From contig OZ218778.1 of NCBI GenBank assembly GCA_965112635.1, forward strand, positions 1,920,001 to 1,984,000: DNA of 64,000 nt, read 5' to 3'. The notes beneath the pieces were generated by a model. That model saw only the letters and a list, made by a program, of their open reading frames with translations. It had not been told where the DNA came from and did no database searches. Below, piece by piece: positions 1 to 64,000 of the stretch. Position 1 is the stretch's first letter. Each line of letters starts with the position of its first letter. This DNA is from an uncultured bacterium. GTDB taxonomy: Bacteria; Oederibacteriota; Oederibacteriia; Oederibacteriales; Oederibacteriaceae. The position numbers and the translations under genes are program-made.

Positions 1-1
1 G

Positions 2-256
2 CTGGCCAATCTGGTCGATATGGCCATAGCGTTCAACTATCCCAAGATAGGCCACATCGAGAACCTTTGCGTGCTTGGGGGCGAGACAGCCAAGGAAGCC
101 CAGGAAGCCCTGATCGAAGCCCTGGCCGCCTGGTTCAAATCAAAAGGGGCGGGGGCTTTGCAGTTGTCGCTCTACGACACCAGCCCTGAGGTCGTCAGCC
201 CTTTCATCGACCTTGGTTTTAAGTTCGTCAAATCGGTCTTTGAGAAACGTATTTGA
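2..256 (+). CDS. GNAT-like acetyltransferase, C-terminal fragment (5' end outside window)
   Basis: Frame is open from the window start. 'GHIENLCV...LIEALAAWFKSKGAGALQLS...FIDLGFK' resembles the GNAT C-terminal half. Confidence 0.5.
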   Translation: MANLVDMAIAFNYPKIGHIENLCVLGGETAKEAQEALIEALAAWFKSKGAGALQLSLYDTSPEVVSPFIDLGFKFVKSVFEKRI

Positions 257-279
257 CCTCCGGGGATGATCCGCAAGCC

Positions 280-945
280 ATGGCTGAATCTTTCAAAGAC
301 AGGTTGTTACTAGGCATCGTTTCCCGGCTAGGCCCCTTCTTCCTCCGTGTCTTGGGTCTTTCTCTCAGGATCAAAGAGGACGGCGTTCCCGGCCTCAGTC
401 CCCGTCAATCAGAGAACCATAAGGCGATCTACGCTGTCTGGCACAGCCGGATGCTGGCCGGTGTCTACTATTACAGGAACCTGGATATCCGGGTCCTGGT
501 CAGCATGAGCCGTGACGGGGAGCTCATCAGCCGGGTCGTGGAGAACTGCGGTTTCAAATCCATCCGGGGTTCGGTGAGCCGGGGCGGGGCGGGCGCTTTG
601 CGAAAAATGCTGGAGGCCCTGGAGGCAGGCAAGCCTGTGGTCGTCACGCCCGACGGGCCCAAGGGACCTGAGCGAAAAGTGCAGGATGGCATTATTTTCC
701 TGGCCCAGCAGAGCGGTCTGCCGGTCTATCCTATTGCCTTCAACAGTTCCAGGGGGATCCGCTTCAAAAGCTGGGACAAATTTTTATTGCCCCTTCCATT
801 CAGCCGGGGAGTGTTCATCTGGGGCAATCCTGTGACCATGGCCAAGGACGCGGACAGCGCGGAACAGGGAAAGAAAAAACAGGAATTAGAGAACGAGCTG
901 AACCGTATCACCGACCGGGCAGACCATTATTTTGAGAAAAAATAG
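280..945 (+). CDS. Lysophospholipid acyltransferase family protein (DUF374)
   Basis: Motifs WHSR, SMSRDGE, IRGSVSRGG, VTPDGPKGP, SWDKFLLPLPFSR. ATG at 280 preferred over TTG at 253. Confidence 0.85.
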   Translation: MAESFKDRLLLGIVSRLGPFFLRVLGLSLRIKEDGVPGLSPRQSENHKAIYAVWHSRMLAGVYYYRNLDIRVLVSMSRDGELISRVVENCGFKSIRGSVSRGGAGALRKMLEALEAGKPVVVTPDGPKGPERKVQDGIIFLAQQSGLPVYPIAFNSSRGIRFKSWDKFLLPLPFSRGVFIWGNPVTMAKDADSAEQGKKKQELENELNRITDRADHYFEKK

Positions 946-968
946 GGACCTTGCAGAGGTTGTCCAGA

Positions 969-2007
969 TCAAAAATCCAAGGTCAGGGTAATGCGGTGGG
1001 AGTCGCCGAGATTGGAATAGGGCACATAAGCGTAATCCAGGATCATCTGAATGGCCTGGAAGTCCAGGATATAACCCAACCCCACAGGTAAAAAGTATAG
1101 GCAGGGACATCTGCGTGGAAAAGCCCGCCCGCAGGCTGACACCCTGTGACCCGAAACGCGGGCTATAGTCCACCCCGAAATGGAACCCCATGTCCTGGCC
1201 GACCGTGTCGTAAGACACATCCGCGGTGGCCAGAATATCCTTTTGTTTGGGGATGTTATCCGGCTGCCCGCCGGTCATTTCTTCCAACTCCTGGATGTTG
1301 AACTTTTTGGCGGCCCCGAGTTTGACTAGCAGGGGCAGGGAGTAGCCGCTGATCGCCGGGCCGATGTTCTGGACCGCGACGCCCAAAGAACTGGACCCGG
1401 CGAATGGCCGGAGGATGGCGCCCACGTCAAAACCATAACCTTTGAAACCGATGTCCTGAAAACTTTCCTGCAGATACTTGACGGTGATGCCGACGTTGAT
1501 GGTGTGGAAAAAATGTTTTCCATAGCTCAGTTCCCCGAAGAACGAACTAAGATTATAGGAGTCCGGACTTGGGGAATAAAGGCTGGGCAGGGGGTAGCTA
1601 GGGTCCGTGGCCGGCGTCTCGCCGGCCATGCTGATGGGCGTGGAGGCCATTTTATTAAGGCATATCCCGATGCTTTCGCCCGGCACAAGGGGCAAGGCGT
1701 AGGCCACGCTGTCAAAGGTGACCCCTTCGAACCATTGGAGGTGGGTAAAGGACACTTCCTGATAGCGCAGGTCGCCCAACCCCGCGGGGTTCCAGTAGGC
1801 GGCCAGGGCGCCTGTCGCCACGGAAGTGTAGGCGTCGCCCAGGGCGGACGGCCGGGCGCCGAGGCTGATGAAGAACTCCTCGCCAGCCACGGTGCCTGCC
1901 GCTTGGGCCTCCACGGCGATGAGCGCAAGGGCCAATGCGGCCGCGATCGTTTTAATAGAATTGATCATCTTGTCCTTTTCCATTTTTTTAGAGCGTTTTA
2001 GCGGCAT
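969..2007 (-). pseudogene. PorV/PorQ-family outer-membrane beta-barrel, split by a 1-nt frameshift near 1080-1083 (real or sequencing error)
   Basis: Signal peptide followed by 'GARPSALGDAYTS...AYWNPAGL'. The canonical C-terminus 'GLGYILDF...DYAYVPYSNLGDSHRITLTLDF*' lies in another frame (ORF 969..1220). Confidence 0.8.
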
Positions 2008-2013
2008 CTTGGG

Positions 2014-3609
2014 TCAGGGTTTGACTAGGAACTTGCCCCGGTGAGTGTCTCCGCCGGAGATCACGTAATAGTAGACCCCGGGCGCCACCAGCTGGCCCTG
2101 GTCATTCCGGCCGTCCCAGGTGGCGTAAACATTGGACACGTGGAGGGATACCACCAGGCGTCCGGACAAGGTCCTGATGTCGATCGTGCTGCCCGGAGTC
2201 ACGTTCACGAATTTAAGCTCCTGGCCCGCGGCTTGGCTCAGGCTGAAAGGATTGGGATAGACCAGCAGGTTGCCCGTGCCGATCCAGACCGTGTTGCTGG
2301 AAAGCCCGAGGTAGTTCATGTTGCTGACCGTATCGAAATAATTGACCTGAAAATGGTTGGGGATCAGTTTGCCCAGTTGACTGGCCGTGTTGAGCTGGAC
2401 CGTGATATTCTCCGTGAAGGAGCCTCCAGGCGCCATATTCCCGATGTTCCACGCGACCAAGGGCGGGCTGTTGGTGGTAGGGGTGGGGTTGAGCTGCAAA
2501 ACCCCAAAGTCGCTGGCTATAGAGTCCCACATCACGATATTGTTGCACATTCCCGTGCCGTTGTTGGTGATGGCTAGGGTATAGCTGAGCCTGTCCCCCG
2601 GGTTAATTTTGACGTTAGAGACCGATTTGTTGAACCGCAGCTGGGGAGTGGGGGTCGGGGTCATGGTCGAAGTCGGGGTCTGGGTGGAGGTGAAGGTTTT
2701 GCTGGAAGTCAAAGTATAGGTCGGAGTGTAGGAGGAGGTGAAAGTGCAGGAGGAAGTAAAGGTCAGGGACGAGGTGAGCGTGCACGAGGGCGTGTAGGTC
2801 TGGCTGGGTGTGTAAGTGTTGGTAAAGGTCAAGGTCTGGGTGGGGGTCAAAGAGGGCGTATAAGTCAGGGACGGAGTGAATGTGTTGGTCGATGTATACG
2901 TGTTGGTATTGGTGGGGACAGGCGTCACCGTGGGGATCTGGGTCCCTATGGAAGTAGGTCCAAAGGCCAGGTCGTCGATGTAGCCGTAACAAAAATGTCC
3001 GCTGGGGTCGCAGTCGTGGGCTTCATACGAGACCGTCACGTTTTGACCGACAAAAGCACTAAGGTTATATCCGTAATTGGTCCAGGGCAGGTATTTCCAT
3101 TCATCTTCTTGGTCGCCGATATCCCAATAGCCTGGGTTTGGGGATGCTGGAAGTAACATGGCGGCGTTATCGTACCAACTAAATCTCTGGTCAAAAATGA
3201 CAGCGGCTCCGACCGTGATCCTGAAGCGGACATAGGCATCTGTGTCATAGGCGTTTCCAGCGAGAAAGTGGTGGCCGTTGAGGGAAGCCGCGATCCAAAC
3301 TGAAAGGAAGGCATTGCCAGGGGCGATGACATCTGATTGATATATTTGCGCATAGTCCGCGTGTGCATTGTCCCCAAATCCAGAATAAAGTTGACAGCAG
3401 TAGTTACCACCATGAGGAAGGACCAAGTTGTTGCCAGTGTTGTATCCGAAACCTGATCCAACCACGGTACAGGCAGGAGTATCCAGACCAAAAGCTGTGG
3501 TCCAACCCGTCAAATCGCCTGTTTCAAAACCACCGTTGACTTGGGCAAAGGCAAAAGCGGGGTAAAACCACCAAGCCAGAAGGCACAAAACTAAACAGAT
3601 TTTTTTCAT
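2014..3609 (-). CDS. Secreted protein: beta-sandwich head, Thr-rich stalk, DUF11 domain, FlgD/T9SS-like CTD
   Basis: MKKICL signal peptide; 'NGGFETGDLTGWT' jelly-roll-like start; TxT stalk; 'FNKSVSNVKINPGDRLSYTLAITNNG' (DUF11); 'VYPNPF...WDGRNDQGQLVAPGVYYY' CTD. Confidence 0.8.
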   Translation of the reverse strand: MKKICLVLCLLAWWFYPAFAFAQVNGGFETGDLTGWTTAFGLDTPACTVVGSGFGYNTGNNLVLPHGGNYCCQLYSGFGDNAHADYAQIYQSDVIAPGNAFLSVWIAASLNGHHFLAGNAYDTDAYVRFRITVGAAVIFDQRFSWYDNAAMLLPASPNPGYWDIGDQEDEWKYLPWTNYGYNLSAFVGQNVTVSYEAHDCDPSGHFCYGYIDDLAFGPTSIGTQIPTVTPVPTNTNTYTSTNTFTPSLTYTPSLTPTQTLTFTNTYTPSQTYTPSCTLTSSLTFTSSCTFTSSYTPTYTLTSSKTFTSTQTPTSTMTPTPTPQLRFNKSVSNVKINPGDRLSYTLAITNNGTGMCNNIVMWDSIASDFGVLQLNPTPTTNSPPLVAWNIGNMAPGGSFTENITVQLNTASQLGKLIPNHFQVNYFDTVSNMNYLGLSSNTVWIGTGNLLVYPNPFSLSQAAGQELKFVNVTPGSTIDIRTLSGRLVVSLHVSNVYATWDGRNDQGQLVAPGVYYYVISGGDTHRGKFLVKP

Positions 3610-3655
3610 TTTTATCCATCCTGACTTAAAACTAAGGAAACTGTATTCCAATTTA

Positions 3656-3711
3656 ATTATATACTTTTTCGAAAAAAGTATTGAAAATATTGCTCTAGGC
3701 AATGGTAAACT
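3656..3711. promoter_or_regulatory. Divergent promoter region with palindrome ATACTTTTT-CGA-AAAAAGTAT
   Basis: 9-bp inverted repeat at 3661-3681; TATAAT on the minus strand at 3656-3661; extended -10-like TGGTAAACT on the plus strand at 3703-3711. Confidence 0.35.
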
Positions 3712-3764
3712 GAATCAGTCTTTGAGGGAAAGCTCTAAAAAGTTTAGGGGAAAGGGTTTTTTAA

Positions 3765-5075
3765 ATGGTTTTTTTGTATAACCTTGTCCTTTATTTGGCA
3801 GCGATTGTTGCTTTGCCTTTTGTCCTGGTGGGTTTGATTTTTATTCCCCGCTGGCGGGCCGGACTCTGGAAAAGGCTGGGATGGCTGACTTTTGAGCTCA
3901 AAGAAACGGAAAAACCCTGCTTATGGCTGCATGCCGCCTCGCTGGGCGAGGTCAGGGCTGTCAGCCTCCTTGTCGCCGAACTTAAAAAAATGATCCCCCA
4001 GGCCACTTTGGTCATGTCCGCTACCACGGCCAGCGGTTATAAGGAAGCGCTGAAGCTGCAGGGCGTCCCTGCCGGAGTCACCTATCTGCCTTTGGAATTA
4101 AATTTTGTCGTACGCCGGGTGGTCAAAAAACTAAAACCCGCTGTCCTGGTGCTGGTGGAGACCGAACTGTGGCCCAACCTTATCCTGCAGGCCAAGGCGC
4201 GGGGCGCCAAGATTATGGTCGTCAACGGCAGGTTTTCCCAGGAAGCAGCCAAAAGATATATGAAGTTCAAAAAGTTTTTCAAGCTGTTCTGCGGGCCGGT
4301 GGACCTTTGGGCCATGCGCTCGGAAGAGGACAGGCAGTACGCCCTGAACCTGGGAGTGGACCCGGACAGGGTCCAGGTCACGGGCAACATCAAGTTCCAG
4401 CCGGGTGTCAGCGGCCAATGCGCGGGGGCCCCGTTCTACCGCTCCCTTTTTCATGACGCGCCGGTTTTGGCCTGCGGCAGCACACGGCCCGGCGAGGAAG
4501 AGATCATTCTGGAGGCTTTTAGGGAGCTCAAAACCAAATTCCCGGAGTTAAAGCTGGTTTTGGCTCCCCGTCATTTGGAGCGGGTCAGCGAAGTGGCCGC
4601 CTTGTTGGGGAAAAAAGGTTTTGATTTTGAACGCCGCAGTGAGATCAAAGAGCCCCTCTCGAAAGGCGAGACGCTGCACTATTTAAAAGGCGATGTCTTG
4701 CTTCTGGACACCTATGGGGAGCTTTTGGCCGTATACCAGGTGTGCCAGGCGGCTTTTGTGGGGGGCACCCTGTTGCCCTTTGGCGGGCACAATGTCCTGG
4801 AGCCGGCGGCCTGCGGCAAGCCGGTCCTGTTCGGACCCTATACAGACCATTTCCATGATGAAGCCAAGCTGCTGCTGGACCGGGGCGTTGGTTTTTTGGT
4901 CAAGGACGCGGACAGCCTGGCCCTGCAAGCCGGGACTTTGCTGAACGACGCGGGTTTAAAACAGGCGGCGGAAGAAAAAGCCAAGGAAATATTCCAGGAA
5001 AAGCAGGGGATAGTCCAGAAAAACGCCAGGCTTATCGCCCAGTTATGGAAAGAGGCGGTGTTTGAAAAAAAGTGA
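3765..5075 (+). CDS. waaA: 3-deoxy-D-manno-octulosonic acid (Kdo) transferase
   Basis: Motifs WLHAASLGEV, ETELWPN, VNGRFS, TGNIKF, GSTRPGEE, LAPRHLER, GGHNVLEPA. Confidence 0.95.
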   Translation: MVFLYNLVLYLAAIVALPFVLVGLIFIPRWRAGLWKRLGWLTFELKETEKPCLWLHAASLGEVRAVSLLVAELKKMIPQATLVMSATTASGYKEALKLQGVPAGVTYLPLELNFVVRRVVKKLKPAVLVLVETELWPNLILQAKARGAKIMVVNGRFSQEAAKRYMKFKKFFKLFCGPVDLWAMRSEEDRQYALNLGVDPDRVQVTGNIKFQPGVSGQCAGAPFYRSLFHDAPVLACGSTRPGEEEIILEAFRELKTKFPELKLVLAPRHLERVSEVAALLGKKGFDFERRSEIKEPLSKGETLHYLKGDVLLLDTYGELLAVYQVCQAAFVGGTLLPFGGHNVLEPAACGKPVLFGPYTDHFHDEAKLLLDRGVGFLVKDADSLALQAGTLLNDAGLKQAAEEKAKEIFQEKQGIVQKNARLIAQLWKEAVFEKK

Positions 5076-7083
5076 CGGGTCAGCCGCGGCCTTAATACTC
5101 GGGGCGATTTGCTTATGCGTCTATTTCCTCACCCTAGCGCCCACCGTATGCTGGTTCGACTCCGGCGAACTCATCACCAGCGCCGTGACCTTGACCGTGT
5201 CCCACCCGCCGGGAGCTTCTTTATTTAACCTGCTGGCCAAGTTGTTCTCATATTTGCCTTTTGGCACCGTGGCTTTCCGCATCAACCTGTTTTGCGCGGT
5301 CCTGGGAGCGTTGACCATCGCGGTCCTATACCTTTTTTTTAGCGAGGTGGGGCCGATCCCGGCTGCTCTGGCCGGCTGTTTGACTTTTGCTTTTTCCAGG
5401 CAGTTCTGGAACCAGGCCACCTTCACGGACATCTATACCCTCCACCTGCTGCTGGTCTCTTTGTTGTTCCTTTCGCTGGCCAGGTGGGAATCAGGCCGGG
5501 GGCCCCGATGGTTTTATACGGCCAGTTTTACTTTGGGCCTGCTCCTGACCTTGCGGACCCCCATCCTTATTTATGTGCCCAGCGTGCTCATCTTGATGTG
5601 GCCTTTCAGAAAAAAACTCAAAGGCGTTTCCTGGGTCAAAGCCGGGCTGAGTTTTTTGACCGGGTTTTGCTTTTACCTTTATGTGCCCCTGCGGATGTAC
5701 GCCGCACCTGACCTCAACAGCGGAAGTCTCCACAATATGAAAGAAGCGCTTCTTTATTTTACGGCGGCGGGTTACAAGAGATGGCTGTTCAACCTGCCCT
5801 TGAAGGCTCTGGCAGAGCAAGCGTGGTTTTTTGGGAACGGCCTGACCAGGCAGTTCACCCTGGTCGGGGTCGGGCTGGGGTTGTGGGGCATGACTGTGCT
5901 TTTCCGGAAGAGGAAAAAATATTGGTTCTGGCTTGCGGCCATCTTTCTCATAGACGCGCTTTTTTATATGCAGGTTTACCCTTCGCAGAACAGAGTAGAG
6001 CATTTTTATTTTGTGTCCTTTTTGGTCTTTTCCCTGTGGATAGGTTTGGGGCTCTGGGACCTGGGTAGCCGCCTGAGACCTTTTGTTCCCATTGCCGGGG
6101 TGGGGTTATGCGTGGCTTTCCCCCTTTGCCTGCTGGTGCTGAATTGGCCCAAGGTGGACAAGCATGATTTTTACCAGGCCAGGGATTATGCCCGGAACGT
6201 GTTCAGCGTCTGCGGACCCGATGCCCTGCTGGTCACGGATTTTGACAATGAATATCACGCCCTGAAATACCTCAAGTATGTCGAAGGCCAAAGACCTGAC
6301 ATTGAACTTATCCATACCGGCCTTTTTGAAATGCAGCGCCATATTCCCTGGGAAACGGAATTATCAAAAGCCGGAGGGAGACCGGTTTATTTCACTTATT
6401 ATGCGGACTGGCTGGTCGGGGAGGGCTATCAATTCGTTCCTTGCGGTCCAGTCTGGCAGTTGGAGGGGAAAAGCAGGATACAGGAAAGCTCAGCCGGTCT
6501 GCCCCGGGGGGGCAGGATCCAGGCGGACAAAAATTCAAAACTGGCAGGCCTTCTGACGCGGGACGTGGATTGGCGGCCCGGACAGACCAGCCAGGTAGAG
6601 TTGTTTTGGCGCCGGCCCACCAAAGACGACCTGCCGTTCGCCTGTGTGTTCGTGCTGACCGACTCCCAGGGCCATTGGCTGGATGAAAAGGGTGAGCCGT
6701 ATTTTATCCATATCCACTCTCCCCTTTACGACCGTTATCCGGTCGGACTGTGGAAGCAGGGAAGGTTTTATAAAGAAAAATTCGGCTGGGTGGCCCGATG
6801 GGACCTGAAGCCCGGAGCCTATGAGCTTTGGGAAGGGGAACAGCCTTCTCAAGAGCTTTTGGACAGATTGGAAACCGCCAGCCCTGATGTGCCGGCCTTT
6901 GATAATTATGATAAAGACAACCCCGAAATGTTAAAATACAATTTCAGCCAAGGAGGCTGGGAACGGGGGCATACCCCGGACCAGATCAAGGCCGGCGTCG
7001 GGGATTGGGTCCAAAGCTCTTTGGCGGCCAACAGCCTGACCAAGGTCAGGACCATCAATGTCAGCAAAGGAGAAAAGGATTGA
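5062..7083 (+). CDS. DUF2723 / TMEM260-like GT-C membrane glycosyltransferase
   Basis: 'TLAPTVCWFDSGELITSA...SHPPGASLF' is the DUF2723 N-terminal motif; many TM helices follow. Confidence 0.85.
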   Translation: MKKSDGSAAALILGAICLCVYFLTLAPTVCWFDSGELITSAVTLTVSHPPGASLFNLLAKLFSYLPFGTVAFRINLFCAVLGALTIAVLYLFFSEVGPIPAALAGCLTFAFSRQFWNQATFTDIYTLHLLLVSLLFLSLARWESGRGPRWFYTASFTLGLLLTLRTPILIYVPSVLILMWPFRKKLKGVSWVKAGLSFLTGFCFYLYVPLRMYAAPDLNSGSLHNMKEALLYFTAAGYKRWLFNLPLKALAEQAWFFGNGLTRQFTLVGVGLGLWGMTVLFRKRKKYWFWLAAIFLIDALFYMQVYPSQNRVEHFYFVSFLVFSLWIGLGLWDLGSRLRPFVPIAGVGLCVAFPLCLLVLNWPKVDKHDFYQARDYARNVFSVCGPDALLVTDFDNEYHALKYLKYVEGQRPDIELIHTGLFEMQRHIPWETELSKAGGRPVYFTYYADWLVGEGYQFVPCGPVWQLEGKSRIQESSAGLPRGGRIQADKNSKLAGLLTRDVDWRPGQTSQVELFWRRPTKDDLPFACVFVLTDSQGHWLDEKGEPYFIHIHSPLYDRYPVGLWKQGRFYKEKFGWVARWDLKPGAYELWEGEQPSQELLDRLETASPDVPAFDNYDKDNPEMLKYNFSQGGWERGHTPDQIKAGVGDWVQSSLAANSLTKVRTINVSKGEKD

Positions 7084-7970
7084 GCAATTCAAAATGCCGG
7101 GTCAGCGTAGTGATCCCTGTTTATAATGAAAAGGACGGGCTCAAGCCGGTCCTGGAAGGATTGCGGAAAACCCTCGCCAAGGTGAGCCACGAGATCATCG
7201 TGGTCGACGACGGCTCGCAGGACCAGACCAGCCTGGCTGTTGCAGGGAACAAGGGAATCACCCTTTTACGCCACCCCTATAACAAAGGATACGGCGCGGC
7301 GCTCAAGACAGGCATCCGGGCCAGCCGGGGAGAATGGATCCTCATCATCGACGGGGATAACACCTACCCGGTGCGGGCCATCCCCAGGATGCTGGAGATG
7401 ACCAAAGAATACGACATGGTCGTGGCAGGGCGGACGCAGGAAAAACCGCCCAGTCTGTTCCTCAGGAATTTCGCCAAATTTTTCCTGGTCAAGCTGGCCC
7501 AGTTCCTGACCGGACGGAAGATACCCGACCTGAATTCGGGGCTCAGGTTGTTCAGGAAACGGGCCAGCCTGCCCTTTTTCAGCATCCTGCCCTCGGGGTT
7601 TTCCTTTACCACCACCATCACCCTGGCTTACCTGACCCACGAATTGACCGTCGGTTATTTGCCGGTGGATTACCGGGAGAGGGTCGGCCGGTCCAAGATC
7701 AGGCCGATCAGGGACACTTTTAACTTTATATTGCTCATCGCCCGGACGGTCATGTATTTCAACCCGCTCAAGATCTTCATGGCGGTCAGCCTGGTCCTGA
7801 TGGTTTTGGGTCTGGCTGAAGCCTGTTTTTACCTCACGGTTAGCCACTCCATCAGCAAATCAACAGTTCTGCTCCTGCTGTCCAGCATCCTGGTGGGCAT
7901 GCTCGGCCTCCTGGCCGACCTGATCATCAAACGGCTGCCTTTGCTGGATGAGGACAAGGCCGGCCGCTGA
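7080..7970 (+). CDS. GT2 glycosyltransferase (polyprenol-phosphate glycosyltransferase-like, C-terminal TM helices)
   Basis: VSVVIPVYNE, VVDDGSQD, NKGYGAALKTG, IDGD, DLNSGLR. TTG start overlaps the upstream stop. Confidence 0.9.
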   Translation: MSNSKCRVSVVIPVYNEKDGLKPVLEGLRKTLAKVSHEIIVVDDGSQDQTSLAVAGNKGITLLRHPYNKGYGAALKTGIRASRGEWILIIDGDNTYPVRAIPRMLEMTKEYDMVVAGRTQEKPPSLFLRNFAKFFLVKLAQFLTGRKIPDLNSGLRLFRKRASLPFFSILPSGFSFTTTITLAYLTHELTVGYLPVDYRERVGRSKIRPIRDTFNFILLIARTVMYFNPLKIFMAVSLVLMVLGLAEACFYLTVSHSISKSTVLLLLSSILVGMLGLLADLIIKRLPLLDEDKAGR

Positions 7971-9391
7971 TGAAAGTCCTTTTCATCAATCCAGCCACAG
8001 CCCAGCGCATTTCCACCAACCTCCCGACCCTGGTGGAACAGGAACGCGGGGTCCTTCCATCCCTTGGCCTGATGTATGTGGCCGCGGCCACGGAAAAATA
8101 CACAGAACACCAAGTCGAGTTTCTGGACATGCAGGTCGAGGATATGACCTATGCCTGGCTGGAAGAGGAATTAAAGAAGCGGAAACCCGACGTGGTGGCG
8201 ACCCAGGCCATCACCTTCACCCTTTTGGACGCCCTGCAGGTATGCCGGACCGTCAAAAAGGTCAATCCGGATATTTTGGTCGTGCTCGGCGGTCCGCATG
8301 TATTTATCTACCCGGAGGAGACCATACGGCAGGACTGCGTGGATTTTTTGGTCCTAGGAGAAGCGGAGCTGTACTTTCCCAAACTGTTGGAGGCTTTGCG
8401 CGACGAGAAAAAACTGCAGCAGGTCCAGGGAATTGTTTTCAAGAAGAAGAACGGGGAGGTGGTGCAGACCCCCCACCACGGCTTTATCCAGAACCTGGAC
8501 GAGATACCTTTCCCGGCCAGGCATTTGACCCCTTATAAAAAATATTACTCCCTGATCGCCAAAAGGGCGCCGGTCACGACCATGATCACCAGCCGGGGCT
8601 GCCCTTACCGCTGCACTTTTTGCATGAGGCCCCATTTGGGCAAACTATTCCGGGCGCATTCGCCCCAATACGTGGTGGAGGAGTTGAAAGCCTGCCTGCA
8701 AATGGGCATCAAAGAATTCATGATCTACGACGACACCTTTACCATCGATAAAAAAAGGGTGGAAGGGATATGCGACCTTATCCTCAAGGAAGGGCTGGAA
8801 AAAGAGATCGGATGGGATGTGCGGGCCAGGGTCAATACCGTGGATGAAGCGCTGCTTAAAAAAATGCGGCAGGCGGGATGCGAGCGGATACATTTCGGGA
8901 TAGAAAGCGGGGACCCGGCTATCCTGAAAGTCCTGCAAAAAGATATTACGGTCGACCAAACCCGCAACGCTTTCCGATGGGCCAAGGAGGCCGGCATCTC
9001 GACCTTGGGATACTTCATGATCGGCAACCCCACCGAGACAGCCGAACAGATCCAGCGCTCTATTGATTTCGCCCTGGAACTGGAGCCTGATTACGTGCAT
9101 TTTTCCGTGACCACCCCTTTCCCGGCCACGCCGCTTTATGAGTACGGGCTGAAAAAAGGGGTGTTTAAAATGGATTTTTGGAAGGAATTCGCTCAAAATC
9201 CGCAGCCGGGTTTTATGCCCCAATTATGGGAAGAGGTGCTGACCCGCGACCAGCTTTTGCATTATCTCCGCAAAGCCTACAAGTCTTTTTATGTCCGGCC
9301 CAAATACATCCTGGCCAGGCTCAAAGATACGGGCTCCCTCCTGCAGTTGTGGCGCCGGTTCAAAGCCGGGCTCAAGCTCATAAGGGCTTAA
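7970..9391 (+). CDS. Cobalamin-binding radical SAM protein
   Basis: N-terminal B12-binding region (PSLGLMYVAA, GGPHV, GEAE) and CxxxCxxC motif SRGCPYRCTFC. Confidence 0.92.
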   Translation: MKVLFINPATAQRISTNLPTLVEQERGVLPSLGLMYVAAATEKYTEHQVEFLDMQVEDMTYAWLEEELKKRKPDVVATQAITFTLLDALQVCRTVKKVNPDILVVLGGPHVFIYPEETIRQDCVDFLVLGEAELYFPKLLEALRDEKKLQQVQGIVFKKKNGEVVQTPHHGFIQNLDEIPFPARHLTPYKKYYSLIAKRAPVTTMITSRGCPYRCTFCMRPHLGKLFRAHSPQYVVEELKACLQMGIKEFMIYDDTFTIDKKRVEGICDLILKEGLEKEIGWDVRARVNTVDEALLKKMRQAGCERIHFGIESGDPAILKVLQKDITVDQTRNAFRWAKEAGISTLGYFMIGNPTETAEQIQRSIDFALELEPDYVHFSVTTPFPATPLYEYGLKKGVFKMDFWKEFAQNPQPGFMPQLWEEVLTRDQLLHYLRKAYKSFYVRPKYILARLKDTGSLLQLWRRFKAGLKLIRA

Positions 9392-9394
9392 AAG

Positions 9395-10885
9395 ATGAAA
9401 GCCCGCAAAAGCGCCAATCCCAAATCCCATGACGGCCAAGCACTTGGGCCTTTGGCCGGTCTGGCGGTTATTTTTGCCCTGAGCCGCCTGCTATTTTTTT
9501 TGGCGGGAGTCCGCTTCGATGCCTCAGGCCTCAATAACCTCGCGCAATTCATTGACCCGGCTTTGCTGAAAAATAACCTATGGCAAAGTCTTTTTTACCT
9601 GCACAGCCAGCCTCCGCTTTACAACCTTTTCCTGGGTGTGGTCCTGCAGATTTTTCCGGGACATGAGACCGCAGCTTTCTATATTTTTTCTTTATTGACC
9701 GGGTTGGCGTTTTACCTTGCCTTATATCTTTTGATCAAAAGGCTCGAAGTGCCCGGGCCGATAAGCTGGGGCCTGACAGTTATTTTTATGGTCAGCCCGG
9801 CCAGCATCCTTTACGAGAACTGGCTTTTTTATACTTATCCTCTGGCCATGGTGCTTTGTTCGTCCGCTTATTTCCTGCACCGGTTCCTCAGCACCAAAAA
9901 ACTGAGACACGGAGCGATCTTTTTTTCATTGCTGGCAGTCCTGGCGTTGGTCCACAGTATGTTCCACCTGCTCTGGTTCGTCCTTGTCGGGGGTGTGCTT
10001 CTATGTTATTTCCCGGAAAAAAAGAAGGTGCTCCTTGCCTGCAGCGTGCCTTTCCTGATCATCCTGGCCTTGTATATCAAAAACTTTCTAGTCTTCGGGA
10101 GCTTCACTTCCAGTTCCTGGCTGGGGATGAACCTGTCCAGAGAAACGACCTTTATGATGCCTTTTCAGGAACGGAAGAGTTTGGCCGAGCGAGGGGAACT
10201 GTCGGTTTTTAGCCTGGTCCCAGCGTTCCCTCCGCTGGGGTTCTATGAAAACGAATGTCAGCCTCTCACTTCCACGGGCGTTGCCGTGTTGGACCAGAAG
10301 GTCAATTCCACAGGAGGTTACAACTTCAACCACGCGGAATATTTGGAAGCCTCCAAGATCTATTTCCGTGACGCCCTGTGGGTCATGAGCCGGCACCCGG
10401 AAGCTTATGGCAGGGGGATGGCGCATTCTTTCCTGTTCTATTTTTTACCCGCGAGCAATTACCACCGCCTTGACGGGAACCGCGAAAAGATCCGGGGCTG
10501 GGATGACGCCTTTAATTTCCTTTTCCAAGGCAGGGTGGCTGACCCTATGGCACCGGCCGCAGAAAGGGAAGCCATGAAGCAGTTGTATGTCCCGCCTTTT
10601 TGGAACATGAGCTTGCTCCTGGTCTGCGGGTTTCCTTTTTTGGCCTTGTTCGGCCTATGGCTGGCTTCAAAATCCCTGGAAAAAGCCCGGAAAAACCTTG
10701 CTTTTAGCCTAACTCTTCTCTTTGTGTGGTTTAATATCCTGTATGTGACCCTGGTGGGAAACTCCCTGGAAGTGGGCGAGAACAACCGGTTCCGTTTCAT
10801 TATAGATCCGCTTTATGTCGTGTTGCTGGCCCTGTTCCTCAAGATGGTTTGGGAAAAAATGACAAGGAGGTTTGCGAAAAAATGA
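9395..10885 (+). CDS. Polytopic membrane protein, probable GT-C glycosyltransferase
   Basis: Many TM segments with a periplasmic loop, 'HSQPPLYN', 'YENWLFYTYP' and C-terminal 'ENNRFR'; glycosylation-operon context. Confidence 0.55.
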   Translation: MKARKSANPKSHDGQALGPLAGLAVIFALSRLLFFLAGVRFDASGLNNLAQFIDPALLKNNLWQSLFYLHSQPPLYNLFLGVVLQIFPGHETAAFYIFSLLTGLAFYLALYLLIKRLEVPGPISWGLTVIFMVSPASILYENWLFYTYPLAMVLCSSAYFLHRFLSTKKLRHGAIFFSLLAVLALVHSMFHLLWFVLVGGVLLCYFPEKKKVLLACSVPFLIILALYIKNFLVFGSFTSSSWLGMNLSRETTFMMPFQERKSLAERGELSVFSLVPAFPPLGFYENECQPLTSTGVAVLDQKVNSTGGYNFNHAEYLEASKIYFRDALWVMSRHPEAYGRGMAHSFLFYFLPASNYHRLDGNREKIRGWDDAFNFLFQGRVADPMAPAAEREAMKQLYVPPFWNMSLLLVCGFPFLALFGLWLASKSLEKARKNLAFSLTLLFVWFNILYVTLVGNSLEVGENNRFRFIIDPLYVVLLALFLKMVWEKMTRRFAKK

Positions 10886-12255
10886 ACCTGTGGCTAATCT
10901 TTTTATTGACCCTGGCCAGCCGTTTGGTTTTCATCCACTTTAACGCAGCCGAGCACACGGACGCTATCTGGCAGATGACCCTGTTCCAGAACAGCACTGA
11001 CCTTTACCTGCCCCTTTATCCCGCCGTGATCTGGTGTGTGAACCTGGTCTGCCACAACCTGGAGCTGGCGGGGAAGCTTGTCTCCATGCTGGCAGGAGCA
11101 TTGCTGGTCCTGCCGCTTTACAAAATTACGGAAAGGGTGTTTTCCAAAAGCGCGGCCCTGGCGGTCCTGGGCCTCTACCTTTTGTCCCCGGAATTTATCC
11201 GCTGGGATGTTCGCATATCCGGCGACAGCCTGTTCGTTTTCTTTTTCCTGTGGGGTTTGGGGACTTGGCTTCATTTTTACCACAACAGGGACAAGGGGAG
11301 CCTGGGGTCCCTTATTTTTGTCGCGGGCCTGGCCAGTCTGACCAGGTTTGAGGGGATGAGTTTCCTGGGCCTGATCCTTCTGGCCCTGGTCCTTTATATC
11401 AAGGAGCGGAAAAAGGAAAAAGCTTCGCTCCCGTTCGCCTTGTCCTTCCTGCCCTGGCTGCTGCTTTATTTCTGGGTGCACCTCAGGGGGTTTGCTTTTG
11501 GCGGCTGGTATGAGTTGGGGTGGGGCTGGGGAAATCTATACGCTTTGCAGCAGCTCGCCCGTTATATGGGCGGCATCCTCGTGGTCCTGACCCTGCCGGT
11601 GTTTTTCCTGGCGTGTTACGGCCTGGGCCAGAGCCTCAAGGAGGGGAATAAAACTCAGAGAGTCCTGGTGTGGTCCTTTTTCTATTTTTTGTTGCTGTGG
11701 GCGGTCAGCCGCGCGTATATGATCGTTTTTACCACCAGGTATTTCTTGCCCATCCTAGCCGTCCTGCTCATTTTTGCCGGAGCGGGCCTGGCCAGCTTCA
11801 AGCTCAGGGCCAAAACCACGCTCCTTTGCCTGTGCCTAGTCTTTAACCTGGTCTTCACCGTCGTGTTCATGTGGTCGGAAAAAGATTTTTTTGGGGACAT
11901 CAAACGCAGCGCGGTGTTCATCAAAGACAATCTGCCCAAAGCGGTGGTGGCGTCCGACGAGCAGGTCAAAGTGCCTTTTTGGATGGGACGGCCGGTCGCC
12001 AGCCTGGACGGCCCGGTCCTAACCAAAGGAACGACCCATGTGGTACTGCATAGCTACTACAGCGACTTGACCAAGGCCGTGAGCCTGCTCCAGCAACATT
12101 ACCGGCTCAAGGTGGTGGATAGGGAAATTTCACAGGTCTGCCTTCTGCTGCCTGACTTCTATGTTTACAGCGAGCCCGCTCCCATCCCCAGCCTCACCAC
12201 CCGCAACCTTTACAAAGGGTTCGAAAGCGTGGTCCTGGAGGTCAGGGCTAAATAG
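10882..12255 (+). CDS. GT39/ArnT-like (PMT_2) membrane glycosyltransferase
   Basis: 'YLPLYP...GKLVSMLAG', 'SGDSLF', 'GLASLTRFEG' and 'RYFLP' motifs in a polytopic protein. Confidence 0.7.
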   Translation: MNLWLIFLLTLASRLVFIHFNAAEHTDAIWQMTLFQNSTDLYLPLYPAVIWCVNLVCHNLELAGKLVSMLAGALLVLPLYKITERVFSKSAALAVLGLYLLSPEFIRWDVRISGDSLFVFFFLWGLGTWLHFYHNRDKGSLGSLIFVAGLASLTRFEGMSFLGLILLALVLYIKERKKEKASLPFALSFLPWLLLYFWVHLRGFAFGGWYELGWGWGNLYALQQLARYMGGILVVLTLPVFFLACYGLGQSLKEGNKTQRVLVWSFFYFLLLWAVSRAYMIVFTTRYFLPILAVLLIFAGAGLASFKLRAKTTLLCLCLVFNLVFTVVFMWSEKDFFGDIKRSAVFIKDNLPKAVVASDEQVKVPFWMGRPVASLDGPVLTKGTTHVVLHSYYSDLTKAVSLLQQHYRLKVVDREISQVCLLLPDFYVYSEPAPIPSLTTRNLYKGFESVVLEVRAK

Positions 12256-12323
12256 GGATTTGATGGATATTTCTGATAGAATTGGACGCTAGTTACTAAA
12301 TCATTCCTGAGAAAAGAGAAGCG

Positions 12324-13301
12324 TTGATCAAAAAGATCTTTTCCTGGCAGAATCTATTAAGATACCTTCCGTTATTGCTTTTCGTTTATATCCTGTGGAG
12401 GGTAGACCTAAAGAAGACATGGGATATTCTCAAAGAGACGGACCTTTGGCAGTTAGGTTTGGGGTTTTTGTTCCTTTACCCGTTGGTCTTATGCAAATCC
12501 TGGCGCTGGCAGTACCTTTTAAAGATGCAAAACATCGCTTTCCCGCTGAATTCCGCTTTCCGTGGTTATCTGGCCAGCATTTTACTCGGGAATTTTACCC
12601 CTGCCAGGGCAGGGGATTTCGCGAGGATCTTCTATCTTAAACAGGAAAGGTCCGTGTCTTTTGGGAAAGGGTTTTCCAGCGTTCTCGTGGACCGTTTGCT
12701 GGACCTCGGGGTCCTGATGCTGCTGGGCGCCCTGGGTGTGGTGATCTTTTCCATGAGCAAAGAGATCTTCATCCTGGTTGCCGCGGCTTTCGCGGCGCTC
12801 GGGGGGGTGGCCGTGGTCATGCTCAGCAGGCGCCTGTCCAAGCCTTTTTTCAACCTGGTCTTTAAGAAGACGCCCTTAAAAAGGTTCCAGCACGGCGCCA
12901 TGGCGCATTATGACAGTTTTTTTGAGGGGATACAGGACTTCAAGAAATTGAAACTGATCATACCCGTTTTGCTCTCTTTTCTTTCCTATGTTTTCTTTTT
13001 CGGGACCTGCTATTGCCTTGCCCTGTCACTGAGATTCCCGATAAGCCTGTCTTACGTGGTTCTGACCAATACCATTTGCAACGTGGTCTCCGTATTGCCC
13101 GTCTCCGTGGCCGGGGTAGGCACCTGCGACGCCTGCCTTATCGGTCTTTTTAAAGCGATCCACCTGGGCGCCTCAGAAGCCATGGCCTACCGCTTTTTAC
13201 TTTTCTTCGTTTTCCAGATCGTCCTGAGCCTGTGGGGCGGGTTGACCCTGCTCAGGCATCCCCTTCCTCTGGACTGGAAAAAGAAAGTAGGCGAGGAGTG
13301 A
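12324..13301 (+). CDS. Lysylphosphatidylglycerol synthase TM-domain / UPF0104 flippase-like protein
   Basis: 'KSWRWQYLL', 'GNFTPARAGDFARIFYL', 'SVLVDRLLDL', 'LPVSVAGVG', 'YR'. Confidence 0.85.
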   Translation: MIKKIFSWQNLLRYLPLLLFVYILWRVDLKKTWDILKETDLWQLGLGFLFLYPLVLCKSWRWQYLLKMQNIAFPLNSAFRGYLASILLGNFTPARAGDFARIFYLKQERSVSFGKGFSSVLVDRLLDLGVLMLLGALGVVIFSMSKEIFILVAAAFAALGGVAVVMLSRRLSKPFFNLVFKKTPLKRFQHGAMAHYDSFFEGIQDFKKLKLIIPVLLSFLSYVFFFGTCYCLALSLRFPISLSYVVLTNTICNVVSVLPVSVAGVGTCDACLIGLFKAIHLGASEAMAYRFLLFFVFQIVLSLWGGLTLLRHPLPLDWKKKVGEE

Positions 13302-14308
13302 TCCCCTACGCCGTTGGTTTTGTCCTGGCGTTGTGCCTCAACTTCATCCTGACCCCGTTGGCCAAGCGGCTGGCCTTTGCCCTGGGTTTCGTGGACCATC
13401 CCGACAAGAAGCTCAAAGACCACCACAAGCCCACCCCCTATCTCGGCGGGGCAAGCCTGTTCGTCTCCTATGGGTTGAGCGTTTTGGCCGTGAAGCTTTA
13501 TTTTTTCCACACCATCTTCGGGGTCATCGGGATCCTGAGCGGGGGGTTCATCGTCCTGCTGCTGGGCCTGGCGGATGACTGGATGGTCTTTTCTCCTTCC
13601 GTCAAATTTTTCGGCCAGGCCGTGGCCGCGGTCGTCCTCCTCATCTGCTCCATCCACATCCGGTTCATCACGCTGGGCTGGCTCAGCGCCCTTGTGACCG
13701 TCCTGTGGGTGGTCGGGGTGACCAATGCCTTTAACCTCATCGATATCATGGACGGGCTGGCCGGAGGGGTCAGCCTCATCGCTGCCCTGACCTTTTTGGC
13801 GATCGCTTCGGAGACCCTGAAGCTCAACGACATGATCCTGTGCGCCTGTTTGGCCGGAGCCCTGATACCCTTTTTATGGCAGAACTTTTTCCCGGCCAAG
13901 ATCTTCATGGGCGACGCCGGGGCCCTCTTGCTGGGGTTCACCCTGGCCAGCGTCAGTATCGGCGAAAGTTATTCTCGGTTCAATGAAGTGGCGCTCATCT
14001 GCCCCCTGCTCATCCTGGCGGTGCCCTTGTTCGACACTTTTCTGGTCATGGGGATACGGCTGGCCCGCAAGACCTCACCGTTCCGCGGAAGCCACGACCA
14101 CCTGGCCCACCGCCTATGCCAGGCTGGTCTCAAACCCAAGCAGGCTGTGCTGACCCTGTATGCCAGCGCTGTAGTTTTGGGCCTGCTGGCCTTCCTGAGC
14201 ATCCATCTGCCCCTTCAGCTCGTCTATTTGATGTACGCCGTGCTCGGCTTGTTCGTGATCATCTTCGCGGTTTGGGTCTCCAGCATCAAGATGCCTCAAA
14301 CCAAGTGA
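13298..14308 (+). CDS. WecA/TagO-like undecaprenyl-phosphate HexNAc-1-phosphate transferase (MraY family)
   Basis: VDHPD, PTPYLGG, GLADD, NAFNLIDIMDGLAGG, PAKIFMGDAG, DHLAHRL. GTG start at 13298. Confidence 0.9.
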   Translation: MIPYAVGFVLALCLNFILTPLAKRLAFALGFVDHPDKKLKDHHKPTPYLGGASLFVSYGLSVLAVKLYFFHTIFGVIGILSGGFIVLLLGLADDWMVFSPSVKFFGQAVAAVVLLICSIHIRFITLGWLSALVTVLWVVGVTNAFNLIDIMDGLAGGVSLIAALTFLAIASETLKLNDMILCACLAGALIPFLWQNFFPAKIFMGDAGALLLGFTLASVSIGESYSRFNEVALICPLLILAVPLFDTFLVMGIRLARKTSPFRGSHDHLAHRLCQAGLKPKQAVLTLYASAVVLGLLAFLSIHLPLQLVYLMYAVLGLFVIIFAVWVSSIKMPQTK

Positions 14309-14319
14309 GGAGGGGAGGC

Positions 14320-15627
14320 TTGAGAGTGAAGGAGCCGATCGTCATCGTCGGGGCGGGTCTGGCCGGCCTGTCCACCGGCATCCATCTGGGCGGGAATAAT
14401 TGTATCTTGTTCGAAAAAGAGGAGAGGCCCGGGGGCCTGTGCCGGACCGAGAGGGTTAAAGGGTTTTCTTTTGATTACGCAGGACATTTCCTCCACTACG
14501 GAACGAGCGAGGCCAAGCATTTAGTCAAGCGTTTCCTGGGCGCCAACCAGGTGGCCAGGGAACGCCAGGCCTGGATCTACTCCAAAAAAGTTTTTACCCG
14601 CTATCCTTTCCAGGCCAACACTTTCGGCCTGCCCGACCCGGTCATTGAGGAATGCCTCAGCGGCCTGCTGGAAGCGCAGGCCCAGGCCAAGAGAGGCAAG
14701 CGGTTCTCGAATTTTAAAGAGCAGGTCCTGAAAACTTTTGGACAAGGGATCGCCAAACATTTCATGCTCCCCTACAATGCCAAGCTTTGGCGCGTTCCCC
14801 TGGACCAGCTGACCTGTGAATGGATGGGCCGGTTCGTGCCCGTCCCGTCCCTGGAGGAATTCCTAAAAGGGGCGGTGGGTAACCAGGAGACCAGGTTCGG
14901 GTATAACGCCAGGTTTTGGTATCCCAAAAAAGGGGGAATTGAAGCCTTAGCCAAGGCTATGGCCGCAAAACTTCCTTACCTGAAATGCGGCTATTGTTTG
15001 ACCAAACTTTCGGTCAAAAACAAGACCATTGAGTTCAACGGCCGGCTGCTGGCGCCCTTTGACCAGCTTGTTTCCACCGTGCCCCTGGTGGAGCTGGTCC
15101 GCAGTCTGGAGGACGCGCCCAGCGCGATACGCACGGCTGGCACAAAACTCCGCTGGAACAAACTCGTGGTGGTCAACCTGGGGACGAGCAGGCCGCTGGT
15201 CCACGATAAGCACTGGGTCTATGTGCCGGAAAAAGAGTTTGTCTTTTACAGGGTCGGTTTTCCCGGCCAGGCAGCCCCTGGCCTGGCTCCGCAGGGCCGC
15301 GGGTCGGTCAGCGCCGAAATATCTTTGAGCCCCTCCAGCAGGGTCGACTTGAAGGCCTTAGAAAAACGCGTGGAAAAAGATCTGGGGCGTATGGGTTTGC
15401 TGACCGCAAAAGACAGGGTCCTGGCCCGTGCTTCCATGGTTATTCCCTATGCCTATGTTATTTATGACAAAGAGCGTCGCCAAAGCGTGGATTTAATCCT
15501 AAAATACCTTAAAGAACATGGTATCTTTTCTATTGGCCGCTATGGAGCCTGGGAATACTCGGCCATGGAAGACGCGCTCCTGAGCGGCAAGAGAACGGCA
15601 GAGAAAATTTTTAGCAGGAGAGGTTAG
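14320..15627 (+). CDS. FAD-dependent oxidoreductase, UDP-galactopyranose mutase-like/HemY-like
   Basis: GAGLAGL Rossmann motif, GGLCRT, FDYAGH, YPFQAN, PYNAKLW, YPKKGG, GRYGAWEY. Confidence 0.75.
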   Translation: MRVKEPIVIVGAGLAGLSTGIHLGGNNCILFEKEERPGGLCRTERVKGFSFDYAGHFLHYGTSEAKHLVKRFLGANQVARERQAWIYSKKVFTRYPFQANTFGLPDPVIEECLSGLLEAQAQAKRGKRFSNFKEQVLKTFGQGIAKHFMLPYNAKLWRVPLDQLTCEWMGRFVPVPSLEEFLKGAVGNQETRFGYNARFWYPKKGGIEALAKAMAAKLPYLKCGYCLTKLSVKNKTIEFNGRLLAPFDQLVSTVPLVELVRSLEDAPSAIRTAGTKLRWNKLVVVNLGTSRPLVHDKHWVYVPEKEFVFYRVGFPGQAAPGLAPQGRGSVSAEISLSPSSRVDLKALEKRVEKDLGRMGLLTAKDRVLARASMVIPYAYVIYDKERRQSVDLILKYLKEHGIFSIGRYGAWEYSAMEDALLSGKRTAEKIFSRRG

Positions 15628-15630
15628 CCG

Positions 15631-16572
15631 ATGAAGTGTTTAGTGACCGGCGCAGCGGGTTTTATCGGGTCCCATTTGACCGACCGTTTGCTGGAGCAGG
15701 GCTGGGAGGTCGTGGGAATGGACAGCCTGACCCCCTATTATTCCCGCCAGCAAAAAAAGGACAATCTGAGCCTGGCCAGGCAAAGCAAGAAGTTCAAGTT
15801 CGTCCAAAAGGATGTTTTGAAAGCTGACCTTAAAAAACTTTTGGACGGCACCGCTTGCGTGTTCCATCTGGCCGCCCAGCCAGGTGTTTTAGCCAGCTGG
15901 GGAACCAATTTTTCCACCTATATCCGGGACAATGTGCTGACAACCCAAAAGCTCCTGGAGGCGGCCAGGGACAGCAAGATCAAGAAATTCGTCTACGCCT
16001 CCTCCTCCTCGGTTTACGGCAACAGCCCTTTGCCGATGAGGGAGGACGGGGTCACCCGGCCTTTTTCACCCTATGGGGTGACCAAACTGGCCGGTGAGAA
16101 TCTGGTGCAGCTTTACCATAAAAATTTCGGGGTGCCTTCCGTGTGCCTGCGTTACTTTACCGTGTTCGGGCCCAGGCAACGACCGGACATGGGGTTTTAC
16201 AAATTCATCTCGGCCATTTTGAGAGGGAAGAAGATCATCCTCTATGGGGACGGGCGGCAGTCCCGTGACGTGACCTATGTCGGGGACGTGGTGCAGGCCA
16301 ATTTGCTGGCCATGCTGACCAAAAGAACAGGGGAGATCTACAATGTGGGCGGGGGCAACCGCACCACGGTCAACCAGGTCATCAGGATGATGGAAAAACT
16401 GACCGGCCGCAAGGCGGGTGTCACCAGGATCAGCCGCCAAAAAGGGGATGTCCTGGATACAGAGGCCCACCAGGCCAAGAGCAGGAAAGAGCTGGGGTTC
16501 CATCCCCAGGTCGGGCTGGAGGCGGGCTTAAAGAAGCAGGTAGCCTGGATGAAAGGGAAGATGGCCGTATAG
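15631..16572 (+). CDS. NAD-dependent nucleotide-sugar epimerase/dehydratase (extended SDR)
   Basis: VTGAAGFIGSH, ASSSSVYG, YGVTK (YxxxK), LRYFTVFGPRQRPDM. Confidence 0.93.
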   Translation: MKCLVTGAAGFIGSHLTDRLLEQGWEVVGMDSLTPYYSRQQKKDNLSLARQSKKFKFVQKDVLKADLKKLLDGTACVFHLAAQPGVLASWGTNFSTYIRDNVLTTQKLLEAARDSKIKKFVYASSSSVYGNSPLPMREDGVTRPFSPYGVTKLAGENLVQLYHKNFGVPSVCLRYFTVFGPRQRPDMGFYKFISAILRGKKIILYGDGRQSRDVTYVGDVVQANLLAMLTKRTGEIYNVGGGNRTTVNQVIRMMEKLTGRKAGVTRISRQKGDVLDTEAHQAKSRKELGFHPQVGLEAGLKKQVAWMKGKMAV

Positions 16573-17748
16573 GTGGCAGCCGCAGACAAAAGCCCCAAAA
16601 AACTAAAGGTCATGCACCTGATCACCAAGCTGGAATTAGGCGGGGCCCAGCAGAACACGCTTTACTGCGTGGGGCATCACGACCGCCATCTCTTTGATGT
16701 ATCCCTGGCCTGCGGTAAAGGCGGCATCCTGGACCCTGAAGCAGCCAAGATCCCGCGAGCAAAGATATTCTTCCTGGATTGTCTCAGGCATCCCATCCAT
16801 CTATTCTATGACCTGGTTGCTTTGTTCAAATTGAGGGCGTTATTTAAACGCGAGAAGGTGGACATCCTGCACACCCACAGTTCCAAAGCCGGCATCCTGG
16901 GCAGGATCGCCGGAAGGATGGCCGGTGTACCGGTCATCATCCATACCTTTCATGGTTTTGGCTTCCATGATGAGCAGTCTTTTTTGGTACGGAAATTTTT
17001 TGTAACGCTGGAACGCTGGACCGCGAAATACAGCCAGGCCCTGATCGCAGTCTCCACCCAAAATGTGAAAAAGGGGCTGGCCAACAAGATCGGCCAGCCC
17101 AGGCAATACACAGTCATCCACAGCGGCATCCCGCTCCGGGAGTTCGTCAAAGCCAGGAGCGGCAAGCTCCGCAGAGAGATCCGTATCTCCCCGACAACCC
17201 CGCTGGTGGGCATGGTCGCCTGCTTGAAACCCCAAAAGGCGCCTGTTGATTTTGTGCTGGCTGCCGCAGAGGTGCACCGCCAAAGGCCGGAAGTCCAGTT
17301 CATCCTGGCAGGGGACGGCGAGCTCAGGCCGGAAGTGCAAAAGGCTGTCCGTGACCAGGGGTTAGGCAAGGTCATCCGCCTTTTAGGCTGGAGGCGTGAT
17401 GTGCCTGAGATCATGGCTGACCTGGATATTTTAACCTTGAGTTCCTTGTGGGAGGGCTTGCCCCGGGTATTCCCGCAGGCCATGGCCTGCGCTAAACCTA
17501 TCGTGGCGACCGCCGTGGACGGGGCCCTGGAGGCGATACAGAACGGCCGGCAGGGTTATCTGGTGCCGCCCCATGAACCCAAAGCTCTGGCCAAAAGAAT
17601 CGTCGACCTTGTGACTAATCCCGGTTTGGCCAAGCGGATGGGACTTAGCGGCCGGACCAAAGCACTCCAGGAGTTCGACATACAAAAGATGGTCAAGGAT
17701 ATCGAGAAGGTGTATTTGAAAGCCTGGAAGCAGGTCCGCGGCCGATGA
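16573..17748 (+). CDS. GT4 family glycosyltransferase
   Basis: GGAQ, HTHSSKAGILGR, PQKAP, SLWEGLP. Confidence 0.92.
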   Translation: MAAADKSPKKLKVMHLITKLELGGAQQNTLYCVGHHDRHLFDVSLACGKGGILDPEAAKIPRAKIFFLDCLRHPIHLFYDLVALFKLRALFKREKVDILHTHSSKAGILGRIAGRMAGVPVIIHTFHGFGFHDEQSFLVRKFFVTLERWTAKYSQALIAVSTQNVKKGLANKIGQPRQYTVIHSGIPLREFVKARSGKLRREIRISPTTPLVGMVACLKPQKAPVDFVLAAAEVHRQRPEVQFILAGDGELRPEVQKAVRDQGLGKVIRLLGWRRDVPEIMADLDILTLSSLWEGLPRVFPQAMACAKPIVATAVDGALEAIQNGRQGYLVPPHEPKALAKRIVDLVTNPGLAKRMGLSGRTKALQEFDIQKMVKDIEKVYLKAWKQVRGR

Positions 17749-19976
17749 ACTTACGGGGAAAACGCAGGACCCTTCCAAAGAAATTTTTCAGCTCCGAGAG
17801 TTCCAAAGAGCTGTTTCTATACCTGGGCATGTTCGTGTTTGTGGTCCTGTTCTTCGCACCTTTGTGGTTAAGCCAGCGTGTTGTTTGCTTCGGGGATGTT
17901 TCCAGGTTTTACTATCCCCTTAAATTTTTCGCGAGCAGCGAGCTCCAGCAGGGAAGACTGCCTCTTTGGAATCCGCATCTTTTTTGCGGGACCCCGCTTT
18001 TGGCCAACCTGCAGACCGCTATATTCAGCCCCTTGAGCCTGATCTGCTATCTTTTGCCTTTCCCGCAGTCGTTCAATTATTACCTGGTCGCCCATTTTGT
18101 CCTGGCCGGATGGTTCATGGTGCTGCTGCTCAGGAGCTGGCCGGCCGGAAGATTGGCCAGCCTCATCAGCGGAACGGCCTATGTGCTGGGAGGTTTTTTT
18201 GTTTCCTCCCTGCACCTGGTCAGCACCCTGTCGGCCATTGTCTGGGTGCCGCTGGCTGTGTTTTTTTTCAGGCGTCTCATCAGCCGGCCGGGATTTTTTA
18301 ACCTGCTTCCGGCAATGGTCAGCTGCGGGTTCGTATTTTTGGGAGGAGAGCCGACGGTTTTTCTGGAAACCTTCGGCCTTTTATTTTTTTACGCCTTGTT
18401 CAGCTCCACGGCAGCCCCAGAGCGACCGTTCCGTCAGTTATTTTTAAACCTGGGATGGCTGGTGGCGCTGGGGGCCGGGTCCCTGATCGTCATTTCCATC
18501 CAGTTGTTGCCGTTCCTGGAGCTGGTTGGGCAGTCCGTCAGGGGGAACGGCACGCCTGTCCAGGACGCCCTGGCTTGGTCCATCCCGCCAGCCCATCTTT
18601 TGACCCTTATTTTTCCGTTCCTTTACGGCAACCTCATTGAGCCCAACCAGTATCATTCCAGCCAGTTGTGGCTCAATAGTTTTTATCCGGGAGTCGCCGT
18701 GCTGTGCCTGGCTTTGCTGGCGTTTTTTTACCGTGAAAAGATGGAAGCGGCCTGGTTGTGGATCGTCGCCCTTTTGAGCGTCGAGATCTCCCTGGGGATC
18801 TTTACGCCTCTGTATCCCGGGCTATACAGGAATCTTCCGTTTTTTAATTACCTCCGCTATCCGGTCAGGTTCATTTTTTTGACTTCGTTAGTTCTGCCGA
18901 TCCTGGCCGGCTTGGGATGGGACGGCGTGATGGCGCTCAAGCCAAGGGACAGGTGGAAACCGGTCATGGCCCTGGCGGCCGTGCTGGTCCTGGCCGTGTT
19001 CCTGCTCATCATCCTCAATTGGTTCCAGGGGGTCAGTTTTTCCCTGGCCTGGAGAAGCCTGGGCATTGTCTGCGGGGTGATCCTGGCCCTGCTCCTGGCC
19101 ACGAAGAGCAAGGGGGCGTTCTTGGCGGGGTGCCTGGTCTTGGGACTGGTGTTTTTTGATCTCTTGAGTGTGCACGAGAGCGCCTATCAGACGGTCCAGG
19201 CCGGTCTTTTTACAGACCCGCCGCTAAGCCGATCCAAACTGACCAAAGAGGGAAGGCTGTTCCTGGACCGGTCCGCCGAGGAAAAGGGGGCGGTGATCTA
19301 CGGCCGGACCTACGATGAAGCCCTGGGGCAGGCCAAGAACTCCTATTTTACCAACCTGGGGCAGGTTTTCGGCGTGGATTACGTCAACGGCTATGATTCT
19401 TTGTTCCGCAGGGACACGCAGTTGTTCCTGGAGAGGCTGCGGCAGGATGACGACAGCCAGAAGTTCCTGCTCAATCTGGCCCACTGCCGTTATATCGTGA
19501 GCGCCAGGAAGCTGCAAAGCAAGGAATTTGCAGAGGTCAGCCAGAAACCGCTGTTCATCTACGAGAACCTGGCCTGCTGGCCAAAAGCAACTGTCGTCGG
19601 CGCCCAGAGGCAGGAAGGCGGTAATCTCATCCTGGATTGGAAAGAGCGGCAGGCCGTGGGAACAGCGGAAATAAAGCAGGATGATCCCGATAAAGCAGTG
19701 ATCGAGGCGGACCTGAAAAAAGCAGGAGTGGTGATCCTGGGCGAATCGTTCTATCCGGGATGGAAGGCGGAGGTGGATGGGGTAGAGAGCGCGATTTACC
19801 GGGTAGAAGGGGTGTTCCGCGGGGTTTTGGTCCCGGTGGGCAAGCATAAAATCGTTTATTATTACAGGCCAGGTTTATTTATTATTGGATCGATTGCCAG
19901 TTATTTAGCCCTGGCCGCAGGATTGGCCTTAGTTCTTATAAGAAGGTTATTACATAATACTAAACAGCGGGGCTAA
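17745..19976 (+). CDS. YfhO-family GT-C membrane protein
   Basis: 'GRLPLWNPHLFCGTPLLAN', 'QLLPFLE', 'RYPVRF', C-terminal 'SFYPGWKAEVDG...FRGVLVPVGKHKI'. Confidence 0.88.
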   Translation: MNLRGKRRTLPKKFFSSESSKELFLYLGMFVFVVLFFAPLWLSQRVVCFGDVSRFYYPLKFFASSELQQGRLPLWNPHLFCGTPLLANLQTAIFSPLSLICYLLPFPQSFNYYLVAHFVLAGWFMVLLLRSWPAGRLASLISGTAYVLGGFFVSSLHLVSTLSAIVWVPLAVFFFRRLISRPGFFNLLPAMVSCGFVFLGGEPTVFLETFGLLFFYALFSSTAAPERPFRQLFLNLGWLVALGAGSLIVISIQLLPFLELVGQSVRGNGTPVQDALAWSIPPAHLLTLIFPFLYGNLIEPNQYHSSQLWLNSFYPGVAVLCLALLAFFYREKMEAAWLWIVALLSVEISLGIFTPLYPGLYRNLPFFNYLRYPVRFIFLTSLVLPILAGLGWDGVMALKPRDRWKPVMALAAVLVLAVFLLIILNWFQGVSFSLAWRSLGIVCGVILALLLATKSKGAFLAGCLVLGLVFFDLLSVHESAYQTVQAGLFTDPPLSRSKLTKEGRLFLDRSAEEKGAVIYGRTYDEALGQAKNSYFTNLGQVFGVDYVNGYDSLFRRDTQLFLERLRQDDDSQKFLLNLAHCRYIVSARKLQSKEFAEVSQKPLFIYENLACWPKATVVGAQRQEGGNLILDWKERQAVGTAEIKQDDPDKAVIEADLKKAGVVILGESFYPGWKAEVDGVESAIYRVEGVFRGVLVPVGKHKIVYYYRPGLFIIGSIASYLALAAGLALVLIRRLLHNTKQRG

Positions 19977-20036
19977 GAGGATGTCATGAAAATCCTTTTA
20001 GAATAGGGATTTTTTCAGTTCTTATCAGGCTCTTTG

Positions 20037-20068
20037 CTTGTGAGCGGAACTTTTTATGGCTATAATTG
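20037..20068 (+). promoter_or_regulatory. Sigma70-type promoter TTGTGA-N17-TATAAT upstream of the Thr-stalk array
   Basis: CTTGTGA-N14-GGCTATAATTG; an identically spaced copy occurs at 30298-30329. Confidence 0.65.
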
Positions 20069-20140
20069 TCTAATATTATGTAAAATTCGAACTTTTTATT
20101 AAGCAACTGTTGAGAAGAGTTAAGAAAAGGAGATTAAAAG

Positions 20141-22138
20141 GTGGCAGGCTTTTCGAGGCAGGTTGCTTTCACAAAAAAACTTGGTCTTTTCTTTGTGTTT
20201 TTACTTTTACTTCCCTCCTTAGCCAGCGCCTATATCGTGACCGCGGACCTGGAAATATACGGTGATGACCACGCGCAATTTTATATTAACGGAAATCTGG
20301 GGGGACAGACCGGCTGGGATTTTGACCAGCCCACCAATTATTCCACAGCTGACGGAACTTTGGATTTGAACTGGTTTCTTCCCGGCAACCCTCTAAATCT
20401 TCTCGCAGCCGACAATCCGCCCAATACTTCGGGTCCGCAGAACTTGTCGTATCGATTGACCGTCCATTATTCTGATGGCACCACGGCGGTGGCCTGGAGC
20501 GATCCCACCACCGCAAAATTCATATATATACAGTGGCCCCTGACCCCTCCCCCTGGATGGATGAACCCGGGTTTTAATGATTCGGGGTGGTCAGCGCCCT
20601 TTGATTTTACGCCCAACGATGGTTCAGGCCAGTATTATCCCATGCCCGACCCCAGTAATGTGCCCTGGGATTATGTGCCTATTTTGTCCAACTCGGCCAC
20701 CACCCAGCCTAACCCCAGCGGCAGTCAAAATCTCTATAGGACTTATTTTAATTTTCCTGGTTCGGGCATTAATCTATCTAAAAGCTCCAATGTGACCGAA
20801 ACCGCTACAGGCCAAACCCTGAACTATACTCTCAATATAGGAACCCTGAACGATACGACCAGCACCATCACGGTCTATGACACAGTGCCGGCCGGCACGA
20901 CCTATGTCGCTGGCTCGGCGAACAATGGAGGGACTTATAACGCTGGGGACAACATGGTTACATGGAATTTTAATTTGACCGGACAGGTCAATTTCCAGTA
21001 TGCCTATTCCGATATCAGTTCGGTCATCAGCGCTCCGGGATGGACCAGTCCCGCTAGCGCCGTTGGTTTGACCACAGGCGCTTTTGGGGCCTCGTTCCCA
21101 TCCGGCGTGGGCAATACGGGATGGTTCCAGGTCGCGCCGTTCAATGTAGTTAATCCAAATCAATACATCATTGCCGGGGTCATTTTCCATAGCACTGTGG
21201 AGGATAAAGGGAGCAGCGGGGTCATCAACCCGATCATGTTCAATTATTCCGTGGACGGGACCGATAATCCGTACCTGGCCCAGGGGGTAGATGTCGAGCG
21301 CGAGACATTTCAAAATACTTCCGTAGACGGCTATTATGACGCGACCGCTGACAGGAGCTGGACCTGGGCCGACCTGAATAATCTGCGTGTTAGTTATTAC
21401 GATGACATTACGGCTCCGGCCGGAGATACGATGTCCCTAGACGGGCTGGAGGTCGTGATCAAATACTACCTGCCTTCCGTAGTGCCGTTCGGGTTCAGCG
21501 CGCTGGTGACCATCACGGCGAACTGCCCCGGGCCCACCACGATCGATAATACCGCGATGCTGCAAGGGGTCAGCCTGGTGGCCACGACCTCCAATGACGC
21601 CCAGGCGGCCCTGTATTGCAACACCACCAACACCAACACGCCAACCATTACGAACACCTCTATCTTTACGAGTACGGCTACTCCGACAATCACCGGGTCT
21701 GCCACGGCTACTCCCACCATCACCACCACCGCGACCAATACCGTGACCGGAAGCAGCACCGTGACCCCATCACTGACTGTAACCTCGTCCCAGACTTTTA
21801 CGCCCAGCCAGACAATGACCTCTACCCTGACCTTCACGCCGGTGCCTTCCATTTACATTTATCCGAACGTCTTTAATCCTGATAAGGGTCAGAAGCTGAA
21901 GTTCTGGGGCATTCCTCCTGCCAGCAAGGTTTCCATCTACACTTTGACCACCGAACTGGTGTGGCATAGCGACCTGTCGCCCAACAATAACCTGCTGCTC
22001 ATTTGGGACGGCAGGAATATGCAGGGACAGGTAGTGGCCACTGGATTGTATTTCTATGTCCTGGATATGTGGGACAGCCCCTTGCAGCGCCGGCACATCA
22101 AGAAAGTGGGTAAGATAGGCATCCTCAGAGGCGAATAG
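20141..22138 (+). CDS. Secreted Thr-stalk protein, head type 1 (beta-sandwich + split DUF11) with short CTD
   Basis: Signal peptide; DUF11-like 'LSKSSN...YTLNIG...VYDTVPAG'; TxT stalk; 'IYIYPNVFNPDKG...WDGRN...GLYFY...GKIGILR'. Confidence 0.85.
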   Translation: MAGFSRQVAFTKKLGLFFVFLLLLPSLASAYIVTADLEIYGDDHAQFYINGNLGGQTGWDFDQPTNYSTADGTLDLNWFLPGNPLNLLAADNPPNTSGPQNLSYRLTVHYSDGTTAVAWSDPTTAKFIYIQWPLTPPPGWMNPGFNDSGWSAPFDFTPNDGSGQYYPMPDPSNVPWDYVPILSNSATTQPNPSGSQNLYRTYFNFPGSGINLSKSSNVTETATGQTLNYTLNIGTLNDTTSTITVYDTVPAGTTYVAGSANNGGTYNAGDNMVTWNFNLTGQVNFQYAYSDISSVISAPGWTSPASAVGLTTGAFGASFPSGVGNTGWFQVAPFNVVNPNQYIIAGVIFHSTVEDKGSSGVINPIMFNYSVDGTDNPYLAQGVDVERETFQNTSVDGYYDATADRSWTWADLNNLRVSYYDDITAPAGDTMSLDGLEVVIKYYLPSVVPFGFSALVTITANCPGPTTIDNTAMLQGVSLVATTSNDAQAALYCNTTNTNTPTITNTSIFTSTATPTITGSATATPTITTTATNTVTGSSTVTPSLTVTSSQTFTPSQTMTSTLTFTPVPSIYIYPNVFNPDKGQKLKFWGIPPASKVSIYTLTTELVWHSDLSPNNNLLLIWDGRNMQGQVVATGLYFYVLDMWDSPLQRRHIKKVGKIGILRGE

Positions 22139-22219
22139 GCTTGGCCGTTCCTCCTGGGTCAGAGGTTTGTGCCCTAAAGACTGGCGCAGAAGATGCACTT
22201 AGAAAAGAAGGATAGCCCT

Positions 22220-25081
22220 ATGCAAGGGATGAAGATATTCGGGCAACTCATCATTAAACCTTTATTGGTCCTAATCCCTCTCTCTTTTTTATCCCCCGCC
22301 CTGGCCAGTGCCGGAGGATATCTGCGGGCCGTTGACCTGGAACTGACCGGGGATGATTATATACAGGGTGCTTATGTCAACAACACTCTGATAGGTGGTA
22401 CTCCCTGGAGAAACGACACCATGTTCTTTTATTCCACGGTGGACGGGACCCTGCCCATCAATATTTTTATGCCTGGCGTCACCAACCTTTTGGCTGCCAA
22501 TAATCCACCTGAGTCAGGGGGGCCCAATGATATTACCTACCGGTTGACCTTTCATTTTTCGGACGGGACCGAGACCTATGCCTGGAGCAACCCTGACGCC
22601 AACTCATTTATGTTTCAGGCTCCGAACGCTGGGGCAGTTCCTCCTGGATGGATGAACATTGGATTTTCCACGGCGGGTTGGACAAACCCCTCGCCGGCTC
22701 TTTCGTACGCGGCCGCGCACCAGTGGTATTATGTCATTCCCGATGCCAATAATGCGCCTTATGGCTATGTGCCCTATTTATCGGACAGCGGTCCCAGCGT
22801 TCACAATAATCCTGGTGGTGTGGTGGATCTATTCAGGACGAATTTTACCTTTCCCGATTCCAATGTGGCTCTCGAGAAGAGCTCGAACGTGACCGGCACG
22901 GCGGTAGGAGGCACGATTGCCTACACCATTACCCTGGGCGACTTTGGGGCCAGCATCGGCGACGTCACGGTCTACGATACCCTTCCGGCCGGCACGACCA
23001 TCATCCCCGGTTCGATAATCGGAGGCGGGTCCTATAATCCCGTGACCAACATGGTTTCCTGGAACTTTAACGTCCCCAACGCGGTCACCATGAATGATGT
23101 CACTACGAATATAAGTTCTGTGGTCAGCGAACCAGGGTGGATAGACACAAGCCCTTCGTCAGCTATTGGAGTGACTGATAATGCCTGGGATGCTTTTTTT
23201 TCCGGCCAGCCTGGATGGTTCCAGGTGGCCCCGCCTGTTGTGGCTAACGAAAACAATTATGTCATTGCCGGAGTTTTGTTTTACAACACCGTCGTGGACG
23301 CCGGCCCTGCCGCTGGCGGAAGTCCTGTCGGGATGGACCCCCTGGACTTTAACTATTCCGTGGACGGGACCGATAACCCTTTTCTGGCCTCACCCCCGAA
23401 TATCATGCGCGAGGCCGGCGACCCCACCGGCTATTGGGGTGTGGGTCCGGGGACCCAGTCGTTAGGTTATTATGACGCCACCTCGGACAGGAACTGGACC
23501 TGGGCGGATGTGAACAATCTCAGGGTGAGCTACACTTCCATTGCTCAATTCCAGCAGGAGTTGGTGGCCCTGGACGGCATGGAGATGGTCGTCCAGTATT
23601 ACCAGCCTTCGGTCCCGCCGTTCGGGTTCAGCGTCACCGTGGACAATCAACCCTGCCCCTCCACGCTCCATAATACGGCATCGGTTGCGGGGTCCAAGAT
23701 CATCACCACGACTTCCAATGACGCGCCCGTGGACGTCCTGTGCGCCATCACCGGCACGCCCACCGCCACGTTCACGGCCACGGCGACCGCCACACCCACG
23801 GCGACGGCCACGGCCACGGCTACTCCCGCCCCCGGCACTTCCACTTTTACGAGCACGGATACCTCCACGGGCACGCCTACCCCGACCTACACGGTGGGCC
23901 CTTCACAAACCGCTACGAACACAAATACCGCCACTGCAACCGGCACCGCGACCGCCACGAGCACCAACACCCCGCCTCCCACGAACACGATGTCCGTCAC
24001 CTATACGCCGACCATCACCTGCACTTCCACGGTCACGCTCACTTCCTCCAATACTTTCACTTCTTCCATGACCTCGACGGTTTCCTATACCTCGACGGCC
24101 ACGGCCACGAACACGCCCCAGACGGTCGTGATGCAGTTGAAGCTGTATAACAGCTCAGGCGAGATCGTCAAGACATTCAACAACCTTGTTTTTGTCCAGA
24201 TGGGTTTTGATTTCTCCAAGGTGCAGATCGACCCGGCCGGTGGGTCGGACCTCTTCGACCCGAGCACCGGTCTTTTCAACATCGAGGTGAAATCCGGAAG
24301 TTCGGTCTTTACCATCCCGTGGGACGGCAAGAACGACCTGGGTTACACGGTGGACAGCGGGGGATATTTGTTCAAAGCCGAAGCCCAGGGGCAGAACAAC
24401 ACGATCACGATGCCCGTGACGGTCTTGAAATCGGGCGACCTGACGACCATCTGCGTCTACACGACCAGCGGGGAACTGGTGAGGCAGCTTTACCAGAACT
24501 ATCTGGTTCAGGGTCAGCTCGGCAGCATGAAACTGAGCGCCAACGTGCTGACAGTGAACGACAAGAACAAAAAGACGGTGAATATCGGCATCAATTCTTT
24601 GTCCGAGAGCGGGTCGGCTTTGATGGACCAGATCGGACCCCTGGACCAGACCCGCATCTTTTGGGACGGCACCAGTTCCACGGGCGGTTTTGTGCAGAGC
24701 GGGGAGTATTTGATCAAGATAGACCAGATCTACAATGGCTCTCATTACTCGACTGTGCAGAGCGTCACGGTGCTGGTGTCCTCGTTCAGCGGGTTCATGG
24801 ACGCCTCGGCCTATCCCAACCCCTACATCTCCACCCCGGACCAGAAGGTGTGGTTCAAGGTCAGCTTGCACGACCAGTCGGACGTCAAGATCAGGATCTA
24901 CAACGTGGTGGGAGAACTGGTCAACACGCTCTTCGCGCCGGGAGCCGGAGCGGGTTCGGCCAGTCTGGGATGGAACGTGGGAGGGGCTGCCAGCGGGCTT
25001 TACGTGGGGGTCGTGGAGGCCAAATCCCTGGTCAGCGGCGAAACGCAGAAAAAGCCCGTCAAGATCACCCTCATCAAATAG
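22220..25081 (+). CDS. Secreted Thr-stalk protein, head type 1 with long multi-FlgD/type-A-like CTD
   Basis: Head is homologous to 20141..22138 (NYSVDGTDNP, YYDATxDRxWTWADxNNLRVSY). Tail has two WDG-containing units and ends 'AYPNPY...IYNVVGELV...SGLY...ITLIK'. Start could also be 22193 or 22229. Confidence 0.85.
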   Translation: MQGMKIFGQLIIKPLLVLIPLSFLSPALASAGGYLRAVDLELTGDDYIQGAYVNNTLIGGTPWRNDTMFFYSTVDGTLPINIFMPGVTNLLAANNPPESGGPNDITYRLTFHFSDGTETYAWSNPDANSFMFQAPNAGAVPPGWMNIGFSTAGWTNPSPALSYAAAHQWYYVIPDANNAPYGYVPYLSDSGPSVHNNPGGVVDLFRTNFTFPDSNVALEKSSNVTGTAVGGTIAYTITLGDFGASIGDVTVYDTLPAGTTIIPGSIIGGGSYNPVTNMVSWNFNVPNAVTMNDVTTNISSVVSEPGWIDTSPSSAIGVTDNAWDAFFSGQPGWFQVAPPVVANENNYVIAGVLFYNTVVDAGPAAGGSPVGMDPLDFNYSVDGTDNPFLASPPNIMREAGDPTGYWGVGPGTQSLGYYDATSDRNWTWADVNNLRVSYTSIAQFQQELVALDGMEMVVQYYQPSVPPFGFSVTVDNQPCPSTLHNTASVAGSKIITTTSNDAPVDVLCAITGTPTATFTATATATPTATATATATPAPGTSTFTSTDTSTGTPTPTYTVGPSQTATNTNTATATGTATATSTNTPPPTNTMSVTYTPTITCTSTVTLTSSNTFTSSMTSTVSYTSTATATNTPQTVVMQLKLYNSSGEIVKTFNNLVFVQMGFDFSKVQIDPAGGSDLFDPSTGLFNIEVKSGSSVFTIPWDGKNDLGYTVDSGGYLFKAEAQGQNNTITMPVTVLKSGDLTTICVYTTSGELVRQLYQNYLVQGQLGSMKLSANVLTVNDKNKKTVNIGINSLSESGSALMDQIGPLDQTRIFWDGTSSTGGFVQSGEYLIKIDQIYNGSHYSTVQSVTVLVSSFSGFMDASAYPNPYISTPDQKVWFKVSLHDQSDVKIRIYNVVGELVNTLFAPGAGAGSASLGWNVGGAASGLYVGVVEAKSLVSGETQKKPVKITLIK

Positions 25082-25120
25082 AGTGGTTCTGTTCGTCGGA
25101 TTAATTATTTTAGGAGTTCA

Positions 25121-27286
25121 ATGGGCATAGTAATATCTAAATCGAAAATTTATTTTATTGCCGTCACCATGGCCGCCCTTTTTGCTGTCCCTGTTTTTGC
25201 CTATGTGCCGGCTTGCCCTCAATTTTCCATAGCCTGTAAAAGCTCGGAACTGCCAGGCGGCAACTGGGACCATCAGCCCATTTTCCCTGAAATAGGGGAC
25301 GAGGGAATGGTCCATATCACCGGCTCTGGCGCTGGACCCGTGACCGCGGGTCAAGCCGGCACGGCGACTTTTAGCCCCTTTTGGCCTGTGGGCAATCCCA
25401 CGGATGGCGTGTATTTTGGATTGGCCAGCTCGGGTCCCAACAACAACTCAGCCTGGTGGGAGTGGAACGGGGCGGATGTGGGCAACTGGTTCAACGGAAC
25501 CTGTGGCGGTGAACTGACCTTTAATATCTGCTCCAATTACACCTGGGCCCAGCGGCAGGCAGGGTCCGGGGGAGGCACTGTATTCGGGGTCACCGATAAC
25601 GGGACCCGCCAGATATTCGGTTTTTCCATTAACGCGCCTGCGGGGAACAACCTGTCCGTTTCCTACTCCACGGGCCAGAACGGTTCCAGCAATTGCGGCA
25701 CGGTTCCCGGGGGTGACGCCAACTTCGGGGTGGGCAAAGCGCTACAGGTCAGAGTGGAGTGGAACGCTTCACCCGTGGTGATCACCAACTACCTTTACAT
25801 CAACGACGTTTTGATCTGCTCCGGCCTGTATTTGCCGGTCACCCCGAGCTGGGGCGCTAACTCATATTTCAACCTGGGAGCGAATACAGGAGGCTACAAC
25901 AGCTGCTTGGACAGCATTGCCGATTTTGAGTGCAGCACCTTCACCGGCTGCAGTTGTCTCAATACGCCTACCGTCACCCAGACCCCCATCCCTTACCCAA
26001 CTCCGTGGCCGAATACGGCCTGCCCCGACCTTTCTACCTGGAAATTGGTGGGCACTGCCGCTTATGTGGCCGGGAACAACCAGATCAACTTGTGCCAGAT
26101 GCAAAACGGCCCGGGCGGGGCCTGGGCGCCCACCTGCATAGACCTGACCAAGAATTTCGCCTATTCCTTTGAGCTGAATTTTGGGACTCCGGCTGACACT
26201 CCTCCGACCGGCGCGGACGGCATCTGCTTTGTCCTGCAGAACGACCCGGCTGGGACGGGCGCATTGGGCGGGGGCGGAGGCGGCATAGGCTTCGCGGGCC
26301 TCGGCGCGACAGGCGGCGCCCTGGCCGCCGAATTTGACACCTATACCAACGGCTGGGACATATCATTTCCGGAGGACCATACCGCCATTGACCTTAACGG
26401 GGACGTGACCCATACCATTCCGGCTCGCTATCCCGTGTGGGCCAGTTTGACCCAGCCTGACATCAAGGACGGCAATGACCATCTGGTCAGGGTGCTCTGG
26501 GACGCGACCAATCATAACCTTTTTATTTACTTCGACGGCAGCCGGCGCATCGTCTATAACTCCGACATCGTCAATGCCGTCTTTGGGGGGACCCACTGCG
26601 TTTACATGGGACTGACCAGCAGTATCGGCGGAAGTTATACCAATTTGCAGATGTTCCATTGCGTGTGCGGCACCGTGACGCCCACCAACACCTGGACCAT
26701 TTCGCCGACCAGCACGGCCACGCCGACCATCACTCCCACCTCGACCATAGGACCTTCCGGGACCCCTACCAGCACGGCCACCCCTACCTTGACCCAGACG
26801 ACCACCTCTACCGCCACGCAGACCACTACCATCACCCAGACCTTCACGAATACCTTTACCTTGACCTTTACAGCGACCTTCACCTTGACTTTGACGCCTT
26901 CCCAGACCCTGACCAGCAGCCAGACCCTGACCTCGTCCCTGACCTTCACGCCCACCCTGACCAGCACCCCTTCCGGGACCAGCACGCCCGTACCGCCGAT
27001 CATTGTGTATCCCAACCTCATCAACCCTGACAAGCACCAGTCCGTCAAGTTCTGGGGATTGCCCGCGTACAGCAAGGTCACCATTTACGACCTGAGCACG
27101 GAATTCGTGTGGCGAAGCGCCCTTTCCGGCGGCAACGAGCTGGAGATCATCTGGCCCGGATGTAACCAGAGCGGTATACCCGTGGCCCAGGGCATTTATT
27201 TCTACATTATCGAGATGTGGAACGGCCCGGACCACAGTGTGCTTAATAAGAAGATGGGCCATATCGGAGTCCTCAGGGGCGGTTGA
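25121..27286 (+). CDS. Secreted Thr-stalk protein, head type 2 (LamG-like + legume-lectin-like) with short CTD
   Basis: L-lectin motifs 'GADGICFVLQN', 'AEFDTY', 'DGNDHLVRVLWD', 'YMGLTSSIG'; stalk; 'VYPNLINPDK...GHIGVLRGG'. Confidence 0.85.
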   Translation: MGIVISKSKIYFIAVTMAALFAVPVFAYVPACPQFSIACKSSELPGGNWDHQPIFPEIGDEGMVHITGSGAGPVTAGQAGTATFSPFWPVGNPTDGVYFGLASSGPNNNSAWWEWNGADVGNWFNGTCGGELTFNICSNYTWAQRQAGSGGGTVFGVTDNGTRQIFGFSINAPAGNNLSVSYSTGQNGSSNCGTVPGGDANFGVGKALQVRVEWNASPVVITNYLYINDVLICSGLYLPVTPSWGANSYFNLGANTGGYNSCLDSIADFECSTFTGCSCLNTPTVTQTPIPYPTPWPNTACPDLSTWKLVGTAAYVAGNNQINLCQMQNGPGGAWAPTCIDLTKNFAYSFELNFGTPADTPPTGADGICFVLQNDPAGTGALGGGGGGIGFAGLGATGGALAAEFDTYTNGWDISFPEDHTAIDLNGDVTHTIPARYPVWASLTQPDIKDGNDHLVRVLWDATNHNLFIYFDGSRRIVYNSDIVNAVFGGTHCVYMGLTSSIGGSYTNLQMFHCVCGTVTPTNTWTISPTSTATPTITPTSTIGPSGTPTSTATPTLTQTTTSTATQTTTITQTFTNTFTLTFTATFTLTLTPSQTLTSSQTLTSSLTFTPTLTSTPSGTSTPVPPIIVYPNLINPDKHQSVKFWGLPAYSKVTIYDLSTEFVWRSALSGGNELEIIWPGCNQSGIPVAQGIYFYIIEMWNGPDHSVLNKKMGHIGVLRGG

Positions 27287-27328
27287 TAGCCTCTCCAGGC
27301 ATTTTTTGACAAACTTAAGGAGAAGATC

Positions 27329-30280
27329 GTGGTCAAAATGGCAGTCGTCATTCTTGGATGCATAGGCCTGACCCTCCTTGTTGTCCTGGCAACGGTCCCC
27401 CTCCAAGCCGGCTGCACGGAATTCCAGGTCAATGGCAATTCCATGGAAGTACCTGACGGCGATTACAACGGGAACATCATTGTGCCAGAGGTGGGTCCCT
27501 TGGGCACGGTCCAAATAGACGGCACGGGAGGCGGGCCGGTCAATACTCCCGCGCAAGAGGGATTTATCAAATGGGACCCTTTTGACGGGGTGGGCAATCA
27601 GGACGGTTTTACCTTTGGCCAGGGCGGGGGAGGCACCAACCTTAACGCCTGGTGGAGCTGGCAGGGAGCGCAAGTGGGGGATATTTTCAGCACCTGCGGG
27701 GGCGATATCAACTTTGATATCAAATCGGATTTCACCTGGTTGTTCCGGGAGGTTGGCGCGGGCGGGGGTATTACCTTTGATGTCAGCGATGACGGGAACC
27801 GGTCTCTTTTTACATACTCCATGAGCGGCACTGCCTGCACTCAACAATGTTTGCTCGGCGGCTATACGGCTATGGGCACCGCTGGCAACGGCGTTATCCA
27901 GGGCGCGTTCGCTTTTTTCGGCAATATCGGCGATGTCATGCATATGGATATACGCTGGGATACCAATAACATTTATTTATACGTTAATGGCAATCTGTTG
28001 GACACCACTCCCATAGCCGCTCTTAACCCGCCCATCACCTGGGGCCCCAACTCCTACTTCAATATAGGAGCGGGGGCGGAATTCGCCCCCTGGATGGGAC
28101 GCTTTTGTTTTCAGGACACCGTTGCTGATTTTAAGATAACTTCAGCGGCCGGGTGCCCCTGCATCGGCCCGGATATGCCCCAGCCCACTCCCACCCCTTT
28201 TCTCATCCCGGATAATTTTTGCCCTGACCTGTCCACTTGGAGGATCGTCGGCACAGCCCAAAAGGTGCCTGCGAATAATCAGATCAACCTGTGCGAGACG
28301 GACCACGGTCCGGGAGCGGCCTGGGCGCCCACCTGCATCAATCTGACCCAGAACTTTGCTTTTACTTTTTATGAAAATTTTGGCGTGCCTGCTGACAATC
28401 CTCTCACCGGCGCGGACGGCATCTGCTTTGTCCTGCAGAATTCCGGCCCTAATGCCATAGGGGGCGGCGGAGGAGGTATTGGCGCTGCCGGAGTGCCTCT
28501 TGGCGGGATCAGCCCGTCCGTTATCGCGGAAATAGACACCTATGACAACCTGGGTTGGGATCCCGGCTTTGACCACGCGGCCATAGACCTCAATGGCGAT
28601 GCGGAGCACCAGGGCCACGCGCCGGTGTGGGCCAGCATGGTCCAGCCGGATATCAAGGACGGCTTGGACCATATCTGCCGTTATCTTTGGGACGCAGGGA
28701 CAGATACTTTGTATGTGTATTTTGACGGAAGCCTGCGCCTGACCTATACCAACCCCAACATCATTACCGCCCTGGGGACCAACTGCCCCTATTGGGGCCT
28801 GACCAGTTCCATTGGCGGGAGCTATACTAATTTGCAGATGTTCCATTGCATTTGCGGGACCCCGACCAACACGAACACGGCGACTGCTACCAATACCGCC
28901 ACGGCCACGGCTACGGCGACCGCGACTCCGACCGTGTCGCCGACCGCCACGGCTTCGCCTTCGGCGACCGCCAGCCCCACGGTCACCAACACCCGGACCG
29001 TGACCAACACCGGAACGGCTACCTATACCGGCACGGCTACAGGGACCGCCTCGAACACCTTTACCATCACCGTGACCGCCACCCAGACCGATACGGCCAC
29101 ATCCACGGACACGCCAACCTGGCAGTTCTCCCCGACCACCACCTTTACGGCCACCCAGACCTATACCGCAACCGTGACGGATACTTCCTCGCTGACCGCC
29201 ACCATCACGCAGACCTCCACGGTCACGGTGACCAGTTCCACGACCCTGACCTCTTCCCTGACCTCCACCCCTTCCAAGTCCTTTACCCAGACCTGGACCG
29301 CCACCGTGACCGCCACCAGCACGCCGGTGATGACCGACCTGAAGTTAAAGATCTACAATGAGGCCGGGGAGGTAGTCAAAACTTTCAATGATGTGCTGGT
29401 CCTGGGGGCCTTGAGCGGCATCCAGCTCGATTCGGGAAGCGGCACCGTGCTTTTTGACCCCAGCAGCGGCATCTTTGACATCGAGGTCAAGAGCCAGGGG
29501 ATCGTGTACCATGTGCCGTGGGACGGCAAGAGCGACCTAGGAAATACCGTGGACAGCGGGGAATACGTGCTCAAGGGAGAGGTGCCCGGGCAGAGCTCGA
29601 CCGTCACCATGCCCGTGACGGTCTTTAAGGCCGGCAATCTCCTGACCATCGGCGTGTATACCACCAGCGGCGAACTGGTCAAGCAGTTGTATGAGAGCTA
29701 CCTGGTCCAGGGCCAGCTCGGCAGCATGAAACTGAGCGCCAATCTGCTGACCGTGAACGACAAGAATAAAAAGACCGTGAATATCGGCATCAACTCCTTG
29801 TCCGAGAATGGGGCGGTTATGGCGGACCAAATAGGGCTCCTGGACCAGAACCGGATCTTCTGGGACGGCACCAACAGCCTGGGCGGTTTCGTGCAGAGCG
29901 GAGAATACCTGGTCAAGATCGAGCAGACCTACAACCACAATCATGACGTGGTGGTGCAGAGCGTGACGGTGCTGGTGTCCTCGTTCAGCGGGTTCATGGA
30001 CGCTTCGGTGTATCCCAACCCGTACATCAGCACGCCGGACCAGAAGGTATGGTTCAAGGTCACCCTGCAGGACAATGCCGACGTCAGAGTGAGGATCTAT
30101 GACGTGGTCGGGGAACTGGTCAACACCCTCAGCAGTCCGGGGGCGGGCCCCGGTCCGGCCAGCCTGGGGTGGAACGTGGGCGGGTTGGCCAGCGGGCTTT
30201 ACGTGGGCATCGTGGAGGCCAAGTCCCTGGTGAGCGGAGAAACCCTGAAAAAACCTTTAAAAATATCGATTATTAAGTAA
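27329..30280 (+). CDS. Secreted Thr-stalk protein, head type 2 with long CTD
   Basis: Head is homologous to 25121..27286 (CPDLSTW, GADGICFVLQN, GLTSSIGGSYTNLQMFHC); long tail as in 22220..25081. Confidence 0.85.
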   Translation: MVKMAVVILGCIGLTLLVVLATVPLQAGCTEFQVNGNSMEVPDGDYNGNIIVPEVGPLGTVQIDGTGGGPVNTPAQEGFIKWDPFDGVGNQDGFTFGQGGGGTNLNAWWSWQGAQVGDIFSTCGGDINFDIKSDFTWLFREVGAGGGITFDVSDDGNRSLFTYSMSGTACTQQCLLGGYTAMGTAGNGVIQGAFAFFGNIGDVMHMDIRWDTNNIYLYVNGNLLDTTPIAALNPPITWGPNSYFNIGAGAEFAPWMGRFCFQDTVADFKITSAAGCPCIGPDMPQPTPTPFLIPDNFCPDLSTWRIVGTAQKVPANNQINLCETDHGPGAAWAPTCINLTQNFAFTFYENFGVPADNPLTGADGICFVLQNSGPNAIGGGGGGIGAAGVPLGGISPSVIAEIDTYDNLGWDPGFDHAAIDLNGDAEHQGHAPVWASMVQPDIKDGLDHICRYLWDAGTDTLYVYFDGSLRLTYTNPNIITALGTNCPYWGLTSSIGGSYTNLQMFHCICGTPTNTNTATATNTATATATATATPTVSPTATASPSATASPTVTNTRTVTNTGTATYTGTATGTASNTFTITVTATQTDTATSTDTPTWQFSPTTTFTATQTYTATVTDTSSLTATITQTSTVTVTSSTTLTSSLTSTPSKSFTQTWTATVTATSTPVMTDLKLKIYNEAGEVVKTFNDVLVLGALSGIQLDSGSGTVLFDPSSGIFDIEVKSQGIVYHVPWDGKSDLGNTVDSGEYVLKGEVPGQSSTVTMPVTVFKAGNLLTIGVYTTSGELVKQLYESYLVQGQLGSMKLSANLLTVNDKNKKTVNIGINSLSENGAVMADQIGLLDQNRIFWDGTNSLGGFVQSGEYLVKIEQTYNHNHDVVVQSVTVLVSSFSGFMDASVYPNPYISTPDQKVWFKVTLQDNADVRVRIYDVVGELVNTLSSPGAGPGPASLGWNVGGLASGLYVGIVEAKSLVSGETLKKPLKISIIK
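29978..30172 (+). repeat. 195-bp exact direct repeat, copy 1 (within long-CTD coding sequence)
   Basis: Identical by eye to 35909-36103; the flanking ~950 bp is also highly similar. Confidence 0.85.
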
Positions 30281-30297
30281 TTTAACTATCGCTATTT

Positions 30298-30329
30298 CTT
30301 GTGACACAATCACTTCAGGGCTATAATTG
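30298..30329 (+). promoter_or_regulatory. Sigma70-type promoter TTGTGA-N17-TATAAT
   Basis: CTTGTGA-N14-GGCTATAATTG, matching 20037-20068. Confidence 0.65.
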
Positions 30330-30361
30330 AACACAATTTGCATTGGTAGAAGAGGAGTTCA

Positions 30362-31081
30362 ATGAAAAAGGGACTATTAATTTTGTTCGCGCCTCTTTTG
30401 TTATTTTGTATTCCAGTTTGGGCGGGCCATGAGTACACGATGGATGAAATAGTCAGTAAGGTCCAGGAGGGGAGCGGGGGCATAGGGCAAATCGACGTGA
30501 AAGTGAAAGAAACGACCCTGCAGGGGTCGGAGACCAAGCAGCGGCAGTACCGGATAAGGAAAAAAGGGGACATGGTGAGGATGGACATGGACGACCTGGG
30601 CCAGAGCATTGTCCTCAAAAACAATGAAATACAGGTAAGGGGCAGGGATAGGAAGGTCCACAAAAATAAAACTGCGGCTGGTCTGGCAGGGCAGACGATG
30701 GATAAGATATTTGGAAAAGACCTGGCGGAGATGAAAAAGGACTATGACCTGCAAATAGACAGGCAAGCCAGCCAATCAGACAAAGAACTGTATGTTGTTC
30801 TTGCGGTGCCGAAGAAGAAAAACAACTCCACCCCACCGCTGAACCTTACGGTGGACATGAACAAGGGGTTGGTCATAAAAAGCGAGCAATTAACTGATGA
30901 CCATAAGCCCTGGGTCACAACAGAAGTGTTGGATTCCGTCCAAAAGAACGGCAAGTGGGTCGTCCTTAAAACAAGAACAAAGACCAATTACAAAGGCAGG
31001 GAAAGGATCAAAGAAACCCAATTTGAGTTCAGTTCCCTGAATGAAGGGGTCAGCGATACGGATTTTGAATTAGGTCACTAA
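30362..31081 (+). CDS. LolA-like outer-membrane lipoprotein-sorting/carrier protein
   Basis: Signal peptide; beta-rich; 'YVVLAVPKK...LTVDMNKGLVIKSE' and C-terminal 'LNEGVSDTDF' are typical of LolA-like folds. Confidence 0.65.
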   Translation: MKKGLLILFAPLLLFCIPVWAGHEYTMDEIVSKVQEGSGGIGQIDVKVKETTLQGSETKQRQYRIRKKGDMVRMDMDDLGQSIVLKNNEIQVRGRDRKVHKNKTAAGLAGQTMDKIFGKDLAEMKKDYDLQIDRQASQSDKELYVVLAVPKKKNNSTPPLNLTVDMNKGLVIKSEQLTDDHKPWVTTEVLDSVQKNGKWVVLKTRTKTNYKGRERIKETQFEFSSLNEGVSDTDFELGH

Positions 31082-31125
31082 AAATATCTACTCAGTAATG
31101 AACAAGTGAAGGGTTAAGATAAAAA

Positions 31126-33273
31126 ATGTTTAAGTTAAAAAGACTGGAAATCTTTGGGCTGTTTTTCTGCCTGCTTTTGTTTTTTGGGCAAAGCGTTAGG
31201 GGAGACAACAGCTCTAACTTTATTGCCTGGCAAAAAGGGGTAAATGGCACCACGACTTATGGCCATCTTTTTTTCTACGCTTTTACGAACAATACCTCGG
31301 CCACCCTTTACGGCACCCAGGTTTCGAACGTACAGATGGACCTGCCCGCCAACTTTATATCCCAGAACAACTTTGTCAATGCCGGGACCCTGGGAGGCCA
31401 GCCCTGGAACCCCATGAATGATTTCAACACTTATTACTTTTACGTGACCTGCAGCAGTTCGGTCATCTGGGAGGCCGACGAGGACATCTACAACAGCGAC
31501 TATAACGCGGATACCTGGCTTACCTCCACGAACGGGACCGATGCAGGAACCATGTTCTTCACGCATTTGTTCAGCGACGTGGACCAGCCCGCCAACAACA
31601 ACAACGGCGAGGCTGTGGCCGTGGTCAACAATAACGCCTTTGATGTGACGGTGAATTGGGATAAGTGGAACGGCGCTGGCTGGACCAACCTGAGCGCCAA
31701 CAATGTTGTAACGGCCGGCGGGATTTGGATGACCAGCGGCACGGTGGGCGGCACCGGCACTGTCCTGGCTGATGAAAACGATTTCCGGCTCACGGCCAGC
31801 GCCAATGTCAGTGTTCTCAAGGGGTGGCTGGGAAACGGAGGCGCGGATGACTGGTGGACGGTTTCTCCGGACCTGGTGACCGGTTTAAAATACGGCACAA
31901 ACTTGGTAGGGGTCATTTCTTCGGGTCCTGGTTTAAATTTCTCCCTTTCCGCGCCGGCCGGCGGTCCCAGCGTAAACTACCAGATATTCGAGTATGTGCC
32001 CAGCGGCGCCTATCCGAACAATAACTTTATGGTCGGCAACACCAATGCCGGGTCCTGGATCATCCCTACGACCCTGGTGGGGAACGCGGGTAACATCCCG
32101 GCCGGCACCTCCGTTATTCTCAACGGCGTCAGTGCCAATGACGGGGCCAATGGTTACGGGGTAAATTTTTATAAAGTCACCGCAAGCTCAGCGATGCAGG
32201 CTGTGATGGGATGCTCCATTAGCAGCGGTTATGGAAGCATTGATTGGTTGGACAGCTCTGATAACGCGCCCAATTTTATCCCGTTAGGGAATAACTTCAT
32301 CTTTTCTTTTCAAAATGTGACGCCCTCTACTTCCAACTACAAGTATATAACCTCGTTCATGCCCAATCCCGGCACCACCGGCACCCTGACCATAACCAAC
32401 ATCAACGGCACTCCCTGCAACGGCCTCGTGAGCTACGATAACAGTTCTCCGTCGGTGTTCACCGGGGTTATTCCGGGCCAGCCCGTGCAAACCTGGTCCC
32501 AGACCAGCACGGTTCCCAATGAACCCCTGGTCTGGCAGTTCTACGGCTGCGCAGCCCAGCAACAGTATACAGTGAAATTCAGCGTGACCGGAGGCACAGG
32601 AACCTGTGCTTTTGACCCGGATGGTTGTGCTGATGCCAACTGGTTCCCCAACAATGCCTGGCGTATGAGCGGTATGGTGCCGCCTGTCTTGACCAACACG
32701 TCTACTTCCACTCCCACCTCGAGTCCGACCCCGGGCCCTACGGGGACTTTCACGGCCACGGCGACCATCACCAACACACCGTCCCAGACCGGGACCAGCA
32801 CAAATACCCCCACCATCACCACCACAGCCACCGACACGGTCACAGGGAGTTCCACCCAGACCTCTTCAGCGACCCTGACCCCGTCGCCGACCCTGACCTC
32901 TTCTCAAACCGTTACGCCGAGCCTGACCAGCACGCCCTCGGCGACCAGCACGCCGGTGCCGCCTATCTACATCTATCCCAATATCTTTAATCCCGACAAA
33001 GGGGAAAAGGTCAAATTCTGGGGAATACCGGCGGGCAGCAAAGTCGTCATCTATGACCTGAGCACGGAATTTGTCTGGCGCAGCGCCCTGTCCGGCTCCA
33101 ATGACCTGACGATCGTTTGGGACGGACGGAATATGCAGGGTAATTTGGTGGCCCAGGGGATATATTTTTACATCCTGGAGATGTGGGACAGCCCCGCGCA
33201 CAACTTGATCAATAAAAAAACGGGCCATATAGGCGTGCTCCGGGAAGGCGGTTGGAATGACCAAATGCGGTAG
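31126..33273 (+). CDS. Secreted Thr-stalk protein, head type 3 (unassigned Asn/Gly-rich beta domains) with short CTD
   Basis: Signal peptide; stalk; 'IYIYPNIFNPDKGEKVKFWGIP...GHIGVLR'. Confidence 0.85.
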   Translation: MFKLKRLEIFGLFFCLLLFFGQSVRGDNSSNFIAWQKGVNGTTTYGHLFFYAFTNNTSATLYGTQVSNVQMDLPANFISQNNFVNAGTLGGQPWNPMNDFNTYYFYVTCSSSVIWEADEDIYNSDYNADTWLTSTNGTDAGTMFFTHLFSDVDQPANNNNGEAVAVVNNNAFDVTVNWDKWNGAGWTNLSANNVVTAGGIWMTSGTVGGTGTVLADENDFRLTASANVSVLKGWLGNGGADDWWTVSPDLVTGLKYGTNLVGVISSGPGLNFSLSAPAGGPSVNYQIFEYVPSGAYPNNNFMVGNTNAGSWIIPTTLVGNAGNIPAGTSVILNGVSANDGANGYGVNFYKVTASSAMQAVMGCSISSGYGSIDWLDSSDNAPNFIPLGNNFIFSFQNVTPSTSNYKYITSFMPNPGTTGTLTITNINGTPCNGLVSYDNSSPSVFTGVIPGQPVQTWSQTSTVPNEPLVWQFYGCAAQQQYTVKFSVTGGTGTCAFDPDGCADANWFPNNAWRMSGMVPPVLTNTSTSTPTSSPTPGPTGTFTATATITNTPSQTGTSTNTPTITTTATDTVTGSSTQTSSATLTPSPTLTSSQTVTPSLTSTPSATSTPVPPIYIYPNIFNPDKGEKVKFWGIPAGSKVVIYDLSTEFVWRSALSGSNDLTIVWDGRNMQGNLVAQGIYFYILEMWDSPAHNLINKKTGHIGVLREGGWNDQMR

Positions 33274-36211
33274 GGGCCTTGCAGTCTTATGCGCCGTCCT
33301 GTTTTTATTCCTGGGGCGCCATGCCTGGGGCGATAATATCAACCCGTATATTATCTGGCAGCAAGGGCAAAACACCACCGCGGACGTTGCCCTTCTCACG
33401 CTCTTTCCTTTTAATGACGGCACCATTATTCAACTTTACGGCACTAATGTTTCTGACGTGCAGATCGACCAGCCGGGCAATTTACTGGCCGTAGGCAACT
33501 TTCCCCTCGCGGGAACCGGCTTTGGAGGGAGCGGCACGGATGGCCAGCCCTGGGCCCCGATCAACAAGTTCGCCTCAGAATATTTTTACGTCAAAAGCAA
33601 CAGTCCCGTCATCTGGCAGATCGAAGATGACTTGTATAGTTCGTCGTATGGTTGTGATACCTGGCTGACCTCAACGAACGCCACCTGTTCCGGCACCAGG
33701 TTTTTTACCCATTTGGAAGCTGTCATCGACGACCCTGTCAACCCGAATGTAGGGGACAATATCGCCGTGGTCAATAATAACGCCTTTAATGTGACGGTCA
33801 GCCTGGACAAATGGAATGGGGCCGGCTGGACCAATCTTACCGCCGGAAACGTGGTTCAGGCGAACGGCATCTGGATGATCGGCGGCAGTACGATGAATCC
33901 TTTGTATCCGGGCGCCACCGGCACAGTCCTGGCGGATGCGGGAGATTACCGCATCACGGCCACTGGAGGCAATGTTTGTGTTTGGAAAGGGTTCCTGGGA
34001 AATGCATCTAACGTCGACTGCTGGTGTGTGTCCCCGGACATGGGTACCGGCTTAAAATACGGCACCAACCTGATAGGCGTTGATTCCATTCAATACGCTA
34101 ATAACTACAATATCATTCTCAGCGCGCCGGCCGGGGGGCCCGCGGTAAACTACCAGATATTCCAATACGTGCCTACCGGAGGCAATCCAGCCTATCCAGT
34201 CCAAAACTATATGGTCGGCAATACCAATTCCGGCACCTGGATCGTTCCCAACAGGCTGTGGGTTTTTCCGGCAGTTTTGGGCGCCAATGTCGGGGTCATC
34301 CAGCCAGGAACTTCCGTATTCATTAACGGCATCAGTGGAAATAACCGGACGAATTTTGGGGCCTTGGCGAACTTTTATAACATCCAGGCCGACCACCCCA
34401 TCCAAGCCGTGCTGGGAGACAATATATGTTCCCTGTGGGGCGCTACGGATTGGTTCCCCAGTTCGGACCAAAATCTCTTTTTTAGCCCGGATGGGAATGA
34501 CTTTATTGTTTCGTGGTCAGGCGTTCCCTCGCCCAATACCCCCAGGTATATTTCCACGGTTCTGGCCAATCCCGGAACCACGGCCACCCTCACCACCTTT
34601 ACCAACGGCTCGCCTTTGGTAGCCTACAACGGCATTTATGGCCATACCAATAACCCCATGGGGACCATTACAGGCATTCCGGCCACGAACTCCTATGCCC
34701 AGACCAGCACGGTTCCCAATGAGCCCCTGGTCTGGCAAGTCGGCAGGGACGGGACCCAATATATGGAGGAAACTTTTCAATTCACCATAACCAACGGGAC
34801 AGGATGCTGTTTTTTTAGCCCGGAAGGAGAGCCGGCCCCGGTAGGGGCCGTGGTGTATGACAATAATGCCTGGGTCATGTCCGGCATCGCGACAGGGGTC
34901 ACGGCTACCTTTACCTCCACGCCCACCTGCACCGCAACTGCTACCGACACTTCCACTCCGGGGCCGTCCCAGACTTCTACAAACACCCCGACTGTTTCTC
35001 CCACTCCCACCATCACCAATACCTCCACGGATACGGGAACACCCTCGGCTACTTCCACGCCGACGGTTTTGCTCAGCCCGACCAATACGGACACGGTCAC
35101 TGTTTCAGGGACCGCCACTGATACCTCGACTATTACTTTGACCCCCACCGTGACCATTACTTCTTCCCAGACTTTGACCTCTTCCTTGACCTTCACCCCT
35201 TCCAAGTCTTTTACCCAGACCAATACCGCCACCGTGACCGCCACGAGCACGCCGGTGATGACCGACCTGAGGTTGAAGATCTACAATGAAGCCGGGGAGG
35301 TGGTCAAAACTTTCAATGATGTGCTGGTCCTGGGGGCCTTGAGCGGCATCCAGCTCGCCTCGGGGAGCGGCTCGGTTAATTTTGACCCCAGCAGCGGCAT
35401 CTTTGACATCGAGGTCCAGAGCAAGGGGAACGTGTACCATGTGCCGTGGGACGGGAAGAGCGACCTGGGAAATACCGTGGACAGCGGGGGGTACGTGCTC
35501 AAGGGAGAGGTGCCCGGGCAGGATGCGACCATCACCATGCCCGTGACGGTCTTCAAGGCCGGGAATCTCCTGACCATCGGCGTGTATACCCCCAGCGGGG
35601 AACTGGTCAAGCAGTTGTATGAAAGCTACCTGGTCCTGGGCCAGCTCGGCAGCATGAAATTGAGCACCAACGTGCTGACAGTGAACGACAAGAACAAAAA
35701 GACGGTGAGTATTGGCATAGGGGCCGTTTCCGAAACAGGAACCTCCTATCTGGAGGACGACGTTGGATTCCTGGACCTGAACCGCATCTTTTGGGACGGC
35801 ACCAACAGCCTGGGCAGTTTCGTGCAGAGCGGGGAATACCTGGTCAAGATCGAGCAAACCTACAACCACAATCATGACGTGGTGGTGCAAAGCGTGACGG
35901 TGCTGGTTTCCTCGTTCAGCGGGTTCATGGACGCTTCGGTGTATCCCAACCCGTACATCAGCACGCCGGACCAGAAGGTATGGTTCAAGGTCACCCTGCA
36001 GGACAATGCCGACGTCAGAGTGAGGATCTATGACGTGGTCGGGGAACTGGTCAACACCCTCAGCAGTCCGGGGGCGGGCCCCGGTCCGGCCAGCCTGGGG
36101 TGGTACGTGGGAGGGGTGGCGAGTGGGCTTTACATAGGCGTCGTGGAGGCCAAGTCCCTGGTGAGCGGAGAGATCCAGAAAAAACAGCTAAAGATCAGTA
36201 TCGTCAAGTAG
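33257..36211 (+). CDS. Secreted Thr-stalk protein, head type 3 with long CTD
   Basis: Head is homologous to 31126..33273 (DTWLTSTN, AVVNNNAF, DKWNGAGWTNL, QTSTVPNEPLVWQ); long tail nearly identical to that of 27329..30280. Confidence 0.85.
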   Translation: MTKCGRGLAVLCAVLFLFLGRHAWGDNINPYIIWQQGQNTTADVALLTLFPFNDGTIIQLYGTNVSDVQIDQPGNLLAVGNFPLAGTGFGGSGTDGQPWAPINKFASEYFYVKSNSPVIWQIEDDLYSSSYGCDTWLTSTNATCSGTRFFTHLEAVIDDPVNPNVGDNIAVVNNNAFNVTVSLDKWNGAGWTNLTAGNVVQANGIWMIGGSTMNPLYPGATGTVLADAGDYRITATGGNVCVWKGFLGNASNVDCWCVSPDMGTGLKYGTNLIGVDSIQYANNYNIILSAPAGGPAVNYQIFQYVPTGGNPAYPVQNYMVGNTNSGTWIVPNRLWVFPAVLGANVGVIQPGTSVFINGISGNNRTNFGALANFYNIQADHPIQAVLGDNICSLWGATDWFPSSDQNLFFSPDGNDFIVSWSGVPSPNTPRYISTVLANPGTTATLTTFTNGSPLVAYNGIYGHTNNPMGTITGIPATNSYAQTSTVPNEPLVWQVGRDGTQYMEETFQFTITNGTGCCFFSPEGEPAPVGAVVYDNNAWVMSGIATGVTATFTSTPTCTATATDTSTPGPSQTSTNTPTVSPTPTITNTSTDTGTPSATSTPTVLLSPTNTDTVTVSGTATDTSTITLTPTVTITSSQTLTSSLTFTPSKSFTQTNTATVTATSTPVMTDLRLKIYNEAGEVVKTFNDVLVLGALSGIQLASGSGSVNFDPSSGIFDIEVQSKGNVYHVPWDGKSDLGNTVDSGGYVLKGEVPGQDATITMPVTVFKAGNLLTIGVYTPSGELVKQLYESYLVLGQLGSMKLSTNVLTVNDKNKKTVSIGIGAVSETGTSYLEDDVGFLDLNRIFWDGTNSLGSFVQSGEYLVKIEQTYNHNHDVVVQSVTVLVSSFSGFMDASVYPNPYISTPDQKVWFKVTLQDNADVRVRIYDVVGELVNTLSSPGAGPGPASLGWYVGGVASGLYIGVVEAKSLVSGEIQKKQLKISIVK
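35909..36103 (+). repeat. 195-bp exact direct repeat, copy 2
   Basis: Identical by eye to 29978-30172. Confidence 0.85.
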
Positions 36212-36256
36212 ACCGGCCTCTTTATCCATTAAATCGTCGCGAGGAAAACTAAAAGC

Positions 36257-38143
36257 ATGGCTGTGGTCATCTATCTTTTGATAGCGGTAGCGACCCTGGT
36301 GTACGCCCAACCCGTGGAAGTGTGGACCATCCAGGAACTGGCCGTACTGCTTTTGGCAGGCTGGGGATTTATCCTTGCCCTCAAAGAGCTGGGCAGGAAA
36401 GAGGGTAAGGGCTGGCTCCTGACGCCTCTTGATCCGGGTTTCCTTGTCTTTTTAGTTGTTGTGTTGGCCGCCAGCCTGTTCTCCACGAACCAACAGGAGA
36501 GTTTTTTTTACTTCCGCAGGCTGCTGGGGCTCTGGTTCATTTTTTATACCTCCTTGTTCCTGGGCCAGGAGCCGGGCCGGACCCGGCGGGTCGTCCTGTT
36601 CATGGTCCTTGCCGGCGTTGCGCTGGCTTTTTGGGCCCTGGTGGAAACAGCCCTCCTGAGCATAGCGCACAGGCCCATGGCCAGCCAGACCAACCCCAAT
36701 CATCTGGCCGCTTTTTTGACGATCTGTGTTTTGTTGGCCATCCCGGTCCTTTTAAACCCCGGCGATTTTTTTAAAATCAGTAGCAGGAACCAAAGACTGG
36801 CCAGGCTGTCCGTTCTCCTGGGGCTGACCCTGTTCTTCTGCGTCATCCTGCTGACCCAGTCCCGGGGGGCGGTGTGCGGCTTGGGAGCGGGACTGGCGGT
36901 TTATTGTTCATCCAAAAGGTTCCGCAAGGAGTTCATTGCCGCGAAGCTATATTGGCTGGCTATCCCGGTGGTCTTGGCGGCGGGGTTCATGGCCTGGCCT
37001 CTGGTCAAGCGGGTCTTTATCGACCAGGAGGCTTTGGCTTACAGCAGGGTCCTGTTGTGGAAAAGCGCTTGGCAAATGTTTCTGGCCCATCCCTGGCTGG
37101 GAGCCGGGCCCGGAGCGTTCAGCGACGTCTATCCAAAGTACCGGGACAGCTCTTTGTGGCTGTACGCCACTCCCTTCGCCCACAATGAATACCTGCAAAT
37201 CCTGGCTGAGGCAGGCCTTTTGGGGCTGGCTAGCTTTTTATGGTTGGCGGCTGTTTTGCTCAAAGAAGGGGTCAGCCAGGCTTACGCGGCCCGGCCCGCA
37301 GAGGCCGGCCAGGGCTGGCTGGGCTTGTCCCTGCTCGCCTGCCTGGTTGCCGGCTTTGTCCAGGCTTTGGTCGAGTTCAACTTCCATCCCCTGGCTTTGG
37401 CGGTCAGTTACACGGTCTTGGCCGGCTTGCTGGTCAGCCTGACGCCCAGACGGGGGCCTTTTTTACCTAAGGAAAAGGCGGGCCGGGCTCCCCTGGCCGT
37501 TGTTTTTGTGGTCATATGTTTCAGCTTCGTGACCTTGGCCTGGGCCATAAGCAATTTAGCCTATATGGCGGGCTATTACGATTCCCAAAAACAGAACCCG
37601 GACCAGGCCATCGTCTGGTTTGAAAGGGCCACCCAGTTCTCGCCGATGTTCGCCCAGGCCTATAACAGCCTGGGCAAAGAATACAGCCAGAAGGCCTGGG
37701 ACTTGGAAAAGGGGGTTAAGGCCAATCCCCCTCAAGGTCCAAAGGTTCAAAACCCGGAGGCAGCCGATTATCTGCGTCAAGCCGAGAAAGCGTTGTTCCA
37801 GGCGGTCAGCCTGAACCCCAGCCAATACGAGTATTTCAACAGTTTGGCCGAGTTTTACAGGGACCAGAACAGGCTGGACGAGGCGGTCCTGATGATGGAC
37901 AAAACCATCCGGCTCAACCCCAACCACCCTTTACCCTATTTCGCCAAAGCCAAGTATTTGGAGGGTTTAAATAGGTGGCCTGAGGCCATCCAGACCCTGG
38001 GGCAGGCCAAAGGGGTAGAGCCCAATTTGCCGATGATCTACCAGGAATTGGCCAAGTGCTACCAACATACCCATCAGAAAAAACTGTCCCAAGAAAACCA
38101 GCAAAAAGCCGCGGAATTGACCAAACAACTGAGCCTTCCCTGA
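36257..38143 (+). CDS. O-antigen ligase / O-oligosaccharyltransferase (Wzy_C) with C-terminal TPR repeats
   Basis: NPNHLA, LTQSRGA, 'SRVLLWKSAWQMF..HPWLGAGPGAF', AHNEYLQILAEAG, followed by TPRs. Confidence 0.88.
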   Translation: MAVVIYLLIAVATLVYAQPVEVWTIQELAVLLLAGWGFILALKELGRKEGKGWLLTPLDPGFLVFLVVVLAASLFSTNQQESFFYFRRLLGLWFIFYTSLFLGQEPGRTRRVVLFMVLAGVALAFWALVETALLSIAHRPMASQTNPNHLAAFLTICVLLAIPVLLNPGDFFKISSRNQRLARLSVLLGLTLFFCVILLTQSRGAVCGLGAGLAVYCSSKRFRKEFIAAKLYWLAIPVVLAAGFMAWPLVKRVFIDQEALAYSRVLLWKSAWQMFLAHPWLGAGPGAFSDVYPKYRDSSLWLYATPFAHNEYLQILAEAGLLGLASFLWLAAVLLKEGVSQAYAARPAEAGQGWLGLSLLACLVAGFVQALVEFNFHPLALAVSYTVLAGLLVSLTPRRGPFLPKEKAGRAPLAVVFVVICFSFVTLAWAISNLAYMAGYYDSQKQNPDQAIVWFERATQFSPMFAQAYNSLGKEYSQKAWDLEKGVKANPPQGPKVQNPEAADYLRQAEKALFQAVSLNPSQYEYFNSLAEFYRDQNRLDEAVLMMDKTIRLNPNHPLPYFAKAKYLEGLNRWPEAIQTLGQAKGVEPNLPMIYQELAKCYQHTHQKKLSQENQQKAAELTKQLSLP

Positions 38144-38154
38144 ACGAATAGTCC

Positions 38155-38186
38155 GCTGAAAAAGTCCATTTAGGGACTTTTTCAGC
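38155..38186. terminator. 13-bp perfect hairpin after the O-ligase gene (terminator or part of a MITE)
   Basis: GCTGAAAAAGTCC-ATTTAG-GGACTTTTTCAGC. Confidence 0.55.
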
Positions 38187-38232
38187 TCACTAAGAAGGAT
38201 GCAACTCCTCGATCGCCGGAGGCGTCTCGGAG

Positions 38233-38281
38233 TAGCAGTCTGCTGCATAGTTATGAAATAACACTTTTAAGCAGACTGCTA
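38233..38281. repeat. 12-bp inverted repeat TAGCAGTCTGCT/AGCAGACTGCTA (MITE/REP-like)
   Basis: Arms at 38233-38244 and 38270-38281; related to the arms at 40979-41085. Confidence 0.55.
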
Positions 38282-38410
38282 ATCAAAACAACTCAAAAAA
38301 GAATCAAAAACATCAATTTTTGTTTAAGTTTTGGATAATTTTGGTATATTCATTGCTTTGCTTTATTTGTTGGGTTAGAATTTACCGTTAGTTCATTGAG
38401 GAGGTTAGGG

Positions 38411-38974
38411 ATGGGCGTTACCAATACCACCGAAGTCCGCGGCGGCGACCTCATTATTTTAGACGGCATAGTCTATGAGGTCGTGGAAAGACAGCACGTC
38501 AAGCCGGGCAAAGGCGGGGCTTTTGTCAGACTGAAGATCAGGAACGTCAAGCAGGGCAATGTGATCGACAAGACCATGAACGCCGGGGTCAAGCTGGATA
38601 CCCCGGATGTCGAGCAAAAAGACGTGCAATACCTTTATAATACCGGCAAAGAATTCCATTTCATGGACCAGGCCACCTATGAACAGTTCGCCTTTTCCGA
38701 GGAAACCCTCGGGGATTCCAAAAAATTCCTCAAACCCGACATGTCCCTGCAGGTGATGATGCACGGGGGGGATGTCCTGGGTATCAAACTGCCTATCACC
38801 GTGGAGCTCAAAATCACGGAAACAGGCCCGGATTTCCGGGGTAACACGGCTTCCGGCAGCAACAAGCCGGCCACCCTGGAAACCGGGGCGGTCATCCAGG
38901 TCCCCTTCTTTATCAAGACCGGCGAAATGGTCCGGGTAGACACCCGCACCGGCGGGTATATCGAAAGGGTCTAG
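38411..38974 (+). CDS. efp: Elongation factor P
   Basis: HVKPGKGGAFV, KPATLETGA, VPFFI, VDTRTGGYIER. Confidence 0.97.
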   Translation: MGVTNTTEVRGGDLIILDGIVYEVVERQHVKPGKGGAFVRLKIRNVKQGNVIDKTMNAGVKLDTPDVEQKDVQYLYNTGKEFHFMDQATYEQFAFSEETLGDSKKFLKPDMSLQVMMHGGDVLGIKLPITVELKITETGPDFRGNTASGSNKPATLETGAVIQVPFFIKTGEMVRVDTRTGGYIERV

Positions 38975-39009
38975 ACCCTATCCCACAAGAAAAGCACAGG
39001 AGGCCAACC

Positions 39010-39573
39010 GTGGCTGAAAAGATAGACAAGAACTTGAATGTCAAAGCCATCAAAAAGATCATCGCCATGATGTCCAAGCAGGGCCTGACCGAGCTGGATA
39101 TTGAACAGGAAGGCATCAAGATACACCTCAAAAAAGGGGCGAAAGAAGCGTCGGCCGCGGGGGTGGGCGGCACCATATCCTACATCCCCATCCAGTCCAT
39201 GTCCGCGGCTCCTAGCCAGGCGGCCCCGGCCGCGGCCCCCAGCAGCGTCCCGGCAGCGGAGGCGCCTCCTGCTCCAGCCCCGGCACCCGCTCCAGCGGAA
39301 AAAGAGCTGGCGACCATCACCTCTCCCATGGTAGGCACCTATTACTCCTCTCCCGGGCCCGAGGCTCCCGCCTTTATCAATGTGGGCGACGCGTTGAAAG
39401 TGGGGCAGACCCTGTGCATCATCGAGGCCATGAAGCTGATGAACGAAGTTAAAGCCGAGATATCCGGCAAGCTGGCGCAGATCTTGGTGGAGAACGGCCA
39501 GCCCGTGGAGTTCGGCCAAAAATTGTTCCTGGTCGAGCCGGACAAGGGCGCATCCGAGCCGGTTACCGTCTAA
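39010..39573 (+). CDS. accB: Acetyl-CoA carboxylase biotin carboxyl carrier protein
   Basis: Ala/Pro linker, SPMVGTYY, IIEAMKLMNE biotinylation motif. Confidence 0.97.
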   Translation: MAEKIDKNLNVKAIKKIIAMMSKQGLTELDIEQEGIKIHLKKGAKEASAAGVGGTISYIPIQSMSAAPSQAAPAAAPSSVPAAEAPPAPAPAPAPAEKELATITSPMVGTYYSSPGPEAPAFINVGDALKVGQTLCIIEAMKLMNEVKAEISGKLAQILVENGQPVEFGQKLFLVEPDKGASEPVTV

Positions 39574-39638
39574 ACGATCACCCAAGCAAAACACTCGTTC
39601 CGCGGGCCAGGCCGGCCTGAGTATCCGAAGGAGGCTGT

Positions 39639-40982
39639 TTGTTCAAGAAAATCCTTATCGCCAATCGGGGAGAGATAGCCCTGCGCATCATCCGGGCGTG
39701 CCGGGAGATGGGCATCAAGACCGTGGCCTTGTATTCCGAGCCGGACCACGACTCCCTGCATGTCCGCAACGCCGACGAAAGCGTGTGCATCGGGCCGGCG
39801 GCGCCCAGCCAGAGCTACCTCAACATCCCCCGCATCATCAGCGCGGCCGAGATCACGGACGCGGAAGCCATCCATCCCGGCTACGGGTTCCTTTCGGAGA
39901 ATCCCCATTTCGCTGAGATATGCGAGTCCTGCAACATCAAATTCATCGGGCCCACGAGTTCGGTCATGCAGCTCCTAGGGGACAAGTCCAGGGCGCGGGA
40001 GACCATGAAAAAAGCCGGTGTCCCCATTTTGCCCGGCAGCGACAGCCTGGTCAAAGACGAAAAAGAGGCCATGAACATCGCCCGGGGCCTGGGCTACCCG
40101 GTCATCATTAAGGCCACCGCAGGCGGAGGGGGCCGGGGCATCCGCATCGCCCACAACTCCATCAGCCTGGCCAACGCTTTTATCACGGCCCAGCGCGAGG
40201 CCGAGGCCGCTTTCGGCAATCCCGGGGTGTATATCGAGAAATACATCGAGCAGCCCCACCATATCGAGGTGCAGATCATGGGCGACCTCTACGGCAACGT
40301 GATCCATCTGGGAGAGAGGGAATGCAGCATTCAGCGCCGGCACCAGAAACTCATCGAGGAGTCGCCTTCGCCTTCCGTGAACCAGGATATCCGGGAGGAC
40401 CTGGGCAAATGGTGCGTGCGCGGAGCCAAGGCCGTGGGTTACACCAACGCGGGGACCCTGGAGTTCCTGATGGACCGGCGGGGCAAATGCTATTTCATGG
40501 AAGTGAACACGAGGATCCAGGTGGAGCACCCGGTGACCGAGGCGGTCATGGGCGTGGACATCGTCAAGGAACAGATCAGGGTCGCGGCAGGCGAAAAGCT
40601 TCTGTTATCCGGCAAGAACGTGCATCCGCGGGGGCATGCCATCGAGTGCCGCATCAACGCGGAGGACCCCGAAAAGGATTTTCTGCCCTGCCCGGGCAAG
40701 ATCATGGAGTACCATGTGCCGGGCGGCCCGGGGGTCAGGGTGGACTCTGCCGCTTATCTCAACTACACCATCCTGCCTTATTACGACTCGCTGGTGGCCA
40801 AGCTCATCTGCCACGGCCGGGACAGGCATGAGGCCCTGATGCGGATGGAAAGGGCCCTGGACGAGTTCTCCATAGGCGGCATCAAGACCACGATCGGTTT
40901 TTTCCGGAGGGTCATGCAGCACGAGCTGTTCCGCCAGGGCGAAACCACAACGGATTTCGTAGAACGGTATTTTTCCTCTTAA
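39639..40982 (+). CDS. accC: Acetyl-CoA carboxylase biotin carboxylase subunit
   Basis: [53 protein letters not shown]. Confidence 0.98.
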
Positions 40983-41085
40983 CAGCCTGCTGAATGACTG
41001 TTTTTAGGGTTTTCGCCCTCATGGTGCGCGTCCACATGCTCAAGCATGCGTCAGTGATGACGTGAGGGAGTCAGCAGACTGTTAA
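40979..41085. mobile_element. 107-bp MITE/REP-like element with 15-bp terminal inverted repeats
   Basis: TTAACAGCCTGCTGA...TCAGCAGACTGTTAA (1 mismatch); internal hairpins; the left arm contains the accC stop codon. Confidence 0.55.
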
Positions 41086-41156
41086 GACCCGGCCCTACCT
41101 GGAGAACCTTGGCTTTTCCGGATGGCCGAGCTTAAAGCCCGGGGAACGGAAACCAT

Positions 41157-42809
41157 ATGCCTTTTCTGCAAACTTCAGCCGTAGTTTTAAAGAAAACCCT
41201 GCTCAATGAGAACGACCTGCTCCTCCACCTTTTCACCCCGGAATCAGGCCTGATCAAGGCGGTCCTCAAAGGCGTCCGCAAGCCCCAGGCCAAGCTCATC
41301 TCGTTTGGAGAGCCTTTTGTGCTGGCCGAGGTCATGCTCGCCCGCCAGCAGGTTTACGGTTTTCACAAGATAACCCAGGTCAGATTGCTCCAGGGATTCC
41401 CCGGCCTCAGGTCCGACCTGGCCCGTATCGGGTACGCCAGCTACATGGCCGAGCTGATCCTGGAAACCCAGGGCGGGGAGGAAAAAAGCCATGCTCTTTT
41501 CCAGGCCGTCCTCAAGGGTTTGGGGGGGCTGGAGTCCGCCCCGGACCCCGAGGCCGTGGCCCTGCTGTGGAGCCTCTGGTACCTGGCGGAGCTGGGCTAC
41601 AGGCCGCATCTGTCCGATTGCGTGGTCTGCCACTCCAAGCTGGAGTTCGGGCCAGAATCCGCCAGGCCCGGCGCCTTTTTTTCCAACAGGCAGGGCGGGG
41701 CCCTTTGCCGGAAGTGTTCCATCCAGCACGAGGGCGTCGAGGTCCGGGATCGCAGGACCTTTGGCCTGGTGGAAGAAGCCGGTTCCGGCGGTTTTTTGAA
41801 GGCCGCGATGACGGGGCCGCAAAAGGGTGAGGTCAGGCAGATAGCCCGTTCGGCCGTGTCCTACCACTGCGGAAGGGAATTGAAGAGCCTTTCTTTCCTC
41901 AAAAAGGTGGGCGTGGGGCTGGCCTTGCTGTTGGCCTGCCTTTTCTCCAGCCAGCTTGTCCAGGGCCAGTCGACCACGGGCCCGGATTCGCTCAAAGCTG
42001 AGATGAGCCCCAGGGCCGTGGCCATGGGCAGCGCCTACAGCGCCGTGGGGGACGATGTCACGGTGGCGTACTGGAACCCGGCCAGCCTGGTCCGGGTGAG
42101 CTACCTGCAGGCGGCTTTTGTCCACCAGCTCCCTTTTTTGGATTCGACCTGCGACTGGGGCGGCATTGCCGTGCCCATGGGCGAGAACTACATCCTGGGC
42201 GGGTCTTTCTTATACATGGCCACGGCGCCCTTCCAGCAGTACGACGACTCGGCCCAGCCCATCGCCACCCTGGAGAACTACGACTGGGTCGCGACGCTCA
42301 GTCTGGCCCAGAAATACGAAGCCTTAGGGATAGGGGTCAGCCTGAAGTACTTCGTGAGCAAGCTGTATGTTTACACGGCCAGCGGCCTGGCCGCGGACAT
42401 GGGACTTATCTACAAGGTGCCCAACACGCAAAAACTGTTTTTCAGCGTCAGCCTGACCAATCTGGGGGCGGGCATCCGTTACCTGGACGAGAGCGATCCC
42501 TTGCCCACCAAGATCAGGCTCGGCTGTTCCTACGGGTTTTGGTCGGATTTTTTCAACCGACATCTTATATCCGCTGAGCTGGAAGCACCCCTGGATCCCG
42601 GGGAACAAAAGCTTTTGGATACCGGCTATGAATGGTGGATCACCCGGACCGTGTCCCTGCGGGGAGGTTACCGCTGGGGCATGAGCGAGGGAGCCTTGAC
42701 CTTTGGCATGGGTTTTGCTGTGGAAGGCTGGAACATGGACTATTCTTTTGTGCCCATCGGACAGGTCGGCAGTGCCCACAAGCTGTCCATCCTGAGAAAC
42801 TGGTTTTAG
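41157..42809 (+). CDS. recO: In-frame fusion of DNA repair protein RecO (N-terminal ~250 aa) with a PorV/PorQ-family beta-barrel
   Basis: RecO: 'AVVLKK...ENDLLLHLFTPESGLIKAVLKGVRKP', CxxC...CxxC zinc finger, 'ELKSLSFL'. Then a hydrophobic signal-like segment and 'SPRAVAMGSAY...AYWNPASL', ending 'DYSFVPIGQVGSAHKLSILRNWF'. Confidence 0.85.
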   Translation: MPFLQTSAVVLKKTLLNENDLLLHLFTPESGLIKAVLKGVRKPQAKLISFGEPFVLAEVMLARQQVYGFHKITQVRLLQGFPGLRSDLARIGYASYMAELILETQGGEEKSHALFQAVLKGLGGLESAPDPEAVALLWSLWYLAELGYRPHLSDCVVCHSKLEFGPESARPGAFFSNRQGGALCRKCSIQHEGVEVRDRRTFGLVEEAGSGGFLKAAMTGPQKGEVRQIARSAVSYHCGRELKSLSFLKKVGVGLALLLACLFSSQLVQGQSTTGPDSLKAEMSPRAVAMGSAYSAVGDDVTVAYWNPASLVRVSYLQAAFVHQLPFLDSTCDWGGIAVPMGENYILGGSFLYMATAPFQQYDDSAQPIATLENYDWVATLSLAQKYEALGIGVSLKYFVSKLYVYTASGLAADMGLIYKVPNTQKLFFSVSLTNLGAGIRYLDESDPLPTKIRLGCSYGFWSDFFNRHLISAELEAPLDPGEQKLLDTGYEWWITRTVSLRGGYRWGMSEGALTFGMGFAVEGWNMDYSFVPIGQVGSAHKLSILRNWF

Positions 42810-42827
42810 GGGAAGGAGAGCGGGGCC

Positions 42828-43529
42828 ATGCGTAGAACCTATAAAACCAGCCGTAGCGCGGCGACCATCCCGGAGACAGGCATTGTCACGGCCATCCAAT
42901 TCCAAAAGAACAGGCCCAGCCGGTGCTCGGTATTCATTGACGGCAAGTTCAGCGCGGGGCTGGACGCGGCCAAACTGGTGTCCATGGGCATCAAAAAAGG
43001 ACAGGAGCTGACCCGGGAGCAGACCCGGGCCCTGGCCGCGGAGTCGGAATACCAGCGGGCCAAGGACAAGGCCCTGCTGCTGCTCTCCCGGAGAGAACAC
43101 AGCCAGGTAGAGCTGGTCAGGAAATTAAGGAAGCGGCAGGGTGAGTTTAGCGCGGTAACCATCACCAAAGTTATCCAGGAGCTGTCCCAACAGGGCCTGG
43201 TGGACGACCTGAAATTTGCCAAAACCTATGTCAGATACCGTTTGGGCAATAAGTCCATTGGCCTGTTCAAGCTGAGAAATGAGCTGAAAATAAGAGGGGT
43301 CAAGGACGCGGTCATCCTTGAGGCTCTGGAGCCGTATCAAGACGAGGAAGCCCAGGAGGAAAAGGCCGTGGAAGCGGCTTCCAAAAAGTTGAATAAGCTG
43401 ATGGCTAAACCCGGTCCTAAAGTCAGGCAAAAACTGTTCGCTTTTTTGGTCCAGCAGGGATTTGACTATGAAGTCGCGCAGAAAGTTGTAAGAAAATTGT
43501 GCCAGGATGTTCCGCGGACCAACTATTAA
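42828..43529 (+). CDS. recX: Regulatory protein RecX
   Basis: 'ALLLLSRREHSQVELVRKL', 'GLVDDLKFA', 'KLFAFLVQQGFD'; lies before alaS as is usual. Confidence 0.9.
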   Translation: MRRTYKTSRSAATIPETGIVTAIQFQKNRPSRCSVFIDGKFSAGLDAAKLVSMGIKKGQELTREQTRALAAESEYQRAKDKALLLLSRREHSQVELVRKLRKRQGEFSAVTITKVIQELSQQGLVDDLKFAKTYVRYRLGNKSIGLFKLRNELKIRGVKDAVILEALEPYQDEEAQEEKAVEAASKKLNKLMAKPGPKVRQKLFAFLVQQGFDYEVAQKVVRKLCQDVPRTNY

Positions 43530-43618
43530 ACAGGGTTTAGGAATAGCGAAAACCACTATAAAGTCCAATAAAAACTTGATAAGCTATCGGGATAGTTCAG
43601 GAGCAAAGGCGGAAATGG

Positions 43619-46294
43619 ATGAAGACAGACGAAATAAGGTCAAATTTTCTTGAGTTTTTCAGGCAAAAAGGGCACAGCATCGTCAAAAGCGATTCCCTGG
43701 TGCCCACCGGAGACCCCACGCTTTTATTCACCAGCGCCGGGATGGTGCAGTTCAAATCCTTTTACCTGGCCGAGGGGGACATCCCTTTTTCCAGGGCCGC
43801 GACCAGCCAAAAATGTTTCCGCAGCTCGGACATTGAGAATGTAGGCAGGACAGCCCGGCACCAGACCTTTTTTGAGATGCTGGGCAACTTTTCCTTTGGC
43901 GATTATTTCAAGGAAGAGGCCATCACCTGGGAATGGGAGCTCTTGACCAAGGTCTTTGACCTGCCCAAGGACGAGCTGTGGGTCAGCTATTTCGAGGAGG
44001 ATAAGGAAACCCGCGATATCTGGAAGAACAAGCTAGGGCTGTCCGAGGACCGCCTGAAACCTTTTGGCCGGGACAACAATTACTGGCCTTCCGGCGACGC
44101 CATCAACAACTGGGTGGGGGCCTGCGGGCCTTGCACGGAGATCTACATCGATTACGGCCCGGAACGCGGATGCGGCAAACCGACCTGCACCGTGGGATGC
44201 GACTGCGACCGCTATGAAGAGATCATGAACATCGTCCTGCCCCAGTTCTTCCACTCCGCCAAGGGCGACCTGTCGCCTTTGCCCAAACGGGGCATAGACA
44301 TGGGGATGGGTCTGGAGCGGCTGGCTTCCATCCTGCAGGGAGTGCCCAATAATTTTGAGATAGACATCATGAGGCCCATCCTGGACGACGCGGCCCAGGC
44401 CGCGGGCGTGGAGTACGGCGGCGATCCCAAGACCGATGTTTCCCTGAAACTCATCACGGACCACGCGCGGGCCGTGAGCTTCCTCATCGGCGACGGGGTG
44501 CTGCCCAGCAATGAGGGCCGGGGCTACGTGCTGCGCCGGCTCATCCGCAGGGCCGTACGGCACGGCCGGTTGCTGAGTTTGGAAAAACCGTTCCTCTATA
44601 AGATGGTGGGTGAAGTGGCCCAGCAGATGAAAGCCCCTTACCCGGAGATCGCCGGCAGGCGGGAGCATATCAGCCAGGTGCTTCTCGGCGAAGAGCAGAG
44701 ATTTTTCCAGACCCTCAAGAACGGCATGGACCTCATCAACGAATTTTTGGCGAACATCAAGGGCAGGGCCAAAGGCGCCAAACCCACGATACCCGGGGAT
44801 GTCGTGTTCAAACTTTATGACACCTGGGGTTTCCCCCTGGAATTGACCCAGGAAATAGCCGCGGAACAAGGCGTGGAAGTGGACAAGGCCGGATTCGATA
44901 AATTTATGGATGAGCAAAGGGTCAGGGCCAAATCAGCCTGGGTGGGCAGCGGAGACGAGGCTATCGCCCCCATCTATGCTTCTCTGGCCAAAAAACTGGG
45001 AGCCACGGATTTTGTGGGCTATGAGGCGGTCAATTCCGCCTCCACCATCCTGGCTTTGGTCCAGGACGGCAGGGAGCTGGGCTCCGCGGATGCGGACACC
45101 AACCTGGAGGTCATCCTGGACAAGACGCCTTTTTACGCCAGCAGCGGGGGACAGGTCGGCGACATCGGAGTGCTGGTCAATGACCAGGCCAAGGTCGAGG
45201 TCCTGGATACCGTCAAAGTGGGCGGCAAGCTGTTCGTGCACAAAGCCAGGCTCATCCGGGGCAGGATCAAGGCCGGAGACCAGGTCCAAGCCGAGATAAA
45301 CCAGAGCCGCAGGCACGCGGTGGCCAGGAACCACACCGGCACCCATCTTTTGCACGCGGCCCTGCGCCATGTGCTGGGCAAGCACGTGGAACAGTCCGGG
45401 TCCCTGGTGGAGCCGGAGAGGCTCAGGTTCGACTTTTCCCATTCCGGGCCCATGACCGAGACCGAACTTAAAAGGGTTGAGGATATCGTCAACGAGAACA
45501 TCCTCAAGAACAAGGAAGTCAAAACCGTGGAGACAAAAGTGGAGGAGGCGAAAAAGCTGGGCGCGCTGGCCTTTTTCGCGGAAAAGTACGGGGACAAGGT
45601 CAGGATGGTCTCCATTGGCCAGGGTTCTCCCAGCGGCGCGATCTCCATGGAGCTTTGCGGAGGCACGCATGTCAAGCGCTCGGGCGATATAGGACTTATA
45701 AAGATCGTTTCGGAGGGCGGGGTGGCTGCCGGAGTGCGGCGCATTGAGGCCCTGACCGGCGAGGGTGCCTACCAATACCTGCGCAAAGAAGAGGAGTCTC
45801 TAAAAGAAGCGGCCGGCCTGCTCAAGTGTTCGCCCCATGACCTGGTCGGAGGCGTGAAGAGATATCTGGAGAGTTACAAGGAGCTGGAAAAGAAACTGCA
45901 GCAGACGCAGGCCAAGCTGTCCGCGGGGCATTCGGACGACCTGACCAGCCAGGTCAAAGAGGTCGAAGGTATCAAATACATAGCCTCCCGGGTGGAGGAC
46001 ATGGGCCCTGAAGCTTTGCGCGACATGGCCGACCAGCTGAAGGTAAAGATAAAATCAGGGGTCATTGTGCTGGCCAGCGTGGGACAGGGTAAGGTCACTT
46101 GGATCGCGGCGGTCACTTCCGACCTGACCAAGAAGGTCAATGCCTCGGACCTGGTCAAAAAGGTTTCGGCTGTTACCGGAGGCGGAGGAGGGGGCAGACC
46201 GGATTTCGCCCAGGCGGGCGGAAAACTGGTGGACAAAGTCCCGGAAGCCCTCCAAAAAGTCCCTGAGTTTATAAAGGTTAACCTTAACGGCTGA
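43619..46294 (+). CDS. alaS: Alanine--tRNA ligase
   Basis: DPTLLFTSAGMVQFK, FFEMLGNFSFGDYFK, NHTGTHLLH, ELCGGTHV, GGGGGRPDFAQAGG. Confidence 0.99.
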   Translation: MKTDEIRSNFLEFFRQKGHSIVKSDSLVPTGDPTLLFTSAGMVQFKSFYLAEGDIPFSRAATSQKCFRSSDIENVGRTARHQTFFEMLGNFSFGDYFKEEAITWEWELLTKVFDLPKDELWVSYFEEDKETRDIWKNKLGLSEDRLKPFGRDNNYWPSGDAINNWVGACGPCTEIYIDYGPERGCGKPTCTVGCDCDRYEEIMNIVLPQFFHSAKGDLSPLPKRGIDMGMGLERLASILQGVPNNFEIDIMRPILDDAAQAAGVEYGGDPKTDVSLKLITDHARAVSFLIGDGVLPSNEGRGYVLRRLIRRAVRHGRLLSLEKPFLYKMVGEVAQQMKAPYPEIAGRREHISQVLLGEEQRFFQTLKNGMDLINEFLANIKGRAKGAKPTIPGDVVFKLYDTWGFPLELTQEIAAEQGVEVDKAGFDKFMDEQRVRAKSAWVGSGDEAIAPIYASLAKKLGATDFVGYEAVNSASTILALVQDGRELGSADADTNLEVILDKTPFYASSGGQVGDIGVLVNDQAKVEVLDTVKVGGKLFVHKARLIRGRIKAGDQVQAEINQSRRHAVARNHTGTHLLHAALRHVLGKHVEQSGSLVEPERLRFDFSHSGPMTETELKRVEDIVNENILKNKEVKTVETKVEEAKKLGALAFFAEKYGDKVRMVSIGQGSPSGAISMELCGGTHVKRSGDIGLIKIVSEGGVAAGVRRIEALTGEGAYQYLRKEEESLKEAAGLLKCSPHDLVGGVKRYLESYKELEKKLQQTQAKLSAGHSDDLTSQVKEVEGIKYIASRVEDMGPEALRDMADQLKVKIKSGVIVLASVGQGKVTWIAAVTSDLTKKVNASDLVKKVSAVTGGGGGGRPDFAQAGGKLVDKVPEALQKVPEFIKVNLNG

Positions 46295-46358
46295 ATTTCC
46301 TCCCTGGGCGCCAGCAAACAAGAACTCAATAAAAAAGGCGGAAGGTGAAATAGTTTTT

Positions 46359-48095
46359 ATGGCCAAATTAAATAAGCAAACAAACCAGAAAGATTTCCCT
46401 GAGTTTTGCCAGCGATTTTGGGGAGAGTTGGAGCGGGAAATTTCAGGGGAGCGCATCAAGGCCGAGATAACCGAGCTTTTCCAGCTGGCCAAATGGTTTT
46501 CGGCAGATAAGCTCAGGGAGTTGCACAAGAAATTAGCCAAGAGCATGGAACAAGCGGGCATGAAAGACGTGGAAATCCTACATCTGCCTGCTGACGGCAA
46601 GACCACAGGCGGAGGATGGGCCGCGCCCTATGTCTGGGAAATCAAAGAGGCGACCTTGGATATTGTTTCTCCGTCCGTAGCCGAGTCCCGGCTGGCCTGC
46701 TATTCCGAGGCGCCCACCTGTTTGATGGCCTGGAGCGGTTCCACCCCCAAGGGCGGAGTGACCGCGGAAGTGGTCCCTGTAGGGAAAAATCCTTTAGCCT
46801 TTCGCGGCACGGTCAAAGGCAAAATGGTCCTGGTGGACAAGATGCCCTACCTGGCTCCGCACATCGGCACCTGGGCTTTACATCATGGGGTGGTCGGTAT
46901 CCTTTCGGACCACGTGGCCTTGATGGGTTTGAGGACAAGCAAAGAAGTCCAAGATGATTCCATGTGGTACAACCGGGCCATGCCTTTTTGGGGCGGGAAG
47001 CATCATTTGTTCGGGATCGCCATGGCGCCCAGACAGGGAAAGAAATTAAGAGCCCTTTTGCGGCACAACCAAAAGGTCATTCTCCACGCCATGGTGGACA
47101 CGAAAATGTACGAGGGGACCTCGCCCTTGGTAACAGGCATCCTGCCAGGCCGGACCAAACAAGAAGTCCTCATTACCGCCCATTCAGACGAGCCGGGTGC
47201 CAATGACAACCTGTCAGGCTGCCTGGCTGCTGTTGAGATAGTCAGGGCGCTTAACCGGTTGGTTAAAAAAGGCAGGCTGGAACCCTTGCGGCGCACGATC
47301 AGGCTGGTTTTCACCAATGAGGTCCGGGGGATGCAGGTCCTGGTCAACCAAAAACAAGGCTGGCCTTGGCGTAACCCCAAAGCGGGTATTAACCTGGACA
47401 TGGTCGGCGGTGACCATGTGGCCAACCGCACAGCCATGCATTACGGCCCTGTAACGCCGGTCACAGCCAGCTACGCCGAAGTTTTGCTGGGAAAGATCAT
47501 GGAAAAAGGGGAGGAGTACGCTCCCCAGCACGGCTGCCGGGGTTGGAACTACAAAGTTGCCTTTGGGTTTGAGAACGACAATATTCTGGCGGACTATAAA
47601 TATGGAACTCCTTTTACCTATATGGGCCAACCCGGGGACCGATATTACAACCTGGAAACCGACAATCCCGACCATGTTTCCAGCGCGACTTTAAAACTTA
47701 ACAGCCTCATCGCCGGTACCTGGGCGGGGGTCATGGCCAATGCGGGGGCTGAGGAGATGACCTGGCTGGCCGACCAAATTTTATTCGGTAAAATAAGGGA
47801 AATGTGGGACGACCGCAAGCCCACGGCCTTTATAAAAAAGCGCAACCAATGGGTCAGGTCGTTGCGCTGGGAATCCCTGAGCCATTTTTTGTGGTCCATT
47901 GATTGGACCAAAGAAAAGGGTCAGGAGGGGAAAGACGGCTTGCTCCTGCCGGCCAAATTAGAAATGGAGCTCCTCAAGAGAAAACCAAAACTTCCGCAAA
48001 GGACTAAAGATATCCAGATCAAACTTACTCCGTCCAAGGCTAAATACAGCCATAAACTTGACCAGATGGTCCCGGAAAAGTTGTTCCATGGCTGA
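46359..48095 (+). CDS. M28 peptidase-like DUF4910/PA-domain protein (N-terminal part of a probable frameshifted fusion)
   Basis: 'HSDEPGANDNLSGC', 'FTNEVRG', 'INLDMVG'. Confidence 0.75.
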   Translation: MAKLNKQTNQKDFPEFCQRFWGELEREISGERIKAEITELFQLAKWFSADKLRELHKKLAKSMEQAGMKDVEILHLPADGKTTGGGWAAPYVWEIKEATLDIVSPSVAESRLACYSEAPTCLMAWSGSTPKGGVTAEVVPVGKNPLAFRGTVKGKMVLVDKMPYLAPHIGTWALHHGVVGILSDHVALMGLRTSKEVQDDSMWYNRAMPFWGGKHHLFGIAMAPRQGKKLRALLRHNQKVILHAMVDTKMYEGTSPLVTGILPGRTKQEVLITAHSDEPGANDNLSGCLAAVEIVRALNRLVKKGRLEPLRRTIRLVFTNEVRGMQVLVNQKQGWPWRNPKAGINLDMVGGDHVANRTAMHYGPVTPVTASYAEVLLGKIMEKGEEYAPQHGCRGWNYKVAFGFENDNILADYKYGTPFTYMGQPGDRYYNLETDNPDHVSSATLKLNSLIAGTWAGVMANAGAEEMTWLADQILFGKIREMWDDRKPTAFIKKRNQWVRSLRWESLSHFLWSIDWTKEKGQEGKDGLLLPAKLEMELLKRKPKLPQRTKDIQIKLTPSKAKYSHKLDQMVPEKLFHG

Positions 48096-49173
48096 CTTCG
48101 GAGTAGAGTGCTTGCCGCAAAAAGATTACGAGCTGATGACCCGGCTATCCAGGGATATGGTGTCGTGGGGCGCCAACCACTGGCTGCAGTCAGCCCTGTT
48201 CCTGTCCAACGGCGGACGCACTTTGAAAGAGATAGGGGAACTGGTGGAACTGTCCGGGGTCAAAGAGATGTGGGCAAAATTTGAGGACCCGGGCTGTAAT
48301 TTTCCCTGGGACAAGGCCGCGGATATTTTCAGGCTTTTGGCCAGACAAAATCCTGCCCTGGTGCGGTTCCGAAAGATAATAGAAAAACGGGATGTGGTCC
48401 ATGCCCTGAGAAAAGCCGGGGTCAAGCCCGGGATGGTCTTGATGGCCCATGTGTCCCTCAAACAGTTCGGTTATCTAAGGGGCGGCAGCAACGCGATGAT
48501 CGGGGCGCTCCTGGATTCGGTAGGCGAGAAGGGGACCCTGGCCTTGGCCGCCCATTCCCTGCGCAGCCAGACCATGGGGCAGATCCCTTATGACCCTAAA
48601 ATGTCGCCTTCCAAGGTTGGGGCTGTTTCCGAGGCTTTTTTGAAAATCCCAAGTGTGGTCCGGAGTCTGCATCCCACTCACTCCGTGGCGGTCAAAGGAC
48701 CCCGGGTCCTGGAACTCGTGGCCGGGCATGACCATTGGGTGGCGCCTTTGGCCAGCGACGGGTTCTGGGGGCATTTTGCCGCCTTGGACGGGCAGGTCGC
48801 TTTATTAGCGCCCACGGGTTCGGTCACCCTCATCCACGGCGCCGAGTTGTGGAGCGGCATCCCCTTGCCGGGCTATACCACCCAGATCGCCACAGCCCAA
48901 GGCGCCAAGACCGTCACGGTGCCGTCCCTGCCGTGGCACCTGGAGAACGAGGACCCCATTTTTGAGGAGTTAAAAAAGCGCGGTTTGCTGAAAAGCGCGC
49001 CCTTGGGGGAGAGCACTGTTTATCTTTTCAGCGCCAGGGACATTCTCAAGGTGGCCATCCCGATGATGAAGGAAAACCCTTTGTTTTTACTGCCGAAACA
49101 ATGCGGTTGTTCGTTTTGTTCTTTTGTAAAGTCCGGGGTGCAAGCAAAAAAAGGCTTTTTTGTCCATAAATAA
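48088..49173 (+). CDS. Winged-HTH-like segment + AAC(3)-family N-acetyltransferase (probable continuation of 46359..48095)
   Basis: 'ALFLSNGGRTLKEIG' resembles the DUF4910 C-terminal HTH. 'VLMAHVSL..FG...GG', 'GAVSE', 'RSLHPTHSV' and 'TLIHGAE' match Antibiotic_NAT. Confidence 0.75.
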   Translation: MADFGVECLPQKDYELMTRLSRDMVSWGANHWLQSALFLSNGGRTLKEIGELVELSGVKEMWAKFEDPGCNFPWDKAADIFRLLARQNPALVRFRKIIEKRDVVHALRKAGVKPGMVLMAHVSLKQFGYLRGGSNAMIGALLDSVGEKGTLALAAHSLRSQTMGQIPYDPKMSPSKVGAVSEAFLKIPSVVRSLHPTHSVAVKGPRVLELVAGHDHWVAPLASDGFWGHFAALDGQVALLAPTGSVTLIHGAELWSGIPLPGYTTQIATAQGAKTVTVPSLPWHLENEDPIFEELKKRGLLKSAPLGESTVYLFSARDILKVAIPMMKENPLFLLPKQCGCSFCSFVKSGVQAKKGFFVHK

Positions 49174-49287
49174 ATGCAGGATCGTCCTTGAAATCAGGTC
49201 GTATCCTGAAAAATGTTGTTCACCCAACGGGTTTTTTAACTTAATATATAGCTAACAAAATATAGTAGATGATCCGGAGTTTATGGG

Positions 49288-50838
49288 ATGAAAAAGAAAG
49301 TAAATGGGAAGGTATTCCTCGTAGGAAGCGGAACGGGAAACCGCACCCAAGCGATCGCTAAAGCCAAGGCCTGTTTGAAGAAAGCGGATTGGGTGCTCTA
49401 TGACCACGTGGTGAATTCCCAACTCCTGGATTACTGCAGCAAAAAGACCAAATTTAAGTTCATCGGCAAGAAGAACGGCCAGCTCACCCTCACTCAGAAA
49501 CAAATCAACCAATTCCTGGTATCCAAAGCCTTGGACGGCTCCAAACTGGTCTGTTTGAAAGGCAGCGGCCCTTTTGTGCTCAAGTCCAGAAAGGGTGAAG
49601 CCGCCGCTTTGTCCAAGGCCGGGATCAGCTTTAAGATGATCCCAGCCCTGGCGCTGGGTTCCGAACTGGCTGGCAAGGCCAAAGACGCCGCCGCCCAATC
49701 GAAAGACGCAGCCAGATCCAGGGACAAGGAAGCTCTGAAGAGCCTGGCCAAAGCCAAGAGCGCCGCATCCGCCCCGGTAAAATTTAAAGAGACTATCGCC
49801 TATCTGAGAAAGGAAGACCACCTGCCCCAAATGGTCCACCATTTACTCAGCCAGGGTTTTTCGGAGCACGGACCGATCACGCTCGTCCACAGCAGTACCA
49901 AGGCCGTCCCCAAAACGATCACGGGCAACCTGACCAATATCGTGGAGCTGGCCAAAGCCCAGATGATCAAAACCCCGGCTATCCTGATCGCCGGCGAGAC
50001 CGAAAAGCTCAAAGACAAGCTCAGCTGGTTCGAGAACAAGCCGCTTTACGGTAAGACCATCATCGTAAACCGCACCAGGGAACAGGGCAGCGACCTGGTC
50101 AACCTTCTTATGCAAGAAGGGGCTTGCGTGCTGGAGAACCCCCTCATCAAAATCGCCCCGCCCCAGAGCTTCAACTCCCTGGACGCGGCCATCAAGGAGC
50201 TCCACCGTTACCACTGGATCGTCTTTACCAGCGCCAACGGAGTGAGATATTTCATGTCCAGGCTGAGGGCATCCCGCAAGGATGTCCATGACCTGAAAAA
50301 GATCAAGGTCGCCGCGGTGGGGCCCATCACCAGGGACTGTCTGGAGTCCAAGGGCGTCCAGGTGCACGTGATGGCCAAGGAGTACTCCGCCGAAGAGGTT
50401 GAGCCGGTGCTGGGCAGGCTGAAAGAAAAAAGAATACTGATCCCCAGGGCCCACGTGGCCCGCGACATCCTTCCCCTGACCCTGAAAAAGAGCGGTGCCA
50501 TTGTGGACGTAGTCGAGACCTACCAGTCCATCTGTGACGAAAAAGACTGCAAGCATATCAAGGATTCCCTCAGGGAGAAAAAGGTACACTTGGTGGCATT
50601 CACCAACTCCGCGACCGTGGACCAATTCATGAAGATATTTAAGCCGAACGAGCTTAAATCCTTGCTGGGCAACGTGGTCATTGCGGCGATCGGTCCCATT
50701 ACCGTCCAATCCTTGTTCAACTACGGGTTGCGCTGCTCGGTCACGGCCAAAGAATACACCGTTTCGGCACTCACCAGGCATATCATCGATTACTTCCAAA
50801 AGGCAGCCGCGCCAAAGCCAAAAAGGAAAAGTAGGTAG
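49288..50838 (+). CDS. hemD: CobA-HemD fusion with a degenerate uroporphyrinogen-III methyltransferase domain and an apparently intact HemD domain
   Basis: Linker 'WFENKPLYGKTIIVNRTREQ'; HemD motifs WIVFTSANGV, AVGPIT, AFTNSATV, AIGPIT. The N-domain has lost GAGPGD and KGGDP. Confidence 0.85.
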   Translation: MKKKVNGKVFLVGSGTGNRTQAIAKAKACLKKADWVLYDHVVNSQLLDYCSKKTKFKFIGKKNGQLTLTQKQINQFLVSKALDGSKLVCLKGSGPFVLKSRKGEAAALSKAGISFKMIPALALGSELAGKAKDAAAQSKDAARSRDKEALKSLAKAKSAASAPVKFKETIAYLRKEDHLPQMVHHLLSQGFSEHGPITLVHSSTKAVPKTITGNLTNIVELAKAQMIKTPAILIAGETEKLKDKLSWFENKPLYGKTIIVNRTREQGSDLVNLLMQEGACVLENPLIKIAPPQSFNSLDAAIKELHRYHWIVFTSANGVRYFMSRLRASRKDVHDLKKIKVAAVGPITRDCLESKGVQVHVMAKEYSAEEVEPVLGRLKEKRILIPRAHVARDILPLTLKKSGAIVDVVETYQSICDEKDCKHIKDSLREKKVHLVAFTNSATVDQFMKIFKPNELKSLLGNVVIAAIGPITVQSLFNYGLRCSVTAKEYTVSALTRHIIDYFQKAAAPKPKRKSR

Positions 50839-50889
50839 AGTGCCTGGCCGTTCTCCCGCCGCGGCGATCTTTCGCCAAGAAGGAAAGTC

Positions 50890-51939
50890 ATGAAAAAAAA
50901 GAGCCTGTTTTATCTGTTGTTGTTAGGACTGTGCCTGGGGACGGCTTTTTTTGTTTCCTTGACCGTGGGACCTGTCCAAGTTCCCTTTACGGCCTGCTGC
51001 CAGATCCTGGTTTCCGCTATTTCCCATGGGCCTTCCGCCGCACCGGAACTTCCCCAGGAATGGGCTGATATCGTCCTTAAAATAAGGCTTCCCCGCCTGC
51101 TGCTGGGCCTGCTGGTGGGGGCTTGCCTGGGGACCGCGGGGGCGGTCTACCAGAGCCTGCTGGGCAATCCCCTGGCGGACCCGTACACGCTGGGGATCTC
51201 TTCGGGAGCGGCGCTGGGCGCCACCATCGCCTTTTTCCTGGGCGGGCTGGTGCAGTCTGAACTGCTGAAGTTCCTGCTGTTCGGGCCCTATACCGTCCCG
51301 CTCTGGGCTTTTGCCGGCGCGCTGTTGACCTTGTTCCTTCTTTACCTCCTGGCCAGGGTGTCCGGCAAACTTCCGGCCGTGACGCTGCTGCTGGCCGGGG
51401 TCATGGTCAGCGCGTTCTTTTCCGCCCTCATCCTGCTGCTGGTATGTCTAGGCAACCGGCAGATGGAGGAGATCTTTTTTTGGCTTATCGGCAGCCTGAG
51501 CACCGTGGACTTCTCCCTTTTAAAAGTGGCCTGGGTCTACAGCCTCCTGTGTTTCATCCTCATTTACGCCTGCGCTAAGGACCTCAACGCCCTGTCCCTG
51601 GGCGAAGAAAAAGCCGTGCACCTGGGCGTGGCCGTGGAAAAGGTCAAGACTTTCCTGTTCGTGGTCGTTTCGTTGATGGTCGGGGCGTGCGTTTCATTGA
51701 GCGGCCTCATCGGTTTTGTAGGCCTGCTGGTGCCGCACGCCTTGAGAGTGCTGGTCGGGGCAGACCACAGGGTCTTGCTGCCGGCTTGCGCCTTGGGCGG
51801 GGGTTTTTTCCTGATCTGCGCTGATACCCTGGCCAGGACCATGACCGCTCCCACCGAACTGCCCGTGGGCGTCATGACCGCCTTGCTGGGGGCGCCGTTT
51901 TTCCTCTATCTATTGAGGAAGAGCCGCAAGCTCCATTGA
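50890..51939 (+). CDS. BtuC/FecCD-family ABC transporter permease
   Basis: IRLPRLL, NPLADPYTLGISSGA, GEEKAVHLG, IGFVGLLVPH, ELPVG. Confidence 0.93.
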   Translation: MKKKSLFYLLLLGLCLGTAFFVSLTVGPVQVPFTACCQILVSAISHGPSAAPELPQEWADIVLKIRLPRLLLGLLVGACLGTAGAVYQSLLGNPLADPYTLGISSGAALGATIAFFLGGLVQSELLKFLLFGPYTVPLWAFAGALLTLFLLYLLARVSGKLPAVTLLLAGVMVSAFFSALILLLVCLGNRQMEEIFFWLIGSLSTVDFSLLKVAWVYSLLCFILIYACAKDLNALSLGEEKAVHLGVAVEKVKTFLFVVVSLMVGACVSLSGLIGFVGLLVPHALRVLVGADHRVLLPACALGGGFFLICADTLARTMTAPTELPVGVMTALLGAPFFLYLLRKSRKLH

Positions 51940-51970
51940 GCCTAGGGAAGGGAACGGAGGGCGAGGGCTG

Positions 51971-52786
51971 ATGCAGGAAAGGAAAACATATTTAAAAGGC
52001 AGGCCGATCCTCAAGGTCAAGGGTTTATGCGCCGGTTATTTTAACCATCCTGTCCTCAAGGACATCAGCTTTGACCTCAAACAGGGAGAATGGCTGGGGG
52101 TCATCGGACCCAACGGCGCCGGCAAGACGACCCTGCTCAAGAGCCTGTGCCGGGTGATCGTCCCTGAGGCCGGTTCCGTGTGGTACCTTGGCCGGGAAAT
52201 CCGGGATTGGCCGACCCGGGAACTGGCGCGCCATATCGCGATCCTTTCCGCCGAGGATACCATGAGGTTCCCCTTCACGGTCAGGGAAGTGGTCATGATG
52301 GGCCGCAGCCCCTACTGGTCCCGTTTCGGGTGGGAAAGCAGGGATGACCAGCGGATCGTGGATAAAAGTCTTGCCCTGTCCGATACCACGGAGTTGCAGG
52401 ACAAGACCTTTTTTGACCTTTCCTCAGGGGAAAAAAGACGGGTGATGATCAGCCAGGCTCTGGCCCAGGAACCCCAACTCCTATTCCTGGACGAGCCTAA
52501 CGCCTTTCTAGACCTCAAACACCAAGTCCAGTTGTTCAGCCTTTTAAAACAACTGCATCAGACCCAAAAATTGACCCTTTTAATGACCCTTCACGACCTG
52601 AACCTGGCCGCTGAATTCTGTTCCCGGCTGATCCTTTTAAAACAGGGTGAAATTGTTACTGCGGGCAGGCCCCAGGATGTTCTGACCATGGCTAATTTAA
52701 GACAGGTTTACGGGGTTCAGGCAAAGGTCTGGAAAAACCCCGTAACCCGGACCCCCTGGATTTTTCCCGTCAGTGTAGTTAAATAG
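51971..52786 (+). CDS. BtuD/FecE-family ABC transporter ATP-binding protein
   Basis: GPNGAGKT, LSSGE, LFLDEP, HDLNLA. Confidence 0.93.
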   Translation: MQERKTYLKGRPILKVKGLCAGYFNHPVLKDISFDLKQGEWLGVIGPNGAGKTTLLKSLCRVIVPEAGSVWYLGREIRDWPTRELARHIAILSAEDTMRFPFTVREVVMMGRSPYWSRFGWESRDDQRIVDKSLALSDTTELQDKTFFDLSSGEKRRVMISQALAQEPQLLFLDEPNAFLDLKHQVQLFSLLKQLHQTQKLTLLMTLHDLNLAAEFCSRLILLKQGEIVTAGRPQDVLTMANLRQVYGVQAKVWKNPVTRTPWIFPVSVVK

Positions 52787-52814
52787 ACAGTGAAGTTTTC
52801 CTTTTAAGGAGGAT

Positions 52815-53681
52815 TTGACCGTGTTGCTTAAGCGCAGAGTTTTGATCGCCACAGCCATTCTGTTCATAGGGTGCCTGGCCACCCTTTCCTGGGCTGAGGA
52901 TACCCTTTTAGATAGGCTGACCTCGCCAGATTTCAGGTCCAGACAGCGCGCTCTGGGAGAACTCCGTGCTCTGGATCAAAAAGACAGACAACCCCTGATT
53001 CCAGGACTCATCCAGGTCCTCAAAGAAGGGGACAAGAACAGCCGGGAGGGCGCGGGCGATGCCCTCGCGGCCATTGGCGCTCCCGTTGTGCCCCAGCTTT
53101 TAAAAGCCTTGAACTCCGGCGATACGGCCCAGTGCAAGCTGGTCATCAAGACCCTGGGCGACATGGGACAGGACGGCCAGGCCGCGGTCCCTAAGTTGGT
53201 GCGCTTGTATAACAGGAGCACGGATAAGGAGACGCGTTATTTCATAGTGGCCGCCTGGGGAGGCATCGGGCCGTGGGCCAGCGAAGCCTTTTCTGTGATC
53301 CGGGACGCCTTGAACAGCGACGATGCGACCATGCGGCAGATCGCCACCCATACCCTCGGACAGATGGGCGTGAACGGGGCAGAGGCATTGCCGGACCTGG
53401 TCAGGGCCATGGCGGAGGACCAGGATTACAGCCTGAGGCTCAGCGCCGTCAAAGCCGTGGGGAACATGGGACGCAGGGCCGCGGGGTCGGTGGGCGTCCT
53501 CACCCATATTGTCAAGAACGACGATGATAAATTGGAGATCAAGGACGCGGCTTATTATTCCCTGAAAAATATCGGCACTCCCGAGGCTTTGGACGCTTCT
53601 GAATGGTACAGACGCGAGGTCATCAAAGACACCCATATGCCCGACGCTTTTAAAAAAGTTCTCAATGCGAATGATGAATAA
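52815..53681 (+). CDS. Exported HEAT/PBS-lyase-repeat protein
   Basis: Signal peptide followed by repeats such as 'AGDALAAIG..VVPQL', 'LGDMG..AVPKL', 'LGQMG..ALPDL'. Confidence 0.8.
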   Translation: MTVLLKRRVLIATAILFIGCLATLSWAEDTLLDRLTSPDFRSRQRALGELRALDQKDRQPLIPGLIQVLKEGDKNSREGAGDALAAIGAPVVPQLLKALNSGDTAQCKLVIKTLGDMGQDGQAAVPKLVRLYNRSTDKETRYFIVAAWGGIGPWASEAFSVIRDALNSDDATMRQIATHTLGQMGVNGAEALPDLVRAMAEDQDYSLRLSAVKAVGNMGRRAAGSVGVLTHIVKNDDDKLEIKDAAYYSLKNIGTPEALDASEWYRREVIKDTHMPDAFKKVLNANDE

Positions 53682-55419
53682 GCACAGCCAAAGCATTCTA
53701 TGGGCCTCCGGTTTTTTGCTTTTGTTCCTCTTGTCCTTCCCGTTTTCCAGCCAGGGCCAGGAGCTTTGGCCCAGCGATGAAGCCAGTATAGACCTGAAAC
53801 ACCAGGAAAACGCCGGCGAATTCCTGCAAACCGTCCCCGGAGTTTTGGAACAAGGTTTGGGGACCCTGCAAAGCCCTTTTCTTGCCGCGATGCGGGGAGC
53901 CTCCAGCCGGCAAAGCCTTTACCTTTTCGAAGGAACACCCCTCAACTCGCCGCTGACCGGGACCGTTGACCTTTCCACGGTGTCCGTCCATGGCGTAGGA
54001 GGCATCACGGCAGAAAGTGTCCCGGTTATCCAGGTACAAGCTTCGCCCGGAGGGGCCTTTGAACTGTCGGCCAAAAAACCCCACGATTTGTTTTCCTTTG
54101 GGGATTCCTTTTTCGTCCAGGATTATAAGGGTCTGGGTTTTAATGTCCATCAGGGCGTTAACCTGGATTTTCTGCAGTACAACCTGCAATACAGCCGTTT
54201 TACCTCGGACGGGTGGACGGCTAACAGTAGTGTAAGCCGCAGCCAGGGCAACGGTTATTTTGGGTATGATTTTGATCCTGAACATAATCTGTCTTTTTGT
54301 TTCGACCATTTTGAGGACACCAAGGGGGACCCCGGACCTTCGGGTCAATTCCAGGGCGTCTATCCCTGCCGGCAAAATACGGACAGGGCTGATCGTATGG
54401 TCCTGGACTACCGCGCAGCGGTCACCAGTGTTTGGGGTGCCGATTTCAAGGGTTTTATGAACACAAACCAGAACCAGGATAGCAACCTCGGGTCGGTCTT
54501 GCTGGATTCCAGGGACAGCCTCAGCGGAGTCATCTGGCAGAATCAGTTCAACCTTAACAGGAACTGGGAAATAGAAGCAGGGGCCAATCTCCAACAGGGG
54601 TGGGGCCACTCGACCTTGCTGAACACCGACCAGCAGCAGACCGCGGGCGATTATTCTCTGGGGAGCCGGATCGTATGGCAGGATAACTGGACCCTGAAAG
54701 CAGAGGCCTCCAACACTTTGACTGATGCCAGGCGGCTGGGCATGGAAAATTTCAGCGGTTTGGTCCAATGGGGAAGCGAAAATGGGATCAGGACGTGGTT
54801 CAGTGCCGGAAGAACGCTGCGGCCACCTACTTTGCTGGAACTTTACGGGTCCGGCACAGGCAACTCCCAACTTTTACCCGAGGAGGCGGCAAACGCGGAA
54901 TCCGGCTTGGAAGTGCAGTCAGGCGATTGGGCCTTTCAGCCGGTCCTGTTTGGCACCCAGGTCACCGATTACATCAACCAGGGGCCCGCGGGCGTTTATG
55001 ACAACCTCGGGCAGGAGCAGTGGTACGGGTTGGAGTTCCAGGCGATATGGAAACCCAATCCACAGATCCTGGTCGCCGGCCACGAGATGTGGCTTAAGGC
55101 GCAGTCCAAGAGGCCGGAGCAGACGGATTGGACGGATTTGCCCTATAAGCCCCAGGCCAGCGGAGCAGCCAACCTGTCCGTCATCCTGGAAGGCGCGGCG
55201 CTGACCCTGGAGGAACAATACGTTGGTTCCCGGCAGTCGGAAACCAACCAAGGTTTGGACAATTACGGACTGACAAACCTGTACCTTGATTATTACGGCG
55301 AACAATGGGGATTTTTCCTGAACGTATTTAACCTGATGGATTTGAGGAGTTACCAGATAAGCCAGGGATATGACGGAGAGCCGAGGGTTTATAAGGGGGG
55401 CGTTACCTGGAAATTTTAA
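53665..55419 (+). CDS. TonB-dependent outer-membrane receptor (BtuB-like)
   Basis: Plug 'LQTVPGV...MRGASSRQ', 'RPPTLLELY', 'GNSQLLPE', 'NVFNLMD', terminal 'GVTWKF'. Confidence 0.85.
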   Translation: MRMMNKHSQSILWASGFLLLFLLSFPFSSQGQELWPSDEASIDLKHQENAGEFLQTVPGVLEQGLGTLQSPFLAAMRGASSRQSLYLFEGTPLNSPLTGTVDLSTVSVHGVGGITAESVPVIQVQASPGGAFELSAKKPHDLFSFGDSFFVQDYKGLGFNVHQGVNLDFLQYNLQYSRFTSDGWTANSSVSRSQGNGYFGYDFDPEHNLSFCFDHFEDTKGDPGPSGQFQGVYPCRQNTDRADRMVLDYRAAVTSVWGADFKGFMNTNQNQDSNLGSVLLDSRDSLSGVIWQNQFNLNRNWEIEAGANLQQGWGHSTLLNTDQQQTAGDYSLGSRIVWQDNWTLKAEASNTLTDARRLGMENFSGLVQWGSENGIRTWFSAGRTLRPPTLLELYGSGTGNSQLLPEEAANAESGLEVQSGDWAFQPVLFGTQVTDYINQGPAGVYDNLGQEQWYGLEFQAIWKPNPQILVAGHEMWLKAQSKRPEQTDWTDLPYKPQASGAANLSVILEGAALTLEEQYVGSRQSETNQGLDNYGLTNLYLDYYGEQWGFFLNVFNLMDLRSYQISQGYDGEPRVYKGGVTWKF

Positions 55420-55425
55420 AGGCGC

Positions 55426-56268
55426 TTATAAGCCGATCTCCAGGCCAGCATATGCCATTTCCACGGCCATGGAAGAGCCCGCATTCACGACAGCCTGCCT
55501 AGCTTCCGCCAGTAGAGCGTCCACAGCCTGGTCGCCCCGATCCTGATTGATATGCCACAAGACCAGTTTTTTTACTTTGGCCTGGAGCCCCAGCTTGACC
55601 GTGTCCAGGAAAATCGAATGGCCGAACCCTTTGGAAAAAGCGTTGTATTCTTTTTCCGTGTATTCCGCGTCGTGAATCAGCACATCCGCGTCCTGGACGA
55701 ACTTGGCATAATCATTAAAACTCTTACCGTCGGGATGCTTGAGGGTGAGCTCGTTATCCGGCAGAAAAGCAACGCTTTTGCCGCCTTCTTGGATGAGATA
55801 TCCGAATCCCCCGTTGGGATGGCTCAGGGGGATGGTCTTAACTTTTAGGCCGGCGAAGGACATGGTCTTTGAACAAACTTTATCAAAGTTGAGTTTTGCG
55901 CCGACCTGCTGGAGCTGGACAGGGAAATGGGGCGGATGCATCAGATATTGGAGCGCAGTTTTGAGACTTTTTTGGGCAGCGGTCCAGCCGTGCAGGGAGA
56001 TGACCGTATCTTTACGGAAAAGGGGTTTAAAGAAAGGAAAACCCATGATGTGGTCCCAGTGGGCATGGCTCAAAAGCATATGGAATTCTTTGCGGCCATC
56101 CTGAAGAACTTTGTTCCCCATACGGCGTAATCCCGTGCCAGCGTCCAGGATCACGGTTTGCCCGTCACGGGTAACCAATTCAATGCAAGTGGTATCCCCG
56201 CCGTATCTTGCGTATTCAGGGCCGCTCACCGGAATGGAACCGCGGCAACCCCATACGTGAAGATTCAT
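55426..56268 (-). CDS. MBL-fold metallo-hydrolase (PhnP/phosphodiesterase-like)
   Basis: WGCRGSIP, YGGDTTC, DAGTG, HAHWDHIMG, LIHDAEY, GHS. Confidence 0.9.
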   Translation of the reverse strand: MNLHVWGCRGSIPVSGPEYARYGGDTTCIELVTRDGQTVILDAGTGLRRMGNKVLQDGRKEFHMLLSHAHWDHIMGFPFFKPLFRKDTVISLHGWTAAQKSLKTALQYLMHPPHFPVQLQQVGAKLNFDKVCSKTMSFAGLKVKTIPLSHPNGGFGYLIQEGGKSVAFLPDNELTLKHPDGKSFNDYAKFVQDADVLIHDAEYTEKEYNAFSKGFGHSIFLDTVKLGLQAKVKKLVLWHINQDRGDQAVDALLAEARQAVVNAGSSMAVEMAYAGLEIGL

Positions 56269-56528
56269 CCCTATCCTCCACTTTCACCAGTTTTTACTAA
56301 GCAGGAAACTAATTCAGTCTATAGCCTATTTTATATAGGGTCAAGGAAAGAAAATGTGTTTATGGCCACAAAAAAGCTGAAAAACCGTAAGTTTATAGGG
56401 GCCAGAGGAGGTTTTTGACCAATAAATTTCCTTTATTATAGGGAACTTTTTTTATATTTGGTTGTCTAACAAGTTAGAAGAAAAGCGGGTATAATTACCT
56501 CAATATTTAAAATTTTTTAAGGGAGGTA

Positions 56529-57578
56529 ATGATGAAATTGTTCAATATAAAGCGACTTGTTTGCTTAGCTGTGACACTGCTATTATGTTGCAATGTGATG
56601 TCACTATTTGCCCAAGTACCCAATATCAGCCGGGAAACCTGGTCCTGGGTGAACGAATGCCAGGCCAGGAGTGCGATTTACAAGAAAAACCATGGCGGCA
56701 ATTCTACCGGTATCGTCTGCCATTTTGGGGATTCCATCACCTACGCCAGCCCTTACTCAAGCTGGGCTAGAAACGGTGAAGGACAAACGCCGGAAGATGT
56801 CGCTGTCCTCAAGTGGATGCATGTGGGAGGACACCAAGGACCGACCGACCCGGGGCCCACTATCACGAATAAAATGCCGGATGATTGCGCGGCCGTCAAG
56901 GCAGCCTGGGGGCAGGACGGGTGGTGGCTGGCTTATGTGGACATGAGCTACAACGGTTCTTATACGGCGAGGAGCGGCATCAACACCGAACAGTTTTTAG
57001 ACGGGGGCCACGACCTGCCTCCCGTGAATGACATGATGAACTGCTATGACCCGGAGATTGCGGTCGTGATGCTGGGTACTAATGATGGGGGCCAAAAGAT
57101 TTCCGCGTCCAATACGCAGAATTATTTGGACACGATCGTCACGCAAATGCTCTATCCTGGCGGGAATACTTCGGGCTCGCAAAGAGGGTGTATTCCCATC
57201 CTGACCACTCTGTCCCCGAGCGCTAATTTTGACGTCACCCCTTATAACGCGGCCATCGTGTCTGTGGCGACAAAGTATAACCTGCCCTTGATCGATTTTT
57301 ACAGTGAAGTCCAACTCAGGCAGCCGGGCACGCCGACATCGGGAGCCTGGCTGGGCACCCTGATCAACCCCCTGCCGGATGGAACCCATCCCACCGCGTC
57401 CGGCGGCAACTTCACGGCATCCAGCAATCCTTATACTGATAACTACGCGGCTCTGGCGCAGGTGGGATATTTGCTCCGCTGTTTCATAACAGTCAAGAAA
57501 ATTGAAGATGTCAAATCCAAATGCATTGATGCCGCGAATGGCGGCAATACGGCTCCGGCGCCTAATCCAGGGCAGTAA
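56529..57578 (+). CDS. Secreted SGNH/GDSL hydrolase, no tail
   Basis: Signal peptide; GDSITY (block I), MLGTND (block III), DGTHP (block V). Confidence 0.85.
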   Translation: MMKLFNIKRLVCLAVTLLLCCNVMSLFAQVPNISRETWSWVNECQARSAIYKKNHGGNSTGIVCHFGDSITYASPYSSWARNGEGQTPEDVAVLKWMHVGGHQGPTDPGPTITNKMPDDCAAVKAAWGQDGWWLAYVDMSYNGSYTARSGINTEQFLDGGHDLPPVNDMMNCYDPEIAVVMLGTNDGGQKISASNTQNYLDTIVTQMLYPGGNTSGSQRGCIPILTTLSPSANFDVTPYNAAIVSVATKYNLPLIDFYSEVQLRQPGTPTSGAWLGTLINPLPDGTHPTASGGNFTASSNPYTDNYAALAQVGYLLRCFITVKKIEDVKSKCIDAANGGNTAPAPNPGQ

Positions 57579-57597
57579 TTTATAGAAAGGAAGGGTC

Positions 57598-59472
57598 ATG
57601 AAAAACAAAATTAGTCATGTTTTATTGATGACTATTTTGTTGTTTGCCTGTGGCAAGGGCCTGGCTTTTGGAGCTGGCCTAGGATACCCGCCAGCCAGTG
57701 TGATGGACGTTGAAAACTGGCAATGGATCTGCCACTGCCAAACCCTGCATACTGCCTATAAAGCGGCCTATGGAGACACCGGTATTGTGTGTCATTTTGG
57801 GGATTCCATCACCTACGCCAACCAGTATGGTGTTTGGGCCGACAGGTCCGGAGGACCCGGTTTTACGGCGGCTGACACTTTGGTCACGCAATGGATGCAT
57901 GTGGGCGGGCCGGGTGACCCGAATCCAGTGAGTCCTTATTCATTGCCCGCTAATTGTGCAACGATCACAGGTTGGTGGCAAAAGGATGGGTTTAGTTTGC
58001 AACGCGTGGATATGACCTACGACGGGTCATACACGGCGATGAGCGGTATTACAACGGACCAATATTTAAATGGGACAGATAACCTTCCCGTGCCCAGTGC
58101 GATGATAAATTGCTTTAACCCTGAAATAATCGTAATTCTGCTGGGGACCAATGACGCGAAAACCGCGGTTCCAGTAGCGACAATGCAAGCCAATTTGAAT
58201 TCTATCGTCCAGGAGTGCATGGCCAAAAATGGCATCCCCATCCTGACCACTCTGCCTCCGAGCTGCGCGGGATTTGACGTAACGAATTACAACACGGCGA
58301 TCATGACCGTAGCGCAGAATAACCAAATACCGGTGATCGGGTTTAACCAGGCTATCATGTTTGAACAGCCCGGGGGGACAGAGACTGCAGGTCCTTGGTC
58401 ATCGACTTTGATAAGTGCTGATTGTATCCATCCAAGCGGCACAGATGCCAGTAGCGACCCGACGGCGAACAATTACGCGGACCTACAGCAAGGAGGATAT
58501 CTATTACGGACGTGGCTGACTATAAAGAAGATCGAGGAGGTGTACGCGAATTGCGTGACCGGGACCGGCTCCTGTGGCACGAACACAGCCACCTTTACCA
58601 TCACAAATACATCGACTCCCATGCCCACATCGACTGCAACCGTGACGGCTTCTCCAACAGGGACTCGGACAGGGACCGCGACGGGGACGAGCACTGCAAC
58701 CCCTCTAGGAACTTCGACGAACACAGCCACCGCCACGCAGACAGCAACGGGGACGAATACGGCAACGCCTATTGGAACCTCCACTTATACTCTCACCTCC
58801 AGCCAGACAGGAACTGTAACCCAGACCCTCACGGAAACGCTGACCTCAACGCAGACTTTGACTTCTTCGCAGACCCTGACGCCATCCCTGACCCTGACCA
58901 GTTCGATGACCAGCACGAGTTCAACTACCTCGACGGAGACCTTGACCCCTTCCCAGACCCTTACGCCATCGCAGACTTTGACCCCTTCCCAAACCTTTAC
59001 CAATACGGCCACAGCCACTGTCACGACGACCCAGACCATAACCTTTACCTTTACCCAGACCCTTACTTCTTCTCAGACCTTGACCTCTTCCCAAACCACT
59101 ACGGGTTCGCCTACCCTAACCCAGACCATTACTCTGACCTGCAGCAACACACCCACGCCCTATGGGCCGGTCAATATCACCAGGATAGTGCCCTATCCCA
59201 ACCCCTATAGCGGCAACGGGTACATTTCCTTCTATTACGTACTGTCCACGGGAGGAATAGATTCGGTGGTCATCAAGGTTTACACGACCTGCATGAGATT
59301 GGTCAAAGAGTTCGACAATTGCCCTGAAAATTGCGGCCAGAACATCGTTTCATGGGACTCCAGGGACCATTTTGGGTCTAGCTTGGCCAACGGCCTTTAT
59401 TACTTCACTATCGAAGCTAAGCGGGAGCATGAAAGCATCAGAAAAATCGGCAAGCTCTCGGTGCTGAGGTAA
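57598..59472 (+). CDS. Secreted SGNH hydrolase + Thr stalk + T9SS-like CTD
   Basis: GDSITY, LLGTND, DCIHP; long TxT stalk; 'PYPNPY...WDSRD...LANGLYYF...KIGKLSVLR'. Confidence 0.87.
   Translation: MKNKISHVLLMTILLFACGKGLAFGAGLGYPPASVMDVENWQWICHCQTLHTAYKAAYGDTGIVCHFGDSITYANQYGVWADRSGGPGFTAADTLVTQWMHVGGPGDPNPVSPYSLPANCATITGWWQKDGFSLQRVDMTYDGSYTAMSGITTDQYLNGTDNLPVPSAMINCFNPEIIVILLGTNDAKTAVPVATMQANLNSIVQECMAKNGIPILTTLPPSCAGFDVTNYNTAIMTVAQNNQIPVIGFNQAIMFEQPGGTETAGPWSSTLISADCIHPSGTDASSDPTANNYADLQQGGYLLRTWLTIKKIEEVYANCVTGTGSCGTNTATFTITNTSTPMPTSTATVTASPTGTRTGTATGTSTATPLGTSTNTATATQTATGTNTATPIGTSTYTLTSSQTGTVTQTLTETLTSTQTLTSSQTLTPSLTLTSSMTSTSSTTSTETLTPSQTLTPSQTLTPSQTFTNTATATVTTTQTITFTFTQTLTSSQTLTSSQTTTGSPTLTQTITLTCSNTPTPYGPVNITRIVPYPNPYSGNGYISFYYVLSTGGIDSVVIKVYTTCMRLVKEFDNCPENCGQNIVSWDSRDHFGSSLANGLYYFTIEAKREHESIRKIGKLSVLR
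58800..59160 (+). repeat. Degenerate 18-bp (hexapeptide TLT[S/P]SQ) tandem repeats
   Basis: For example ttgaccccttcccagacc / cttacgccatcgcagact / ttgaccccttcccaaacc at ~58942-58995. Confidence 0.75.
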
Positions 59473-59644
59473 CTGGTCAGTACATCCAACCGGATATATT
59501 TTTCAATCCAACTAATTCCTTTATAAGCCCGATTACGCCCTCTAGTTTTGTTTGACTTTAGAAAACACCAATGATAAAAGTTAGCCATTAATCGGTGAGA
59601 TGTTTTTTGTTTGAATTACGACATTTTGAAAAAGGAATAAAAAA

Positions 59645-60451
59645 GTGGGTTACAAAGCAAAGCTATATACTGCCATTATTTTGGGGGTACTGGGAGCGTT
59701 ATTAAGTTATCTTTACCTTTCCTACAAAGAGAATGAATTGCTTTCCAGGGCCCAATCCGTCAAGGTTTTGGTGGCCAAAAGATATATTCCTGCGTTTACC
59801 CGTCTTGACCCATCCATGCTTGAATTTAAAAGCATACCTGCAGATTATTTAGAGCCAGGCGTCGTGATGAAACCTGAAGACATTGTAGGCCAGGTGGCTT
59901 TGGCCCCCGTTATGGCCTCTGAGCAGATTCTTGCGACTAAATTCACCCGTACCGCCCTTTCTTTGGCCAGCATCGTTCCTGAAGGTAAAAGAGCTGTGAC
60001 CATCGGCGTTGATGCCGTCAAAGGAGTGGCTGGCCTAATCAGCCCCGGTGATTTTGTGGATATCGTAGCGACAATGGAAGTGACGGAAGGCAACGCGGTT
60101 AAATTGATGTCCACTGTTCTTTTGCAGAATATTAGAGTGTTGGCGGTTGGAAAAACTTTCAAGGAAAAAAGCGCCGAAGAGGAAACTGCCGCCGCGGACG
60201 GGGATGCCTCGGCCGTGACCTTGGCCCTGTCACCCCAGGAAGCTGAACTAGTTTCTTTTACTGAAGAAAAAGGGAAGATCAAGCTTGTCTTGCGGGGAAG
60301 CGGGGACAATGAGGATGTCAAAATCCCAGTTGTACAATCTTCGGCCATTGTCAATAAAATGGAGGCGCCCAAAGGTGAAGGGAGGGCAATGGAACTCTAC
60401 CGCGGGGGTGAGAGGACCAATATTCGTCTTAGGAAGGATAGTTTAAAATAA
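59645..60451 (+). CDS. cpaB: Flp pilus assembly protein CpaB/RcpC
   Basis: N-terminal TM, SAF domain 'VLVAKRYIP', 'VPEGKRAVTI...GVAGLISPGDFVD', 'LLQNIRVLAVG'. Confidence 0.93.
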   Translation: MGYKAKLYTAIILGVLGALLSYLYLSYKENELLSRAQSVKVLVAKRYIPAFTRLDPSMLEFKSIPADYLEPGVVMKPEDIVGQVALAPVMASEQILATKFTRTALSLASIVPEGKRAVTIGVDAVKGVAGLISPGDFVDIVATMEVTEGNAVKLMSTVLLQNIRVLAVGKTFKEKSAEEETAAADGDASAVTLALSPQEAELVSFTEEKGKIKLVLRGSGDNEDVKIPVVQSSAIVNKMEAPKGEGRAMELYRGGERTNIRLRKDSLK

Positions 60452-61461
60452 TGAGAAAGTGTTCGCTCATAAATTTTGCCGTTCTATGGATAATTACATT
60501 TTTAGGCACGGGTAGTGGTCTGTGGGCCGACGAGACAGTTCAGCTGTCGATAGGCGAATCAAAGGTCATCTCCGTGAACTCCCCGCAAAAGGTGGCGGTG
60601 GGGGATTCCAAGATCGCTGATGTCCAGGTGCTTTCAGAAAAAGAGATCTTGTTGAGCGCCAAGGGCGCCGGCGTCACCAATCTGATCGTGTGGAACTCGG
60701 AAGGCAAGAAAGAAACAACGGAAATCACCGTAGTGACCTCCTCCCTGGAAAAAGTCATGGTGGAGATTGACGTGCAGGTGTTGGAGATAAACCGGAGCCA
60801 GGTCCAGGATCTTGGAATAGATTGGCCGACTGTTATACAAGGGAGCGGGCTTAATAGTGCTGGCATACCCTCAACTCCTTTAGCTATCCAGGAGCAGTCC
60901 AATCCTCCGCTTTTTAATTGGGGAACTTTCCAGCGGGGCAACGTGACCGCTTTGTTGGATGCGCTGGTCACCAAGGGTTATGCCAAAGTTTTGGCCAAGC
61001 CCAAGCTGCTGGCTGTCAGTGGGACCCAGGCTAGTTTTCTAGCCGGTGGAGAGGTCCCAATCGTCAACCAGGACTCCCAGGGTCATACTTCTGTGACTTG
61101 GAAACAGTACGGGGTTACTCTGGACATCGAACCCAATGCAGATACCCTTGGTAACGTCAACGCCCTGGTTCGGGCTGAAGTATCCAACCTTGATTCTGCC
61201 AATGCCGTGCGGCTTCCCAACGGGACCTATATGCCAGCCATCAGAACCCGCTGGGCTAAAACCAATGTTTTTGTCAAAAAGGGCGGGACCCTTATCATGG
61301 CCGGCCTGATTCAAGAACAGGAAATCTATAACACGGTTGGGGTACCGATCCTGAGCGAAATTCCCTTGTTAGGAGAGCTTTTTAAGACCCACCATGTCGA
61401 GCACCCTGAAACAGAACTGGTCATTTTTGTAACCCCCTCCATTGTGGGACAAAAATCATAA
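60451..61461 (+). CDS. cpaC: Flp pilus secretin CpaC/RcpA
   Basis: Pilus-formation N domain 'VAVGDSKIADV...GVTNLIVW'; secretin 'ASFLAGGEVP', 'VPILSEIPLLGELFK', 'ELVIFVTP'. Confidence 0.9.
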   Translation: MRKCSLINFAVLWIITFLGTGSGLWADETVQLSIGESKVISVNSPQKVAVGDSKIADVQVLSEKEILLSAKGAGVTNLIVWNSEGKKETTEITVVTSSLEKVMVEIDVQVLEINRSQVQDLGIDWPTVIQGSGLNSAGIPSTPLAIQEQSNPPLFNWGTFQRGNVTALLDALVTKGYAKVLAKPKLLAVSGTQASFLAGGEVPIVNQDSQGHTSVTWKQYGVTLDIEPNADTLGNVNALVRAEVSNLDSANAVRLPNGTYMPAIRTRWAKTNVFVKKGGTLIMAGLIQEQEIYNTVGVPILSEIPLLGELFKTHHVEHPETELVIFVTPSIVGQKS

Positions 61462-61597
61462 CCATTTAGAAGGAAAAGTGGTAATATGAAACCCCCCAGA
61501 ATAGAATTAGCCTGTTTTTTTATCCCTAGTCTGAGGAGGCCGTTAGCCGGTTTTCGTTACCCTAAATGAGTTTGATTTTTTTCCGAAAGGGTTCTTT

Positions 61598-62602
61598 ATG
61601 TCAGAAATTCGTAAAAATATCGCGACTAAAGATTGGGTGGTCGTGCCCAGGGAACATCTGCAGCCTCCACAGGATTTTATCCAAAAGAAAGCAAGAAAGA
61701 GTTTGGTCAATCCCCAGGATTGCCCGTTCTGCCCGGGAAATGAGAGCCGCACATTACCAGAAACCCTGGCTTACCGGGCGATGGGCACTATACCGAATGA
61801 AAAAGGCTGGTGGATCCGGGTCATCCCCCATATGAATCCGCTGTTGAATTCGATGGGCGAGCTGAAACGGGAAGAGACGGCTGATATTTTTATTCAGTAT
61901 TCGGGTGTAGGTCATCATGAGAATGTCATTGAGAGCCCCAACCACAACGAGATGTTAGGTTTCATGGACGCGCGGCAGACCGAAGAGGTGTTCCTGGCCT
62001 ACAGGGAGAGGTATTTAAGCCTTAGCCGTGACAGCAGGGTCAAAATGGTTACCTTTTTCAAAAACCATGGCCCTTTGGCTGGCGGAAGCATAGAGCATTC
62101 ACACAGCCATATCGTGGCCATGCCCATGGTTCCGAACAGCACCAGGCATCACTTGGAAGAAGCCAGGAGATATTATGATGATCATGGGACCTGCGGTTAT
62201 TGCGACTCTGTGGAGGCTCAGTTGCGATATAAAGAGACCATCGTTTTAGAAAGCGAAGGGTTTGTCGCTTTTGAGCCTTTTGCCTCCATGTATCCTTTCG
62301 AGACCTGGATCGTACCCCGTGAGCACAAAGCTTCTTTTGGACAGGCCAAGACCGACGAAATCAAACACTTTGCCCATGTGGTCAACGAAGTGCTAAGGAA
62401 GATCCAGGCCGCCTTGTCCTATCCAGATTATAACTATTGCATTTTTACAGCGCCGGTGGATGAGCAGAACGCAGCACATTTTCACTGGCATATGCAGATC
62501 TTCCCCCGTTTTGAGACCGTGCCCTGGGGCGGCCTGGGCATTGGCATCAATGTCAACAAGGTATTACCAGAACACGCCGCTAAATTTTTCAGGGAAGTTT
62601 AA
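61598..62602 (+). CDS. galT: Galactose-1-phosphate uridylyltransferase-like HIT-family nucleotidyltransferase
   Basis: MSEIR, CPFCPGNE, G.HE.VIESP.H, FKNHGPLAGGSIEHSHSH, PFETWIVP, HWH. Confidence 0.8.
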   Translation: MSEIRKNIATKDWVVVPREHLQPPQDFIQKKARKSLVNPQDCPFCPGNESRTLPETLAYRAMGTIPNEKGWWIRVIPHMNPLLNSMGELKREETADIFIQYSGVGHHENVIESPNHNEMLGFMDARQTEEVFLAYRERYLSLSRDSRVKMVTFFKNHGPLAGGSIEHSHSHIVAMPMVPNSTRHHLEEARRYYDDHGTCGYCDSVEAQLRYKETIVLESEGFVAFEPFASMYPFETWIVPREHKASFGQAKTDEIKHFAHVVNEVLRKIQAALSYPDYNYCIFTAPVDEQNAAHFHWHMQIFPRFETVPWGGLGIGINVNKVLPEHAAKFFREV

Positions 62603-62617
62603 AAAACAATCAATCCA

Positions 62618-64000
62618 ATGAAACCTCTGAATATAAGCCATGTCCATGTCTTCCTCAGACAGGATGAGGTTACGCCAGTTTCGCTAGGAGAGTTTTACTC
62701 CCTTTACTGCAGCCGTAACCAGAACAAGAAAGTCTTGTTCATCAAGGAACACCCACAACTATCAGTCCTAACTTGTAAGGGAGGGCAGCATAGGGTTTTG
62801 TCCCAGATGCCCGCCTCTTTCCCTGAATGGAACCTGCAGTTGTTAAAGGGGTATTTCGAAAAGCACGAGGATAATTTAGACCTAGCAGTGGTTTTCCAGG
62901 ACAAGGCCAGCCAATCTCAGTTCTTGTGTGACATTGCCAGAATTTTGAAATTCCTCCAAGAGGCCTATCAGGTTATTGTTTTGGAAACGGTCTTGACCCA
63001 GGATAAATGGCAGAAAGAACTGTTATGCTGTGCGGATAAAGTCACCCCGGTGCTTACCCGCAAGGATGGTGGCAGTGATGACCACAAGTTATGGCCAAGG
63101 TCAGCAAAAAGCATTGTCCTGGGAAACGACGAGATCGTGGATGGAAAGAATCAATTGGTTCTCCCTAAAGGAGTTGATCAGACCTTGGTCCGTTTTGCGC
63201 ACCAGGAGATTACGAACGACCCCTTGTTGCAACATATTGTTGGTTTTTTGACAGTGGAAGAACAAAATCTTATTTCCGGAACTGGTGCGGCCAAACCGGA
63301 GGTTAGTTTCCCCCGTCTTACTGAGATGAAAAATCAGGTACACACTGAGTTGCTACAAAGGATGAAAGTGCGGCATTTGGATTGGGAATTAGTCCAATCT
63401 CCGAGCCGAGCCCAGGAGTTTAGAGATCAACTTATTAAGGTGATCGACGAGATCCTGGCGGAAGAAAAAAGTCAGGCGCTGGCTGGTGAGAAAGAGAACC
63501 TTAAAAAAGAATTGATCGACGATGTCTTAGGGCTTGGACCTTTGGAAGATATGCTGGCGGACGATGAAATTACAGAAATCATGGTCAATAGTAAGGATCA
63601 GATTTATGTGGAGAAAGAGGGCGCTCTTTATTTGACCCCCAAGAGGTTCCTGTCGGACGATCAGCTTCGGGCTGTCATTGAGAAGATCGTGACTCCCCTG
63701 GGCCGCCGCATAGACGAAAGCACTCCTACGGTAGATGCCAGGCTTAAGGACGGTTCGCGGGTCAACGCCGTTATTCCGCCGCTGGCTTTGAAGGGTCCCT
63801 GTTTAACCATCCGGAAATTCTCCAAAAACAAATTGACCGATAAGGATTTGATCAGGTTTGGGTCTTTGTCCCAGGCAGCGGCTGATTTTCTCAGGCTTTG
63901 CGTGTTTAACCGCAGGAACATTGTGATCTCAGGCGGGACGGGTTCCGGGAAAACCACCCTGCTCAATGTTTTGTCAGGGTTTATTCCAGAAAATGAGAGG
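62618..64000 (+). CDS. cpaF: CpaF/TadA pilus assembly ATPase with ~230-aa N-terminal extension (runs off the window end)
   Basis: Open frame translated by hand from ATG 62618 (not in the ORF track): 'LGLGPLEDMLADDEITEIMVN', 'RRIDESTPTVDARLKDGSRVN', 'TIRKF', Walker A 'GGTGSGKTT'. Confidence 0.92.
   Translation, partial: MKPLNISHVHVFLRQDEVTPVSLGEFYSLYCSRNQNKKVLFIKEHPQLSVLTCKGGQHRVLSQMPASFPEWNLQLLKGYFEKHEDNLDLAVVFQDKASQSQFLCDIARILKFLQEAYQVIVLETVLTQDKWQKELLCCADKVTPVLTRKDGGSDDHKLWPRSAKSIVLGNDEIVDGKNQLVLPKGVDQTLVRFAHQEITNDPLLQHIVGFLTVEEQNLISGTGAAKPEVSFPRLTEMKNQVHTELLQRMKVRHLDWELVQSPSRAQEFRDQLIKVIDEILAEEKSQALAGEKENLKKELIDDVLGLGPLEDMLADDEITEIMVNSKDQIYVEKEGALYLTPKRFLSDDQLRAVIEKIVTPLGRRIDESTPTVDARLKDGSRVNAVIPPLALKGPCLTIRKFSKNKLTDKDLIRFGSLSQAAADFLRLCVFNRRNIVISGGTGSGKTTLLNVLSGFIPENER

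Follow-up and report, generated by a model that had tools for sequence, protein, structure and literature searches.

The window, by which we mean the whole stretch of 64,000 nucleotides analysed, carries an array of six genes for secreted surface proteins that form three pairs, every type of N-terminal head occurring twice, once with a short tail and once with a long tail. All six genes are on the + strand, and their products belong to one large family of paralogous, modular surface proteins exported through Sec. Each product has a signal peptide and a binding head, joined by a Thr/Ser/Pro-rich linker (probably O-glycosylated) to a C-terminal domain (CTD) resembling those of type IX secretion (T9SS). 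The explanation that we favour, with moderate confidence, is that the array represents T9SS-like cargo displayed in two anchoring modes. Both forms would cross the outer membrane by one T9SS-like route, and the CTD subclass would set the final state of the protein. Like type A cargo, the long-tail proteins would have their CTD cleaved and would be surface-linked on a two-Ig stalk or released. In the short-tail proteins the CTD would be retained, and the protein would dock on a cognate barrel of the PorV/PorQ family, like PorZ on PorQ. Each binding specificity would thereby be displayed in two anchoring modes. Modules are exchanged by recombination inside the repetitive linker-coding DNA, with gene conversion further homogenising the long tails.

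A sequence-only reading of this DNA had described six tandem genes. The six ORFs lie exactly at the coordinates it gave and its quoted motifs are all present in the translations, but the tandem is interrupted between pairs 2 and 3 by a LolA-like gene (30362-31081, + strand; 239 aa). The product of this gene scored 30.9 bits against LolA_like (cut-off 30) and 23.1 bits against the LolA3 family, under the cut-off of that model. In the first pair, A1 (20141-22138, +; 665 aa) has a signal-peptide-like N-terminus, an orphan head extending to nt 21616, a Thr-rich linker (21617-21859) and a short tail (21860-22135). A2 (22193-25081, +; 962 aa) has an A-type head, a linker (23750-24130) and a long tail (24131-25078) made up of the domains D1 and D2 and, at its end, the CTD (D3). 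In the database, A2 is 953 aa long, and the true start may be nine codons downstream. In the second pair, B1 (25121-27286, +; 721 aa) and B2 (27329-30280, +; 983 aa) each carry an orphan N-domain and an L-type lectin domain, followed in B1 by a linker (26666-27016) and a short tail (27017-27283), and in B2 by a linker (28859-29338) and a long tail (29339-30277). The third pair comprises C1 (31126-33273, +; 715 aa), with an orphan C-type head, a linker (32668-32982) and a short tail (32983-33270), and C2 (33257-36211, +; 984 aa), with a C-type head, a linker (34889-35266) and a long tail (35267-36208).

The gaps between partners are 39-54 nt, except that the last 17 nt of C1 overlap the start of C2. 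Pair partners are probably co-transcribed. A promoter-like site (20038-20066, +), recognised from a consensus match alone, was found upstream of A1 and consists of TTGTGA, a 17-nt spacer and TATAAT. A second one with identical hexamers and spacing (30299-30327, +), again a consensus match alone, lies upstream of the LolA-like gene, suggesting two transcription units, A1-B2 and LolA-like-C1-C2. By inspection, an N-terminal Sec signal peptide was seen in all six proteins, with basic residues, then a hydrophobic run of 15-22 residues and a small-x-small site (e.g. ASA, VFA, LQA, VRG, AWG).

Each protein was cut at its T/S/P-rich linker, and the resulting pieces were compared by BLASTP. The heads are homologous within the pairs, with 47.9% identity over 499 aa for A1 and A2 (E = 2.8e-129), 45.9% over 523 aa for B1 and B2 (E = 1.6e-130) and 48.9% over 536 aa for C1 and C2 (E = 3.8e-146). 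Across pairs, none of the 12 head comparisons was better than E = 0.051, and the head types were unrelated in profile-profile comparison as well (probability at most 1.8%). The proposal of heads that are homologous within pairs and unrelated between them (46-49% identity within pairs) thus stands. The notion of simply paired heads, however, fits the B pair only in part. The B head is a mosaic of two modules with different histories, the N-domain being 36% and the lectin domain 61% identical between B1 and B2. The N-domains of B1 and B2 are more alike to those of P0005 and P0006, two proteins encoded outside the array, than to each other. Likewise, the A1 head is nearer to that of the non-array protein P0007 (61% identity) than to its partner A2 (50%). 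The A and B heads are not clean pairs, and this fits undirected shuffling as well as design. Rooted four-sequence trees of the A N-subdomain and of the B N-domain had support values below 80 and left the branching unsettled; we do not claim A1 and P0007 as sisters. The long branch of A2 (1.08 versus 0.28 and 0.30) could also account for the A-head distances.

The L-type lectin domain (PF18483, Lectin_L-type_dom; cut-off 78.3) was detected in B1 (108.2 bits) and B2 (97.2 bits), accounting for no more than about 210 aa of each B head, and the B2 lectin matched a legume lectin in the PDB (7elv, E = 1e-27). Searches of Pfam and of PDB sequences assigned no family to the B N-domain, the A heads or the C heads. 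Pfam at E <= 5 gave nothing on the head pieces besides DUF11, which matched the A1 head below threshold (20.9 bits against a cut-off of 24.6), and no PDB sequence was matched by A1. The best ESM Atlas scores for the C1 and A1 heads, 0.93 (unnamed clusters) and 0.75, were uninformative. AF2 models of whole C1 and whole A2, built from 5-row alignments, had mean pLDDT values of 34.0 and 39.5, with unusable heads.

The linkers are T/S/P-rich in all six proteins, with a length of 81-160 aa and a Thr content of 34-43%. In BLASTP comparisons, the short tails (89-96 aa) showed pairwise identities of 53.4%, 63.2% and 69.7% (E = 7e-33 to 7e-46), and the long tails (313-316 aa) of 67.8%, 71.8% and 87.9%. 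As proposed earlier, the tails group by position: in a tree of the terminal domains, the short-tail clade (support 97/94) is apart from the long-tail clade (95/96). The similarity of heads within pairs and of tails within a class is far beyond chance. The two kinds of tail are not unrelated devices. The short tail is a single CTD, and the long tail consists of two FlgD-type Ig domains and a type-A-like CTD. Short tail and D3 align end to end (86 columns, probability 88.9%, E = 2.4e-6) with about 28% identity, which makes them distant homologues, D3 being the final domain of the long tail. D1 and D2 are mutually homologous (97.7% probability). A type A CTD is described as a seven-stranded Ig-like beta-sandwich at the extreme C-terminus (PMC11285876). 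In the A2 model, residues from about 885 to 960 had pLDDT values of 64-84 and formed six strands.

The array is part of a larger modular surface-protein family on its contig (2,876,006 bp). Seven of the 22 matches in a search with the long tail fell on this contig, and five of them carry other heads, in agreement with the earlier idea of interchangeable heads. These five proteins (P0003-P0007) lie outside the window and make up five of the eight long-tail proteins seen. Their heads are a C-type head with malectin, FG-GAP, B-N with an A-N-like part, B-N with a Gly-rich region, and an A-type head. The tails of P0003 and P0004 are 99.0% identical, and their heads are unrelated. Together with the affinities of the A1 head and of the B N-domains, the five outside proteins weaken the idea of a dedicated 3x2 system. 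Database profile searches revealed no further proteins with the array short tail, a weak negative in that B1 itself was missing from the lists; a word-based search with the B1 short tail had C1 as its sole match. A genome scan with the long-tail alignment gave 101 pattern matches and one confirmed relative, in an Ignavibacteriaceae MAG, where only the last long-tail domain was matched (28%). At the locus in this MAG, a single Por_Secre_tail protein is encoded beside a TMEM260-like gene, and short/long pairs are absent.

Homology among the tails begins 35-60 codons into the Thr-rich linker, and for B2 and C2 it begins at gene nt 1884 in both genes. ACC-rich imperfect repeats are common to all six linkers. 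The B2 and C2 genes share an identical tract of 195 nt (29978-30172, +, in B2; 35909-36103, +, in C2). This is the longest identical run in their alignment (1072 columns, 89% identity), and such a length was reached by none of 10,000 shuffles. Therefore, the tails are exchanged by recombination, and the tract is the mark of a recent gene conversion or exchange. The B2-C2 long tails have a dS of 0.24, compared with 0.94-1.56 for the heads, and synonymous divergence along the long tails is mosaic. The linker-internal start of homology, the 195-nt tract and this mosaic uphold the earlier claim that the crossed pattern is beyond simple tandem duplication. No shared sequence following the tails that could serve as 3′ conversion homology was obvious by eye in the intergenic regions. 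The array is a clear example of Thr-rich linker DNA as a recombination joint, which lets a surface-protein family mix heads and tails while the tails stay uniform. The short tails have dS values of 1.30-1.55 and dN values of 0.23-0.41. They are thus old and held by purifying selection, which argues for long maintenance of the short/long pairs.

These data bear on a rather unlikely alternative, in which the arrangement is a by-product of shuffling. The short and long tails would then be interchangeable variants of a sorting signal with one route and one end place, and the pairs would have arisen accidentally, by tandem duplication and tail replacement in a recombination-prone family, pairing itself having no function. 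Such an origin is consistent with the homology of the two CTDs, the five long-tail proteins outside the window, the nearly identical tails on unrelated heads, the mosaic nature of the heads and the position of the nearest relative of the A1 head outside the array. The same order would also occur in all three pairs by chance in 1 of 4 cases, if the pairs arose independently. However, all three short-tail genes seen directly precede a long-tail gene with a homologous head, a count made within the window. Further points against this alternative are the age of the short tails and the purifying selection on them, and the low identity of the two CTD classes, which form separate, well-supported clades. 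Should the pairing prove to be only such a by-product, the locus would count as an ordinary case of a modular surface-protein family of known kind.

A more far-reaching reading, which we consider improbable, is that the pairs are a designed display unit and more than a remnant of shuffling. The short partner would retain its PorZ-like CTD and be docked on a dedicated PorV/PorQ-type barrel, the long partner would be cleaved and surface-linked on its two-Ig stalk, and the paralogous heads would cooperate. Cooperating heads in such a unit could form a heteromeric lectin/adhesin or stand at two heights above the membrane. If true, this would add an organising principle new to T9SS-type cargo and amount to a natural experiment in which CTD class alone sets the destination of matched cargo.

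The assignment to T9SS-type cargo rests on the terminal domains. FlgD_ig was found above its cut-off of 27 in A2 (36.9 bits), B2 (37.1 bits) and C2 (38.4 bits). No curated T9SS CTD model reached its cut-off on the array's own copies. Por_Secre_tail (PF18962, cut-off 27) scored 16.9, 20.6 and 18.4 bits in A2, B2 and C2, and TIGR04183 (cut-off 23) scored 21.8, 19.4 and 16.1 bits. The cut-off of Por_Secre_tail was reached by two of the five paralogous contig tails (28.3 and 27.8 bits; the others 25.0, 24.8 and 25.4 bits), which are 60-71% identical to the array long tails. On the short tails, CHU_C (PF13585, cut-off 27) scored 23.1 (A1), 18.4 (B1) and 23.0 bits (C1), and TIGR04131 had no match at E <= 0.01. 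The short tail was rejected as a type B CTD, the CHU_C scores being under the cut-off. The short tails resemble the C-terminal region of PorZ, whose CTD is retained. The PorZ model NF052228 scored 24.2 bits in A1, 25.3 bits in B1, 28.1 bits in C1 and 36.6 bits in P0024, another protein encoded in the window, with matches confined to profile positions 667-748 of 757. Residues 660-739 of the PorZ structure (PDB 5m11) matched C1 (E = 7.7e-5), and with a profile of the three short tails the same entry was the only match at E <= 1 among 177,635 sequences (E = 0.0011). Alignment with the PorZ CTD revealed a shared YPNP start and a shared basic last strand, and in sequence the short tails are similar to this CTD. 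The short-tail proteins were not taken as PorZ itself, the scores being far from the whole-protein cut-off of 260 bits.

If the domains were not T9SS signals, the tails would be FlgD-type Ig tails for wall or envelope attachment or self-association in an organism devoid of type IX secretion, and the sub-threshold CTD matches would reflect no more than a shared Ig fold. In line with this, the CTD-specific models are all under cut-off on the array copies, and Foldseek on the A2 model gave generic tandem-Ig matches only, with TM-scores below 0.3. A search with the short-tail profile found 2331 proteins at E <= 0.001, and its top ranks were dominated by proteins in which a similar domain occurs internally in 5-15 copies. 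Therefore, the short-tail-like domain is a widespread repeat rather than a terminal signal alone. We nevertheless give this explanation a low probability. The domains lie at the extreme C-terminus of signal-peptide proteins, they share the features of the PorZ CTD alignment, and paralogous tails reach the Por_Secre_tail cut-off. In addition, a gene for an outer-membrane barrel of the PorV/PorQ family (886-2007, − strand; NF033709 PorV_fam 89.1 bits, just under the cut-off of 90) is located 17 kb from the array. This gene starts 6 nt downstream of the gene for P0024 (2014-3702, −), another CTD protein of the family, which is composed of a head, a Thr-rich linker, DUF11 (39.5 bits) and one CTD, placed beside the short-tail clade in the tree (support 91/88). 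T9SS substrate genes are described as often adjoining a barrel gene, as P0024 does here. CTDs of the short type might use this barrel as a shuttle or an anchor.

The earlier suggestion of two display routes is partly supported. The two CTD subclasses do differ, one being PorZ-like and the other type-A/FlgD_ig-like, but both are of T9SS type. With different subclasses, two destinations after one translocon are plausible. In the accounts of T9SS consulted, type A CTDs are associated with PorV and PorU, type B CTDs with PorP/SprF-like proteins and the PorZ CTD with PorQ (PMC12618676; PMC9143113; PMC10202324; PMC11285876). The PorZ CTD is described there as remaining uncleaved and binding PorQ (PMC10202324; PMC11285876). 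The array proteins resemble T9SS cargo, as these accounts present it, in combining a Sec signal peptide with a C-terminal Ig-like domain of about 70-100 aa. In those accounts, CTD classes within one cell are sent to different final states by different barrels. Compared with the described classes, the array short tail aligns with the PorZ CTD and D3 of the long tail gives weak matches to type A models, whereas the array copies miss the curated cut-offs and fall outside type B (CHU_C).

An obligate heteromer is very improbable. In it the partners would co-assemble through heads or tails and form either an adhesin with two legs or, like the TfsA/TfsB S-layer proteins, a surface lattice of two components. 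The partners are adjacent and probably co-transcribed, their heads are paralogous, as is usual where a heteromer has evolved from a homomer, and legume-type lectin domains are commonly oligomeric. However, long-tail proteins occur for which a short-tail partner was not detected (a weak point, in view of the lists lacking B1), the N-domains of B1 and B2 share no more than 36% identity and are nearer to non-array paralogues, and tail-to-tail contact would be lost if the long CTD is cleaved like type A cargo. A complex prediction for the B1 short tail and the B2 long tail gave 'no answer', with a score of 0.00 against a mark of 0.32, and was uninformative either way.

The S-layer glycoproteins TfsA and TfsB of Tannerella forsythia are encoded by adjacent genes and are O-glycosylated, CTD-bearing surface proteins acting together. 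In contrast, the array has three pairs with unrelated heads and partners differing in tail class. The KLIKK proteases of T. forsythia form a clustered family in which unrelated heads, metalloproteases and serine proteases, are joined to a near-identical C-terminal extension ending in a T9SS CTD (PMC4404884). In the published description of that cluster, the conserved block begins upstream of the CTD, as the tail homology of the array begins in the linker. Unlike the array, the KLIKK proteins as described there have protease heads and one tail type, without paired paralogous heads, and the partner of each protease gene is a gene for a lipoprotein inhibitor. Allelic exchange and domain rearrangement have been reported for T9SS surface proteins of Porphyromonas gingivalis (PMC5266723), where recombination likewise reshuffles domains among cargo genes. 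That report compares strains of one species, whereas in the array the exchange is among paralogues of one genome and follows a regular short/long pattern. Our literature search found no published system where every cargo head has two adjacent genes, one for each of two CTD classes. Within a known kind of bacterial surface-protein family, the array is an unusually tidy outcome of module swapping.

What a T9SS CTD encodes beyond secretion is an active question, and the CTD has been proposed to carry a targeting signal of its own, recognised by cognate barrels (PMC12618676). The array offers three natural matched pairs, each with homologous heads on the two CTD classes, made by one cell and probably from shared operons. 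Whether destination is set by CTD class would be tested directly by comparing the partners of each pair for localisation and for processing of the CTD.

Within the 64-kb window, we found no T9SS core genes (translocon, PorK/L/M/N, PorU) and no short-tail copies beyond A1, B1 and C1. The surrounding genes include envelope and glycosylation functions, namely Kdo transferase, TMEM260-like, PMT_2, YfhO and Wzy_C-TPR.

Six ORFs on the plus strand were found exactly where the sequence-only reading had placed them: A1 (20141-22138), A2 (22193-25081), B1 (25121-27286), B2 (27329-30280), C1 (31126-33273) and C2 (33257-36211), the letter denoting the pair and the numbers 1 and 2 a short and a long tail, respectively. 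That reading overlooked a seventh ORF in the array, a LolA-like gene (30362-31081, plus strand; PF17131, 30.9 bits, cut-off 30) located before C1, between the second and third pairs. The six proteins are modular in architecture: a hydrophobic N-terminus resembling a signal peptide leads into a head of about 490-545 aa, which a linker of 81-160 aa (34-43% Thr) connects to a tail. Heads and tails were separated and compared piecewise by BLASTP. The two heads of a pair were similar (A, 47.9% identity, E 2.8e-129; B, 45.9%, E 1.6e-130; C, 48.9%, E 3.8e-146), while none of the 12 between-pair comparisons was better than E 0.051, and profile-profile comparison of the head types gave probabilities of at most 1.8%. 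The tails were alike by position, with mutual identities of 53-70% among short tails (89-96 aa) and 68-88% among long tails (313-316 aa). Therefore, the crossed pattern that had been proposed, with heads alike within pairs only and tails alike by position, is genuine and far exceeds chance expectation. Long ORFs (up to 526 aa) in antisense orientation, including 26363-27943, 24155-24871 and 35105-35890 (minus strand), also lie over linker and tail regions; these look like artefacts of ACC-rich, stop-poor repeat DNA and not genes.

In the heads of B1 and B2, an orphan N-domain is followed by an L-type lectin domain (108.2 and 97.2 bits, respectively; cut-off 78.3; E 1e-27 to PDB 7elv). The A heads showed a weak DUF11 match, no family match was obtained for the C heads, and Atlas look-ups and AF2 models gave no lead on the heads.

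A search with the long tail yielded 22 proteins at E <= 0.001, seven of them, including C2 and A2, on the same 2,876,006-bp contig. Five long-tail proteins of this contig lie outside the window: P0003 (C-type head plus malectin domain), P0004 (FG-GAP head), P0005 (B N-domain plus an A-like N-subdomain), P0006 (B N-domain plus a Gly-rich region) and P0007 (A-type head; long tail divergent). P0003 and P0004 have tails that are 99.0% identical but unrelated heads; within a second tail group, made up of P0003-P0006, identity is 88-99%, and identity to the array tails is 60-71%. On these comparisons, the array belongs to a larger family with shuffled modules. Judged by pairwise identities, the array heads are not clean pairs; distances are given here and not topologies, because the small rooted head trees lacked resolution. 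The C1 and C2 heads are mutual closest relatives (54% identity, versus 40% to P0003). The A1 head is nearer to P0007 (61%) than to A2 (50%), and the B1 and B2 N-domains (36% identical; lectin domains 61%) are less similar to each other than either is to P0005/P0006 (38-43%). Other contigs encode remote relatives of the two tails: complete three-domain versions, 24-30% identical (BLAST) to the tail of B2 and in one case attached to an L-type lectin head, and single short-type C-terminal domains (CTDs) with 29-47% identity. In database-wide searches, the short-tail subfamily comprised A1 and C1 only, among 2331 matches listed at E <= 0.001 (the other strong ones being multi-repeat proteins) and 10 listed in a second search; neither list contained B1, so the absence of the short tail elsewhere counts as weak evidence. 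The public annotation of the source genome may lack B1 or call it differently. Within the window, two further linker-plus-CTD proteins are encoded at 2014-3702 (minus strand) and 57598-59472 (plus strand). The latter is a GDSL-type lipase/esterase whose Thr-rich linker exceeds 200 aa and whose C-terminal domain matches FlgD_ig (27.5 bits, cut-off 27); the design therefore carries enzymes too in the source organism.

The long tail consists of three domains: D1 and D2, both FlgD-type Ig domains and homologous to each other (hhalign probability 97.7%), and the terminal CTD, D3. ACC-rich imperfect repeats are common to all six linkers, and DNA homology between same-type tails begins 35-60 codons before the tail, within the linker. 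Synonymous divergence was 0.94-1.56 for heads within pairs, 1.30-1.55 for short tails, about 0.95 between A2 and the other long tails, and 0.24, with a mosaic profile, between the long tails of B2 and C2. The latter two genes are 90% identical across 1046 nt, from nucleotide 1884 of both, and share an identical 195-nt tract (29978-30172 and 35909-36103), a length reached by none of 10,000 shuffles. The low, mosaic divergence and this tract thus reveal that long tails have been homogenised by recent conversion. Conversion tracts seem to cover the distal long tail only, since D1 of A2 (24131-24400, the first ~90 codons of the tail) has 52-58% nucleotide identity to B2/C2 (pS 0.8-0.9), far more diverged than D2 and D3 (70-91%; pS 0.2-0.55). 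An alternative, which we consider rather unlikely, is that the pairing is a by-product of shuffling and has no functional meaning. The short tails are of old origin and, judging from their dN (0.23-0.41), preserved by selection; their age is an argument for long retention of the three pairs.

The short tail aligned with D3 end to end (86 columns, hhalign probability 88.9%, E 2.4e-6), so the two tails share one kind of terminal CTD, which in the long tail is preceded by a two-Ig stalk. In the terminal-domain tree, the short and long classes were separate (support 97/94 and 95/96). A rival reading, in which the tails serve as Ig anchor domains and have nothing to do with type IX secretion (T9SS), appears improbable. 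D3 matched FlgD_ig above the cut-off (36.9-38.4 bits against 27) and T9SS type A models below theirs, and the short-tail match to CHU_C (type B) was also under the cut-off; the Por_Secre_tail cut-off was reached by two of the five tails of the same-contig paralogues, and all three short tails matched the C-terminal region of PorZ (NCBIfam). The C1 short tail matched PDB 5m11 (PorZ) with E 7.7e-5, and 5m11 was the sole PDB match of the three-short-tail profile (E 0.0011).

We propose that Sec exports the array proteins and that these would traverse the outer membrane by a T9SS-like pathway, their CTD class then deciding their fate. Long-tail proteins would act as type A cargo: after cleavage of the CTD, they would be either attached or released. 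Proteins with the short tail would retain their CTD, docked on a cognate barrel of the PorV/PorQ type; PorZ keeps its CTD and docks on PorQ (PMC10202324; PMC11285876). For type B cargo, a current idea (PMC12618676; PMC9143113) is that CTDs bear a targeting signal that cognate barrels read. Every head might thus be displayed in two anchoring modes; that pair partners form an obligate heteromer appears very unlikely. The nearest precedents are the CTD classes of T9SS cargo, together with their cognate barrels, and the KLIKK proteases, described in PMC4404884 as unrelated heads with a nearly identical C-terminal extension. Among the papers listed in literature searches on T9SS CTDs, none described cargo heads systematically doubled with two CTD classes, and such a report may exist.

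A PorV/PorQ-family barrel gene (886-2007, minus strand; 89.1 bits against a cut-off of 90) follows, 6 nt on, the gene of the 2014-3702 protein, a Thr-linker/DUF11 single-CTD protein whose CTD groups with the short tails. The arrangement of this two-gene unit (886-3702, minus strand), with the substrate beside the barrel, is familiar from T9SS type B cargo. The final ~60 aa encoded by the barrel ORF do not look like part of a barrel, and the ORF overlaps a DUF374 gene at 253-945. Within the array, intergenic gaps are 39-81 nt and C1 and C2 overlap by 17 nt. Promoter-like sites with identical hexamers and spacing precede A1 and, at 30299-30327, the LolA-like gene, which suggests two putative operons. 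The LolA-like protein might serve the array, for instance by handling lipoproteins or barrels. Neighbouring genes have envelope and glycosylation functions (Kdo transferase, TMEM260-like, PMT_2, GT4 glycosyltransferase, YfhO and Wzy_C-TPR). The TMEM260-like, O-mannosyltransferase-type gene (5062-7083, plus strand) lies near CTD-protein genes of the window, and in the sole related locus found, in an Ignavibacteriaceae MAG, a TMEM260-like gene (6584-8542 of that locus, plus strand) directly precedes a Por_Secre_tail protein. This glycosyltransferase family may be linked to glycosylation of CTD cargo. The RecO ORF (41157-42809, plus strand; 550 aa) has RecO domains at residues 1-245 only, its C-terminal ~300 aa having no Pfam match. 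Finally, Tad/Flp pilus genes (RcpC/CpaB, secretin and T2SSE-type ATPase) occupy 59645-64000 on the plus strand and continue past the window end.
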